A stretch of DNA of 64,000 nucleotides from Bugula neritina. Its lineage: Eukaryota > Animalia > Bryozoa. Shown here piece after piece: positions 1 through 64,000 of this stretch (positions within the stretch are counted from its first letter, which is position 1; each line of letters starts with the position of its first letter). The notes under the pieces are model-generated. The model saw only the letters and a program-made list of their open reading frames with translations. It did not search any database and was not told where the DNA came from. The position numbers and the translations under genes were made by a program. The stretch covers positions 8,165,929 to 8,229,928 of the forward strand of contig OZ037769.1 of the NCBI GenBank assembly GCA_964035545.1, written 5' to 3'.

Positions 1-1800
1 GTAATGCACTGCTGTTACTGCCCATGTGTTTATTGCTTTGATTGTGTTCTCACCATTCAGTTTTGAATCCAGAACTTTTCTTATTTGTTTGTAGTACTCC
101 TTGATCTTATTTTTCATTTCATATATTTGTATTCTATCAATCTCAAGAACTCCTAGATATTTATACGGCTTCTCACCCAGATCTTTGATTACCTGTTCAT
201 CAGGCAAACTGATTCCTGTGTCCTTGATTTTCTTTCCCTTTCTCATAACCAGTGTGGCACATTTTTTAATCCAAATTTCATTTCTATATCCCTTGTGAAG
301 ATCCCGGCAGTGTTTACCAAAGCTTCCAGTTCTGACTTTGATTTCCTATTTACCTTCAGGTCATCCACATATAGGAGATGGTTTGTTTTCTGTCTCGTCG
401 AAATTTGCATCATTGAGCCGCTTCTGTCATGCGAATCGGTAATTGGAGAAAAGGGATAGAGATAAAGAGTCTCCTTGGAAAATTCTTAGTTTGATCTTTA
501 TTTCTCCTATCTTTTCTTCCAGGTATTTCAGTTGTGTTTTCCAGGTTTCATGCTTTTTCTTATCAACCTTATGACATTAATTGCTATTCCAGTTGTGTGC
601 ATCGTTTCTAAGATCTAATTTCCTTGTCTTTACATATGCTCCAATTTGTTGCTAACTTTATTTAGTCATTCTGCATTGGTATTATTTTTAGTTGGCTGAC
701 CCCATATATTTTATCGGAATGCTTTTGATTTCCTTGTCAGGTGCCTCTTTAGATGTACGTATTCATTTCCTCATAATTCTTGATAAAAGCGCTTATCATT
801 GTAAACATTGTGTTCTGATTATATTGATCAACTCATTCTGTATATCTGTTTATCTTCTGGCTTACAGCTCTCAGATTTTGCTTCAGTTTTTCAATCACTA
901 CACCACACTCTTTGTTCTTTATCCTATATTTTTCTTCAACCATTCTTCTCAATGAATCATTGTAAGCTCTACTTTTTCACTCTGCTATTTTACTTAAGTC
1001 TGATCTAATATCTTTTTATTTCTTCTGCAGTCGTATTTTCCATACTTGTACATTGTCAGTTTTTCTTTTTCCTTTTTGTTACACACTTGTTCTGTTACTA
1101 TTTTTCGCACAAGCCATGGTGGTGTTATTAAGCTCAATGGTATTAATAATCTCAACACAGTTTAGCACATCATTAATCTGTTTTACTGCCTGTAGTAATT
1201 TGACCCTCTCAATGTGCCTAAGGGCTCTTAGTGTTGGTCGATCATTAGATAGTTTGTTATGCTCATTTATAATTTTTCTACTAACACTTTTTCTACCTCT
1301 GAACTAGGTACTCTTAAAATTCTCATGGCTGATTTATATGCTATCTCATGTTGTACTATAACATCCTCTATTTGCAAATTTAGCTCTTCATTATCTTCTT
1401 CACCAATTGATGTGCCTAATTTTTGCAAGGTTCCTTCTTCAATCTTATGGAGTTCTTCTTCCATAAAATGCTTGTGTTTTTTCATAGTTCTTGCTTAATC
1501 CGCTAGTCTCTATTCGCTGATGTTAAACTCTCCTCTGTTTTCCAGCGTTTGCACATTCTTTTTAAATAATTCTTTGATCCGGGTCTACAGAGCTCATACA
1601 TTGTTTTTCTATAACCTCTCAATTTGGGTGTACTTTTGAAGCAGCATTTCATGACAACTTTGTTGTCTTCTCTTGAGTATCTTCTTCTAGTTGTGCCATT
1701 AACGGATTGACGGCCGTAGGTTGCCTGGTCCTCCACATACCCACTGCCAGACGAGACATGCCATGTTTAGTTAGACATACCATTAACGTCGTTGGCTTTA
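1..1800 (-). mobile_element. Degenerate non-LTR retrotransposon, R4/Dong-like (RLE clade), runs off window start
   Basis: Minus-strand RT motifs IKLRIFQGDS (~467-496), NHLLYVDDLKV (~352-384), KPYKYLGV, KLNGENTIKAINTWAV (~20-70); N-terminal RRRYSREDNKVVMKC..RGYRKTMYEL (ORF 1503-1736). Frameshifts, stops and an internal deletion. Confidence 0.8.
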
Positions 1801-2725
1801 TTAGTTCTATTTTAATGGATCATATTATTATTTTTAATTATTATTATTATCACTATCAGTAGCAAATAAATAATGTTATATTTGTTATTAGTTACTACTT
1901 ATAGAAATTGAGTGCCACAGCTTGAGGGTTATAAAGTCAGTCTTAGTCAATGTAATGGGGATGCTGATACTGACATTTGGCTTCGAGCTCATAGTTAAAT
2001 TGTTAACAACTATACCTAAGGATAACAGGAGTATTAAAATGTTAATTTATAATGATTATAACCTTAGAGTAGAGATATTATTCTCAATTTATTTAGTTTT
2101 TACTTTACTAACTTTTATTTTATTCATCAGCCTTACTGTCTATTTAAATAGCAAACTAAAGAATAATTATGAAGGCCTTTGAATTGAAGTACTTTTCTGT
2201 AGCTGATTAGATTTCAAGTATTAAAATAACATACTAAGACAGAATACCATTATATGAGCTAGATTAATAAAGTAAAGAAGATTTCTTTGTTAATCAAAAT
2301 ATAGGTGTCACATATGCCTATTTTTAAGATTATGTTCTTATATGTGCTGTCTTTTTAATATTTTTAAAGTGCTACATTTTGAGGGTAGCCTACATCAATA
2401 TGACTGCCCTGTAATTGCTTGTCAACTATAAGAGTTAGACCTATAAACTGTCTCATTTTCAAATTATCTTTACTTTTCTAATTGATGTTAACATGACTAT
2501 TCCTATTAGTATTTTGGTGTTTACCATTAGTAATGTTTGAACTAACATCAATATCCTTGTTAATTTGTCTAATTATTCAAATTTTAATATTCATCATTTG
2601 TGAACAGTAATAAAATTTTGTCTTTCTTAAATTAATGTGATGCTAGATTAGCTACTCTAGCAAGTGTGTATTGTGCAATGAGTACTAATGCCATATTTTT
2701 GCACTTCTTGTTCTATATAATTTAG

Positions 2726-4799
2726 ATTTAAGGTAACAATTCCTAAAGCTATCACATAATGCTGCTATCAGTTATAAAGATGTCACTGATTCAAACATTG
2801 AAAACCAGCTGAGTGCATGCAAGGTTGAAAACTTATTTTCTCTGGTTAGGTAAGTAGAAAGGTATTTGCTGTAATTTACAACTATTTTGTTTTCAACATC
2901 TTTGATGTTCATCTCTAAAAGATAAGTAGCACATAATGGTACCTGTTTTACTTAGCAGAAGAAATTATTGTCAAAGCTCTATTACTACATTTTAAATTGT
3001 ATGACACTCTTTTGACTACATTTGATTTCATATCTCAAATAATTATATTTCTGACTCATGAAACTGTAACCACACACTTGAGAACAAAATAAATAATGAT
3101 ATGGAAGCTTTCTTTAACTTTGTCAATTTAGTCAACAGCCAATGACTGAAAACATGTTTTGTACACTATTGATTGCCTCTCTATTTCCGCTATAAGGCAG
3201 AAACTTTAATCTCAAAATTTAAGACACTGGCAATTCTTCCCAATAATACGTTGTTCAAAACAAATATTTTTTGCCAAGTAATATAGTATTTAATTATATT
3301 TTTTAGTCAAAGAAATTTGTTTGGTTTCTTGTGTCATCTTGAATAGCTTGTTATTCATTATCTTTTTCTTCGTGTTATGACTATGAGTGTATATAACCTT
3401 TGCTGGCAGGTTTTTCCCCATCACTATATGTTTCTCTGTTTACTCTCTAACAGTTTTATTTCCGTTCATTTTTTAGAGTTTACTAAAATGACATGGGTGT
3501 GCTTTGTTGTGGCTCCTGATTGTGCGCATCCGTTGAGATTATTGGAAGTTTTGTTGAAACTGAGCTGAGGCCTCTTACTCCTAAAGGCAAGAATTTGAGT
3601 CATCTTAGCTACTTGTAGCATATCAACATCGAACAGCACCATTCCACTACTCTAAGCTTAAGGTTTTGGCTGCATTAGATCAACAGGTAAGTTTAATAGT
3701 TTGTATTTCGTACACTATTTCATGATGTCTGTTCAGCATTTACTTGGTAGCACACATTTATAGATTTTGCATTCTTTTAGTTTTTTGCAGTACAACTTTT
3801 CTACGCAACTATTACACTGTTGTTGCTGTTAATTGTAGTTTATTCTGCTTGACCATGCAATTATTGAATTATGTTGCAAAGGTGATTGAGTCCTTTTATT
3901 TAATTTAGTACACACTGGAAATCTGCAGTTTTTAGCCATTTTTACAATTTAGCTGCTAATGAACAATGCTTTTTGCTTAAAATTAGTGAGACATCAAGAA
4001 ATACACCTAAATAATCAAGGTTCTTCTTAATTTTGCATGATTTCTCATGTTTTTTCCTATTTATTCATTTCATTTGGATTGCCTACTGTTACAAACTAAC
4101 TGTGGCGATCCCCAGTCAGAAGTTGCTGTAATTAGAAAAAAGCATAGGAAATCAAAGAAAATTAAAAAGAGCCTTGATTATTTAGGCGTATTTATTGATA
4201 TTTTTTTAGTTTCGGGCCAAAACTCATGTTCATTAGCAAAAACTTGAGATCTTCAGTATGTACTAACTTAAATAAAATGAACCAATTGCAGTAAATTTCT
4301 GCATTTTCTAATACTTCCTAAATTTACACCTAAAATAGTGCTGTCTTAAGAAAATGACACTAGCTGCTGTTTTCATGTATGTGCCCCAATTGTATATAAT
4401 GCTGTTGATTTGTTTAGTGCTTTTTCTATTTGTTTGTTATATAACTTTTCTTTTATGGTTGTTGCCAGCACCTAAAGCATTATTCATTAGTGTCAATTAA
4501 TTTCTACTCACAGTTTTACTGTTACATAGTTTATAAAGCCCTTGTGTCAACTTTTCTAGATATCCTGGTTAAAATTGTTCTACTTGATGAATGGCATAGG
4601 GCATATGCAATAGCAAAACAGTTGCAGGCTGTTTTGGAAAAAAAATTGTGCATATAACCTTCATTTTATACATGTTATTTAGGCTTTGGTAGAACTGTTG
4701 GAGAGCCCTCCTCTTGAATAAAGCTACTCAACTTCCCGGATTCTACTTTATTGACATTAACCCACTACCTACAAAACGCCTTGAAATTTAGCTAATAAA
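2726..4799 (+). pseudogene. Possible decayed spliced gene (3 exon-like blocks), weakly FEN1/XPG/asteroid PIN-H3TH-like
   Basis: Blocks 2726-2849, 3477-3686, 4683-4791 with tttag acceptors, two AG|GTAAGT donors, compatible phases and AATAAA at 4794; but 6 in-frame stops. DMGVLCCGS/DC resembles an H3TH motif. Confidence 0.25.
3894..4277. mobile_element. Old foldback/MITE-like element with long imperfect inverted repeats
   Basis: ttttatttaatttagtacacactggaaatct...atacacctaaataatcaagg on the left mirrors ccttgattatttaggcgtat...agatcttcagtatgtactaacttaaataaaa on the right. Confidence 0.6.
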
Positions 4800-7700
4800 T
4801 TATGTATTTTGTGATTTTTTTTAAATGTACAATGTTATGTATAAATTACAATCAGTTTATATATATATACATGTCTTTTACTACTTAGTATTACAGTGTA
4901 AAAAGCATTTCAGGGTTAACAATTTTATTAATTGGCCCTAACAGTAATTATGTATAATACAGATTTGCAGATGCTTTAAATGAACCCAAAAAGCTGATGT
5001 TGTTAAATAGTGTACAAAATAGTCACCTCATATCAGCCAGACATGCTTAGTCATTACCTAGCATTAAAATCATATTATGAATGCAGTCAAGTTTTGATAT
5101 GCATCCCTATTATTGATAGTTTGTGAACCAGCAATTAAATATCAAGAAGCAATATTACTAACCAATGTGCTGGTTAAAGAGTTTCAAGTTGTAGTTATAG
5201 TATCAAACTATTATAATGGCATAAAAACTATCAGTCAAAACATCTTATTAATATTTACTACAGGAATACATATTATAGGTGTGCTAAAAATCTGGTAGAA
5301 GCATCAATTATTTTAGATGTTTTGGATTTAGTATCTCTGTACTATAATGTAATATACAGAACATCAGGTGCTGTCTCCACAGTGCATTGATGGCACTAAT
5401 GAATATTAATACATGCAGGCAGTGTTGGTAATGATTTATTGAAATAGAAGTTTAAAAACTGTTTAAACAACAATGAAAAGCCTGAGATTAGTCCAAGGAG
5501 AGGGGTATTTCAAGCTAGCAGATGAGCAATATAGATGCGAAAGTCTTGCCTAAAAATCATTATTGTTATATCTAGTCATTAATTTCTTGTAATAGATCTA
5601 TTTCACTATTGAGAAGAACAAAATTAGCTAGTAAACACTGTAATAGAGTCATGGCACTTTGGCAGTGCTAGTTTAAAATAAACCTGGGATAGTCGAATAG
5701 CAGAAGTACTTTTTGATGCATAATATAATTATGTACAGCTTAAGATTTTGCAATACTGTGTTTTCAGTGCGATATTAATTTCAATAGCTACATTAAAATA
5801 ATGTACAATTCTAGCAAGTGATGCAAAATCTTCTAAGATGCTATGACTGTAGCAGTTTGCTACTAGTCTCAAGTAACAAACCAAATAGCCTTTCTTTGTG
5901 CCATCATCCAAATGCCAAACAAATAACTCATTCACTCTGTAACAACAAGGTGGTCTCCCAAGTAGATTGTTAGACATTTCAGGCATTAATAACCAAAGGC
6001 TTTTCACTTGGCATAATTGTATAGTTACCCAGCTAAATAAATAATGTATTCATGGTATTGTAATTCCAAGCCATGCATTTATCTGTGAATGCAGCTAAGT
6101 ATTTAATATGGCCATACATTTATGTACTATGTAGCAATGCCTAATGTAGCTGTCAAGCTTCTACTTATACTCATTTTACTGATGCTTTACTTCTGATTAC
6201 ATGATTACAAACATAGCAGTTCAAACAAAATTATTTTAGATAGGAATAAATATAATGCTCCTAGCAAATGTTGTAAAACTATTTTCCAAAAACATATACT
6301 TTGCAAACAAACTTTTCACAAAGTTATAATGCATTTATCATATTATTGTTTCATTTAAAAGTTATAATGATAGAATATTATACTTAAAACACACTCAAAT
6401 TTTTAGATTCTTGTAATATTGTTAAACAAGAGTTAACAGTAAGATTGGCTGTAGAGTAGAATGTTTAGCTGTTTGTACTGAAGCTAACAAGTAACTGGCA
6501 TTAAAAAGAGATGTAGATAAAAAGTGACAGAATAACAACTGGCTTGTATATTGGTAGTGCAAAAAGCTGTATATAACAGTTTAAACAAATACCCATTAGA
6601 ATAAATGGTAACCCAGTACTTAAAATGTGGTATGTCATAATACATATTTGTGGTGTATTGACTAGGCTAGATCAACACATAGCACTATGTAATTGCTTTA
6701 GTATTTACAATTAGTTTGGTGTCTGGTGGGATTTGTTGATAGCCATTGTCTTTATTAACATAACAGTTTCATAAAATTAGCAGTTTTCCTTATTCACCTA
6801 GTTAATTTTTAAGATTTATGTACAATATTTACATATTAGGATATAAAAAATATCTTCAACCAGTGAATATCAAAATAATGATTAAAGACATATTTTACGT
6901 CATATTTTTGTGGCAATCTAAATAATAAGCTGGTCTAAATTGTACTTGTGCAAACAGAACCAGCTCATGAATATATGTTGTCTTTTTTTAACTTGACAGT
7001 TAATCTAATATGGATGTGTATTTTATACTTGCTTTTGTGTTTAAGGTGATAAAATTGCACTGGTAAGGTAAATAAACATTGCTTGTTTGGCATGCTTTTG
7101 CGTGGCATTGCATATTATGCTAAACTAATGGCCAGTTTTGCAGTAGCTTCACCATAACCTTCAAAAGAATGCAAATATCATCTAATTATTGTAAGCTTTT
7201 TAAGTTAATTTGTCTAGCTATAAACACATGTAAAACTATTAGGCTATTCCAATTTCACGATATACATAGCTCTATAATTCTGAAAAACTGCTAGGTAAAG
7301 TGGAAATTAAACATGATCTATTCATTGCTAAAGTATTACAGCTATGAATAATATATATGTGATTACCTGAGTGATATCACAATCTTCACTTGCTAAGTTA
7401 GTTTAAATACAGGAAAAAAAATTAATCTGGGGAAAAATTATATATGAGAAGCTGTTTTTGTAATAATTCCCTGCTCTAGAGTGGTTTAGAAGAATTGTTT
7501 TAAAGCAAAACTTTTGCATACATGAGTTGAATAAAATCATTGAGAGTTTTATGAAGGTCTATTTGTGTATATAGGTAGCCCTATGTCACAACTCAAGTTT
7601 TTAGATTTTATGTAATTTGTGGTGCAAAGTTGCAAATAAAAACCTTATTTTAATAATACTTAGACATATGCAAGCAATAAAGATAAGGAAAAAAATGCTA

Positions 7701-9406
7701 TAGTTGCTAATTAGCTAATATTACTTGCATATGATGCAAATATTTGTATGCATGCATGTTTAGTTTATTAGCATTGGTTAGATATAATTGAATATATAGA
7801 TTTGATGTGGAAATTGAAGAAAATCAATATATACAACAACAGTTTTTACATTGGTTTGTTGATTACTTCATAAATCATTTATTACTTCATGCAATATTTG
7901 TTCCTGCAATTTTGCAGAGTGGCAAAATGCATTTCAAAGACATATATTAAGTGATTTTAATTATACTAGAATTTTCAAACTAAGAATTTTTGGGGAGTTT
8001 TCTTCTTCCTAAGACATATGTGGCAATTGAACACATAATAAGTTGTAGGCCACAACTCCTTTATACAACCTTGCAAGAAATTATGCAGCCATTTAAATAG
8101 AAAAGGAATTATTGAATTTATTTATTCAACATTATTAGTATTTTATAAATATTTGTTGCATTTAATTAATGAGCATAAAATTTGTTTTACAAATACTGTA
8201 ATTAACAGCATATGGTAAAAATATATTATATATACTGGTATATATTTTGTATTGTATTAGATTTAGGCTACATTGCTAATTAAAATGAGTTAATGGCTAA
8301 GTTTAATTATCTTCGACTTATAGATTACATTTTTATGTGCTATAAAAATTTAACTCGTTTGTTACGACATTTCTCCATGCGTAAAAGCAAAACTTACGGC
8401 AATATATCCTTAGCTAGAAAGATAAATAATAATTTACTTTAATTACATCAAAAGCTAATATCAGCAAGCATTCTATAAATAATGGGAATTTATCTAGTGT
8501 AATTTTTCTTAAACTAGCTAAGCTTGCTTGGTACTTTAATAAGTTTATTGGCATAGTGTATTATGTTATACTTATATATTTTTAAGACTTTAAGGAAAAT
8601 GATGTTTTAGCTGCGTTATTCCTAATGCAAGCCTTATAAATTTACAATAGTTATATACTAAAATATTATATATTTGTAATTAGAAAGAAAACAAATTACT
8701 TTCATAAACTTATAATTATTGCATTCTGTTATTGTTAATGCTAGAATAACAAATTGAACACGGCATATGCTTCCCTAACCAGATGCTTTTAAACGGATTA
8801 AAAATAATTTGTCAATTTCTAATTATGAGGAACAAACTCCTCGGTAGTTTCTACATTTGCGCATGATTTTATCAAGATAGGCTTGCTTTTGTGTCAACCT
8901 GTAGCCAGTGCAACTATACTTTATGCAACGAGTAAAACAGACTCATTTCAAAGTACACAGTCTAAAGGGTAGGAATTACTACAAAGAAAAGTGCCGGTTA
9001 AAAGTTAATTATAATTGGAAATAAGGTGAAATATCAGTCAGAAATTAAAAAGTGTCAACTAAAAAGGTGTATTGTTATTTCTTTTTGGCTTAATGAAAAT
9101 GTTTTTTGAGGAAGAAGTACGAGAAACATCTAGGAGGAGTTCATATCCACCACTGGCGACTACCTGTTTATTGATGAAGAACTATCCAATGATAGTACAG
9201 TATTATGGTCTTTTGCCTTATAATTGGCTTTGACTTTTTTATGTCTAATTACGAGATACTAAACAGATGCAAAGTATGTTGTGCATAGGCAGTTTTTTTA
9301 TGTCTCTAAACAACATTCTAGGAAAATATATACTGAAATATAGATATCCAAATATAAAAACAACATGAATCAGTGAAAAGTGTGTGAGAGTTGAGTAGTG
9401 TAGAGC

Positions 9407-9619
9407 TTATTGGTATAGTTTTACTGGTATGGAGTAATTTTGCATGTCAACTTGCAGTTTTATTTGTTTAATGTAGAGAGCTTTAGCTAATTTGAGGTGG
9501 CGGATTCCTTTAAATGACTGATTTAGAACTGTTACATTGTCTATTGAAATGCTTTCGTGGTTAGTGGTGGAGATATGTTGATAAATTTTTGAATTACTGT
9601 CATGACAGTATTCTCTCAA
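9407..9619 (-). mobile_element. Penelope-like element relic, GIY-YIG endonuclease C-terminus
   Basis: SKIYQHISTTNH..SIDNVTVL..RHLKLAKALYIKQ matches the SAIxxH..H..IL..RxIxEAxxI pattern of Penelope endonucleases. Confidence 0.65.
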
Positions 9620-10140
9620 AACAACACAAATTTATTCATTGCAAATATGAGCAAAAGATTAAACAACTTCGAAACAACATTCAAGACCCTAAAGCTCAAG
9701 AATTGAACACTGTGAAGAGCCTACACAGTTTCTTTTCAGTTCAACTTACAAATCAACAACAAGTTATTGCCAGAGAATTAGATGTACACACTCTTACAAG
9801 AACTAACAAAATTCATATTACATCACAACTTGAATCTTTCTACCAACAAACTTCCTCAAATCAACATCAAGTATCTAAAGATAAACTTGAAGTAATTAAA
9901 GGTAAACTCTTAGATATACGTATGATCCAACTTTATAAAGATTAAAACACCAAAATATTTTGATGACTCTCTAAAAAATAAAAAAATAAAAAAGTTATCA
10001 CATTAATTAAACAAAACAATGGAAAAGGTATACTTTTGTCATAAATAAAAAGGATTACATTAACAAATGTTAAGAAATACTGAAGACACCAAAATTTTCA
10101 ACATGTTTCATCCTTTAATTTCAAAAATTAGTTGAATACA
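9615..10140 (+). mobile_element. Penelope-like element relic, N-terminal/pre-RT region, inverted relative to the adjacent endonuclease fragment
   Basis: ORF 9589-9945 followed by a decayed KxDKGxG-like motif (LIKQNNGKGI, ~10000-10035). Duplicated at ~43075-43600. Confidence 0.55.
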
Positions 10141-10296
10141 ACACAGTTTTATTTCCTGTTATTGCAGTGTTATCTCAAACCGATAGTTTCCTTCAGTAAA
10201 TATGAAACACTATTAAGCCTTTTTTCTCAGCATGTTGATATTCACATAACTTTACGATTAACATAATATCATAAACTGAATAAAGTACTTAACTAT

Positions 10297-10484
10297 TTAA
10301 GCATCACAGTTGACAGGTATAGATGAGCAAGTCTTTACAAGATCTACTCTTAGTTCTTCAACAAAGATGTGGAATGAAGATTGCCAGCCGGTGTAGGCAT
10401 CAGTGTCACCATACCCAGAGCATTGACCAACAGCATAGGTGATGTTGTGACTTCCCAAAGATATCCCGTGACATATTCCACTCA
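10297..10484 (-). CDS. Paralog A exon 14 (end of CTHRC1-like domain 3, stop)
   Basis: tttcag acceptor; VSGICHGISLGSHNITYAVGQCSGYGDTDAYTGWQSSFHIFVEEL...CDA*. Confidence 0.92.
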
Positions 10485-13400
10485 CTGAAATATTTAGCAG
10501 AAATCTGTATGAAGCTTGTTTCAGTTCTTCTTATAGTTATTTGCAAATACCTATTACCAATAATAAAACACTACATGATACGGTTGTGTAGATATTTGAT
10601 GTGTAAATCGAAAAAAAACAAAGAGCTCAGAAATGAAAAAGTTGAAGCCTGTTCGGAATGAGCATACAGTTCATGTTTCGTATAAGCAACGTATAATTTG
10701 TGTCGTCTAAAACCATTTACCTTGCATCGGATGGTGCATAGCTGTCTGAAAATTGAAGTAGTATATCCCTTCTATCCTCCCTGGTGAAGTACATTCAGCA
10801 TTGTCAATATTAAAAAACCTGTAATAAATACATATATTGGGTCAACATGTACAGTTTTATTACAATAACTAAAATTTCTTTTCATTAAACTATTATTTTC
10901 ATAATCTTACCATCTCCCACATAACGAGTACCCATTACCAGGCATAATCCGATGATCTCCACTAGCTGTTAGTCTGAGTCCAGTGTCTGCATACTCCTTC
11001 ACATAAGTTATGGTGTACAGATCTGCCACATCTTCACCTTTATTACTTGCCCAGTAGTGAAATCTCTCTAGATTTCCGCTATGACTTCGGTACATCTGAT
11101 TATTACGGGATATTACTAAAATATGCAATTTTTTCGAGTAAACATCAAAACAAGCCTGTGATAATAATTTCATTTAATACAGTTTTTATTTGGGTTATAG
11201 ATTTGAGACAGCAAAAAATGTCATATGCTAAGTGTTTTCTGCAGTATAAATTTACTTCAAATATACAAATTTTTCATTGCGGCAACAGGAATGCTTGCCT
11301 TGTTAATCTCGAGTTAAATAAAGTTTTTGGAAACTTTCATGTTTTTAGCAACTTAAAATTTTATAGTTGCAGAGCAAATTTTAAACAATTTGTTTTGTTG
11401 GCTATATGCATGCAGTTTAACTGAAACTATTTTTGATTCAAAAATGCTTCTCAATTATAGTAACAAGTTATATTTATTTAAAGTCGAAGCCTATAAACTT
11501 AGTTAAATGATGCATTCAGTAACAGAAACATACTTTTAATAAAAAAAATCATATTGTTGATTAGGAAAAACAAATACTTCTACAGAGATATATTAGAAAG
11601 TTGTATTCAAATATGTTTGGTAAGACAACTATATTATGTGACTTCTAACAAGAATTGATTTCTACTGCATTGACTTTGTGCATGATCTCTTCTCACTTTT
11701 TAATATGTATACTTAGAGCCTTGAATGCACTATGTAACACCAATTGGAGCTCATTCAGAGCATTTGCATGAACAATTTTACTTTGTTATCCGTATTATAT
11801 AGGAACTAAAATCTTAAAGTTATACTTATATACATATTAACTATATGCTCATTAGGAAGTTTATTAGCACCTCCATCAACCACAAGACCTCTCCTCACTT
11901 CTTCAATGTGCAGACGTGAAGGAGAGTTGAATCCACCAGTAATAATTCTTGTGGGTTGAGTGTAATTATTAGTGCATCTCCCAACATATATTTTAATGAT
12001 GTGTGTTCCTTCAGGCAATACGTTGTCACATATTCCTTCCACTGAAGCAAAAAGTTATGCAAAATACATATTTAGACTTACAGTTTTATAAAATGCTGGT
12101 AAAAATTGATTGATTATTAGTGCTTGTCATGCAGTTGACAGCTGCCAAAATAAAATTCGGTTTAGGCTTTTATAATTTAATATTTTAAATGATTTGCATG
12201 GGTCTGATTTTGACTCATTAAATGCTCTTTTAATCAGTTGCAACAAAAAAATGACATATTCACAACCATTATACAGAAATTTAGTGAAAAGCATAATCCA
12301 TAGTTAATTTTTTTAAATAAATTTTAAGAAACACGGTAGGCTACATAATTGCATTAAAATTTTTATTTGTGTTGCCTATCAAAAACAAATAGTTCTTAAT
12401 GGCTAACATAGCATCTTATGTAGCTAGAATAAATTTATCTCCAGTAACAGCTTAAATTAGTAATCAACTATAACTTGTCGTTCACTCAAACATATAGCTT
12501 ATGTAGTTGCTATACGAAACATAGCTTGATTACTGAGTTTGTATGCAATGTATCCCATGGCTGATCCGATACTGTAAACAAGCACTAATAATAACTTAAG
12601 ACGTATTACTATATAAAAAACGAAATCAAAGCCACAACAACACCCCTTATACTATCACACATTTTGCCATTTGCCATTTGCCATTTTGCAGGTTTAAAAG
12701 CAAAGTTAGATTCATGGTTTAAAATATCAAATTTACAAAAGTACCCTGCTAGTTTCATAAAACGATAAAACAAGACCTAGCCCAGAAGACCGGTAGCCTA
12801 ATAATTATAGTCTTATTATATACTTCAACTGACAAAACAAATAATCTTTACCATATGAAAATTACCAACGAAGAGCTTATACTGCACAACAACATTGCTA
12901 GGGATTACAAAAAAAGATCAAAACACACTTCAAGAAATGAACTTAAAAGCTAAACATCGTTGCTTTGAAAAAAGACAATGTAATATTTACAAGTTCCGCT
13001 TTTCCTATGATGCCTCCAGTAATTGTAGTTATAAGGTGAAGTGTGAGATATTACATAATCAAGTTGGGGAGAGCACTCACCGTCTTCTATCTTCACAAAC
13101 CTGTACAAATGTGAGCAGTATCTAAGAATATGCTAAAACCACCAACAGACATAGAAATTGAAAAATGTTGAAATACAACTATAAATTTTTAAATTCAAAC
13201 TGCTAAATTTTTTGAACGACAATTGAAGCTCAAAATGGTGCCTGTTAAATGGTAATTGGCCAAAAGGAACAAACTTTCACCAGCTACATTTTACTCTCGC
13301 CATGCATGCAACATTCTTTGGTCGCAGTCCGTGCAGCAAATCAGCATTGTGTGATTTTACAGTGACTTTTAAAGTACTTTCATTACAAAATATAAATGGC

Positions 13401-16400
13401 TTATATAGTGTTAAATTCTCAAAAACCTCAGTTAATCACCTTGACAATTGAAATTGTTTTTTAATTTAGACACAATATAGAAATAAATGTTGTACCAAAA
13501 AAAATTCAATATAGTAGTTTGTTTTTTTATTCAAGAAAAAAAGCCATTTATAAACTTTTTAAAAAATTTGATAGACCAAACCTGTTATACTGTTTAAAAT
13601 TTTGTGTGACCTAAAGCCTGAAACATGTATGAAATTGAGGTTGCTTTAACGGTATAATGCACTGGCGAAAAACTGCCAATAATGATCTATGATCATGACA
13701 AACATATATGCATATTTTTGAGTGATTTCCTAAAAAAAAGTTCCTTTAAGATTGTAAGATTACTATAATGAGAAGGAGGTTACTTGAAATTGTTCTAAAA
13801 GAGTCTTAAAACTTAATAAATTAAAAGTGTATATAGCAGCTCAACAAGTCGTAAAAATTAAGCATTGTAAAATAACTAAGAAATACAAACATAATTTATA
13901 TAAATAATATAAGTAATAAATTATGCTAGTAAAAATACCTGAAAGTGTCACCTAAACTTTTTTATTACTTTATTATCAGTCTAAAAGTCACTGTTTAAAA
14001 GTTATTACTTAATGCATGGAACTTACCACCTGGCGCAGTAAGGTGGTGCTTTTGTATCAACAACTACAGATGCCAATGCGCTGTACTTTATTCTTAGACT
14101 TGTGTTGTCTGAAACTTTGTCGTATGTCACTTCCTGTGTAAATAAAAAGCTAGCTTAACAAATAGATTATGCCCGCTTGTAACTATATATTTTTGTTTGA
14201 ATATAGAATATTTAATTTTTATCCGGAGTTTATTAATCCGAAAACATATTATAATGCATGCTTCAAACACTGTGTAAATACTCCAATAATAAAAATATTT
14301 TATTATAACACCGCTGTTGTAAAAGTCTGATAAAAAAGTAAGTCATGTTTCTTTCTTATCTTGGAGAGCAGTTGCAATGCTAGTAGCTAAGGTGCTGGGC
14401 TAGTAAACACAGGGTGGTAGGTTCAGATCTTGGTAAAGATAATTGGTGCTGCCAGAAAAGGCATTTAACGTCATAATTTTCTATGTGTCACAGTAAAAGC
14501 AAGCCTTTAATCTCTCAGGAGTGTTTTCATTGGTGATGACTTTAGAAATAAGTGCGAGGATGAATACAAAATTATTTAAAACAACAAATATTTAATTAAA
14601 CTCTTTTTAGTTGCCTATAGTTGAGATAATTTTAGCGCTATGGCTTGCCTTTAATAACGCAATCTAAGGTTTCAAAAAGATTAAAAAGAAATTGTGACAT
14701 TTGAAAATAAATTTGCCAAGATTCAATTGTTAGAATAGCTGCTACAGCAAAAAACATAATATTATATTGTTGGGTACAAAGTCACACGTCCTTTAACAAC
14801 TTTTTATAATTTTATAGTTTAATTTTTACTATCAAGTTTGATTTAAAAGCTGAAACTAAAAAAATGATATTATTCAGCCAGAGCTCATATTTTTGTGTGG
14901 TACGTTAGCTTAAGTGAATAAAGGTTTATGCATGCAGAAATTTAGAGATCATATAGTACTTTAATGAGGATTTCGTCAACATGAAGATCAACCGTCTGAT
15001 CAACTTCTTCATTCCAAGTCTCATACATGTAGTTGAACCCATTGAGGAGAGGGCAGAAAAGAAGGTTTTCTTCTAAAACATATTGGTGAAGGATATTTAT
15101 CTACAATACCCGATTTTCATCAAGCTGATAAAGACGACTACTTAACATTCATTATAAAGTTGCTACAGCAGCTGGCTAGTCAGCCAAATGAACTCGTAAA
15201 TTAACTTGATTGCTTACATATTCTTAAGATTTATCATTTGCCGGCAATACTAGAAAAGTTATGTGACATATATTTTATTTGTTTTAGCTATATAATAGAC
15301 TTAGCAATTTATGAATAATTAATCTGCTGCTTGAGCTTGAAATCAATAACAATATCAAATTTATTTTTTTAAGATATTGGCAGTGTTCCAAGTGAGTGTT
15401 ACCACAATGTATATATACACTGAACGGTTAATGGTACAAAGGACAAAGAAACACAAGTGTCTGGTGTTGATAATGATAGAGCTCAAACTCATTACATCTG
15501 TCGTGGTAAAGTTCGGAACTTGATGTATTGTTATTATTTATGATAGTTTCCCAATGTAATTATAACTAATTTTGATTCTGCTAAAGTTAAATTATGCATT
15601 TTTGCAAAATACTTTTAAAGGCTGTAAATAAGCAAAAAACCAGGAAAAACTTTTTTAATTTGTTATATCCTAACACTTTAGAGACTAATTAGAACTAAAC
15701 CAAAGAATTATTTGTCTTTACAGTTTTATTTTTAATTCAGCAAGCTGCTGCATACCTAGAGTTACTTGTGGTGGCACCATCTCCATAATCAACATCGTTC
15801 TTGCAGAGTTCCATCCAGAGTGAGCATTACTGGTTCCATAACCGTCACATGGGCCTACTACTAACTCTACTACTCTGTCACCAGCCTCCAGTCCATAGCA
15901 CGTGCCATCAACTGAAAATCAATAGGTTTAAGTCACGCTAACACTGCTGCAACAAATTTGTAGAAATAGACACCAATTCAAGTGAGTCTCTGTTTCTATA
16001 AGTGATGTTTTTTTGTTTGTAAAACTGCATTGTATCTGGTATCTTAAAAATAAAAGCGGGTATTTTAGTTTTTTGTAAGATCTGGTTATCTTGTTACATT
16101 ACCTTTCAAAAGTTTTTTTTCATAACAAGCATATTAGAATGTATTTCAGTAAATAGTTGTTTTAGAAGGCAATTAGCATATTTAAAAGAGTGTTGTTACT
16201 AAACCTACTATCTATTGCTCGTTGTAAATTTCCTGTGGTAGCACTGTAATCTAACACCTCAATAGTGTCTGGGTTAGTGCACTTGTTACCATCAAATGTC
16301 AAGTACCAGTGGTGACAAAAGTCTGCTATATTAAGATGTGCACTGACAGCCATGTGGATAATGACTCTCAGTCCTGATTCAACCGTAGACTTTGGGTATG

Positions 16401-19400
16401 TAGCTATCTGAAAATATTGTTAACATAATCTGACTAACAGCTTCTTGAATCTTGAGTCAACATAAACCTAGTTTTGTATAAATAATGAAATATATATATT
16501 ATATATTAATGAAATTGCTTTAAATATAAGTTTATTTTAGTTACTTTGTAAAAACAACAACTAGAAGTTTTCAACAAAATTGTGAATTAAACCTAATACA
16601 GTTGCTCAGTACAAACTACTGCTGTAATATTTTACAATTGTACATTTTACCATTATGATGCCTTCATCTTTGCTATCTTGAAGATCTGTAGACCAATAAT
16701 GTCTGATGTTTGTGTATTCATTTTTCAACCCACATTCAGTTGACTCTTCACCTGCTGTAGAATTATTCTCAAGTATAATTACTAGAATCAAGATGGTTGT
16801 AAAATAGACCTAATGTTATCTTACATAAATGCAATCTAACTTAGCGATTGTGCTTTTTTAAACATAGAAGCTTATTCATAAATACAATCTACAATTATTG
16901 CTATATGAAACGGGAATATATACGCTGTTGTTTTAATATTGTTACTTCGGTTTTGTGTACAGGCATAGCTAGACTGCTATGATATGTAAGATCTTGAATC
17001 ACAGTGAATTTTAACATTGCAAAAAGAGTGAGAGATTAAAAAGCCGTAATTATTTTCAGGAGAACATATTTCTACTTTATTCATAAAATAGTGTGAGTTA
17101 ATTGAATGCATCGATGCTTTGTTAAAGCACAATTATTTCATAGGTCCCTGTGATCATGTATTGTGGTTAAACATGAGAATTCACCTACCTAAGCAAATCG
17201 GGTTTTCCAAGACGGTCTCTCCACATCCAACCATGCAGATTTCTAAATTTGAACAATTTCTACCACTGCAGTTTGTCAGCTATCAAACAGAAAAATAGAC
17301 AAATATTTATGTACATCACAATTGAAAAATATATTCAATCAATATATTGAATCAGTAAACTAAAAATATACTTTGTGTTTAATATTTCTAAATATAACAA
17401 TTATTTATAATTTATATTTGCATGCATGTTAGCAGTAGCCCACAATAAAAGACTGAATAGAAAAAGTATTACAAAATATGTTTAATCACTGGCATACAGT
17501 CTTTAAATTATACAAAAGAGATAAAATAATAAATTTATAAAAAGACTTTTAATATGTTTTATTATGCTGGTTTGATTTTAATTATTGTTTAAAAACTGCG
17601 TAAATCAACAAGCTAAAATATTATTTGAAATGTGGTCTGTATACTCACTACACTATAGTTGTTCCCAATAAATTAGTAGTATAGCAGTATTTTACCCCGA
17701 AAAAAGGTACCAAATAATTTTAATAAAACGAAATACAATCTAATATAAAAGTTTAAAGGCACCATCACCTCTGAAATTGTTGAGGGAAATTTAGCTTATT
17801 TAAATTTGATTGGGGTTTAAAGCTTACCTCCCCTGTTGCCATTAGCTCCATGAAATATCCGTCAACGGAACCATTTTTAGAAGATAAATTCAAAGTGGAA
17901 GTTGACCCATTCAGTTCATAGCACATTCCTAAAACAGCTATGATGCGTCATAATAGATATGAAATCACCAAACAAATATTTTAGGTGCATCATAAAGATG
18001 CATAATTAACCTGATTTCTTATTTGCTAGTGAAAAAGAAATTGAAATAAAAGTATCGCATTAGCATTATTCTCATTTGTTTATTTATTATAATCATTTTA
18101 AGCTATACTTTAAAACATTTTGTTAAGTGCATACATATTTTATTAAATGAATCCATTGGACCCTAATATTAAAATTTCTTAGTTCACAATTTACACATTT
18201 CACACAAATTGCTACTTAAGTAACCACTAACATATGCTACATTTATGTAATATAATAAATGATACATATATTATATAATATATTAAAATAAAATTTGTTG
18301 TATGATGAATTTTTAGAAAATTCTGAAAACAAAGTTCTAGGCAGCTGGCAACATACTTTTGTGCCATTTCATGTTAGACTATAAATCATTGAGTGACGAA
18401 GACTTTTTGCATTTGCAAATATAAATATTTAAATATTATAATGAACTTTGCTGATGAAAATATGTGTGTGATTTAATAAAAGTAAGCTTATAAAAACGTC
18501 TACAAAAGGCAAAACATGTTCTTCCCAAATCACAATGCAAATTTGGTTTTTTTATAGAACTCATTATATAGTCACAATGTATGCAACAATTCAATGCACA
18601 CATTTTATTACATGCTTATATAATAACAAACACTGTTGTTATATATGTAGTTATTGACTTAATATAAATAATTGATGATTATTTTGTAATATAAAAACAA
18701 AATAGCTTTTTAGTGCAACCCTAGACATCAAACAATATTTTAATAATGCAGTTAATGTACAGAAAAGTGATTATATGACAAAGAAATTTAAACTAAAATA
18801 ATGATCCATTAGGCATAAATTAGATGTCAATTGTTGTCAAACCTAATTGAAAATACAAAAAAAGCAAAGCTTATAGGTGCATTATTGATTTGTTCAAAAG
18901 TTTAAGCAGTTGTTTTAGTATCATGTAACAATTAAGAATAGCAATGCAATTTGACTTACATGCAGACGCAAACAATTCACTACCACGTGTGTCTATATCC
19001 ACACGCGGTTATAGAGGGTTGCTTGAGTCTGTAAGTCAAAATCCCTAGCTATTCCTAATTGTTACATGATATTATTATAACAAATACTTGAAATATTAGC
19101 AATTGTATCAGTAGCTATATGTGCTATGCTAATTTACTGGCTGGAAATTAATATTTTGAACTTCCTAGTTTATAGAACAAAATAATTTTATTTCTAAAAC
19201 ATAGCATGATTTTTCATCAACATAGCTTCTATAATAAGCAATTTATTATAACTGCTATCTTTTACCTGCATTGCTTCTAAAAATAGCATTACATTGCAAA
19301 GGGAAATTTCTCCAGCAGTTGACTAAACACTCTGTAAGACTTCTGGTTGATGATTTTCTGGTTATAAGAGAGCTCTTAGGGTTGAGGTACTGGTCGTTTG

Positions 19401-19979
19401 ATACACTGACAGAGTTTCCACAGTCTGGTAAATCTTCAAAATATCATGTGCAGGATACCAGGCTTAGCATTATCACAGTTTTATTCTATAGGATTTGATT
19501 ATTTGTAAAACTTGTAATGTATTATACTGATAAGTGCAATTATTCTACATGAAAATAATATGATTTTCTAAACTTAATAGAATAACTATACAATAGGTTG
19601 CCACACAATACATTCAATGTTTAAACATTTTTAACAGCAACTACAGTATTATTTGGAGTGAGTTAGAAAGTTATGTTGATTCATATGTTACTGCATGAAT
19701 CTAATCTTGTAGGAAATAATTATTTAGTTATGCAAGTGAATTCTGTAGTCTGGATGGCACAAAACAATACCAATAAATCTAACTTTTTAGGCTGTTTAAA
19801 ATTTACAATGAAAACAAAACCTAAATTTTAAAATTCATATTGAGCTGCTTTTCCCATTGATAACTTTATAAGTGATCTATAATGACGGAAACACACTTAC
19901 CTAATATACCCGTCATAGCTAAATGAAATGATGATGAACATAACCAACTGATGAACAGTGTCGTACTTTTCAACTTCAT
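10297..19979 (-). CDS. Paralog A: secreted PAN/apple + 3x CTHRC1 C-terminal-like domain protein, ~629 aa, 14 coding exons
   Basis: Exons: 19979-19901, 19433(or 19424)-19266, 17928-17828, 17279-17189, 16754-16651, 16407-16209, 15911-15756, 15072-14960, 14133-14027, 13100-12991, 12041-11871, 11115-10911, 10818-10721, 10484-10297. All GT-AG, phases join into one 1,890-nt frame, and exon lengths equal those of paralog B. Repeated motifs YxK..LR, CxxW[FY]..C..P, GxC, VGxC, TGW..IEE match the CTHRC1 C-terminal domain. Confidence 0.88.
10721..10818 (-). CDS. Paralog A exon 13 (domain 3)
   Basis: ttacag/gtaaat; WFFNIDNAECTSPGRIEGIYYFNFQTAMHHPMQ; phase 2-1. Confidence 0.9.
10911..11115 (-). CDS. Paralog A exon 12 (domain 3)
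   Basis: ttttag/gtaaga; ...FHYW..DVADLYTITYVKEYADTGLRL..SLCGRW; phase 1-2. Confidence 0.88.
11871..12041 (-). CDS. Paralog A exon 11 (domain 2)
   Basis: cttcag acceptor; LEGICDNVLPEGTHIIKIYVGRC..TGGFNSPSRLHIEEV; donor (gtgcta) less certain. Confidence 0.85.
12430..13460 (+). mobile_element. Decayed Penelope-like element (RT thumb to GIY-YIG) spanning exon 10 in antisense
   Basis: Colinear plus-strand relic motifs: YTK, RYCKQALI, KYPASFIKR, KKIK..LNIV, SSNCSYKVKC, VGESTHRL, SSI*EYAKTTNRH, ENVEI. Paralogous copy ~46650-47660. Confidence 0.55.
12991..13100 (-). CDS. Paralog A exon 10 (domain 2)
   Basis: gtacag/gtaaat; WFVKIEDGECSPQLDYVISHTSPYNYNYWRHHRKSGT; phase 2-1 like exon 13; the only suitable exon I found between exons 9 and 11. 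Confidence 0.7.
14027..14133 (-). CDS. Paralog A exon 9 (domain 2)
   Basis: acacag/gtaagt; EVTYDKVSDNTSLRIKYSALASVVVDTKAPPYCARW. Confidence 0.9.
14365..14520 (+). mobile_element. Degraded tRNA-derived SINE-like relic in intron
   Basis: A-box-like tagtagctaagg and B-box-like ggttcagatc; more decayed copy at ~53320-53470. Confidence 0.35.
14960..15072 (-). CDS. Paralog A exon 8 (start of domain 2)
   Basis: ttttag/gtacta; EENLLFCPLLNGFNYMYETWNEEVDQTVDLHVDEILIK; phase 1-0. Confidence 0.85.
15756..15911 (-). CDS. Paralog A exon 7 (end of domain 1)
   Basis: tttcag/gtatgc; IDGTCYGLEAGDRVVELVVGPCDGYGTSNAHSGWNSARTMLIMEM. Confidence 0.9.
16209..16407 (-). CDS. Paralog A exon 6 (domain 1)
   Basis: tttcag/gtaggt; IATYPKSTVESGLRV..FCHHWYLTFDGNKCTNPDTIE..QRAID. 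Confidence 0.9.
16651..16754 (-). CDS. Paralog A exon 5 (start of domain 1)
   Basis: CAGCAG tandem acceptor (16754 or 16751)/gtaaaa; GEESTECGLKNEYTNIRHYWSTDLQDSKDEGIIM. Confidence 0.88.
17189..17279 (-). CDS. Paralog A exon 4 (Cys-rich, follistatin-N-like module)
   Basis: tgatag/gtaggt; LTNCSGRNCSNLEICMVGCGETVLENPICL. Confidence 0.8.
17828..17928 (-). CDS. Paralog A exon 3 (PAN/apple C-terminal half)
   Basis: ttttag/gtaagc; GMCYELNGSTSTLNLSSKNGSVDGYFMELMATGE. Confidence 0.85.
18919..19071. repeat. ~150-bp intronic hairpin/foldback
   Basis: tatcatgtaacaattaagaatagc / gctattcctaattgttacatgata (23/24), tttgacttaca / tgtaagtcaaa, palindromic centre; copy at ~57810-57964. Confidence 0.75.
19266..19433 (-). 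CDS. Paralog A exon 2 (PAN/apple-like domain)
   Basis: DLPDCGNSVSV..TRSLTECLVNCWRNFPLQCNAIFRSNA; C-x3-C-x7-C then C-Y-E-L in the next exon is the PAN/apple spacing; phase 1-1; acceptor 19433 (AAG) or 19424 (CAG). Confidence 0.82.
19901..19979 (-). CDS. Paralog A exon 1 (ATG, signal peptide-like)
   Basis: MKLKSTTLFISWLCSSSFHLAMTGIL; donor AG|GTAAGT; acceptor ttttag 1 nt before the ATG. Confidence 0.8.
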
Positions 19980-20583
19980 CCTAAAATGCATGAGTCAACT
20001 ATTTTAGATTATGTTATTCAATATAAAAGTTTACATATATTATATTGATAATTGCTAGTGCTATAATAATTTTTTGTATAATATTTTAGTAATTATAACA
20101 CATGAACATTCTAACATAGCGAGAATTTTGAATAAATTTATATAGATGTTAATAACTCCTTTTTTTTAGAATAACTTGGAGCACTTGGGCATAGTTTAAT
20201 TTGTTTGGTTATGCATAATTTATCTATTTAAATTTTTTAAAAATATAATAGTGGTTTTAGAACATGAGAAAAAACATTAGAATTTAAATTTGTCACAATA
20301 ATTATGATATTTATATCATAACAATTTATGTTATAATTATTTTCTAAACTAGCTACTATAAAATTGATTGAATTATCACAGTATCTATATAAGGTTTGAA
20401 ATTTAACAATAAAATGACAATAATTGAAATTTTCTAATTTACTTTACAGAATTTTTTTGTAATATATTGAATATTTCAATGCATAAATTAAACAAAAGCT
20501 GACCTTTATCTAACAAACCTCTCAACTTTAATTTATTTGTTATAACTGATATGTGCTAGGTCTATATATATAAACACTCATTT

Positions 20584-20586
<3 letters not shown>

Positions 20587-20622
<36 letters not shown>
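20587..20622. repeat. (TA)n microsatellite
   Basis: Direct reading; much longer at the paralogous site 59462-59620. Confidence 0.95.
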
Positions 20623-20625
<3 letters not shown>

Positions 20626-20995
20626 TCTAATAATGCAACAGTACATAATTGACAGAAAATTGTTTAATAGATTTTTCTCAATCATATTAAACAATAAATT
20701 CATCCTAATGTACTATGCAAAAATAAAAGGCTCTAATCAAAATTGTTCAATCTGGTAATTTTTCTATATTTTGAAAAATTCAATGTTTTACAAAATATAT
20801 GACTCTATGATATATCAACAAGAATGTGAAGAAATAATGCGCTTGTTGCTTACTTATGTATAATGAAAAAATACAAACACAAAAATTAGGTATAAATAAG
20901 ACACCTAAATATTAAACTAAGCATTGAATAATAAAAGAGATTGTTTATAAAACAGTTTAAAGATGTTTATAGATTGTAAACGCATAGTGAAATAC

Positions 20996-21100
20996 CTGAC
21001 TCGACAATTAAGAGAAGGCAGACATAAGAGCTGGTTTAATGTGTGTAGACCAACTGCAAGCACCTTCACCAAGAAACTGCAACAGGAATATTGATTTCTA
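20996..21100 (-). other. Candidate non-coding first exon of paralog A
   Basis: Exon 1 has a splice acceptor, so an upstream exon is needed; CAG|GTATT donor at 20995 conserved in B (59994). 5' end unknown. Confidence 0.3.
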
Positions 21101-21299
21101 TCTGCTGTCGTAATTTCAGTATCTATTGATTGTTTGCATATTTTATAACAGCATTACTCTGCAGTATAATATTGCAATAGCATAATATTTATATATACAT
21201 ACATATCATATTCTTTTATGTTTCTGTATTCTGAACAATAATTATTGATGTGTAATATTTTGCTAGCAAATGTTTTTATTTTAAAGATTTGCAGTTTTT

Positions 21300-24289
21300 A
21301 TAATGACTGTATTTGATGCCTTATACTCACTAACCACTAAAACTGTGATAAACCAAGCGGCTAAAAAAATGTTACTCTCAACAAACCCAACACTACCTCA
21401 CAAGACGGAAGAGGTAGAGAAAATATATGTCATTGACACATTTAAAGTTGATATGAGATGTTCCGGGCATAGTATTTGTGATTCAAACTTAAAAGATATA
21501 ACTGCTGATGAGAACAGCATGTGTGCAGCTGAAACTTTTAACTTGCAAAAATTTCAGAAAAAAAACTGTTGAAACTATTGATTCAAAAATGTCTCCGAAT
21601 GTTCCATTTAAAAATGATCAAGTTTCCAAAGATGAGTTAGGTCTATTGAAAAGTTAAACTTGCATGCACAGTCTTCCCATAGATCACTCTCAGATCTTGC
21701 ATAATATCCTTATCGTCTAAAGCCTAAACCACATGATAAAATAGTGTATTTTTGATTAATATAATTCTTCATAGCTTGTAAGAGGAATGTCATATAATCA
21801 AAAGTTGCTATATGTAATTATATTTGCTGATTATTATAACTGCATATAGTAATTTTTATATGATTTATAGCCTTTGCTAATCAAAGTTCTATAACCTATG
21901 AGCATTGCATTGCATGAACTCTGAGCATGTAGATTTTTTAAGACTGACATAAACAGTTCTAAACATTGGGTTCAGTCATCAAAGAAAAAAACTCACAAAA
22001 CCAACTTAACACAGAGCTGAATGCTGACTATATCATCTCACAGAATACTAGTACGTGGAATGAAACAAAGAGTACAGATGATTTTATAGCTACTTTTTAC
22101 CTGATTCTTTACTAAAGCATATCTTATAAGAAAGCAGCTCCATATGTTAAAAGTAGTCTGCACCTAGAGGAGAAAAGACAATGTTATATGTAGCAGCTAA
22201 ATTGGTTTTTATACCAATTCTTTGATGACATAACTTACAGCAAAATATTATAGCAATGATAAGCAAACTGTCCTTAATCCTATAAAGATGAGAAAATAGT
22301 ACTGTCTTTATCTATAACCACATTATAATTTACTTTTTTAATAAATTTTCCAAACATATCTCATAGATTTAAAAAAGAACAAAATGCTATCGAAATTTCC
22401 AAATGTTATGTGTTGGAATTTGAAAAACTAACTGTTCTTTATGGTAGGGGTAACGGGGGGGGGGGGGGGGCACAACGGGCTGAATTTTGCATTTGTTGCT
22501 CTCATTCATCTGTTTTTCAAGTTACTAGTTCAATAATTTCCAGTCTTAATGCTGCATCTGTTGTCTATTACAGGTATCAGTTTGTTGTTTCTATCTCTCT
22601 CACAACTTTCAGAATAATAAAATTTTCATGACGAAAAAATTGGCCCATTGTGCCCCGATACCGGGGTTCAATGGGCCACTGGGTGGGACACAACAAATAT
22701 ATTGAAATTTTGCGTATTATGTTACATCTGATCTTTATTTATTTAATATTACAAATAAATAAAGATACTCTTTCAGATCTACAGCAAAATTCATGTTTTA
22801 GCTGTACAGTTTGTGCCACTACAGATAGCAGAGGAAGGCAAAATCAAACACACATCACTCGGTTCTGCAGTGCCATTATTATTACTGTTTAAAACTAAAA
22901 ATGTTGTTATTTTCACCTCAGAGGAACGTTTATCAAAAAAAACTTTAGTAACATATGCTACAAAATTCCGAGTGGACTTTTTTATATGAACTGTAGCTAA
23001 GGTGCATGGCTGAGGTTTGTGATTGGAGTACAGAAGAGAGAGGGAGGAGCAAATGAGCAAATCACAATTTATTTTAGTCAAATACATCTATATTCCCTCA
23101 ATGGTGTAATATATAATGAGTATCATGACTATCTAATAGTAGCAAGTAGCAACAGCAGAGTGTTTTGTATTATGTATAAAATGGCAAAGCTTCAACCTCA
23201 CCAGATCTATATATTAGGGGAGCTTCAACTTGTAGTTTTGTAGTCTTACCATGATGCCTTTGATATTTTACAAAAAAATCAGAAATGGCTCTATCTATAA
23301 ATTTTAGTAACATTTCAACCAACTTTTTGAGCAAACAAACTAATAAGAGTGATCAGGGTGCAATAATCAGGTGGCCCATTGTGCCCTGGTCAGCGTGACC
23401 CATTGTGCCCCGTGTGGCCAAATTGAAAATAAATGTGCCTCAAGGAAAATTTATTTCAGAGTTTGCTGTTATACTAGTTAAGTAATGTAGAGACAAGCAA
23501 TTGCAACAATATTAGTAAAATATAGGGTTCTTGCCTTTGAGTGTAAAAAGTTATAAAGCTTTAACGACGTCCTAAAAAATTTACAAAAAGTAGGTAAAAA
23601 CAGTGTTTAACTCACCTTATTCAACACGTATGCTCCGCAAATGTTGAAACTACAAAAACCGAATAATTATGTCAATATAATTTCATGAAAAAAAATCACA
23701 ATTCTAAGTCAATAAGTTCTTTCACAGTTTGGCCGGCTTTTTGTACCCCTATGACCGTTGTGCCCCCCCACCCCGTTACCCCTATATCATATATCATAAA
23801 TCAAGACATATAATAATTTGATTAGCATGCAACTTTAAAAAGTAATGAAAATTCTATTAATATTTTAAAAATTCAATTTTAAAAAACTGTAGAATTAAAC
23901 TCAGGAACAGGCAACCCCAAACCTAAAACAAACTACCAACACCTGGACTTATTTACCTTTGTGACATCAACACTGCACCAAATCAATCAAAAAATAAGAC
24001 CAACATATTTATGAAAGCTTTTTATAAAAAAAAAAGATACAAAGTAAAACAGCTGTAACACTGCCACAGTATGGTACTACTCAGACAGCTGTTATGATAT
24101 ATTTTAAAACTACTAATAACACATAATCTGAGCATTTTGTTGAAGTTAAGAGCAAACTTGTTTTTTAATAATTGAATTCTAAAGTAACATTTATTAGTTT
24201 AAAATACTTTAACAGCATAGAAAAGAATTGCCATTTTCTATTTGTATAGAGAAGTTTTTTTAGAAAAGATTGAAATGATAATTTATATG
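21300..24289 (+). mobile_element. Highly decayed Ty3/Gypsy pol relic (continues ~28228-28700; duplicated ~60300-62450)
   Basis: LGLLK-like motif ~21637; LPF(D)INTAP RT-motif relic at 23953-23980; nucleotide similarity of 21400-21800 to 33950-34300. Confidence 0.4.
22447..23782. mobile_element. Non-autonomous TIR element (Tc1/mariner-pogo-like MITE), unit A only
   Basis: TIR ggggtaacgggg..gggcacaacgg / ccgttgtgcccc..ccccgttacccc flanked by TA; internal cccattgtgccc repeats; empty site at ~61467. Confidence 0.85.
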
Positions 24290-25308
24290 TGTAATGTTAG
24301 TATTTGTTTACTAAAGCTATGTTTATATTATCCCATGACTTATACCTGCTAGTAGCTTTATATTGTGGAATGTTATAGCGATACAATTATGCTGTCAAAG
24401 TGATTATGTTGTGGTTTTAAAAGTGCTATGTGACATACTGTTTGTTTATCAAGTTGGTCAGTTAGCTTCGAGATTTGAGATAATAAAGTGTGGTGACAGT
24501 AAGAAAGTTGGTAGTAATTTATTGTAGTACTTATCTATACAACACAACAAGCTATTTCGGCCTTTAGTGAAGTGTAGTTGTAGTACTCCGAGGGAGTTGA
24601 GTGGCTAGGAGAGCCTGATGACTGAAGGAGTAATAGTGTAATAATTCGTGCAATTACTGTGCGTGAGTTTTCTACTTGCGTAATTTATTTTTATTATTCA
24701 CAATACAATACAAAACGAACATTACATCAAATTACACTATAACATCAGTCACTACTAACACATGTTTACACTTCAAGCCCTCGCTTACAACAACGTGATG
24801 ATTGCTAATTGCCCGGGAACTGTCACATGAGTCGGAAGCATATCTTCCGGTTCTTTTGATTGGTTAATACATTGAGGCCTTAGTGTTCCCAGAACGGAGA
24901 GAGGACGATTCTTATATTAGTACATTGTGTGACCCACTACACCGCCCCTCCAACAGGAAGCCCTACTTTCTGATAACACACAAAAAAAAAAACGCATACA
25001 AAAAAACAATACAATAATCTAAAAAAATACATACTTAAACCCACAAAAAGAAAGAAGAGAAATATTAATGTATACACAAGCATATATATAGAAGAAGTAG
25101 ACGGAGTGGTCGAGTACACACAGCTGGTCAGCTATAGAGAGAGAGGGTGCTATACAGCACACGGGCCAATGGTCAGGGAGCTCGTCGCCTCGCGACGATA
25201 ATACATTCCACCGAAAGGGTGCCTTTCCCAGGCATGCTCATTGGGTGAGCTCTGACTCTTGTAGCGAGCGCGATCTGTGTCGAGTCTGTCGGGCATGTAG
25301 CCTCCGCT

Positions 25309-26028
25309 TTAGTTGCCCACTGTGTCCTTCAGCTGGTATAGACCTGTTGTTGTATCCAGCAGGTCGGGAGCAAGTTGTGTAAACTCGGCTTGTAGTTTTA
25401 AAAGCCGCTCTTCTACAGTAGCCAATCGGCTGGGTCCTGGTGAGGTTGTAGCAGTCTCTGGGGTGGGTGGTATCATCGTTTCTTCTGATTCGGGGGCATA
25501 GCTAAGGTTGGCGGGGGTGGTCGATGGGGGTTTAACCATAGGAGACTTGTGGCGGGCAGACAGTAGTAATACTTGGAACCCTGACGCTAACGCAACCAGG
25601 GTTATAGCCTTCTTGATGACCGGCTTGACGATGTCCAGATACTGTGGGAAACTGTCCTCGTCTACGACATGGCCCTCTCCGGTGAAACAGCTCATTTTAT
25701 GGACTATCACAGGGTACGGGTATACATCGTGAAACCCGCATGGGCAAAAGTGTAGTAGAAAGTGTGCGTCTACATGCAGACGCAGGGAGTGGTGTGACGG
25801 GCACTCCTCGAAACAGACCTGACAGATCCGATGGAGTCCACTTGGTCCCCAGGCTTCCTCAATCCTCCTTTCCGTCGCTGGTGACACCCATCGATGTCGT
25901 CGACGAAGCACCACGGGTAGGCCATTTTCCATTACTGGTTCTTCCTCCATGGGTAAAGGGGTTGGCTGGTCCCGTAACCGGGAGGTGGTCACTCGAGTGT
26001 TATCCTTCGATCCAGAATAGTAAGACAT
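25309..26028 (-). CDS. Retrotransposon extra ORF (239 aa) with C2H2-like zinc fingers and C-terminal coiled coil
   Basis: Intact ATG ORF between integrase end and PPT; CQVC-x12-HVDAH and CPC-x12-H; heptad-like VEERLLKLQAEFTQL. Confidence 0.65.
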   Translation of the reverse strand: MSYYSGSKDNTRVTTSRLRDQPTPLPMEEEPVMENGLPVVLRRRHRWVSPATERRIEEAWGPSGLHRICQVCFEECPSHHSLRLHVDAHFLLHFCPCGFHDVYPYPVIVHKMSCFTGEGHVVDEDSFPQYLDIVKPVIKKAITLVALASGFQVLLLSARHKSPMVKPPSTTPANLSYAPESEETMIPPTPETATTSPGPSRLATVEERLLKLQAEFTQLAPDLLDTTTGLYQLKDTVGN

Positions 26029-26858
26029 TTTGGAATGAGAGCGGTAAATGATTAGTGTTTAGTGGCACGTCTACTCTTGACTGCATCAGCGTAGAAAAAG
26101 ACCGGGCAGCGTGATTCTGCCGAGACAAAAGTTGATATTTTCGTGGTGTTCACAACTCCCACGGTTCTTTGCCTGTTTTCCCATATGAGACCTCGCTAGA
26201 CTTTCATAACTGCCGCTTGTAGCGCGGTCATGTACGAAGTCTCCGAGGCACGCTGGGGGTTGCCTAGTGTGTGGTCCTGGAGGTGTCGTCACTGTGAGAG
26301 GCGGTGTGCTCACCCGTGGATTGTTATGTCTCACGGGTGGTTTTTTCAGCCTGTTTGTGACGGTTGTTCCTACGTTGGTATCTCTGTACGGAGCCCCTCC
26401 CACGGGGAGGTTTTTGCACTTCCGAACCCGTTTCTGGTTCTGGAAGTGGTGGTGGTGGCAGGCCTGCTGTTGGGGGCGGTGGGCACGCTTCCAAGGACGG
26501 AAGTGGCCTTTCCTGCCTCGCCAAGTCTTCCTGAGGAGTCATGGGCGTGTTTCCGACCAGGACGACAGTCTCCGCTTGCCAAGACCTTTTAGCACAATGC
26601 CTCGGCCGCCCCGCTTCACCAGGGAGACGGCTATGCTTGTTGGTCTGGCAGATTTCGCACTGTCTCACTTTGCGCCGGATGTCCCGCTTCATGTTTGGCC
26701 AGTATCACCGGAGTTGTAGCTTGGTGACCACCCCCTGGACTCCTGCGTGAGTCTGCTGGTGGGTGTCCCGTATCAACTCTGGTTGTCTGCTGTTGGCGGC
26801 CAAAGTCATGGTCAGCAGACCATATGGCCCGATCCGCAGGGAGTTCCAACGTTGACAG

Positions 26859-27614
26859 CACAGGATAGTTAAGGGCATCCTCACTAAGAATATCATAAAT
26901 TTTTCTCAAAATGTAGTTCAGGTTCTTGAATAATATTGCTCTGCGGATGGCATGCGTGTTGCCTACTTGCAACTGTTTAGTCTAAGATTGAACTACAACC
27001 AATAAGCAGCAACCTTCATTAGGGCTGCGTTATCTATCAACATTCCATTATGGGTGTTACATAAACAAAGTACAAAGCAAGCTATTCATTATAGCCTGCC
27101 AGCTAGCAAGCTTGTAATTAGCATGTACGCGCCAATATCTTCTCATCTCTACGTGCTCATTGAAGCGTGAAGTGCTGCGCGCTGCTAGTTTCTTATGAAA
27201 AAATATGGCATTTTCAGTGTATAAATCACACATTTATGAGCAATCTAGCAGAGTTATTAGAAAAAGAAAAAAATTTGCACTGGAGAAATATCTCAGGATT
27301 CTAGCAGTGCAATTTTTATTCAGATATCATCTTTTGCTGCTGAGATATTTTACTGGTACTGAAAAGTCAGCTTTTTTGGCAAAATTGGCCAAAATTCAGC
27401 AGTTTTTTGTCTATAACTTTGCAAAAAAAATGAAAATTGAAATTTCCAAAAAAATTGCACTGGAGAAAAAGACGATCTACAACATAGTTTTTAAATTTTG
27501 ACTCTAGCACAATTAGGTGAGATTTTATTTTACTGGTACTGAATTCTTATATGATTACAATGCAAACCTCAGCAAGGCAGTTGCAGCTAAAAGGTTGCCC
27601 TTAACTATCCTGTG
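26859..27614. mobile_element. CACTA/EnSpm(CMC)-like MITE nested in the Gypsy pol
   Basis: TIR cacaggatagttaagggca perfect 19 bp (22/23 extended), 2-bp TSD AG; removing it restores the pol frame AELRLYCQRWNSL. Confidence 0.88.
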
Positions 27615-28140
27615 AGTACAGCCGTAACTCGGCGCATCCCTGTCTCTGTTGTCTACCACTAGGTCGTCGCCCTTCCTGTTTCGCTCGGTACACGTCGGCT
27701 ACCACCCCAGAAAGGTTTTTCTGGAGTTCCGGTAGCTCCCTAACATTACCAGCCCATACAGGTGTGGCGCGGAGGCTCTGGACGGCCTCCGGGGGCGTGT
27801 CAGCCCTCTGTTGGAGTTGGCCCGGGTCCCGTGTTGGCAACAGGGACCGCGGGCAAACATTACATCAAATTACACTATAACATCAGTCACTACTAACACA
27901 TGTTTACACTTCAAGCCCTCGCTTACAACAACGTGATGATGGCTAATTGCCCGGAAACTGTCACATGAGTCGGAAGCATATCTTCCGGTTCTTCTGATTG
28001 GTTACTACATTGGAACCTCAGTATTCCCAGAACGGAGAGAGGACGATTCTTATATTAGTACATTGCGTGACCCACTACAATAGATAGGCCAGTGGAGTTC
28101 AGAGAACTGGGTGGGATGCAGTGTTGTGTTTCCGCCAATA

Positions 28141-28211
28141 GTCTCCGTGGTGTAATGGTAGCACACTTGCTTGCAAGCCAGAGGACGTGGGTTCGATTTC
28201 CAGTGGTGGCA
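28141..28211 (+). pseudogene. tRNA-like sequence (Ala-TGC- or Cys-GCA-like) inside the solo LTR
   Basis: A box tggtgtaatgg, B box ggttcgatttc; D stem pairs, but acceptor, anticodon and T stems each have a mismatch and the anticodon loop is 6 nt. Confidence 0.7.
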
Positions 28212-30139
28212 ATTATTTTACAATATGTTTACGGACAGCGACTAAAATAATATGACATTTCTTTGAGGAAAATAATACTATAAAATGCATTAAAAAGCAA
28301 GTACATTTTTAGTCACTCACCCAGTCAGTTCAACGGATCAAACAATAAACAGCAAGACTCTCAGTGTCACAAACTAAGATTAGAAAAGCTAATACCCAAC
28401 CCTTCCTATAGCACCACTAATTTATATGTTTTGTCCAGCAGCAAGACAACTGTTGCAGTAGCTTTTTGGCAGCTTTCCAAAAACCATTGTGTAACAAAAG
28501 CTATTTGTGAAAGCTTTTGCTCGACTAGTTAATGTGGCTCAATTTTCCTCCTGCTAAAGATGCAGGCAATCTATACTTAATTGTTAAAATAATTGTAAGT
28601 ATCAAGTATTATATTATCTTTTGTTTTGAACTTCATTAACTAAATGTTTTGTCAGCTATGTAATTAAGGTTAAGTTGACAATATGTTTGTAATTTTCATG
28701 GTTATAGGTTACAGTATGGGTATGAGTCTAAGTATGAATGTGAGCTCAAGTCTAAGTCTAACTTAGAAGTTATACTGTTGGCAATAGACAAAAATAGAGT
28801 TGTGGCCTGCTTCTGTGTCCTCCATCCATTCACCTTTCATTAAGTGAATTACAATACATAGGCATCCGTGCCAAACAGCACCCGTGCTGACGCAGCAACA
28901 ATTATCAGCTGATACAGTAACCATTATCGGCTGTCACAATACAGTGTCACAAAGTTCCGAGATAACACATTCATCAGATTTGAATGTACTAAAGTACTAA
29001 TGTACTAAAGTTTTAAGATTCTAAAAAAGGTAAATTAATAACCTTACCTAAACAGCTAATTATTACTTTAAATTGCCATGGGGAGAACTATTATTTATTG
29101 AAATGTCTTTTAAAGCTCAGAATATAAAAATTCTATATTTTGACTTCTATGAAGAGACGTTGAATATTTGAAGCTAATACTAAGGCATAGAATGCTTTTT
29201 TGTCACATATTCTTTTACAAGTGCTATATACAGCTAAAATGTAGTAACAAAGTTTATACCTTGTCGAGACTCCAAAATGTAAGATTCTAAACCGACGTTC
29301 CTTGAGATATTCTTCACACAATACATTTGCTGAGTCATGTTTATAGGTAAAGCCAAAGCTGGCGCAAGTAGTAAAATCAGCAGTGTGTAAACCAGTGGCA
29401 ACGCTATGTTTGAGGAAAACAACTGTCTCAGAGGAGCACAGCAGCTTAAAAGTTTTAATTTTTTTAAGCTGACGCAAGTTGTATTAAACGACTTTCTAAT
29501 TCAAATAGCAAAGTTTTGGTTTATTTATTTGACTAGAGAAGTTATTCATATTTCTTTGAAAACTACCGAAAGAGGCCTATTAATTATTTACTAATATTTA
29601 ACAGTGTGTCAATAAGATTTAGAATTTTTGTAATATATATGCAGCTTATATGTATTTAGCGGCTTGTTTGCTTTAATAACCTATAATACAATACACTTTT
29701 CAATTGAGGAAAATAATTTTTGCTTCCACTCAAAAGTTAATTAAAAAAAAATTGAATGATTTAGGTACTTATATTAGAAAAAATATACATACTGGTATAT
29801 TATATGTTGAACCAATAAATAAATTAATATAAATTGAGATTTCATTTCTTTTTTTGAAAAAAAAGAGAAATCAACAAGAGAAATAACTGTGGATAAAACT
29901 AAAGATATTGCACTTTGGTTTTGGCTCATGCTAAAATTTACTATACTTTCTTCACCTAAAAAAATACTGTCCAGTGTCTTTGAAATCGTTCATGAAATAA
30001 ATTATGGTATTTTAATGTTGATTCAAAAATTTTGCTCAACTGTGAAAAGGAGCTTTTTTATTGCTAACCCCTGCTGGTCACCACAATTTTTAACTTTTAT
30101 TAGAAAGTACCATGACATTGTCTTATTATGCTCAATTTA

Positions 30140-30537
30140 AGTTGCGTTTATACCTCTGCTGAAAAAAGTACCGAGTTTGAGTTAATAATGCTTGTCCGGG
30201 TACCCCTTTATAGTCAAACTGAAACTTGTTGAAATCATATTGATGCGGTTGCTCACTTTCTGAAATTGAAATTTGACTCGCATAGTAGCTATTTGATGCC
30301 CTTTGTAAACGTCATGAATTAGTGAAGCGGAAAGCATAAAAGCGACAACTGAGAAGGCGTAGGCTATGTAGGCATTGTTTACTAGGAGTTATTACTCCTA
30401 TTCTAAAGTTGGCCGATTAAGTTATCACAGTACAAAAATTTCAACGAGTGGCTTTTACAATGCGATGCAACTCGGAGAAATTTCAACCCGGCCAAATTGA
30501 TTTTTTGACCGAAAATCGTGAAGGTATAAACGCAACT
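30140..30537. mobile_element. Kolobok-like MITE
   Basis: 16-bp TIR agttgcgtttatacct / aggtataaacgcaact; degenerate TTAA-like flanks (ttta/ttag). Confidence 0.65.
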
Positions 30538-30954
30538 TTAGAGTTATGCTCTCACTTTTATATTATTGATCATTATTGAAATTCCTGAATGTATTATGAT
30601 ATTTTTAGTCATAATAACAATAACATCACAATTCAGAGTACCAAGTGTGAAACAAGGAAAAGATATTTCGATCAGTATAAATATTCATTTCAATTTCTCT
30701 TTTAACAAAACAAAATATCATACATGGCAACCAAAGTACGTTAGAAACAATGAATGCAGAAAACATATAAACAGCTCCTAGGACAGCTGTAGTGTCCCAG
30801 AATATACCCAAGATTCAGCTTTCATGTAAGGTTATTCTTGATTCAAATACAGAGGTAAATTTTCAAGAATTCAAAAGTACATGGGACTCATGAAAAATTT
30901 CATCTAGGCACCTGAGGAGTTATTAGGTGCCCAGAAAGCATTGCTACTATACAA

Positions 30955-31381
30955 CAGTGTTGGCGTCAATTACATACGAATGTAATTAATTACAATTACA
31001 ATTACTTTTGTTTTCACAAATAATAAATAGAAGTTACATAGTCTTACTTCTGGAGTCCAACTACCTGGGCAATTTTGACAGCGGAGAACCTCCTATGTTC
31101 TCCACAGGGATTAGTAGGGTGATACAAAACCACATTTAATTATTATGAACTTTTTATTAACCAGTAGACATGTTAGGAGAAGTATGAATTAGATAAGATT
31201 TAAAAAATTGAAGTAATTGTTATGTAATTATAAAGTAATTGGAAAAATCAATTACATTGGCTATGTAAGTAATTACAGTTACACTTACATTTTTATACGC
31301 ATCAATTACAAATTACAGTTAATTACTTGAAAAGACATAATTATTTACAACCAATTACAAATTACAATTACCCCAACCCTG
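30955..31381. mobile_element. hAT-like MITE
   Basis: CAG..TTGG termini, 8-bp TSD ctatacaa/ctatacat, subterminal AATTAC/GTAATT repeats. Confidence 0.75.
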
Positions 31382-31815
31382 CTATACATGGCAGTAAATG
31401 ATAGTGCAGCTATAGAATTGTAGAATCATCTGCAAAGTATGAGGAAGATCAAAGCCTTGAGTCCATACTAATACTTTGGACCAGCACTGCATTAGAGAGA
31501 GCAACGTGGTGCACGATAGAGAAAAGTTCAATATGAGGAACCAACTCACAGAAGTGACTTTAGATACCTTTTATGCAGAATTGACGTCATTAACTGCCAA
31601 ATACAAATTTAACTATACCGAAGGGGTAATGCTGACCCAACAATTCCAATAAATGAGATACTTAGACACATAATCGCCTTGGGTTGATATGGGATAATGC
31701 AAAAAGTAAAAAAAAACTAAAATCACAAGGTTATAACACCTTGAGCTTTGAGCACTTATTTTAAATTGGTAGAAGCAGTGAGGTCACTTTTACAGTGGTG
31801 AAGTCAGTAGACAAG

Positions 31816-33345
31816 GTTTGTTGTTTGTTTGTTCTTTGTTTTCTTTATTTCCATCAAAAAAAACAAAAGGACAAAAAAATACAAATATACAACAGTAACA
31901 CAAAAAGAGCTAAATTCAATTTGTATATAATATCAATCGAAGTCAAGATGGGGGCCCATGTGCTCAGTAGCATAGCTATTCAAGGAGCTGGGCCCAAGTG
32001 GCAGTTGAAAAAATAGTGGGAACTATTTATTCAGATTAAGTTAAAGATTTTAGTAGGTGCTTTTTCAACAATATTTTAAATGTGGCAAAGCTTTGATGAT
32101 GTCTTAAAGTCAGAGGTAGTTTATTCCAATTGCTAGACATCTGGTAGGACACTTGACGATGACCTGCTGCGGAGGTAGAGAGAGGTAAGGGTAAGGAAAG
32201 TTCAGAATGTCTGGTGAGGTAAGTCGGTGGTTGTTTGGTGTGAGATGGAGTATAATAAGGTGAATGACCAAGAAGACATAGGCGGTAGATATACAAGAGA
32301 TCAATAGGAAGAACTTCTGCTTTGATAAATAGAGGTGACGTGTGTTCAGTAGGTGATTTGTGGAAAATAATGCGAATAATGCGTTTTTGAATTAAAAGCA
32401 ACTTGTCCAGATGGGTTTTAGGAGCATTTACCCAGGCTTCTAAGCAATATGTAAGTTTGCTGTTTATCAGACTGTTATATGATAAAATCAAAGCTTTGTA
32501 TGGTAAAAACTTTGAAGCTAAGTATATCATACCAGTTACTTTGTTGAGCTGAGTCCTTAAAGAATTTATATGAGCACACCAGTTTAAGTTAATGTCAATG
32601 ACTACACCTAAAAATTTTATTTCTGAGCTAGGTGAGAGAGGTATATTGTCAATATGGATGGTACTGTTAAGTACAAAATTCTTTTGGTAGTTTTTAACAA
32701 TGATATAGTTTGTTTTCGTTAAGTTTAGAGTTAGTTTGTTTGCAATGCACCAGTTATTAACTTTATTTAGTGAGGAGTTTATATTTCCAATATCAGCATT
32801 TAAATCTTTGCTCTTCCAAAAAAGATTTGTGTCGTCGGCAAACAGAATAGTATCAAATAAAGGACAATGGGTAGCTAAATCATTTATGTACAGCAGAAAG
32901 AGCACAGGGCCCAAGATAGAGCCCTGGGGAACTCCACAGGTGATATGCAAGGAATTGGATATACTGTTCTCTATTATAACATGCTGTGTTCGATTGGTCA
33001 AGTAGTTTTGGATTAAACTTATGGAGTGAGAATCAAAATTGTAATCTCGTAGTTTCTGTAGCAAAATATTGTGGTTGATTGTATCGAATGCTTTTGAGAA
33101 ATCAATGAAAATACCCAATATTACTAATGAGTCATTAAGTGCTTTGAAGGATTGGTCTGAAAACTTAAACAGTGCGTCTTGTGCACCCTTCTTCTGTTGG
33201 AAGCCAAATTGAGAAACCGACAAAATTTTGTGTAGGTTTAAATGTTCATTTAATTGCTTGCAGATTATTTTTTCAAGTATTATTTAGAGTAAACTGGAAG
33301 TATTGAGATAGGCCGATAATTACTACATAAAAGTTTGTCACCTTT
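31816..33345 (-). mobile_element. 5'-truncated CR1/L2-group LINE
   Basis: RT ORF, upstream NYRPISIL motif (~33300-33322), 3' AATAAA plus (CAAA)n-like tail at 31816-31850. Confidence 0.9.
32036..33223 (-). CDS. LINE reverse transcriptase (partial, 395 aa open)
   Basis: QFGF, FIDFSKAFDT, GVPQGSILGP, LFADD, KFLGV motifs. Confidence 0.9.
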   Translation of the reverse strand: MSVSQFGFQQKKGAQDALFKFSDQSFKALNDSLVILGIFIDFSKAFDTINHNILLQKLRDYNFDSHSISLIQNYLTNRTQHVIIENSISNSLHITCGVPQGSILGPVLFLLYINDLATHCPLFDTILFADDTNLFWKSKDLNADIGNINSSLNKVNNWCIANKLTLNLTKTNYIIVKNYQKNFVLNSTIHIDNIPLSPSSEIKFLGVVIDINLNWCAHINSLRTQLNKVTGMIYLASKFLPYKALILSYNSLINSKLTYCLEAWVNAPKTHLDKLLLIQKRIIRIIFHKSPTEHTSPLFIKAEVLPIDLLYIYRLCLLGHSPYYTPSHTKQPPTYLTRHSELSLPLPLSTSAAGHRQVSYQMSSNWNKLPLTLRHHQSFATFKILLKKHLLKSLT

Positions 33346-36300
33346 GTTTTGCTTATAGAAAAGATGTTGATGCAGTAAATTATTGCAAACTTCCAGCTTT
33401 AAAACAAAGAAAAATTGTGTTTATTAAACCAACTCAATCAAAATCTATAGTAAAAAAGTGATCTGTTGCCTCATCACAGTTGCATACATGTATAAACAAA
33501 GCGACTGTCAGTACAAATAAATTAAATAAACTTCTCTGGGAGGATAGATTATCTCAAAAGGCACTATAAGTCAATAAATCAAATTGGAAAAAAAAATGAA
33601 AGCCTGCTACATGCTAGTACCTCTAGTAAAACATAACTGGGAAAAGTGTGCATTTGAAAGACGACTGTCTATACAGCTGAAAGGCAGTGTGGCACAAACA
33701 TCATAAAAAAGACCACTATATAGTAAAGGCGGTGGGTCTAAGGTTGTCAGTGAAATAAAAAATCAATAGGACGACTTCTAGTTCACTGGCAAGCTAAAAT
33801 AAGTCACGTCTCCTGAACAGTAAAAATTTTTGCAAATGGTCATGACACACTATTCAAGGTAGAAACTGGTGCATGTGACACTGTGGTGAGCTGTGATGAA
33901 ACATGGCTGAAGCGTGTTAACTTCAACACACCCCGCACTCTTTCACAAGACCAAGAGAAAAGGGAAATGGAAGTTATTGGCACATTCAGAGCTGATATGA
34001 GGTATAGCAATGAAACATGCTTCAAAGTAGTATGTGGGATCCAAAATTAAAAATACCACTGTTTAGCAGCAAAGCATGTACAGATCTTCTAACTTGTAAC
34101 ATTTCAGAAAATAAAGCTGTAGAAGTCATTGACTGAAAGCAGTCTCTGCATGTTTTATTTAAAAGCGAGTTTACAAAGATTGGTTAGGTCTATTAAAAAG
34201 TTATACCTACAAAATATCCTTCAGACTTAGTGCTCAAACCACATGGGAAAAATAGAGCATTTTTGATTATTAGTCTTTATATAGCTTGAAAGGGAATTGT
34301 TATGTAATAAACAAATGCACACATAATTATCATATTTAGCTATTTGTTTAGTTTTGGGTAAATACAGCTATATGAAATCATAACATGAAGATACTTTAAG
34401 AATGACATATACATGGATTTCAGTAATTAAAGAAAATGAGTCAATATAAAACACATTTAACATGGCACGAAAATCTTCATTAAAAAGGGAGTGAGATGAA
34501 ACAAAGCTCGCAGCTAAAACTTATTTTTTTATAAACTTCTTTATTGAATTGCATCTTACCATCTTACTATAGGAGTAGAAGGGATCTTAGAGGTAGCAGC
34601 AAGCTATAGGTTACATTGCTATAAAAAGAGCAAGATAATGAAAAAAGAAGATTACAGCTGACCTGATGAAAATGATACACACACAGCAAAACAGCTGTGA
34701 CAACTGAGTCAGGATGGTGATATTTAAACAGTTGGTGCTCCGATAGATTCTAATACTGCTGTCATTATATAGTCTATAAGTATTTTCTTGAATTTGATGA
34801 AACGCTTGTCTTTAATTAATTGAATGACTTTACATGTTATTTTAAAAACAGGCTTAAAGCATAGCAAATGTTTGCCACCTTTTGTTTATATGGAAAAAGC
34901 ATTTCAAAAGATTGGAAGAAATTGTTAGTAAAACTGAAAATAAGGTGAATATGTTTTGGAACACAGTTTTAGCAGCTAAAATTAGATTATGTTTTTTTTT
35001 AGGTATTGATATATTTTACTTTGAAACAAGTAATTAAACATTCTACATACCGGTATATACCTTTATATATTATTATCCTTATGCTTAAAGTTTACATATG
35101 GCCACATACACCAACTTTGGCAGCTGTCACCTTCTATTATCCACATACTCTGCTGCTGATAGTTAAATCATCAGAAGACAATTCAAAGGTAAATAGGTGA
35201 CTTCGACTGCATTATCTTTTCTCACATTAATTGACTGCAAAATTATTTATTTTATTTTAAGTAAAGTAGTTTTTTAATAACAGTTCAAATAATTGTCAAC
35301 ATTTCTATTGCAACAATACAAACGTATGAGTACTAAATCATTGTTGAAAAATAACGAAAACAAACTTCAACCCAATGCTACATTTTTATAAACCATTCTT
35401 GCTTACAGCTTCAATTTTGTTAATTTTATGTATGCATCTGGTAGATGCTCTTTTAACATGTACAATATTGTTATTATATAATGAATGATTATAATTATAT
35501 TGTTACAAATGACATTATAATTATTGTTCGATATGGATTGGTAATGATTATACACTCGGCTGTTCTGTATTCTGAACAGCATATTTAACCTAAAAGACCT
35601 GGTTAAGCATATGGTTATTGCGTTACATTCATTACTTCAACATTATAACTATTATAACTACTGGTATATAATATCATTTCAAGAAATAGCAACAAGAGTG
35701 AACACTTATACTAGTAATAACATATTATATTGCAGGTGCAGAATAGTAATAATTCACTAGTCTAAACCGTCAAATATAAGTTTATTTATATTATTTATTT
35801 ACATCTAAAATTTATAATTTTTAGTAAAAGATATTTATCTTGCACAAAAAATACAAACCTTTGTCATTACTCCAGCTAACTATAATATAATCATGCAGAA
35901 TGTTTATTGTTTGTGGGAACTTAAAAGCTTCCGCTTTTACTATAACTAGCGCTTTTGTTAAACAATTTAGACAAATATTTTTGTGTTGAAAAACCAAAGT
36001 CAGCCCTTTAAGTGTCTATAGGCTATTTTTAAGTACTATATTATCTATGAATATGTACATCTATTATAGGAGATTAGATAAAGCATATTGTATTTAGGAC
36101 ATCATCTCACAACAGACTATTATAATCTTAGCAATATGAAGTTTAGAAAAACCTAAACCTAAACGGTTTCAAGATCAACTGTGAATAAAAAGACTCAAAA
36201 AAATGTAATACTGGCTCAGGATCAAATACTTAAACAAATGTAACACCAACTCAAAATGGAAACATTCAGCCTTCTCCTGCTCCAATGAATGTCAGGACTA

Positions 36301-37832
36301 TTGACACTCAAAGTGACCGTTGATAGTTAAAATTTTTCAAAAAATTATCCAATAAAAATTGACACGTTTTAACTGTTTTTCTTTAATAAGTGTTTTTACT
36401 ATAACTTTTAAAAGTGAATGTGTTTGAAACCTTTATTAAAGACATAGAGAGAATACTTTGGTTAGTTCCTGCTAATTTTTAGCATGAAATTAGAAAATTT
36501 GAAAAGTATTTCTGCATGAGAAATTAAAAAGAAAAACTTGTAAGGAAGTAGACAAGGCTAGTAAAGTAGAGAATCGGTTATCTTAAAAATGGAACAAGTT
36601 GAATTGTGACATGCCAGCATTGACGAGGTAAATTGACACAACACTAACTTTAAGCTCAATCCTAGAGCAGCTGACACTGTCATCAGTGTATAGGAGCCAT
36701 GGCTGCATCGAATGAAAAAGAGTAATTCAAATGCCAAGCTGATCGAGGCTTGGGTTGCAAAGAGCTGAAAGTATTGGGAACATTGTTGGCAAATATGAAA
36801 TACAAAGGGGTGACTCACTCTGAGCCGGTCTATGTTAATAAGGACAAATATACCTTTTTGTTAAATATGAAGCACTTGTGAAAAACTCAAACTTGTTACA
36901 GCATGTCAAATAAAGGACCAGAGTTAAACATTAGAAGAAAGGTTTTCTACACTATTTTAAAGCCTAGGCTTACTTAAAAACTATTTAAAAAAGGTTTTGA
37001 GCACACGAAACAGAGAATTCCATGACTTTAAAAAGTTAAATGCTCACCCACATAACCAACTTTTTAAGATATCCTATGTTGAATGAATAATCTGAACAAG
37101 CAGTTAGCACAATAAAAACACTTTGGGCCAAATTTTTTTTTTGTTGTATGAAATTAGTCACATAAAAAATTCTAGTTTGTATATCCTAAAATTTTCAATG
37201 GATAAAAAACATACATTTTGAAAGGAAGTTTACACTGGAAAGCAGCTTGAATTCAGTGAAACTAAATTTTTGTTGAGGAAAGAGTCTTTATTAAAGAAAG
37301 AGTCTGTAGTTAAAGAATGCAGCATATGGTCATAATCCTGCCAAATGTCAAAAAGTCACAAATATTGCCAGCGACAAACAGAGCTCATACAAATCCTGTT
37401 CATATTTGTATTTCATTTAACGAATTACATGTAACTGTTGCAACAATTGCAATATTGTCATTAGTAGTTGTAAAAATTGTTTTTTGTCTGAGTGAGCTCA
37501 GATTAGGTTTGTTGCATTGAAGCCTAATTGTTCATTAATCATTCCATGTGACAATTATTATATTACATGTACATGTATTTCTATACAGTGGAGTATATTT
37601 TATTATATGTTTTTACACATTTTTTGGCTTAGAGACCAAAACAGAATTCACATCATGTTAAAGGGTTATCTTAAATAACTCAATGTATTTTTTTTTAGTC
37701 ATGCAACACTGGCTGACATAAACAAGCACTCAATGTAGCAGTCAGCTATTTTTTAATAAAATTATGTTTTGTTTTGTCTCAAAAACCATTCCTATAATCT
37801 GATATGAATATTACACAAGACATGTTGTTATA

Positions 37833-39569
37833 CAGTGCTGTGAAAAAGTTTAAGGACACCTCATTGTTTTCCATAATAGCAATGTTCCAAGCTAACTTTA
37901 AGACATAACAAAAGCATTTGCATAGACATGATGGGTATCAAAATGATCCTTAAGATCTCCTTATCCCATTTATATAAATCATTAGTGTCTCTTTTAACTT
38001 CCTTTCAAAATCTGGGTGAAACAATGAGATACTGTGCATATGGGAATTATTCAATGTTCTCACAATTAGTGTGTACTGTAGTACAAGGGAATATTTTACT
38101 TGAAACATAGAAAAATATTATATGTGATTTGTTATGCACATTATAGCAGCATTGCAACACACAATGCTTTAAATTTTATTATCAATGTTTTGTTGGCCAG
38201 CCTTTATTCTCAATCACAAGTCGGCAGCGACGAGGCATCGACTCATACAGCTTTTCCAACTCGTTTTCAGTCACGACATGATGCTATGCATGAATTACAG
38301 GCTTTATGAGTGTCACCTTAGTTGTTGGCTTCTGTGAAGAAACTATTTAGCCATTCTTGACCATGAATTTCTTATTGGGTTCAAGTCCCGGCTTTGTGCT
38401 GGCCAGTTAAGCGTTGAGACCCTCTGCTTTTTAATCCACTCTTTAACAGTTTTTGATCAATGGCATGGTGCATTGTCATCTTCAAATTTGTTAATTTCAT
38501 TTAAAAAGAAGTTTTTTATGATTGGAAGAAGGTTAGCATTGATATTCTCTATATATTTTTGGGCATTAACATCATTCCAGAGCAATTACTGAGTCGACCT
38601 GCACCTTTCAATGTTATACAACCCCAGAACATAACATCGATAGGGTGCTTAATTGTTCGAAGAATACATTAGGGGTTATATTCCTCATACTTGTATTTTC
38701 TAACAAAACAGTTTCTAGCATGATTTTTCACATTAAATGTGGATTCATCTGAAATAATTACTTTTTCCTAATCATTCACTGTCTAACTATCATGCTCCTT
38801 GGTCCACCGTAGCCGGTTTTTTTGTTACTTCTCGGTTAGTATAGAGGCTTCCTTCTTGCTTTGTTTCGGGGATGTCGAAGCTGTTATTCCTGTTGATTCT
38901 GACCATTCTTTGCCAACTTAGAACTTGTTTTATGGCAATCCTTCTCTCTGATCCTAATGAGAACCTTGTCATCTCTGAGTGTACTTATTCTTGGTCGTCC
39001 ACTTCCAGGTCGATCTGCTACACTGCCAGTCTCCATGAACTTCTTGATAATTTGATGTACAGTTGTCTTTGCTTTGCCAACCTTTTCAGATATTTTTCTA
39101 ATTGAATAACCTTTGTTATGCAAAAAAATTATTACAAACCTTGCTTCTGAAGAAAGATTTACAGCTCTCATTTTGTCTATGCGCAGCACCTAAGTGGACA
39201 CCATGTAAAAGCTTACAACTAAATGACAGATTTCAAATTATGAAAGAAAGTCATACTTTATGATATCATGATGCTATGCACACAGTCAAATTTCACTGTT
39301 CAGCCTTTTGTGGTTATCAGAAGCCATAAACTTTGTAAACATAAAAACACAGGAGTTTCGCTTTTCTAGCTGCTTGTGTAGTCAGCCCGAAAATTAGTGA
39401 AAAAAATCACAGCAGTAGAAATTTATGAGATGGAAATTGTAGTGCACATTCTAAGGGTCATTTTGATATATAGAACTTGCAGGAAAATACTAAGAACTTC
39501 CAAGAAATGCCTATTAAACAAGATACATAGAAATTTCTGCAAGCGTCCTTAAACTTTTTCACAGCACTG
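37833..39569 (-). mobile_element. Tc1/mariner transposon, full length, inactive transposase
   Basis: 25-bp TIR cagtgctgtgaaaaagtttaaggac, TA TSD; HTH/GRPR (ORF 38884-39189), SDES, MFWGC, EDDNAPCH, WPAQSRDLNPI with frameshifts and stops. Confidence 0.95.
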
Positions 39570-39949
39570 TAGATCAACAACAAATAAGATGAGAGAGTTT
39601 ATTCAAATCATCCATTATAAGTTCTTTTATTTACACCGGCATTTTTTTAATTTTTTTGAGGGAATTCAATTTGAAAAAAAGTATTTCAAAAACTTTGCAT
39701 AATTTTGTTGCATTATGGTAATTTGTAAGAATCGCACATAATTGCAGCTATACCGAATAGATTTTAATATCAGTATTGGCTATAATTCTATGCTTTTCTG
39801 TACTTTGTATGCCACAGGCTTTCCTATACATACAGTTTTTTATGCTGTAATTAAAAAAAACACTTTGAGATTACCATACAAGCCCGAAGATTTATGTCAT
39901 CTATAGTAATTCAGTCTTTAAAATATTCTTACACATCCTAAAACACAAC

Positions 39950-42100
39950 ATATAATTTGGTAAAAAGAATAGGATTAACTTGCAGAATTTTTTTATATTC
40001 TAAATATTTTCAACTAACTATAAAACACTCATCATGGTTTTTAACACAGATATTAGATAAGTTTACAGAGGGAACATATGGAGTTACAGAAAAAGCAGAT
40101 GGAAGTGCAGCAACTGCAACAAGAGGAACAGATATCTTTACAACGGGAAGGAAAATAGGAACTGACCAAAATTACTCAATCAGTCAGTGGGAAAGAAAAC
40201 AATAGAAACTATTCCAAGCTTTGCAGCATTTAACCTAAGTATTAAACTATGGACAGGCTACGGATCCAGGTTTATGATATTTATTGAGGCTAATTCCTAA
40301 TCACGGATGACAAAATATTGGAAATAGTTTTGAGGAGTCAATTGGCAGTCATCTTTAAGCATTTCACTGATTGTGCAGCACGATGAAGAGATAAAAAATA
40401 AAAAAAAATCAGCCAACTCTTGATGGACAACATTCAAAAATACATAATGACCCTATATCAACCATAGACTTTTATGTTTGCACCACAATAGTTATATTAT
40501 ATAAATTTGCATATTGTTTTAGTATGACAATATTCTTGGATAAACATATTATTTATGTAACATATTATAGCAAGCATACTTAAAGGGTAAATGGTGTGAA
40601 CGACAAAGACTACCTCGTCAACAAACAATGGAAAACTGCTCCTTCAGTAACGTGTCATACTTCAAACACCTGGCGAGTTACCAAGAATTGATCCACTTTT
40701 GCTACTAATACTGAATAATAACAGAGAAAAAGGCTTTGCTTTTTAAAGTCAAGTTGGATCTTTTTTTATGTATTTTCTAGACTGGACTAAAAGAGCCCTG
40801 AGTATTAGCACTAATTTTTGTTGTATATTGATGAACCAGTATACAACAAAAATGATAAATTTCACATAAAAGCAGCTTTGTAAAAGAGTAACCAACTATG
40901 GGAGAAAAAGAGATATTAGCTAAAGTAGCAAGCTAAACGGTTTTGTTAAAAAAAGCAGTTACAAAATGAAAATGATAAAAGATTGATCTGGTGAAAATGA
41001 TACACACGCAGCAAGGCAGTTATAACACTGAGTCAGAAGGGTGCTACTCAATCCGATTTTAAAACTATTATCATTTATTCTGGGTATTCTGTTGGATCTG
41101 ATGAATAGCATGTCTTTCATTAGTTGACTGGCTTTACATGTCTTTAAAAAAACAAACTTATATAGAAAAATTATTTAAAAAACTTGGAAGAAATTGTGAA
41201 TAACATTGAAAAAATGAAAATGCTTTGGAACAGGACTTCAGCAGCTAAACCTAAAATATCATTTTTCTGTTTTCAGAAAAAAGACTGAAAAATAATTACA
41301 TGAATTGAAAAGCTTATGTATTTTCAGTCCCTGACCTAGTCAGCTCAACGTATCAAACACCAGAAAGTAAAAACTATTGGGTTTGAAAAAATTAGGGCAA
41401 AAACTAATATCCACCCTGTCCTAGTATATCATCAGTTTAGGCTTCTTCAGGCAGCAGAGCAACTCTAAAGATGCATTAAGGTAAAGGAAAAACTAATGTG
41501 TAAATATCTTTGTGGGAAATGTGTATTGACATATTTTACTTGCAGATAGAGTAATCAAACAGTTCTATACATACCTCAATATATTATTATCACAATGCTA
41601 GAAATTTACAACTCTGGCAGCTGTCAAATTTTACTATCTACACACTCCCTGTTGATAGTTAGAGGTAGACAGGTGAATGTAGCCGCCGTATCTTATCTTA
41701 CATTAAGTAACTGCAAAATTACTTTCTTACAATAAATAAACAAATTTTCTAGTAACAATTCAAATGGTAAATTAATATAATTGTCAACAATTTTTATTCT
41801 AACAATACGAACATATGAATATCAAACCATTGTTGAAAAACAATTTAAATAACCTCAATTGGATGCTATTTTATAAAACAATGTTGTCTACTTTACTTGT
41901 GATAATTTTATGTATAAAACTAATATATATTTATATGTTCTTTTAACATGTACAAAACTGTTATATATAATAGATGATTATATTGATGCGAATGACATTT
42001 TAATTATTATCTAATATGGATTGGTGTGTAAACAATACACTCCGCTGTTCTGTATCTTGAACAGTGCACTTAACCTAGAAGATTTGGGTAATGTATGTTA
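39950..42100 (+). mobile_element. Second decayed Gypsy-like pol relic
   Basis: 40900-42080 aligns by eye with 34600-35600, and 41310-41460 with 28300-28450; no intact ORF. Confidence 0.35.
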
Positions 42101-42138
42101 CATTGTTCCAAATTGTTCAATAAATAGAATTATTGGAG

Positions 42139-42139
<1 letters not shown>

Positions 42140-42237
<98 letters not shown>

Positions 42238-42274
42238 CATATATATATATATATATTTATATATATGTATATAT
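42140..42274. repeat. (TA)n microsatellite
   Basis: Direct reading. Confidence 0.95.
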
Positions 42275-42670
<396 letters not shown>

Positions 42671-42854
42671 TTTAGTACTGATACAATTTTGGATATAAAA
42701 TAAACTTATATATTCATTTTTTCGACTACAATATTGTTTCACGTAGTGCAAGCTACGATGAGTGATTTTGTTTTGAAATTAGCATTGTTTATGTATCGTT
42801 ACGCTGGAATGTCTTAATTAGCGTCTGTTAAATGCGCAAGTAACTAACCAATCC

Positions 42855-42950
42855 TACAAACCTTATACAAAACCTGGAAACACTATCCTCTATGTTCACA
42901 AGCAAAGCGACCATCCACCTGCAGTATTGAAAAAAACACCAGAAAATATA
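42855..42950 (+). mobile_element. Penelope-like RT thumb fragment abutting the unit B breakpoint
   Basis: [17 protein letters not shown]/(S)[14 protein letters not shown] resembles the YxPYxKPN..YV..SNHPP motif of PLEs. Confidence 0.55.
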
Positions 42951-43750
42951 TGGTGGATTCCTTTAAATGACTGATTTAGAACTGCAGTTACATTGCCTAT
43001 TGAAATGCTTCCGTGGTTAGTGGTGGAGATATGTTGATAAATTTTTGAATTAATGTCATGACATGATTCTCTCAAAACAACACAAATTTATTCATTGCAA
43101 ACATAAGCAAAAAATTAAACAACTTTGAAACAACATTCAAGACCCTAAAGCTCAAGAATTGAACACTGTGAAGAGCCTACACAGTTTCTTTTCAGCTCAA
43201 CTTACAAATCAACAACAAGTTATTGCCAGAGAATTGAATGTAAACACTCTTACAAGAACTAAAAAAGTTCATATAACATCACAACTTGAACCTTTCTACC
43301 AACAAACTTCCACAAATCAACATCAAGTATCTAAAGATAAACTTGAAGTAATTAAAGGTAAACTCTTAGATATACCTATGATCCAACTTTATAAAGATTA
43401 AAACACCAAAATACTTTGATGACTCTCTAAAAAATTGAAAAATAAAAAAGTTATCACATTATTTAAACAAAACAATCGAAAAGGTATACTTTTGTCATAA
43501 ATAAAAAGGATTACATTATCAAATGTTAAGAAATACTGAAGACACCAAAATTTTCAACATGTTTCATCCTTTAATTTTAAAAATTAGTTGAATACAACAA
43601 AGTTTTATTTCCTGTTATTGCAGTGTTATCTCAAACCAATACTTTGCTTCAGTAAATATGAAACACTATTAAGCCTTTTTTCTCAGCATGTTGATGTTCA
43701 CATAACTTCACGATTACCATAATATCATAAACTGAGTAAAGTACAATTAT

Positions 43751-43938
43751 TTAAGCATCACAGTTGACAGGTATAGATGAGCAAGTCTTTACAAGATCTA
43801 CTCTTAGTTCTTCAACAAAGATGTGGAATGAAGATTGCCAGCCGGTGTAGGCATCAGTGTCACCATACCCAGAGCATTGACCAACAGCATAGGTGATGTT
43901 GTGACTTCCCAAAGATATCCCGTGACATATTCCACTCA
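43751..43938 (-). CDS. Paralog B exon 14
   Basis: Identical in sequence to A exon 14. Confidence 0.92.
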
Positions 43939-46900
43939 CTGAAATATTTAACAAAAATCTGTATGAAGCTTGTTTCAGTTCTTCTTATAATTATTGGCAA
44001 ATACCTATTACCAATAATAAAAAATTACATGATATGGTTGTATAGATAGTTGACATGTGAGCCTAAAAAAATAAAGAGCTCAGAAACGAAAAAGTTGAAG
44101 CCTGTTCGGAATGAGCATACAGTTCATGTTGTGTATAAGCAACGTATAATTTGTGCCGTCTAAAACCATTTACCTTGCATTGGATGGTGCATATCTGTGT
44201 GGTAGTTGAAGTAGTGTACCCCTTCTATTCTCCCTGGTGAAGAACATTCAGCTTTGTCAATTTTAAAATACCTGTAATCAATACATATATTGAGTTAACA
44301 TGTACAGCTATTTTACAATAACTGAAAATTTTTATCATTGAACTATTATTTTCATAAGCTTACCATCTCCCACATAATGAGTACCCATTACCAGGTACAA
44401 TCCGATGATCTCCACTAGCAGTTAGTCTGAGTCCAGTGTCTGCATATTCCTTCACATAAGTTATGGTGTACAGATCTGCCACATTCTCATCTTTATTAAT
44501 TGCCCAGTAGTGAAATCTCTCTAGATTTCCACTGTGACTTCTGTACATCTGATGATTATGAGATATTACTAAAATATGCAATTCTTTTGAGTAAACATCA
44601 AAAAAGCCTGTGATAATAATTTCATTTAGTACAGTTTATATTTGGATTATAGATTTGAGACAGCAATTAATGTCATATATGCTGAGTGTTTTCTGCAGTA
44701 TAAATTTACTTCAAATATACAAGTTTTTCATTGTGGCAACAAGAAAGCTTGCCTTGTTAATTTCGAGTTAAATAAAGTTTTTGGAAACTTTCACGTTCTT
44801 AGCAGCTTAAAATTTTATACTTACAGAGCAAATTTTAAAACATTTGTTTTGTTGGCTATATGCATGCATATTTACAGAAAATAATTTTGATTCAAAAATG
44901 CTTCTCAATTATAGTGAGAAGTTACATTTATTTAAAGTCAAAGCCTATAAACTTAGTTATATAGTGCATTTAATAAAAGAAATATGCTGTTAATAAAAAC
45001 TCATGTTGTTGATTAAGAAAAGCAAATATTTCTACAGAGATATATTAGAAAGTTGTATTCAAACATGTTTGGTAAGACAACTATATTATGTGACTTATAA
45101 CAAAAATTGATTTCCACTGCATTGACTTCGTGCATGGTCTCTTCTCCCTTTTTAATATGTATACTTAGAGCCTTGAATGCACTATATATAACACCAATTG
45201 GAGCTCATTAAATTCAGAGCACTTGCATGAACAATTTTACTTTGTTATCTGTATTATATAGGAACTAAAATCTTAAAGGATTGCTCTATCTTGTCTAATA
45301 AATGGCCATTTAGGTCAAACACACATAATATTGTGTTTTTCTAAGCATGCATTGACAAAAAGCATTTGACCAAAGGTAGAAAAAGTTAGTTGAAGTTGAG
45401 GGTGTAGATTGGTAACAGCCAAAACGCCGATTTTGAAATGAGCTGGGAAATGTGACGTAACAGCGCCAGCATTCCTGCTGGTCACGTGACTATACAAATG
45501 AATAACTATAGAAATATGACTGTGAGATGTGATCTTTCAGCTCGTAATTTGTATATTTATAGAAGTGCAAATGTGAATTATCTCAATCTATAGTTTTTTG
45601 ACATGTTAAATAACATGTATGTGATAACATTAGGCCATATTTTGCTTGTAAACATAGAAAAAAACATTGCAAAAACATGCATTCTTTAGGATGAATGCCT
45701 GCGATCGATCTAAACTAGGTCAGATTGTGCAATATTACGGGCGCACCAAAGCTGACCTATATAGCGCACTGTAACTGCTTGAGCGTTATTGGTTGATGTT
45801 GCGCTCTGCAACCTTGAATACTAGCGTTATAGTTAGCACGTGCAGCATAGTTACTGGCGTTCACACGTCACGTATTAGGCTATTCTTTTTCATGGCTGAA
45901 AATTTTACCTCCCTCAAAATTGGAATTTTGAAAAGCTGTTTTCTAGGCATATATCCCTTTGCAAAGTCACAATTGTTTGCATACACATTAGATTATAGTT
46001 CATAATTATAATGTGATTGTAATAAACTAAGATAGAGCAATCCTTTAAAGTTATATTTATATACATATTAACTATATGCTCATTAGGAAGTTTATTAGCA
46101 CCTCCATCAACCACAAGACCTCTCCTCACTTCTTCAATGTGCAGACGTGAAGGAGAGTTAAATCCACCAGTAATAGTTCTTGTGGGTTGACTAAAACTAT
46201 CAATGCATCTCCCAACGTATATTCTAATGGTGTGTGTTCCTTTAGGCATTATGTTGTCACATATTCCTTCCACTGAAGCAAAAAGTTATGCAAAATGCAT
46301 ATTTATACTTACAGTTATATAAAATGCTGGTAAAAAATAGTTGATGATTAGTGCTTGTCATACAAGCTACCAAAAATGAAATTCTGTCTAGGCTTTTATA
46401 ATTGAAATATTTTAAATGACTTGCATATGGGTCTGATTTTGACTCATTAAATGCTTTTTTAAATCAAACAGTTGCAACAAAAAATGACATGTTCACAACC
46501 ATTATACAGAAATTTAGTGAAAAGCATAATCCATAGTCAATTTTTTAAAAATTTTTTTTATGAAACACGGTACATATAATTGCATTAAAATTTGTATTTG
46601 TGTTGCATATCAAAAACAAATAGTTCCTAATGGCTAACATAGCACCTTTTGTGGCTAGAATGAATTAATCTCCAGTAACAGCTTAAATTAGTAATCAACT
46701 AACTAGTCGTTCACTCAAACATATAGCTTATGTAGTTGCTATACGGAACATAGCTTGATTACTGAGTATGCATACAATGTCTCCCATGGCTGATCCGGTA
46801 CTGTAAACAAGCACCGATAAAAACTTAGGACGCATTACTATATAAACTACGGATTCAAAGCCACAACAACACCCCTTATACCATTAAATAATTTGCCAGG

Positions 46901-49900
46901 TTTAAAAGCAAAGTTAGATCCATGGTTTAAAATATCAAATTTTCAAAAGTACGCTGCTAGTTTCATAAAACGATAAAACCAGACCTAGCCCAGACGACTG
47001 GTAGCCTACTAACTATAGTTTTATTATATACGTGAACTGACAAAAAAAGATGTTTACCATATGAAAATTACCGAAGAAGAGCTTATACTGCACAACAACA
47101 TTGCTAGGGATTGCAAAAAAAGATCAAAAGAGACCTCAAGAAATAAACTTAAAAGCTAAACATCGTTGCTTTGAAAAAAAATTATGTAATATTTACAAGT
47201 TCCGCTTTTCCTATGGTGCCTCCAGTATTTATAGTTATTAGGTGAAGTGTGAGGTATTACATAATCAAGTTGGGGAAAGCACTCACTGTCTTCTATCTTC
47301 ACAAACCTGTAAAAATGTGAGCAGTATCTAAGAATAATATGTTAAAACCACCAACACACATAGAAATTGAAAAGTGTTGAAATACAGCTATAAGTTTTTA
47401 AAGTCAAACTGCTAAATTTTTTAAGTGACATTTGAAGCTTAAAATAGTGCTTGTTAAATGGCAAACTTTCACCAGCTACTTTTTACACTCGCCATGCATG
47501 CAACATTCTTTGGTCGCAGTCCGTGCAGCAAATCAGCACTGTGTGATTTTACAGTGACTTTTAGAATACTTTCATTACAAAATATGAATAGCTTAAAAGT
47601 GGTAAATTCTCAAAAACCTCAGGTAATCACCTTGACAATTGAAATTTTTGTTTAATTTAGACATAATATAGAAATAAATATTGTACCAAAAAATGTAATA
47701 TAGTAGTTTGTTTTTTATGCAAGAAAAAAACAGTTATTTATAAATTTTTAAAAAAGTGTAATAGGCCAAACTATTTATTGTTTAAAATTTTGTGTGACCT
47801 AATATGGAGTGCCAAATGGTCAAAAATTGCTTATTATTGCATCTCATATGCTTATAATAAAGTATCTAACCATTATTCTCTCTCATATGCTCACAAAACA
47901 CTCTCATTGGTCTATAATTTGCTCTCATACCCTTATTATTTGTGCTCTTAGGTCTATTATTTGGTCTCACACTGTCATTATTCACTCCCATACCCTTATT
48001 TCTCTTTCTTTTATGCTCATTATTCAGTCCCATACCTCCATTATGCACTCTCATACATTATTCATTCTCTTATGCTTATTATTCTCTCTCATACCCTTAT
48101 TACTGTCTTGCTTTTGCGCCTGATTCTGACTCACTAGTATTCGTGTACACGTCACAATAGTTGAGTATATGCCAGTCTATTCGGGTCACACTACTAAGCT
48201 CCACCCCATTTATCAAATCTGATTGGATAACTGCAATGACACTAAGAGTAATAATAAATGCTGGGTGGGTGCCTAGGTTTGGTTAGCCATTCTTCATTCA
48301 TAAGTATCAGTCTAGGAGTGAACAACTTATACCAGCTAGATTCTTATCTCGATATTAACTGTTAAGCTAAATCACCCTTTGCAAATTTACAGATTGGTTG
48401 GGCTTTCGAGTTCCTATAACTATTCAAACCGAATAGAGTTTGCTTTAAACTTCTAGTTTGAGGTAGAATTGCTCACATTTTTATAAGTGGTGTTCAAAAT
48501 GCAGCCTAGCAGTTTACAGATGATTGTAGTTAAAAATATTATTAAATAGATAGCTGACAAGCTAAATATTTGCTTTTTAATTCAATGCCAAAATACTAAA
48601 ATTAGCAGTTGGTTATTTTCACAAACCATTATTAAATTATGAGCTGCCAGTCGATTTTATCAGGTTTCGTAAGTGTAACTGCCCGTCTAGATTTACATGA
48701 AGTTTCATACAGGTGTATTTTTTAGTGTAGTTTATTTTCCACCAAAGTTGTTCACACCATTTACATCGTGAAACTCTTTTACCTTTTCTAGGAGAGAGTT
48801 GATATAAGTAAGAAATATTTTACACCATGCAATTGTGAGAATAGCTAATATATATGAAAGTAGATGTGGATATCTGAATAGAACCCTGCCACCTAAGGGT
48901 TCTTACTGTTGTGACCTGGTTAAGTGTCTATATCTGTTTTACTCATTATGTGAAAAGTTAAGGTATTTGTTTTCTCAGTCATCATTTTGAGTGCAATATT
49001 AGATAGAATGTGCTTGATTGTAAAGCAGTCAGCTAGTTGTTATAGTGAGTGCAGTCAGTGCAGAATAAAACATTTTACTCTTTCACATACACGCAATCCA
49101 CCTTGTTACACTTACTAGAATAGTCGCGAGGATAAAAAACAGTAACATTTTAATGTGAAAAGTGACAAAACAAGTGCTAAAAATATGAGAAAATTTGGTG
49201 ACTCATCACTGTTGAAATGTGTGACAACACAAAGGCAGCGATGGTTTTATACTTAGCGTGGCAATGTTTGTAAAATTTTATAATGGTTTTTGCAAATGAT
49301 GATTGACCTAAATGAAATATTATAACAACAGGTTGAATTGCTCTGCGGTTACCTTTGTTGCTATCAATAAATTGGCAGCCATGCAAGTGTCAGTAAGCTA
49401 ACTAGGTAACGGAACTAAATTTATGAAATTTTATTATTATTATCAAAGACGCTACAATAAATACAGCACAGCAGCCAAAAGCTGTTCCAAGTAGCAAGTA
49501 GCAACAGTTTTATGATTTCATTCTGAATTTTTAGATTATAAATTATAGCTGCTATATGAAATATATAAGGCTACTTATATGAAATGGTTTACGAGCTGAA
49601 TTTGTGGTCCCCTGTCCCTTTAAAGTGCCTTTAAAAATAGAAAATGCTAAAAAAAATTTATTAAATAATCTAATAATGCAGCCCAAAGTCTTTGTAGCAA
49701 GTAAAAAATACAACAAAACTAATGTCAAAAGCTAAAAGGAAAGTTTAGGATTAGCTACAACAGCTCAAATGTTAGGTGACTTTAAAGTTGATCTAGTAAT
49801 TTTTTCTTTGTATTTCTCAGCCAGTTCGGGCAACTTATTAAAAATTACTGTTATCAGCTGGTCATTTTTTTCAAAAAGTCATAAAAGATCTTTTAAAACT

Positions 49901-52900
49901 ATCTAGCCAAGTACTTTCTACCGGCAGCGCATTCGGAGGTTGTCAGATTATAACTGCTCATTGGGGTAAAACTGTGTATGCCCCAGTAAACCTAAAATTT
50001 TCCTAATGCTTGTGTACTGTTCTATGAATAGTCAGGTGCTTTTCCTTATAATATTAAGTATAATAACCAGCTACTAATGCATGCCTTCCTATTAATAGCC
50101 ATTGCTATCTTACTGATTATGTAAAATTGACTGTTACTCTGCGGTATTTCTGATTACATAATTTATATGAGGTGGGTTTTCATTGCGAAATGTAGGTAAC
50201 TTGTAGCAAACATAATCCCGCAACACTCACCACGATGCTTCTGGTGTGAGGCAGCTATAGAGAATTGGTTATTTCAAATATTGCATTTATTATTTCACTA
50301 TTTTGCATAAAATAGTTACAACTTCTAAACTTCATTCTGTGCAATGCAGTCGTATAAGCCTGTAACCAACCATTTTCTAATCATGGCACAAAAAAAATAA
50401 AAACAAACTTATATTGAACTGGTTCCAAAAGTATGAACCAGCTATATAAGCCGAATTTATAATACTTGAGCTTATATTTACTATCATTCAATTTTCGTGG
50501 GAACCTGGTATCAGTGAAAGTAAATTGAAACTTGAATGTAAACTTGGCTGCAAACTGTCAAACGGTTATTGTTGATTAGTTTACAAAATATTACTATTTA
50601 AACAAATGAACCGATATTACATAATATTGCAAGAAAGTACTTCTAATTTTTGTTGCTTCAAATCTCTTGTATAGAATAATGCAGCAATAACCTCTGAAGC
50701 GTAAAACTTTTAAGAGTAACTACTTAAATGTGAAGCAGTAATTTATAGCAGTAATTAGCTCAAGTAAAATAGGAATTGCTTTAAAATTAAAAGCTATTTT
50801 TGGACAGAGTTTCCCTTTTAAATTATGCTAATCTAAGATTATACTGTATGTAAGCACACGTAAGGTACTTTGACTGTCTACGTCAGGCTGTTAAACAATT
50901 ACATATAAAATTATTTTTTATGTATATGAATTGTAGAAGGAAAAACCTTACTGTAATTAATGCTTTATATCTACACGTGCTAAGAAACGTGCAGCCTGTA
51001 ATAGTTATTGGGACACTGTTGTGTAATGATTAATAGGAATTTGGGGTAAACTAACTTGAAAAAACCTGATGCTGTAGTCACAAGCTCAAACTGAATTTTA
51101 CAATTTGTGGCCTCCACAACAGAATATTCTACCTCTTTAGTCCTTGCTCTGAAGGCTTGGACACTCTTGTTCTAAGCCCTAAGATATTTTATTACTTTCC
51201 AACACTGGCTTTGGCAAAAATTTGTTTAGCTTTACATAATGTCCCTCTAGATATTCAGATTAGTTAAAAGATCGGTGTCAACAAACTATTTTTGTTTATG
51301 TATAGTAAGTTTAACCTAAACTTTAAAGGCATTCTACTACACATTTATAAATTATGCAAAACACTAAATTTTGACGTTGAATGTTGCAATTATCGTTTAA
51401 TGGAGAAAAATTATTTAGGGATTACCCTAGTTTTATCAGACTAGCTACTATTATTTTGGTGTTCTATTTTATTTATAGTCATTATTAACTGTAGCTTATG
51501 TATTTAAAATTACTGATAATGTCAGGAATTGCTTCTCCTGTGATTATCTCATAAGTTTCAAGTGACACAAACCAAGCCCATTGTATTGTTTTGCTCATAT
51601 AACTAAGTTCTATAAGATCTATATAGCTAGTTTTAAAAGTATGAATTCTTCATTTTATTAACTTCAGAAATATTTTTGTTACATCTATACAAGATTGAGA
51701 TTAAGATAGGAATCTTATAGCTCCCACAATATGAAGTAGGTGCAGATATAAGAATTTACTATACAACATACAACTATACAACCATTAAAATCTAACAATT
51801 CTACAAAGTATTAGGAAATACTAACAGCTCTGTCTCACACTGCCAACAAACACAAAACACTAGTCAGTCCTTGTCTAACACTAACAGCTATATCCTTAGC
51901 TTTCTACACTTTCAAATATTTTGGTAGCCGGTAGGGCTCATCTAACAAAAACTAAGAGTTTCTAACAAAATTTTATTAATGAGGAATTTTCTGTCAAAAT
52001 CTCCATTTCTGCACAATATTCTGGTAAAACTTGTTCACTCCTAGACTGATACTTATGAATGAAGAATGGCTAACTAAACCTAGGCACCCACCCAGCATTT
52101 ATTATTACTCTTGGTGTCATTGCAGTTATCCAATCAGATTTGATAAATGGGGTGGAGCTTAGTAGTGTGACCCGAATAGACTGGCATATACTCAACTATT
52201 GTGACGTGTACACGAATACTAGTGAGTCAGAATCAGGCGCAAAAGCAAGACAGTAATAAGGGTATGAGAGAGAATAATAAGCATAAGAGAAAGAATAATG
52301 TCTATAACAGAGCAAATAATAGGGGTATGAGAGTGCATAATGGAGGTATGTGACTGAATAATGAGCATAAAAGAAAGAGAAATAAGGGTATGGGAATGAA
52401 TAATGACAGTATGAGACCAAATAATAGACCTAAGAGCACAAAAAATAAGGGTATGAGAGCAAATTATAGACCAATGAGAGTGTTTTGTGAGCATATGAGA
52501 GAGAATAATGGTTAGATACTTTATTATAAGCATATGAGATGCAATAATAAGGGAATTTTTGACCATTTGGCACTCCATAACCTAAAGCCTGAAACATGCA
52601 TGAAACTGAGTTTGCTTTAAGGGTATAATGCACTGGCAAAAAACTGCCATCTTTGATCTATAATTATGAGAAACATATTATATGCATATTTTTGAAGAAT
52701 TTCCTGAAAACAAAACTTCTTTTCAGATTGTAAGATTACTATAATGAGAAAGAGGTTACTTGAAATTTTCCTGAAAAAGTTTTTAAACTAATCAATAAAA
52801 GATGTATATAGCAGCTCAACAAGTCATGAAAATTAAGCATTGTAAAATAACTAAAGAAAACTAACATATCTATATAAAATATATAAGTAATAAATTATGC

Positions 52901-55900
52901 TAGTAAAATTACCTAAGAGTGTCAACTAAACTTTCTTACTACTTCAAGTTCAGTGTGAAAGTCAGTGTCTGAAAATTATTACTTAATACATAGAACTCAC
53001 CACCTGGCGCAGTGAGTTACTGCATTTGTATCAAGCACTACAGATGCCAATGCGCTGTACTTTATTCTTAGACTTGTGTCGTCTGAAACTTTGTCATATG
53101 TCACTTCCTGTGTAAAGAAATGCTAGCTTAGCAAATAAATGCTCGATTGATACTATATGTTTTTGTTTGATTATAGGATATTCAATTTTTATTCATAGTT
53201 TAAAAATCTCAACATATATCATAATGCATGTTTCAGACACTCTGTAAATACTTTATTCATAAAAAATATTGTATTATAACTAATCTGATAAAAAATCAGT
53301 CATGTTTCTTTCTCATCTTGGAGAGCAGTTGCGATGCTAATAGCTAAACTACTGGGATAGTAAATACATGGTAGTATAGTTTAGGTCTTAGTAAAGATGA
53401 TTGGTGTTGCCAAAAAAAGCATTAACCATCATTTCCCATTTCTCACAATAAAAGTGAGATTTTAATCTCTCAGGAGTTTGTTCATTGGTGATGACTTTAA
53501 AAATAAGTATGGGGATAAATAACAAATTGTTTAAAACAACAAATACTTAATTAAAGTCTTTTTAGTTGCCTACAGTTGAGATAATTTTTGCACTATGACT
53601 TGCCTTTAATAATGCAATCTGAGGTCTCAAAAAAAAATTGTGACTTTTGAAAATAAGTTTGCCAAAATTAAATTGTTAGAATAGCTGCTACAGCAAAAAA
53701 CAAAAGATATTGTTGGATACAAAGTCACACGTTCCTTTGACAACTGTTTATGATGTTATAGTTTAATCTTTACTCTCAAGTTTGACATAAAAGCTGAAAC
53801 TAGAAAAATGGTATTATTCAGACATAGTTGATGCTGGCATATAGAGATTATATGGTACCTCAATGAGAAGGTTCTCAGCATCAAGATCAATCGTCTGATC
53901 AACTTCTTTATTCCAAGTCTCATACTTGTAGTTGAACCCATTGAGGAGAGGGCAGGAAAGAAGGTTTTCATCTAAAAATATTGGTGAAGGATATTTATCT
54001 ACAATACTTGATTTTCATCAAGCTGATAGATACAACTACTTAACATTCGTTATAAAGTTGCCACAGCAGCTGGCTAGTCAGCTGAGTGAACTCGTAAATT
54101 AATTGATTGCATAAAATATTCTTAAAATTTATCATCGGCCTGCAATACTAGAAAAGCTGTATGTGGCACATATTTTATTTGTTTTAGGTAAAAGGCTGAG
54201 CAATTTATAAATAATTATTCTGCTGCTGGAGGTTGAAATCAATAACAATATCAAATTAATTTTTTTAAGATATTTGCAGCGTTCCAAGTGAGTTTTACCA
54301 CAATGTATATACACTAAACAGTTATTGGTACAAAGAACAAAGAAACACAAGTTTCTGTCGCTGATAATCATAGAGCTCAAACTCACTATACATCTGTCAT
54401 GGTAATGTTGGGAACTTGATGTATTATTGTTATTTATGATAATTTCCCAACTAAAAATTATAATTGATTTTGATTTTGCTAAAATTCAATTACGAATTTT
54501 TTGTAAAGTACTTTTAAGAACTGTGATGCTAAAAGCTAGAAAAAAAGTTTTAATTTGCTTTATCTCAACACTTTAGAAACTAATTAGAACTAAATCAAAG
54601 AATTCTTTGTCTTCACAGCTTTATATTTAATTCAGAAAGCTGCTGCAAACCTAGAGTTACTTGTGGTGGCACCATCTCTATAATCAACATCGTTCTTGCA
54701 GAGTTCCATCCAGAGTAAGCATCACTGGATCCATAACCATCACATGGGCCGACTACTAACTCTACTACTCTGTCACCAGCATCTAGTCCATAGCATGTAC
54801 CATCAACTAAATATTAGTAAGTTTTGGTGGCACTAACATTATTATAAAAAAATTATAGAAATCAACATCAATTCAAGTTAGTCTCTGCTCCGACAAGTTA
54901 TAATGGATTTTCATTTATTAAATAGCATATTGTAGGTACCTTATAATATCTCAACAATAAAAATTGGCATTAAACATCTTTAAAAATATTATCTTGTTAT
55001 AACATTAGGTAACAAAGGTTTGATCCATAGGCATGTATTCTAAGAAGTTGTTTTTTAGAAGACACTCAATATCTAAAAGAGTGTTTATACTAAGCCTACT
55101 GTCTATTGCTCGGTGTAATTCTCCTGTAGTAGCACTGTAATCTAACACCTCAATAGTGTCTGGGTTAGAGCACTTGTTACCATCAAATGTCAAGTACCAG
55201 TGGTGACAAAAGTCAGGTCTATTATGATGTCCTCTGACAGCCATGTGGATAATGACTCTCAGTGCTGATTCAGCCCTAGACTTTGGGTAAGTAGCTGTCT
55301 GAAAATATTGTTGACATAATCTGACTAGCAGCTCATTAAATCTTGAGTTAACACAAACCTAGTTTTGTATAAATAATGAAGTATATATATTATATATTAA
55401 TGCAATTGCCTTAAATATAAGTTTATTTTAGTTACTTTTTAAAAACAACAACTGGATGTTTTCAAAAAAATTGTGAATTAAACCTAATACAGTTGCTCAG
55501 TACAAACTATTGCTGTAATATTTTACAATTGTACATTTTACCATTATGATGCCTTCATCTTTGCTATCTTGAAGATCTGTAGACCAATAATGTCTGATGT
55601 TTGTGTACTCATTTTTCAACCCACATTCAGTTGATTCTTCACCTGCTGTAGAATTATTCTCAAGTATAATTACTAGAATCAAGATGGTTGTAAAATAGAC
55701 CTAATGTTATGTTACATAAATGCAATCTAACTTGGTGATTGTGCTTTTTTCAAACATAGAAGCTTATTCATAACTATAATCTACAATTATTGCTATATGA
55801 AACGGGAATATATACACTGTTATTTTAATATTGTTACTTCGGTTTTGTGTACAGGCATAGCTAGACTGCTATGATATGTAAGATCTTGAATCACAGTGAA

Positions 55901-58877
55901 TTTTAACATTGCAAAAAGAGTGAGAGATTAAAAAGCCGTAATTATTTTCAAGAGAACATATTTCTACTTTATTCATAAAATAGTGTGAGTTAATTGAATG
56001 CATCGATGCTTTGTTAAAGCACAATTATTTCATAGGTCCCTGTGATCATGTATTGTGGTTAAACATGAGAATTTACCTACCTAAGCAAATCGGGTTTTCC
56101 AAGACGGTCTCTCCACATCCAACCATGCAGATTTCTAAATTTGAACAATTTCTACCACTGCAGTTTGTCAGCTATTAAACAGAAAAATAGACAAATATTT
56201 ATGTACATCACAATTGAAAAATATATTCAATCAATATATTAAATCAGTAAACTAAAAATATACTTTGTGTTTAATATTTCTAAATATAACAATTATTTAT
56301 AATTTATATTTGCATGCATGTTAGCAGTAGCCCACAATAAAAGACTGAATAGAAAAAGTATTACAAAATATGTTTAATCACTGGCATACAGTCTTTAAAT
56401 CATACAAAAGAGATAAAATAATAAATTTATAAAAAGACTTTCAATATGTTTTATTATGCTGGTTTGGTTTTAATTATTGTTTAAAAACTGCGTAAATCAA
56501 CAAGCTAAAATATTATTTAAAATGTGGTCTGTATACTCACTACACTACAGTTGTTCCCAATAAATCAGTAGTATAGCAGTATTTTACCCCGAAAAAAGGT
56601 ACCAAATAATTTTAATAAAACGAAATACAATCTAATATAAAAGTTTAAAGGCACCATCACCTCTGAAATTGTTGAAGGAAATTTAGCTTATTTAAATTTG
56701 ATTGGGGTTTAAAGCTTACCTCCCCTGTTGCCATTAGCTCTATGAAATATCCGTCAACGGAATCATTTTTAGAAGATAAATTCAAAGTGGAAGTTGACCC
56801 ATTCAATTCATAACACATTCCTAAAACAGCTATGATGCGTCATAATAGATATGAAATCACCAAACAAATATTTTAGGTGCATCATAAAGATGCATAATTA
56901 ACCTGATTTCTTAATTGCTAGTGAAAAAGAAATTGAAATAAAAGTATCGCATTAGCATTATTCTCATTTGTTTATTTATTATAATCATTTTAAGCTATAC
57001 TTTAAAACATTTTGTTAAGTGCATACATATTTTATTAAATGAATCCATTGGACCCTAATATAATTTCTTAGTTCACAATTTACACATTTCACACAAATTG
57101 CTACTTAAGTAACCAGTAACATATGCTACATTTATGTAATATAATAAATGATACATATATTATATAATATTTTAAAATAATATTTATTGTATGATGAAGT
57201 TGTAGAAAATTCTGAAAACAAAATTCTAGGCAGCTGGCAACATACTTTTGTGCCATTTCATGTTAGACTATAAATCATTGAGTGACGAAGACTTTTTGCA
57301 TTTGCAAATATAAATATTTAAATATTATTATGAACTTTGCTGATGAAAATATGTGTGTGATTTAATAAAAGTAAGCTTATAAAAAGGTCTACAAAAAGCA
57401 AAACATGTTCTTCTCAAATCACAATGCAAATTTGGTTTTCTTATAGAACTCATTATATAGTTACAATGTATGCAACAATTCAACGCACACATTTTATTAC
57501 ATGCTTATATAATAACAAACACTGTTGTTATATATGTAGTTATTGACTTAATATAAATAATTGATGATTATTTTATATAATATGAAAACAAAATTGCTTT
57601 TTAATGCAACCTTAGACATCAAACAATATTTTAATAATGCAGTTAATGTAGAGAAAAGTGATTATATGACAAAGAAATTAAAACTAAAATAATGATCCAT
57701 TAAGCATAAATTAGATGTCAATTGTTGTCAAACTTGATTGCAAAGACAAAGACAGCAAAGCTTATATTTGAATTATTGATTTGTTCAAAAGTTTAAGCAT
57801 TTGTTATAGTATCATGTAACAATTAAAAATAGCTATAGGCAATTTGACTTACATGCAGACGCAAACAATCCACTACCACGTGTGTCTATATACACACGCG
57901 GTTATAGAGGGTTGCTTGAGTCTGTAAGTCAAAATCCCTAGCTTTCCCTAATTGTTACATGATATTATTATAACAAATACTTGAAATATTAGCAATTGTA
58001 TTAGTAGCTATAGGCTAATATGCGCTACGCTAATTTACTGGTTGGAAAATAATATTTTGAACTTCCTAGCTTATAGAACAAAATAATTTTATTTCTATTA
58101 CATAGCATGATTTTTTATTAAGATATAGCTTTTATAATAAGCAAGTTAATATAACTGCTATCTTTCACCTGCATTGCTTCTAAAAATAGCATTGCATTGC
58201 AAAGGGAAATTTCTCCAGCAGTTGACTAAACACTCTGTAAGACTTCTGGTTGATGATTTTCTGGTTATAAGAGAGCTCTTAGGGTTGAGGTACTGGTCTT
58301 TTGATACACTGACAGAGTTTCCACAGTCTGGTAGATCTACAAAATATCATGTGCAGGGTACCAGGCTTAGCATTATCACAGTTTTATTCGATAGGATTTT
58401 ATTATTTTTAGAACATACAATGTATTATACTGATAGGTGCAATCAATCTACATGAAAATAATATGATTTTCTAGATTCAGCAGAATAACTATACAATAGG
58501 TTGCCACACAATACATTCAATGCTTAAACATTTTTAACAGCAACTGCAGTATTACTTGGAGTGAGTTAGAAAGTTATGTTGATTCATATGTTACTGAATC
58601 TAATCTTGTAGGAAATAATTATTTAATTATGCAAGTGAATTCTGTAGTCTGGATGGCACAAAAAATACCAGTAAATCTAACTTTTTAGACTGTTTAAAAT
58701 TTACAATGAAAACAAAACCTAAATTTTAAAACTCATATTGAGCTGCTTTTCCCATTGATAACTTTATAAGTGATCTATAATGACGGAAACACACTGACCT
58801 AATATACCCGTCATAGCTAAATGAAATGATGATGAACATAACCAACTGATGAACAGTGTCGTACTTTTCAACTTCAT
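43751..58877 (-). CDS. Paralog B: secreted PAN/apple + 3x CTHRC1 C-terminal-like domain protein, ~629 aa, 14 coding exons
   Basis: Exons: 58877-58799, 58336-58169, 56820-56720, 56171-56081, 55645-55542, 55298-55100, 54806-54651, 53971-53859, 53107-53001, 47306-47197, 46272-46102, 44568-44364, 44271-44174, 43938-43751. All GT-AG, no internal stops, same lengths as paralog A. Confidence 0.88.
44174..44271 (-). CDS. Paralog B exon 13
   Basis: WYFKIDKAECSSPGRIEGVHYFNYHTDMHHPMQ. Confidence 0.9.
44364..44568 (-). CDS. Paralog B exon 12
   Basis: VISHNHQ..FHYWAINKDENVADL..SLCGRW; gtaagc donor. Confidence 0.88.
45277..46044. mobile_element. Kolobok-like MITE in intron 11, unit B only
   Basis: 16-bp TIR aggattgctctatctt / aagatagagcaatcct, TTAA TSD; single TTAA at the empty site ~11814. 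Confidence 0.9.
46102..46272 (-). CDS. Paralog B exon 11
   Basis: LEGICDNIMPKGTHTIRIYVGRCIDSFSQPTRTITGGFNSPSRLHIEEV. Confidence 0.85.
47197..47306 (-). CDS. Paralog B exon 10
   Basis: ttacag/gtaaat; WFVKIEDSECFPQLDYVIPHTSPNNYKYWRHHRKSGT. Confidence 0.7.
47803..52579. mobile_element. 4.8-kb non-autonomous DNA transposon with >500-bp TIRs (IS3EU-like termini) in intron 9, unit B only
   Basis: TATGGAG...CTCCATA termini, TIRs 47803-48325 / 52031-52579 containing ~21-bp degenerate repeats, 6-bp TSD ACCTAA; empty site at 13609-13614; no long internal ORF. Confidence 0.9.
53001..53107 (-). CDS. Paralog B exon 9
   Basis: EVTYDKVSDDTSLRIKYSALASVVLDTNAVTHCARW; gtgagt donor. Confidence 0.9.
53859..53971 (-). 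CDS. Paralog B exon 8
   Basis: DENLLSCPLLNGFNYKYETWNKEVDQTIDLDAENLLIE. Confidence 0.85.
54651..54806 (-). CDS. Paralog B exon 7
   Basis: IDGTCYGLDAGDRVVELVVGPCDGYGSSDAYSGWNSARTMLIIEM. Confidence 0.9.
55100..55298 (-). CDS. Paralog B exon 6
   Basis: TATYPKSRAESALRV..VRGHHNRPDFCHHWYLTFDGNKC..ELHRAID. Confidence 0.9.
55542..55645 (-). CDS. Paralog B exon 5
   Basis: Same peptide as A exon 5; two synonymous changes. Confidence 0.88.
56081..56171 (-). CDS. Paralog B exon 4
   Basis: Identical to A exon 4. Confidence 0.8.
56720..56820 (-). CDS. Paralog B exon 3
   Basis: GMCYELNGSTSTLNLSSKNDSVDGYFIELMATGE. Confidence 0.85.
58169..58336 (-). CDS. Paralog B exon 2 (PAN/apple-like)
   Basis: ttgtag/gtgaaa; ECLVNCWRNFPLQCNAIF. 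Confidence 0.84.
58799..58877 (-). CDS. Paralog B exon 1 (signal peptide-like)
   Basis: Same peptide as A; donor AG|GTCAGT. Confidence 0.8.
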
Positions 58878-59460
58878 TCTAAAATGCATGAGTCAACTAT
58901 TTTAGGTTATGTTATTCAATATACAAGTTTACATATATTATATTGATAATTGCTAGTGCTATAATCTTTTTTTGTATAATATTTTAGTAATAACATATGA
59001 ACATTTTAACATAGCTAGAATTTTGAATAAATTTATATATAGATGTTAATAACTCATTTTCTTTTTAGGATAACTTGGAGCACTTGGGCATAGTTTAATT
59101 TGTTTGGTTATGCATAATTTATCTATTTAAATTTTTTTAAAATATAATAGTGGTTTTGGAACATGAGAAAAAACATTAGAATTTAAATTTGTTACAATAA
59201 TTATGATATTTATATCATAACAATTTATGTTATAATTATTTTCTAAACTAGCTACTATAAAATTGATTGAATTATTACAGTATCAATATATAAGGTTTGA
59301 AATTTAACAATAAAATGACAATGATTGAAGTTTTCTAATTTACTTTACAGAAATTTTTTGCAATATATTGAATATTTCAATGCATAAATTAAACGAAAGC
59401 TGACCTTTATCTAACAAACCTCTCAACTTTAATTTATTTGTTATAACTGATATGTGCTAA

Positions 59461-59621
<161 letters not shown>

Positions 59622-62600
59622 GTGTCTAATAATGCAACAGTATATCATTGACAGAAAATTGTTTAATAGTTTTCTTTCAATCATATTAAACAATAAATTC
59701 ATCTTAATGTACTATGCAAAAATAAAAGGCTTTAATAAAAATTGTTCAATCTGGTAATTTTTCTATATTTTGAAAAATTCAATGTTTTACAAAGTATATG
59801 ACTCTATGATATATCAACAAGAATGTGAAGAAATAATGCGCTTGTTGCTTACTTATATATAATGAAAAAATACAAACACAAAAATTAGGTATAAATAAGA
59901 CACCTAAATATTAAACTAAGCATTGGATAATAAAAGAAATTGTTTATAAAACAGTTTAAAGAAGTTTATAGATTGTAAACGCATAGTGAAATACCTGACT
60001 CGACAAACAAGAGAAGGCAGATAAAGAGCTGGTTTAATGTGTGTAGACCAACTGCAAGCACCTTCACCAAGAAACTGTGACAGGAATATTGATTTCTATC
60101 TGCTGTCGTAATTTCATTATCTATTGATTGTTTGCATATTTTATAACAACATTACTCCGCAGTATAATATTGCAATAGCATAATATTTATATATACATAC
60201 ATATCATGGTATTTTATGTTTCTGTATTTTGAACAATAAATATTGATGTGTGATATTTTGCTAGTAAATGTTTTTATTTTGAAGATTTGCAGTTTTTATA
60301 ATGACTGTATTTGATGTCTTATACTCACTAACCACTAACACTGTGATTAGCTGTGATAAACCGTGCGGCTAAAAAAATGTTACTCTCAACAAACCCAACA
60401 CTACCTCACAAGACGGAAGAGGTAGAGAAAATATATGTCATTGACACATTTAAAGTTAATATGAGATGTTCCGGGGTAGTATTTATGATCCAAAATTAAA
60501 AGATATAACTGCTGATGAGAACAGCATGTGTGCAGCTGAAACTTTTAACTTGCAAAAATTTCAGAAAAAAAACTGTTGAAACTATTGATTCAAAAATGTT
60601 TCCAAATGTTCCATTTAAAAATGATCAAGTTTCCAAAGATGAGTTAGGTCTATTAAAAAGGTAAACTTGCATACACCGGTTTTCCATGAATCGATCTCAG
60701 ATCTTGCATAATATCCTTATTGTCTAAAGCCTAAACCACATGATAAAATAGTGTATTTTTGATTAATATAACTCTTCATAGCTTGTAAGAGGAATGTCAT
60801 ATAATCAACAGTTGCTATATGTAATTATATTTGCTGGTTATTAAAACTGCATAGTAATTTTAAAATGATTTATAGCCTTCGCTAATCATGCAAAGTTCTA
60901 CAACCTATGAGCATTGCATTGCATGAACTCTGAGCATGTAGATTTTTTAAGACTGACATAAACAGTTCTAAACATTGGGTTCAGCCATCAAAGAAAAAAA
61001 CTGACAAAACAAACTTAACACAGAGCTAAATGCTGAATATATTATCTCACAGAAAACTAGTACGTCATGGAATGAAACAAAGATTACAGATGATCTTATA
61101 GCTGCCTTTTACCTAATTCTTTACCAAAGCATATCTTATAAAAAAGAAGCTCCATGCATATGTTAAAAGTAGCATGCACCTAGAAGAGAAAAGACAATGT
61201 TATATGTAGCAGCTAAATTGGTTTTTATATAACCAATTCTTTGATGACATGACTCACAGCAAAATATCATAGCAATGATAAGCAAACTGTCTTTGATCCT
61301 ATAAAGATGAGAAAATATAAGTACCGTCTTTATCTATAACTACATTATAATTTACCTTTTTTAAATAAATTTGTCAAACATATTTTATAAATTTGAAAAA
61401 GAACAAAATGCTATCGAAATTTCTAAATGTTTTGTGTTGGAATTTGAAAAACTAACTGTTCTTTATGATATCATATATCATAGATCAAGACATATAATAA
61501 TTTGATTAGCATGCAACTCTAAAAAGTGATTAAAATTACATTAATATTTTAAAAATTCAATCTTAAAAAAAATGTAAAAAGAACTTAAGAACAGGCAACT
61601 CCAAACCTATAACAAACTACCAACACCTGGACTTATTTATCTTTGTGACATCAACGCTGCACCAAATCAATAAAACGTAGGACCAAAATATTTATGAAAG
61701 CTTTTTTTCAAATGAAAAAAAGATGCAAAGTAAAATAGCTGTAACACTGCCACAGAATGGTACTACTCAGACAGCTGTCATGACATATTTTAAAACTATA
61801 CTGATAACACATAATCTGAGCATTTTTTTGAAGTTGAGAGCAAACTTGTTTTTTATTACTTGAATTATAAAATAACATTTTTTAGTTTAAAAATACTTTA
61901 ACAGCATAGAAAAGATATGCCATTTTCTATTTGTATAGAGAAGCTCGTTTTGGAAAATAATGAAATGATAATTTATATGTTTGCGGACAGCGACTAAAAT
62001 AATATCACATTTATTTCAGGAAAAAATATTATAATATGGATTAAAAAGCAAGTATATTTTTAGTCACTCACCCAGTCAGCTCAACAGATCAAACAATAAA
62101 CAGCAAGACTCTCAGTGTCACAAACAATGATGAGACAAGCTAATATTCAGCCCTTCCTATACCACCACTAATTTATATGTTTTGTCCAGCAGCAAGACAA
62201 CTGTTGCAGTAGTTTTTTGGCAGCTTTCCAAAAATCATTGTGTAACGAAAGCTATTTGTGAAAGTTTTTGCGATAGCTATTTACTGACAGTTTTTGTTCG
62301 ATGAGTCAGTGTGGCTCAATTTTCCTTCTGCTAAAGATGCAGGCAATCTATACTTAATTGTTAAAATAATTGTAAGTATCAAGTATTATATTATCTTTTG
62401 TTTTAAACTTCATTAACTAAATATTTTGTCAGCTATGTAATTAAGGTTAAGTTGACAATATGTTTGTAGTTTTCATGGTTATAGGTTACAGTATGAGTAT
62501 GAGTCTAAGTATGAATATGTGAGCTCAAGTCTAAGTCTAACTTAGAAAATATACTGTTAGCAATAGACAAAAATAGAGTTGTGGCCTGCTTCTGTGTCCT

Positions 62601-64000
62601 CCATCCATTCACCCTTCATTAAGTGAATCACAATACATAGGCATCCGTGCCAAACAGCACCCGTGCTGACGCAGCAACAATTATCAGCTGATACAGTAAC
62701 CATTATCGGCTGTCACAGTAACAATTATTGAGATATGAAGTATACCAACTACTTTGTAAGCTAGAGTGGCAATCACGACAGCACCCTATAGCTATCAGTA
62801 TATCTATTATCCTATACCACTATAGAAGTCGTAGAGAACTTCGGGTCAATCAGTGGTAATGGGCTTTGTATTGAGTTATATAGAAATGGTCATCAATGTT
62901 CGCCTAACGAGGCGCAATCGTTATGAGTAATTGATTGGCTGTAGCTACAGCCAGTTTAATTTCATTGGCTAGGTGATGATTATAGCAATTAGAACAAGTG
63001 GTGGATAAAGTTAGGGGTGATATCAATACAGATATTCTTAGCAGTAACTGTATTTTGAAAAAATATTTTCTTCCAAAATATTTCAAAAGCTATGAGTTAT
63101 GAATAAAAATTAACAAAATTTATCACTTTTGAATGAAAAATCTTAATAGATGCAGGTCTGACTTTTTGATATAAATCCACTCCTTTTAGACTTTGTTCTA
63201 GAGAAAGGCTCATATCACTGTATCTATTGGATAAGAACTTGGTCTTATAGTTTTACTTGAAGCATAATTGTCTTCTCACTCTATTTCAATTCATATATGT
63301 TTATAACTCCTTGAATCTATCTGCATGATTAAAACATAATTGTCTTCTCATTAAATAATAGTTTTGCAGACTGAATGCCACCATAATTCATACACTCTTG
63401 TAAAAAATTAAAATGTTATAACAGTTTTTGGTTTATTAATATAAACTCTCAAACTCTTTTATATAAAAAAACAATTTTCAAGCTGATGAGAGAAAATATA
63501 ATTTTAAGAAATATATATATATAAATAATTTTTGGCATATGAATAAATGTAAAACAATATTGCATATGGAAAGCTTTATAATGCCCAAAATTGAATTTCA
63601 ATAGTAATTTATTTGCTTGTAAACATTAATTCTTTTCTTGTTTTACTATACTTTTACCAGTTGTACAGGCACATGTAACCATTCTATTTCACACCTATAG
63701 ATGCACATATAAATTATTACGTAGAATTTAGAAAATGAGCAAATGGCACAGATGAAAATTGAGTCGACCTATAATTTTTGACATTTTAGTATATATCTGT
63801 AACCCATTGAAATACAACACTATAGTAAAATTTGTTTCACATTTGAGTTAAAATCTTGCATTCATGCATGCTATTTAAAATATATGAATATAATTTAATA
63901 TTTTTGATTAGTAGTAACTATACATGTGCAGCATTTTTTGCTATGCTATGCAATTTATTATCACATACCATTTATTTGCAATAAAATAACTTATAACACT

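What the first reader, a model, noticed from the sequence alone, without database searches (positions are those of the whole stretch)
10297..19979. Hidden 14-exon gene: secreted PAN/apple + triple CTHRC1-like domain protein with no collagen helix
Seen: 14 GT-AG exons join into one stop-free ~629-aa frame, independently in both duplicate units. Established: canonical CTHRC1 is signal peptide + short Gly-X-Y helix + one C-terminal domain, and it trimerises; PAN/apple domains mediate protein or carbohydrate binding. Inference: here three diverged CTHRC1-type domains sit in one chain, each keeping four Cys (CxxW, xC..P, GxC, VGxC), behind a PAN domain and a follistatin-N-like module. This may be a single-chain pseudo-trimer that replaces collagen-driven trimerisation. 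I do not recognise this architecture from any named family, but I cannot search to confirm that it is new.
Basis: partly seen in the sequence, partly recalled or inferred. Interest (0 to 1): 0.85.

Follow-up and report, generated by a model that had tools for sequence, protein, structure and literature searches.

The report
Single-chain triple CTHRC1-head secreted protein gene
This is a real, intact 14-exon animal gene, present twice in the window, for a secreted protein with three different CTHRC1-type domains on one chain and no collagen stalk; models of two relatives fold those domains into one C1q-like three-lobed head, a design no paper I found describes.

Summary
On the minus strand, 14 GT-AG exons (19979 to 10297) give one stop-free frame of 629 codons plus stop. 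The duplicate copy (58877 to 43751) has the same structure. Three further paralogs on the same contig are also fully intact.

Pfam CTHRC1_C hits fall in three separate sets of exons. No Gly-X-Y run exists in any frame of either unit. PAN/apple is supported only indirectly. The "follistatin-N-like" label is not supported.

The same architecture exists as uncharacterised proteins in the brachiopod Lingula, in one transcript-like contig, and as partial "CTHRC1" models in Bugula neritina.

AlphaFold models of two such relatives pack the three domains like engineered single-chain C1q and adiponectin trimers (Z 25-26 over about 340 residues). Single-domain matches reach only Z about 7. Exactly three domains is the commonest count among multi-domain relatives.

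The window's own spliced protein was not searched or folded as a joined sequence. No RNA run was available, so no transcript confirms the junctions.

This scan has already reported the same family at least eight times on other DNA of this genome. I found no paper on it. Function is inferred: an extracellular recognition or binding protein.

The parts
19901..19979 (-). Exon 1: start codon and hydrophobic N-terminal leader (putative signal peptide). An in-frame ATG also lies at 19991.
   Evidence: Donor is GT. The exon is conserved in paralogs. No SignalP run was possible.
19266..19433 (-). Exon 2: first part of the PAN/apple-like domain (4 Cys).
   Evidence: Colinear match to the PAN_1 region of P0005: hhalign E 0.0023, blastp E 7e-4. 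No direct Pfam hit.
17828..17928 (-). Exon 3: second part of the PAN/apple-like domain (1 Cys, 3 N-x-S/T sites).
   Evidence: Only a weak colinear match (E 0.22). No hhalign hit.
17189..17279 (-). Exon 4: small Cys-rich spacer module (5 Cys).
   Evidence: hhalign to the colinear Cys-rich stretch of relatives, E 0.0045. No Pfam family.
16651..16754 (-). Exon 5: linker Cys and start of CTHRC1_C domain 1.
   Evidence: The acceptor at 16754 is the only one conserved in paralogs P0 and P5. Frame checked.
16209..16407 (-). Exon 6: middle of domain 1 (C-x-x-W and x-C-x-x-P motifs).
   Evidence: Pfam PF25815, 27.8 bits, profile positions 27-80.
15756..15911 (-). Exon 7: end of domain 1 (G-x-C and V-G-x-C motifs).
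   Evidence: Pfam PF25815, 40.7 bits, profile positions 95-137.
14960..15072 (-). Exon 8: linker Cys and start of domain 2.
   Evidence: Match to the start of domain 2 of P0033, E 0.005.
14027..14133 (-). Exon 9: domain 2, up to the C-x-R-W motif, whose W codon is split across the intron.
   Evidence: matches to relatives at E 0.001-0.002.
12991..13100 (-). Exon 10: domain 2 core (x-C-S-P motif).
   Evidence: It is homologous to E13 and to part of E6 by position. It matches only paralog exons in the genome, not the dispersed repeat beside it.
11871..12041 (-). Exon 11: end of domain 2 plus the linker to domain 3.
   Evidence: Pfam PF25815, 23.2 bits, profile positions 95-136. The donor at 11871|11870 is the only one kept in all seven paralogs, and sequence diverges with indels just beyond it.
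10911..11115 (-). Exon 12: linker and first half of domain 3.
   Evidence: Pfam PF25815, 25.6 bits, profile positions 1-57. The acceptor at 11115 is conserved in all seven paralogs. Upstream sequence carries indels, including a 1-nt deletion in unit 2.
10721..10818 (-). Exon 13: middle of domain 3.
   Evidence: Pfam PF25815, 22.4 bits, profile positions 53-83.
10297..10484 (-). Exon 14: end of domain 3, a short tail with 2 Cys, and the stop codon.
   Evidence: Pfam PF25815, 54 bits, profile positions 93-137. Identical in unit 2.
43751..58877 (-). Unit 2: the duplicate gene. Exons: 58877-58799, 58336-58169, 56820-56720, 56171-56081, 55645-55542, 55298-55100, 54806-54651, 53971-53859, 53107-53001, 47306-47197, 46272-46102, 44568-44364, 44271-44174, 43938-43751.
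   Evidence: Exon lengths match unit 1, all introns are GT-AG, and the 630 codons are intact. Introns 9 and 11 are enlarged by insertions.

Best explanation
The region holds one protein-coding gene of a bryozoan-type animal genome. It is one of two intact tandem copies in the window and belongs to a family of dozens.

The product has 629 residues, in this order:
- a hydrophobic leader;
- a PAN/apple-like domain;
- a small Cys-rich spacer;
- three diverged CTHRC1 C-terminal domains joined by short linkers, with no collagen repeat.

Shown: the gene structure, its conservation, and the three CTHRC1_C domains.

Inferred from models of two relatives with the same architecture: the three domains fold back on each other into one C1q/TNF-like three-lobed head. 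One chain would then form what ordinary CTHRC1 is thought to form from three collagen-tied chains. Because the lobes are separate domains, each can diverge, giving an asymmetric head comparable to the A/B/C head of C1q.

Inferred more loosely: the protein is an extracellular recognition or binding molecule, probably for glycans or matrix and cell-surface ligands. The PAN module would be a second binding site. The tandem gene array would supply variants.
For: Gene reality:
- 14 GT-AG exons give one frame.
- Five paralogs keep all 630 codons.
- Exons have 0 gap columns against 239 in introns between U1 and U2.
- dN/dS is 0.3-0.5.

Domains:
- PF25815 hits fall in three series of exons.
- There are four Cys per domain.
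- There is no G-X-Y run.

One gene rather than several:
- Colinear full-length relatives P0005, P0116, P0117 and P0121 (Lingula) and P0033 carry PAN_1 plus three CTHRC1_C domains.
- P0033 is an uninterrupted 611-aa ORF on a 2.6-kb contig.

Pseudo-trimer:
- Model of P0005: pTM 0.69. Residues 168-600 align to the single-chain adiponectin trimer 4dou (Z 26.4, rmsd 3.7 A, 333 residues) and to the single-chain C1q head 5hzf (Z 26.3).
- Independent model of P0033: pTM 0.74, Z 25.1 to 5hzf.
- Single-domain matches reach only Z about 7.
- Among relatives with more than one domain, exactly three is the commonest count (14 proteins). One protein has nine.
- All five distant loci sampled in this genome also show three domains in series and no collagen repeat.

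Leclere et al. 2020 (PMC7058181) had already proposed a C1q-like fold for the CTHRC1 C-terminal domain.
Against: - No transcript evidence for this genome. The only run holding the sequence is DNA.
- The window's own protein was not folded. The joined step was left out. Its identity to the modelled relatives is only about 30-45% per exon.
- The alignments behind the models are shallow (8-9 sequences). AlphaFold may favour a learned trimer packing for tandem jelly-roll domains.
- One-to-one orthology of the three domains with those of Lingula is not resolved.
- Nothing tests function.
- The leader is only moderately hydrophobic in most copies.
Confidence: 0.75

Rival explanations
1. Beads on a string. 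The three CTHRC1_C domains do not pack within one chain. Each pairs with domains of other chains, giving cross-linked oligomers or a matrix network rather than a single-chain head.
For: No structure of this protein exists. The models come from shallow alignments. One relative, P0031 from a sponge, has a collagen repeat and four domains, which does not fit a simple triplet.
Against: Two independent models give confident whole-chain packing (pTM 0.69 and 0.74). They match single-chain trimers at Z 25-26, against Z about 7 for one domain. Counts of three or nine domains dominate. The linkers are short.
Confidence: 0.12
2. The copies in this window are silent, recently duplicated genes on their way to decay. 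The open frame is only a leftover of recent duplication.
For: There is no RNA evidence. A neighbouring paralog (P4) carries a 2-nt insertion in exon 7 that breaks the frame. dN/dS is about 1.0 for domain 2 between U1 and U2.
Against: At dS 0.10-0.28, five copies keep all 630 codons and all 26 splice sites. Introns have collected 239 gap columns and exons none. Overall dN/dS is 0.3-0.5.
Confidence: 0.08
3. The model wrongly merges two genes: an upstream PAN/Cys-rich gene and a downstream CTHRC1-domain gene.
For: PAN and the spacer are not confirmed by direct HMM hits on the exons. There are no transcripts.
Against: The phases fit across all 13 junctions in five copies. Full-length relatives carry the same order on one chain, one of them on an intron-free contig. 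Exons E2 and E4 align colinearly to those relatives.
Confidence: 0.03

Closest known systems
Vertebrate and cnidarian CTHRC1 (Cthrc1 family as defined by Leclere et al. 2020, PMC7058181)
   Same: It has the same C-terminal domain family (Pfam PF25815). It appears to be secreted. The C-terminal domain is proposed to be C1q-like and to trimerise.
   Different: Canonical members have one C-terminal domain behind a short Gly-X-Y collagen repeat. Here there are three diverged domains on one chain, no Gly-X-Y, an added PAN-like domain and Cys-rich spacer, and only four Cys per domain.
Lingula anatina uncharacterised proteins LOC106162620, LOC106180315, LOC106178942 and LOC106165752 (P0005, P0116, P0117, P0009/P0121), and the transcript-like contig protein P0033
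   Same: The order of parts is the same: leader, PAN_1, Cys-rich spacer, three CTHRC1_C domains. Length is about 600 aa. There is no collagen repeat.
   Different: Identity is only about 30-45% per exon. One-to-one domain orthology is unresolved. The window protein has an extra two-Cys tail. None of these proteins has been studied.
Engineered single-chain trimers of C1q-family and TNF-family heads (PDB 5hzf/5hkj C1q, 4dou adiponectin, 4zch APRIL-BAFF-BAFF)
   Same: The predicted three-lobed packing of three jelly-roll domains in one chain is the same (Z 21.7-26.4).
   Different: Those are man-made fusions of natural subunits. Sequence identity is 6-8%. There is no sequence-level membership in Pfam C1q.
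Bivalve C1qDC proteins with three tandem gC1q domains (HcC1qDC6 of Hyriopsis cumingii, PMC5519582)
   Same: It is a natural secreted protein with three globular-head domains in tandem and no collagen stalk. It comes from an expanded invertebrate family and is linked to immune response (abstract seen).
   Different: The domain family differs (gC1q, not CTHRC1_C). It has no PAN module.

Membership tests
CTHRC1 sensu stricto (Leclere et al. 2020) | Collagen triple-helix (Gly-X-Y) repeat between the signal peptide and the C-terminal domain | tested here: not met
   No run of four or more G-X-Y triplets in any of six frames of either unit. None at five other family loci.
CTHRC1 sensu stricto (Leclere et al. 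2020) | CTHRC1 C-terminal domain | tested here: met
   PF25815 hits on E6, E7, E11, E12, E13 and E14. The best are 54, 40.7 and 27.8 bits against a cut-off of 27.
CTHRC1 sensu stricto (Leclere et al. 2020) | N-terminal signal peptide | tested here: inconclusive
   E1 encodes a leader that starts basic and then turns hydrophobic. Maximum 10-residue hydropathy is 1.35 in most copies and 2.86 in paralog P5. No signal-peptide predictor was available.
Pfam PF25815 CTHRC1_C domain | Three separate full domains in one chain | tested here: met
   There are three domain-end exons (profile positions 93/95 to 136/137), in E7, E11 and E14. Matching N-terminal and middle pieces lie in colinear order. Whole-domain scores could not be obtained because exons were scanned apart.
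PAN/apple (Pfam PF00024 PAN_1) | HMM match to PAN_1 | tested here: inconclusive
   No hit on E2 or E3 scanned separately at E up to 1. E2 aligns colinearly to the PAN_1 region of relatives (E 0.0023; E 7e-4). The relatives pass the PAN_1 cut-off. Their modelled N-terminal domain matches apple domains at Z 7.4-8.0, which is borderline.
Follistatin-N / Kazal-type module | HMM or fold match | tested here: not met
   E4 has no Pfam family at E up to 1. The equivalent stretch of the relatives' models has low confidence and no structural match.
C1q/TNF-like trimeric head (fold level) | Three jelly-roll lobes packed around a pseudo-threefold axis | tested here: inconclusive
   Met for the two relatives P0005 and P0033 (Z 25-26 to single-chain C1q and adiponectin). 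Not tested on the window protein, because the joined sequence was not folded.
gC1q domain (Pfam C1q) by sequence | HMM match | tested here: not met
   The Pfam scan of ten relatives returned CTHRC1_C, PAN_1, Collagen and fn2 only. There was no PDB sequence hit.

The most novel reading that the evidence does not exclude
Lophophorates, and independently some protists, evolved natural single-chain C1q-like heads from the CTHRC1 domain. That freed each of the three lobes to diverge. In this bryozoan-type genome the design has expanded into tandem arrays. The lobes, above all domain 2, diversify while the leader, PAN and spacer are kept uniform. That would make it a combinatorial extracellular recognition repertoire of an immune-like kind that nobody has studied.
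Probability: 0.3. Interest if true: 0.7.

Novelty: new variant of a known kind. Interest (0 to 1): 0.55.

Why it matters
CTHRC1 is studied in people for its roles in wound repair, fibrosis and cancer, yet its C-terminal domain has no solved structure. I found no PDB sequence match. A natural protein that strings three such domains into one predicted C1q-like head supports the view that the domain is a trimerising member of the C1q/TNF fold. It would also offer a monomeric, collagen-free form that should be easier to express and crystallise.

It further shows that the single-chain trimer, so far known mainly as an engineering device, has a natural counterpart. That counterpart is a large gene family in bryozoans and brachiopods with no literature, and public Bugula annotation represents it only by fragments.

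Tried and rejected
- RNA evidence: the run search found one holder only. Its contigs cover the introns and show no joints, so it is DNA.
- First exon model: I first used an upstream E5 acceptor (16781), an E11 donor at 11899 and an E12 acceptor at 11155, giving 642 aa. I rejected it because unit 2 has a 1-nt deletion there, paralog P0 has a 2-nt deletion, and L017 lacks that donor GT.
- A candidate small exon at 18992-18960 was rejected. Joined to the next exon it would create a TGA (read).
- Direct Pfam PAN or follistatin hits on single exons: none.
- Word-based homolog searches with P0005 and P0033 found few relatives.
- Assigning each window domain to Lingula domain 1, 2 or 3 with position-specific HMMs was inconclusive. 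Only domain 2 pairs clearly.
- Organism: Bugula neritina proteins match this genome at no more than 85-90%. It is therefore a related bugulid-like species, not that assembly.
- Another note claims that E10 lies inside a Penelope GIY-YIG relic. I found no GIY-YIG Pfam hit on the opposite strand. The dispersed repeat covers 12689-12957, in the intron beside E10, and does not reach the exon.
- Joined step left out. The spliced 629-aa product was never sent to any search or folding tool. Frame continuity was checked by walking codons exon by exon.
Full report
**What is there**

The window is AT-rich animal DNA of about 30% G+C. It holds a tandem segmental duplication. Unit 1 (about 9498-28941) and unit 2 (about 42951-62720) are 88-93% identical.

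The finding's stretch lies on the minus strand. Stop-free segments there read like pieces of the CTHRC1 C-terminal domain. Pfam CTHRC1_C (PF25815) matches six of them, in three colinear series:
- Series 1: profile positions 27-80, then 95-137 (16419-16165 and 15918-15721).
- Series 2: positions 95-136 (12054-11809).
- Series 3: positions 1-57, 53-83 and 93-137 (11173-10910, 10841-10710, 10530-10300).

**Exon model**

Reading the sequence gives 14 exons with GT-AG introns. Three boundaries had more than one in-frame choice. My first choice gave 642 codons.

I then fetched five further paralogs from the same contig. Only one set of sites is conserved in all copies, with indels and divergence immediately outside it:
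- E5 acceptor at 16754;
- E11 donor at 11871;
- E12 acceptor at 11115.

With these sites the gene has 1890 nt, or 629 codons plus stop.

Unit 2 has the same 14 exons with identical lengths, and all its sites are intact. Paralogs P3, P0 and P5 also keep all 630 codons. P4 has a 2-nt insertion in exon 7.

I walked the frame exon by exon to check continuity.

**Is it a real gene?**

No RNA run holds it. The single holder is DNA: its contigs cover the introns and there are no joints. The case therefore rests on conservation.
- Between U1 and U2 the exons have no gap column in 1890 nt. The introns have 239 gap columns in about 7870 columns.
- Exon identity is 94.3% and intron identity 91.1%.
- Pairwise dN/dS over all exons is 0.30-0.51. 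It is lowest in the leader, PAN and spacer part (0.06-0.20). It is highest in domain 2, at about 1.0 between U1 and U2, but on small counts.
- The 5' part (about 16500-20500) and exon 14 are 95-100% identical in introns and exons alike. That points to gene conversion or a mosaic duplication rather than to selection alone.

**Domains**

No Gly-X-Y run of four or more triplets occurs in any frame of either unit.

The PAN label has no direct HMM support on the separate exons. Exon 2 does align colinearly with the PAN_1 region of relatives (hhalign E 0.0023; blastp E 7e-4).

Exon 4 aligns with a Cys-rich spacer of the relatives (E 0.0045). It matches no Pfam family, so "follistatin-N-like" is unsupported.

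The leader is basic and then hydrophobic, but I had no signal-peptide predictor.

**Relatives**

A full HMMER search with the last exon found 115 proteins. Several are about 600 aa long with three matched stretches. Pfam gives PAN_1 plus three CTHRC1_C domains for P0005, P0033 and P0009.
- P0005, P0116, P0117, P0118 and P0009/P0121 are uncharacterised proteins of the brachiopod Lingula anatina.
- P0033 is an uninterrupted ORF on a 2.6-kb Logan contig, which looks like a transcript.
- Bugula neritina records hold only fragments: KAF6039055.1 (85 aa) and KAF6026444.1 (named CTHRC1, 321 aa, two domains).

Those Bugula proteins match this genome at no more than 85-90%. The genome is therefore a related bryozoan, not that assembly.

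The genome (216 Mb) has at least 89-120 exon matches, on contigs C3, C5, C6 and C9. Five distant loci that I sampled all show three domains in series and no collagen repeat.

**The pseudo-trimer idea**

I modelled two relatives with the same architecture.
- P0005: mean pLDDT 72.9, pTM 0.69, with low confidence only in the leader and spacer.
- P0033: mean pLDDT 71.1, pTM 0.74.

Foldseek's best PDB matches for P0005 are engineered single-chain trimers:
- the C1q head (5hzf, 5hkj);
- adiponectin (4dou);
- APRIL-BAFF-BAFF (4zch).

VIA-align results:
- P0005: Z 26.4 (4dou; rmsd 3.7 A; 333 residues; model residues 168-600), 26.3 (5hzf), 24.5 (Cbln1 trimer 5kca) and 22.8 (4zch).
- P0033: Z 25.1, 24.8, 23.6 and 21.7 for the same entries.
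- Matches to single jelly-roll domains (TNF-like lectins, Pgp3, exosporium proteins) reach only Z about 7.

The high scores therefore come from the three-lobed packing.

The N-terminal domain of P0005 matches apple and PAN domains at Z 7.4-8.0 (SML-2 lectin, factor XI, prekallikrein, HGF N domain). That is borderline.

Among all relatives with more than one domain, exactly three is the commonest count (14 proteins). One protein has nine. The set includes protist and metagenomic sequences with other N-termini.

Leclere et al. 2020 had proposed a C1q-like fold for the CTHRC1 C-terminal domain. They noted collagen-less versions only in choanoflagellates, dinoflagellates and bacteria. They do not mention tandem domains or a PAN module.

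**Limits**
- The window's own protein was not folded.
- The alignments behind the models are shallow (8-9 rows).
- Domain-by-domain orthology with Lingula is unresolved. I cannot say whether the triplication is shared or repeated.
- Function is untested.

**What it most likely does**

It is most likely a secreted monomer carrying one asymmetric C1q-like head plus a PAN module. I read this as an extracellular recognition or binding protein. Three things support that reading:
- C1q/TNF-fold heads and PAN domains usually play that role.
- The family is organised in tandem arrays.
- Replacement changes are unevenly spread over the lobes.

This is inference.

**Novelty**

The architecture already sits unnamed in databases. 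A bivalve gC1q protein with three tandem heads has been published (PMC5519582). I found no paper on a tandem CTHRC1-domain protein or on this family. I rate it a new variant of a known kind.

The scan itself has already reported the same family at least eight times on other DNA of this genome, with the same reading. I reached my reading before seeing those notes. They are not independent evidence.

Noticed in passing
window 24290-28223 (direct repeats 24718-24941 and 27856-28079): A G+C-rich insertion (42-47% against about 30% background) is present in unit 1's flank but not in unit 2. It is bounded by 224-bp direct repeats that are 95.5% identical. Inside are ORFs, one with a weak integrase zinc-binding match. 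It looks like an LTR-retrotransposon remnant.
   Followed up: partly
window 32036-33223, minus strand: A 395-aa ORF has a clear reverse-transcriptase domain (RVT_1, E 1.3e-26). It is probably a non-LTR retrotransposon lying between the two units.
   Followed up: partly
window 47802-52580 (inverted repeats 47803-48335 and 52579-52021): Unit 2's intron 9 carries a 4.8-kb insertion that unit 1 lacks. It is bounded by inverted repeats of about 550 bp that are 93.6% identical, in the manner of a foldback or DNA transposon. Intron 11 of unit 2 has a further insertion of about 770 bp (45278-46045).
   Followed up: no
window 12689-12957: A dispersed repeat lies in intron 10, ending 34 bp from exon 10. 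Copies of 75-81% identity sit on contigs C1, C3, C7, C8 and C9. Exon 10 itself matches only paralog exons.
   Followed up: partly
G000:C5:8377000-8396000 (paralog P4; loci L014 and L019): This neighbouring copy is almost identical to unit 2 (dS about 0.02). It has a 2-nt TA insertion in exon 7 that breaks the frame, so it is a young pseudogene or an assembly error.
   Followed up: partly
window 16500-20500 and 10000-10500 against unit 2: Identity between the two units is mosaic. It is 95-99% across the 5' exons and introns, and exon 14 is identical between the units (97% across its 500-bp bin). It is 82-93% in between. This suggests gene conversion, or duplications of different age.
   Followed up: partly
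P0031 (Oscarella pearsei) and P0123 (metagenomic, 1395 aa): Other unusual CTHRC1_C architectures exist. A sponge protein has a collagen repeat, an fn2 domain and four CTHRC1_C domains. A metagenomic protein has nine CTHRC1_C domains in a row.
   Followed up: no
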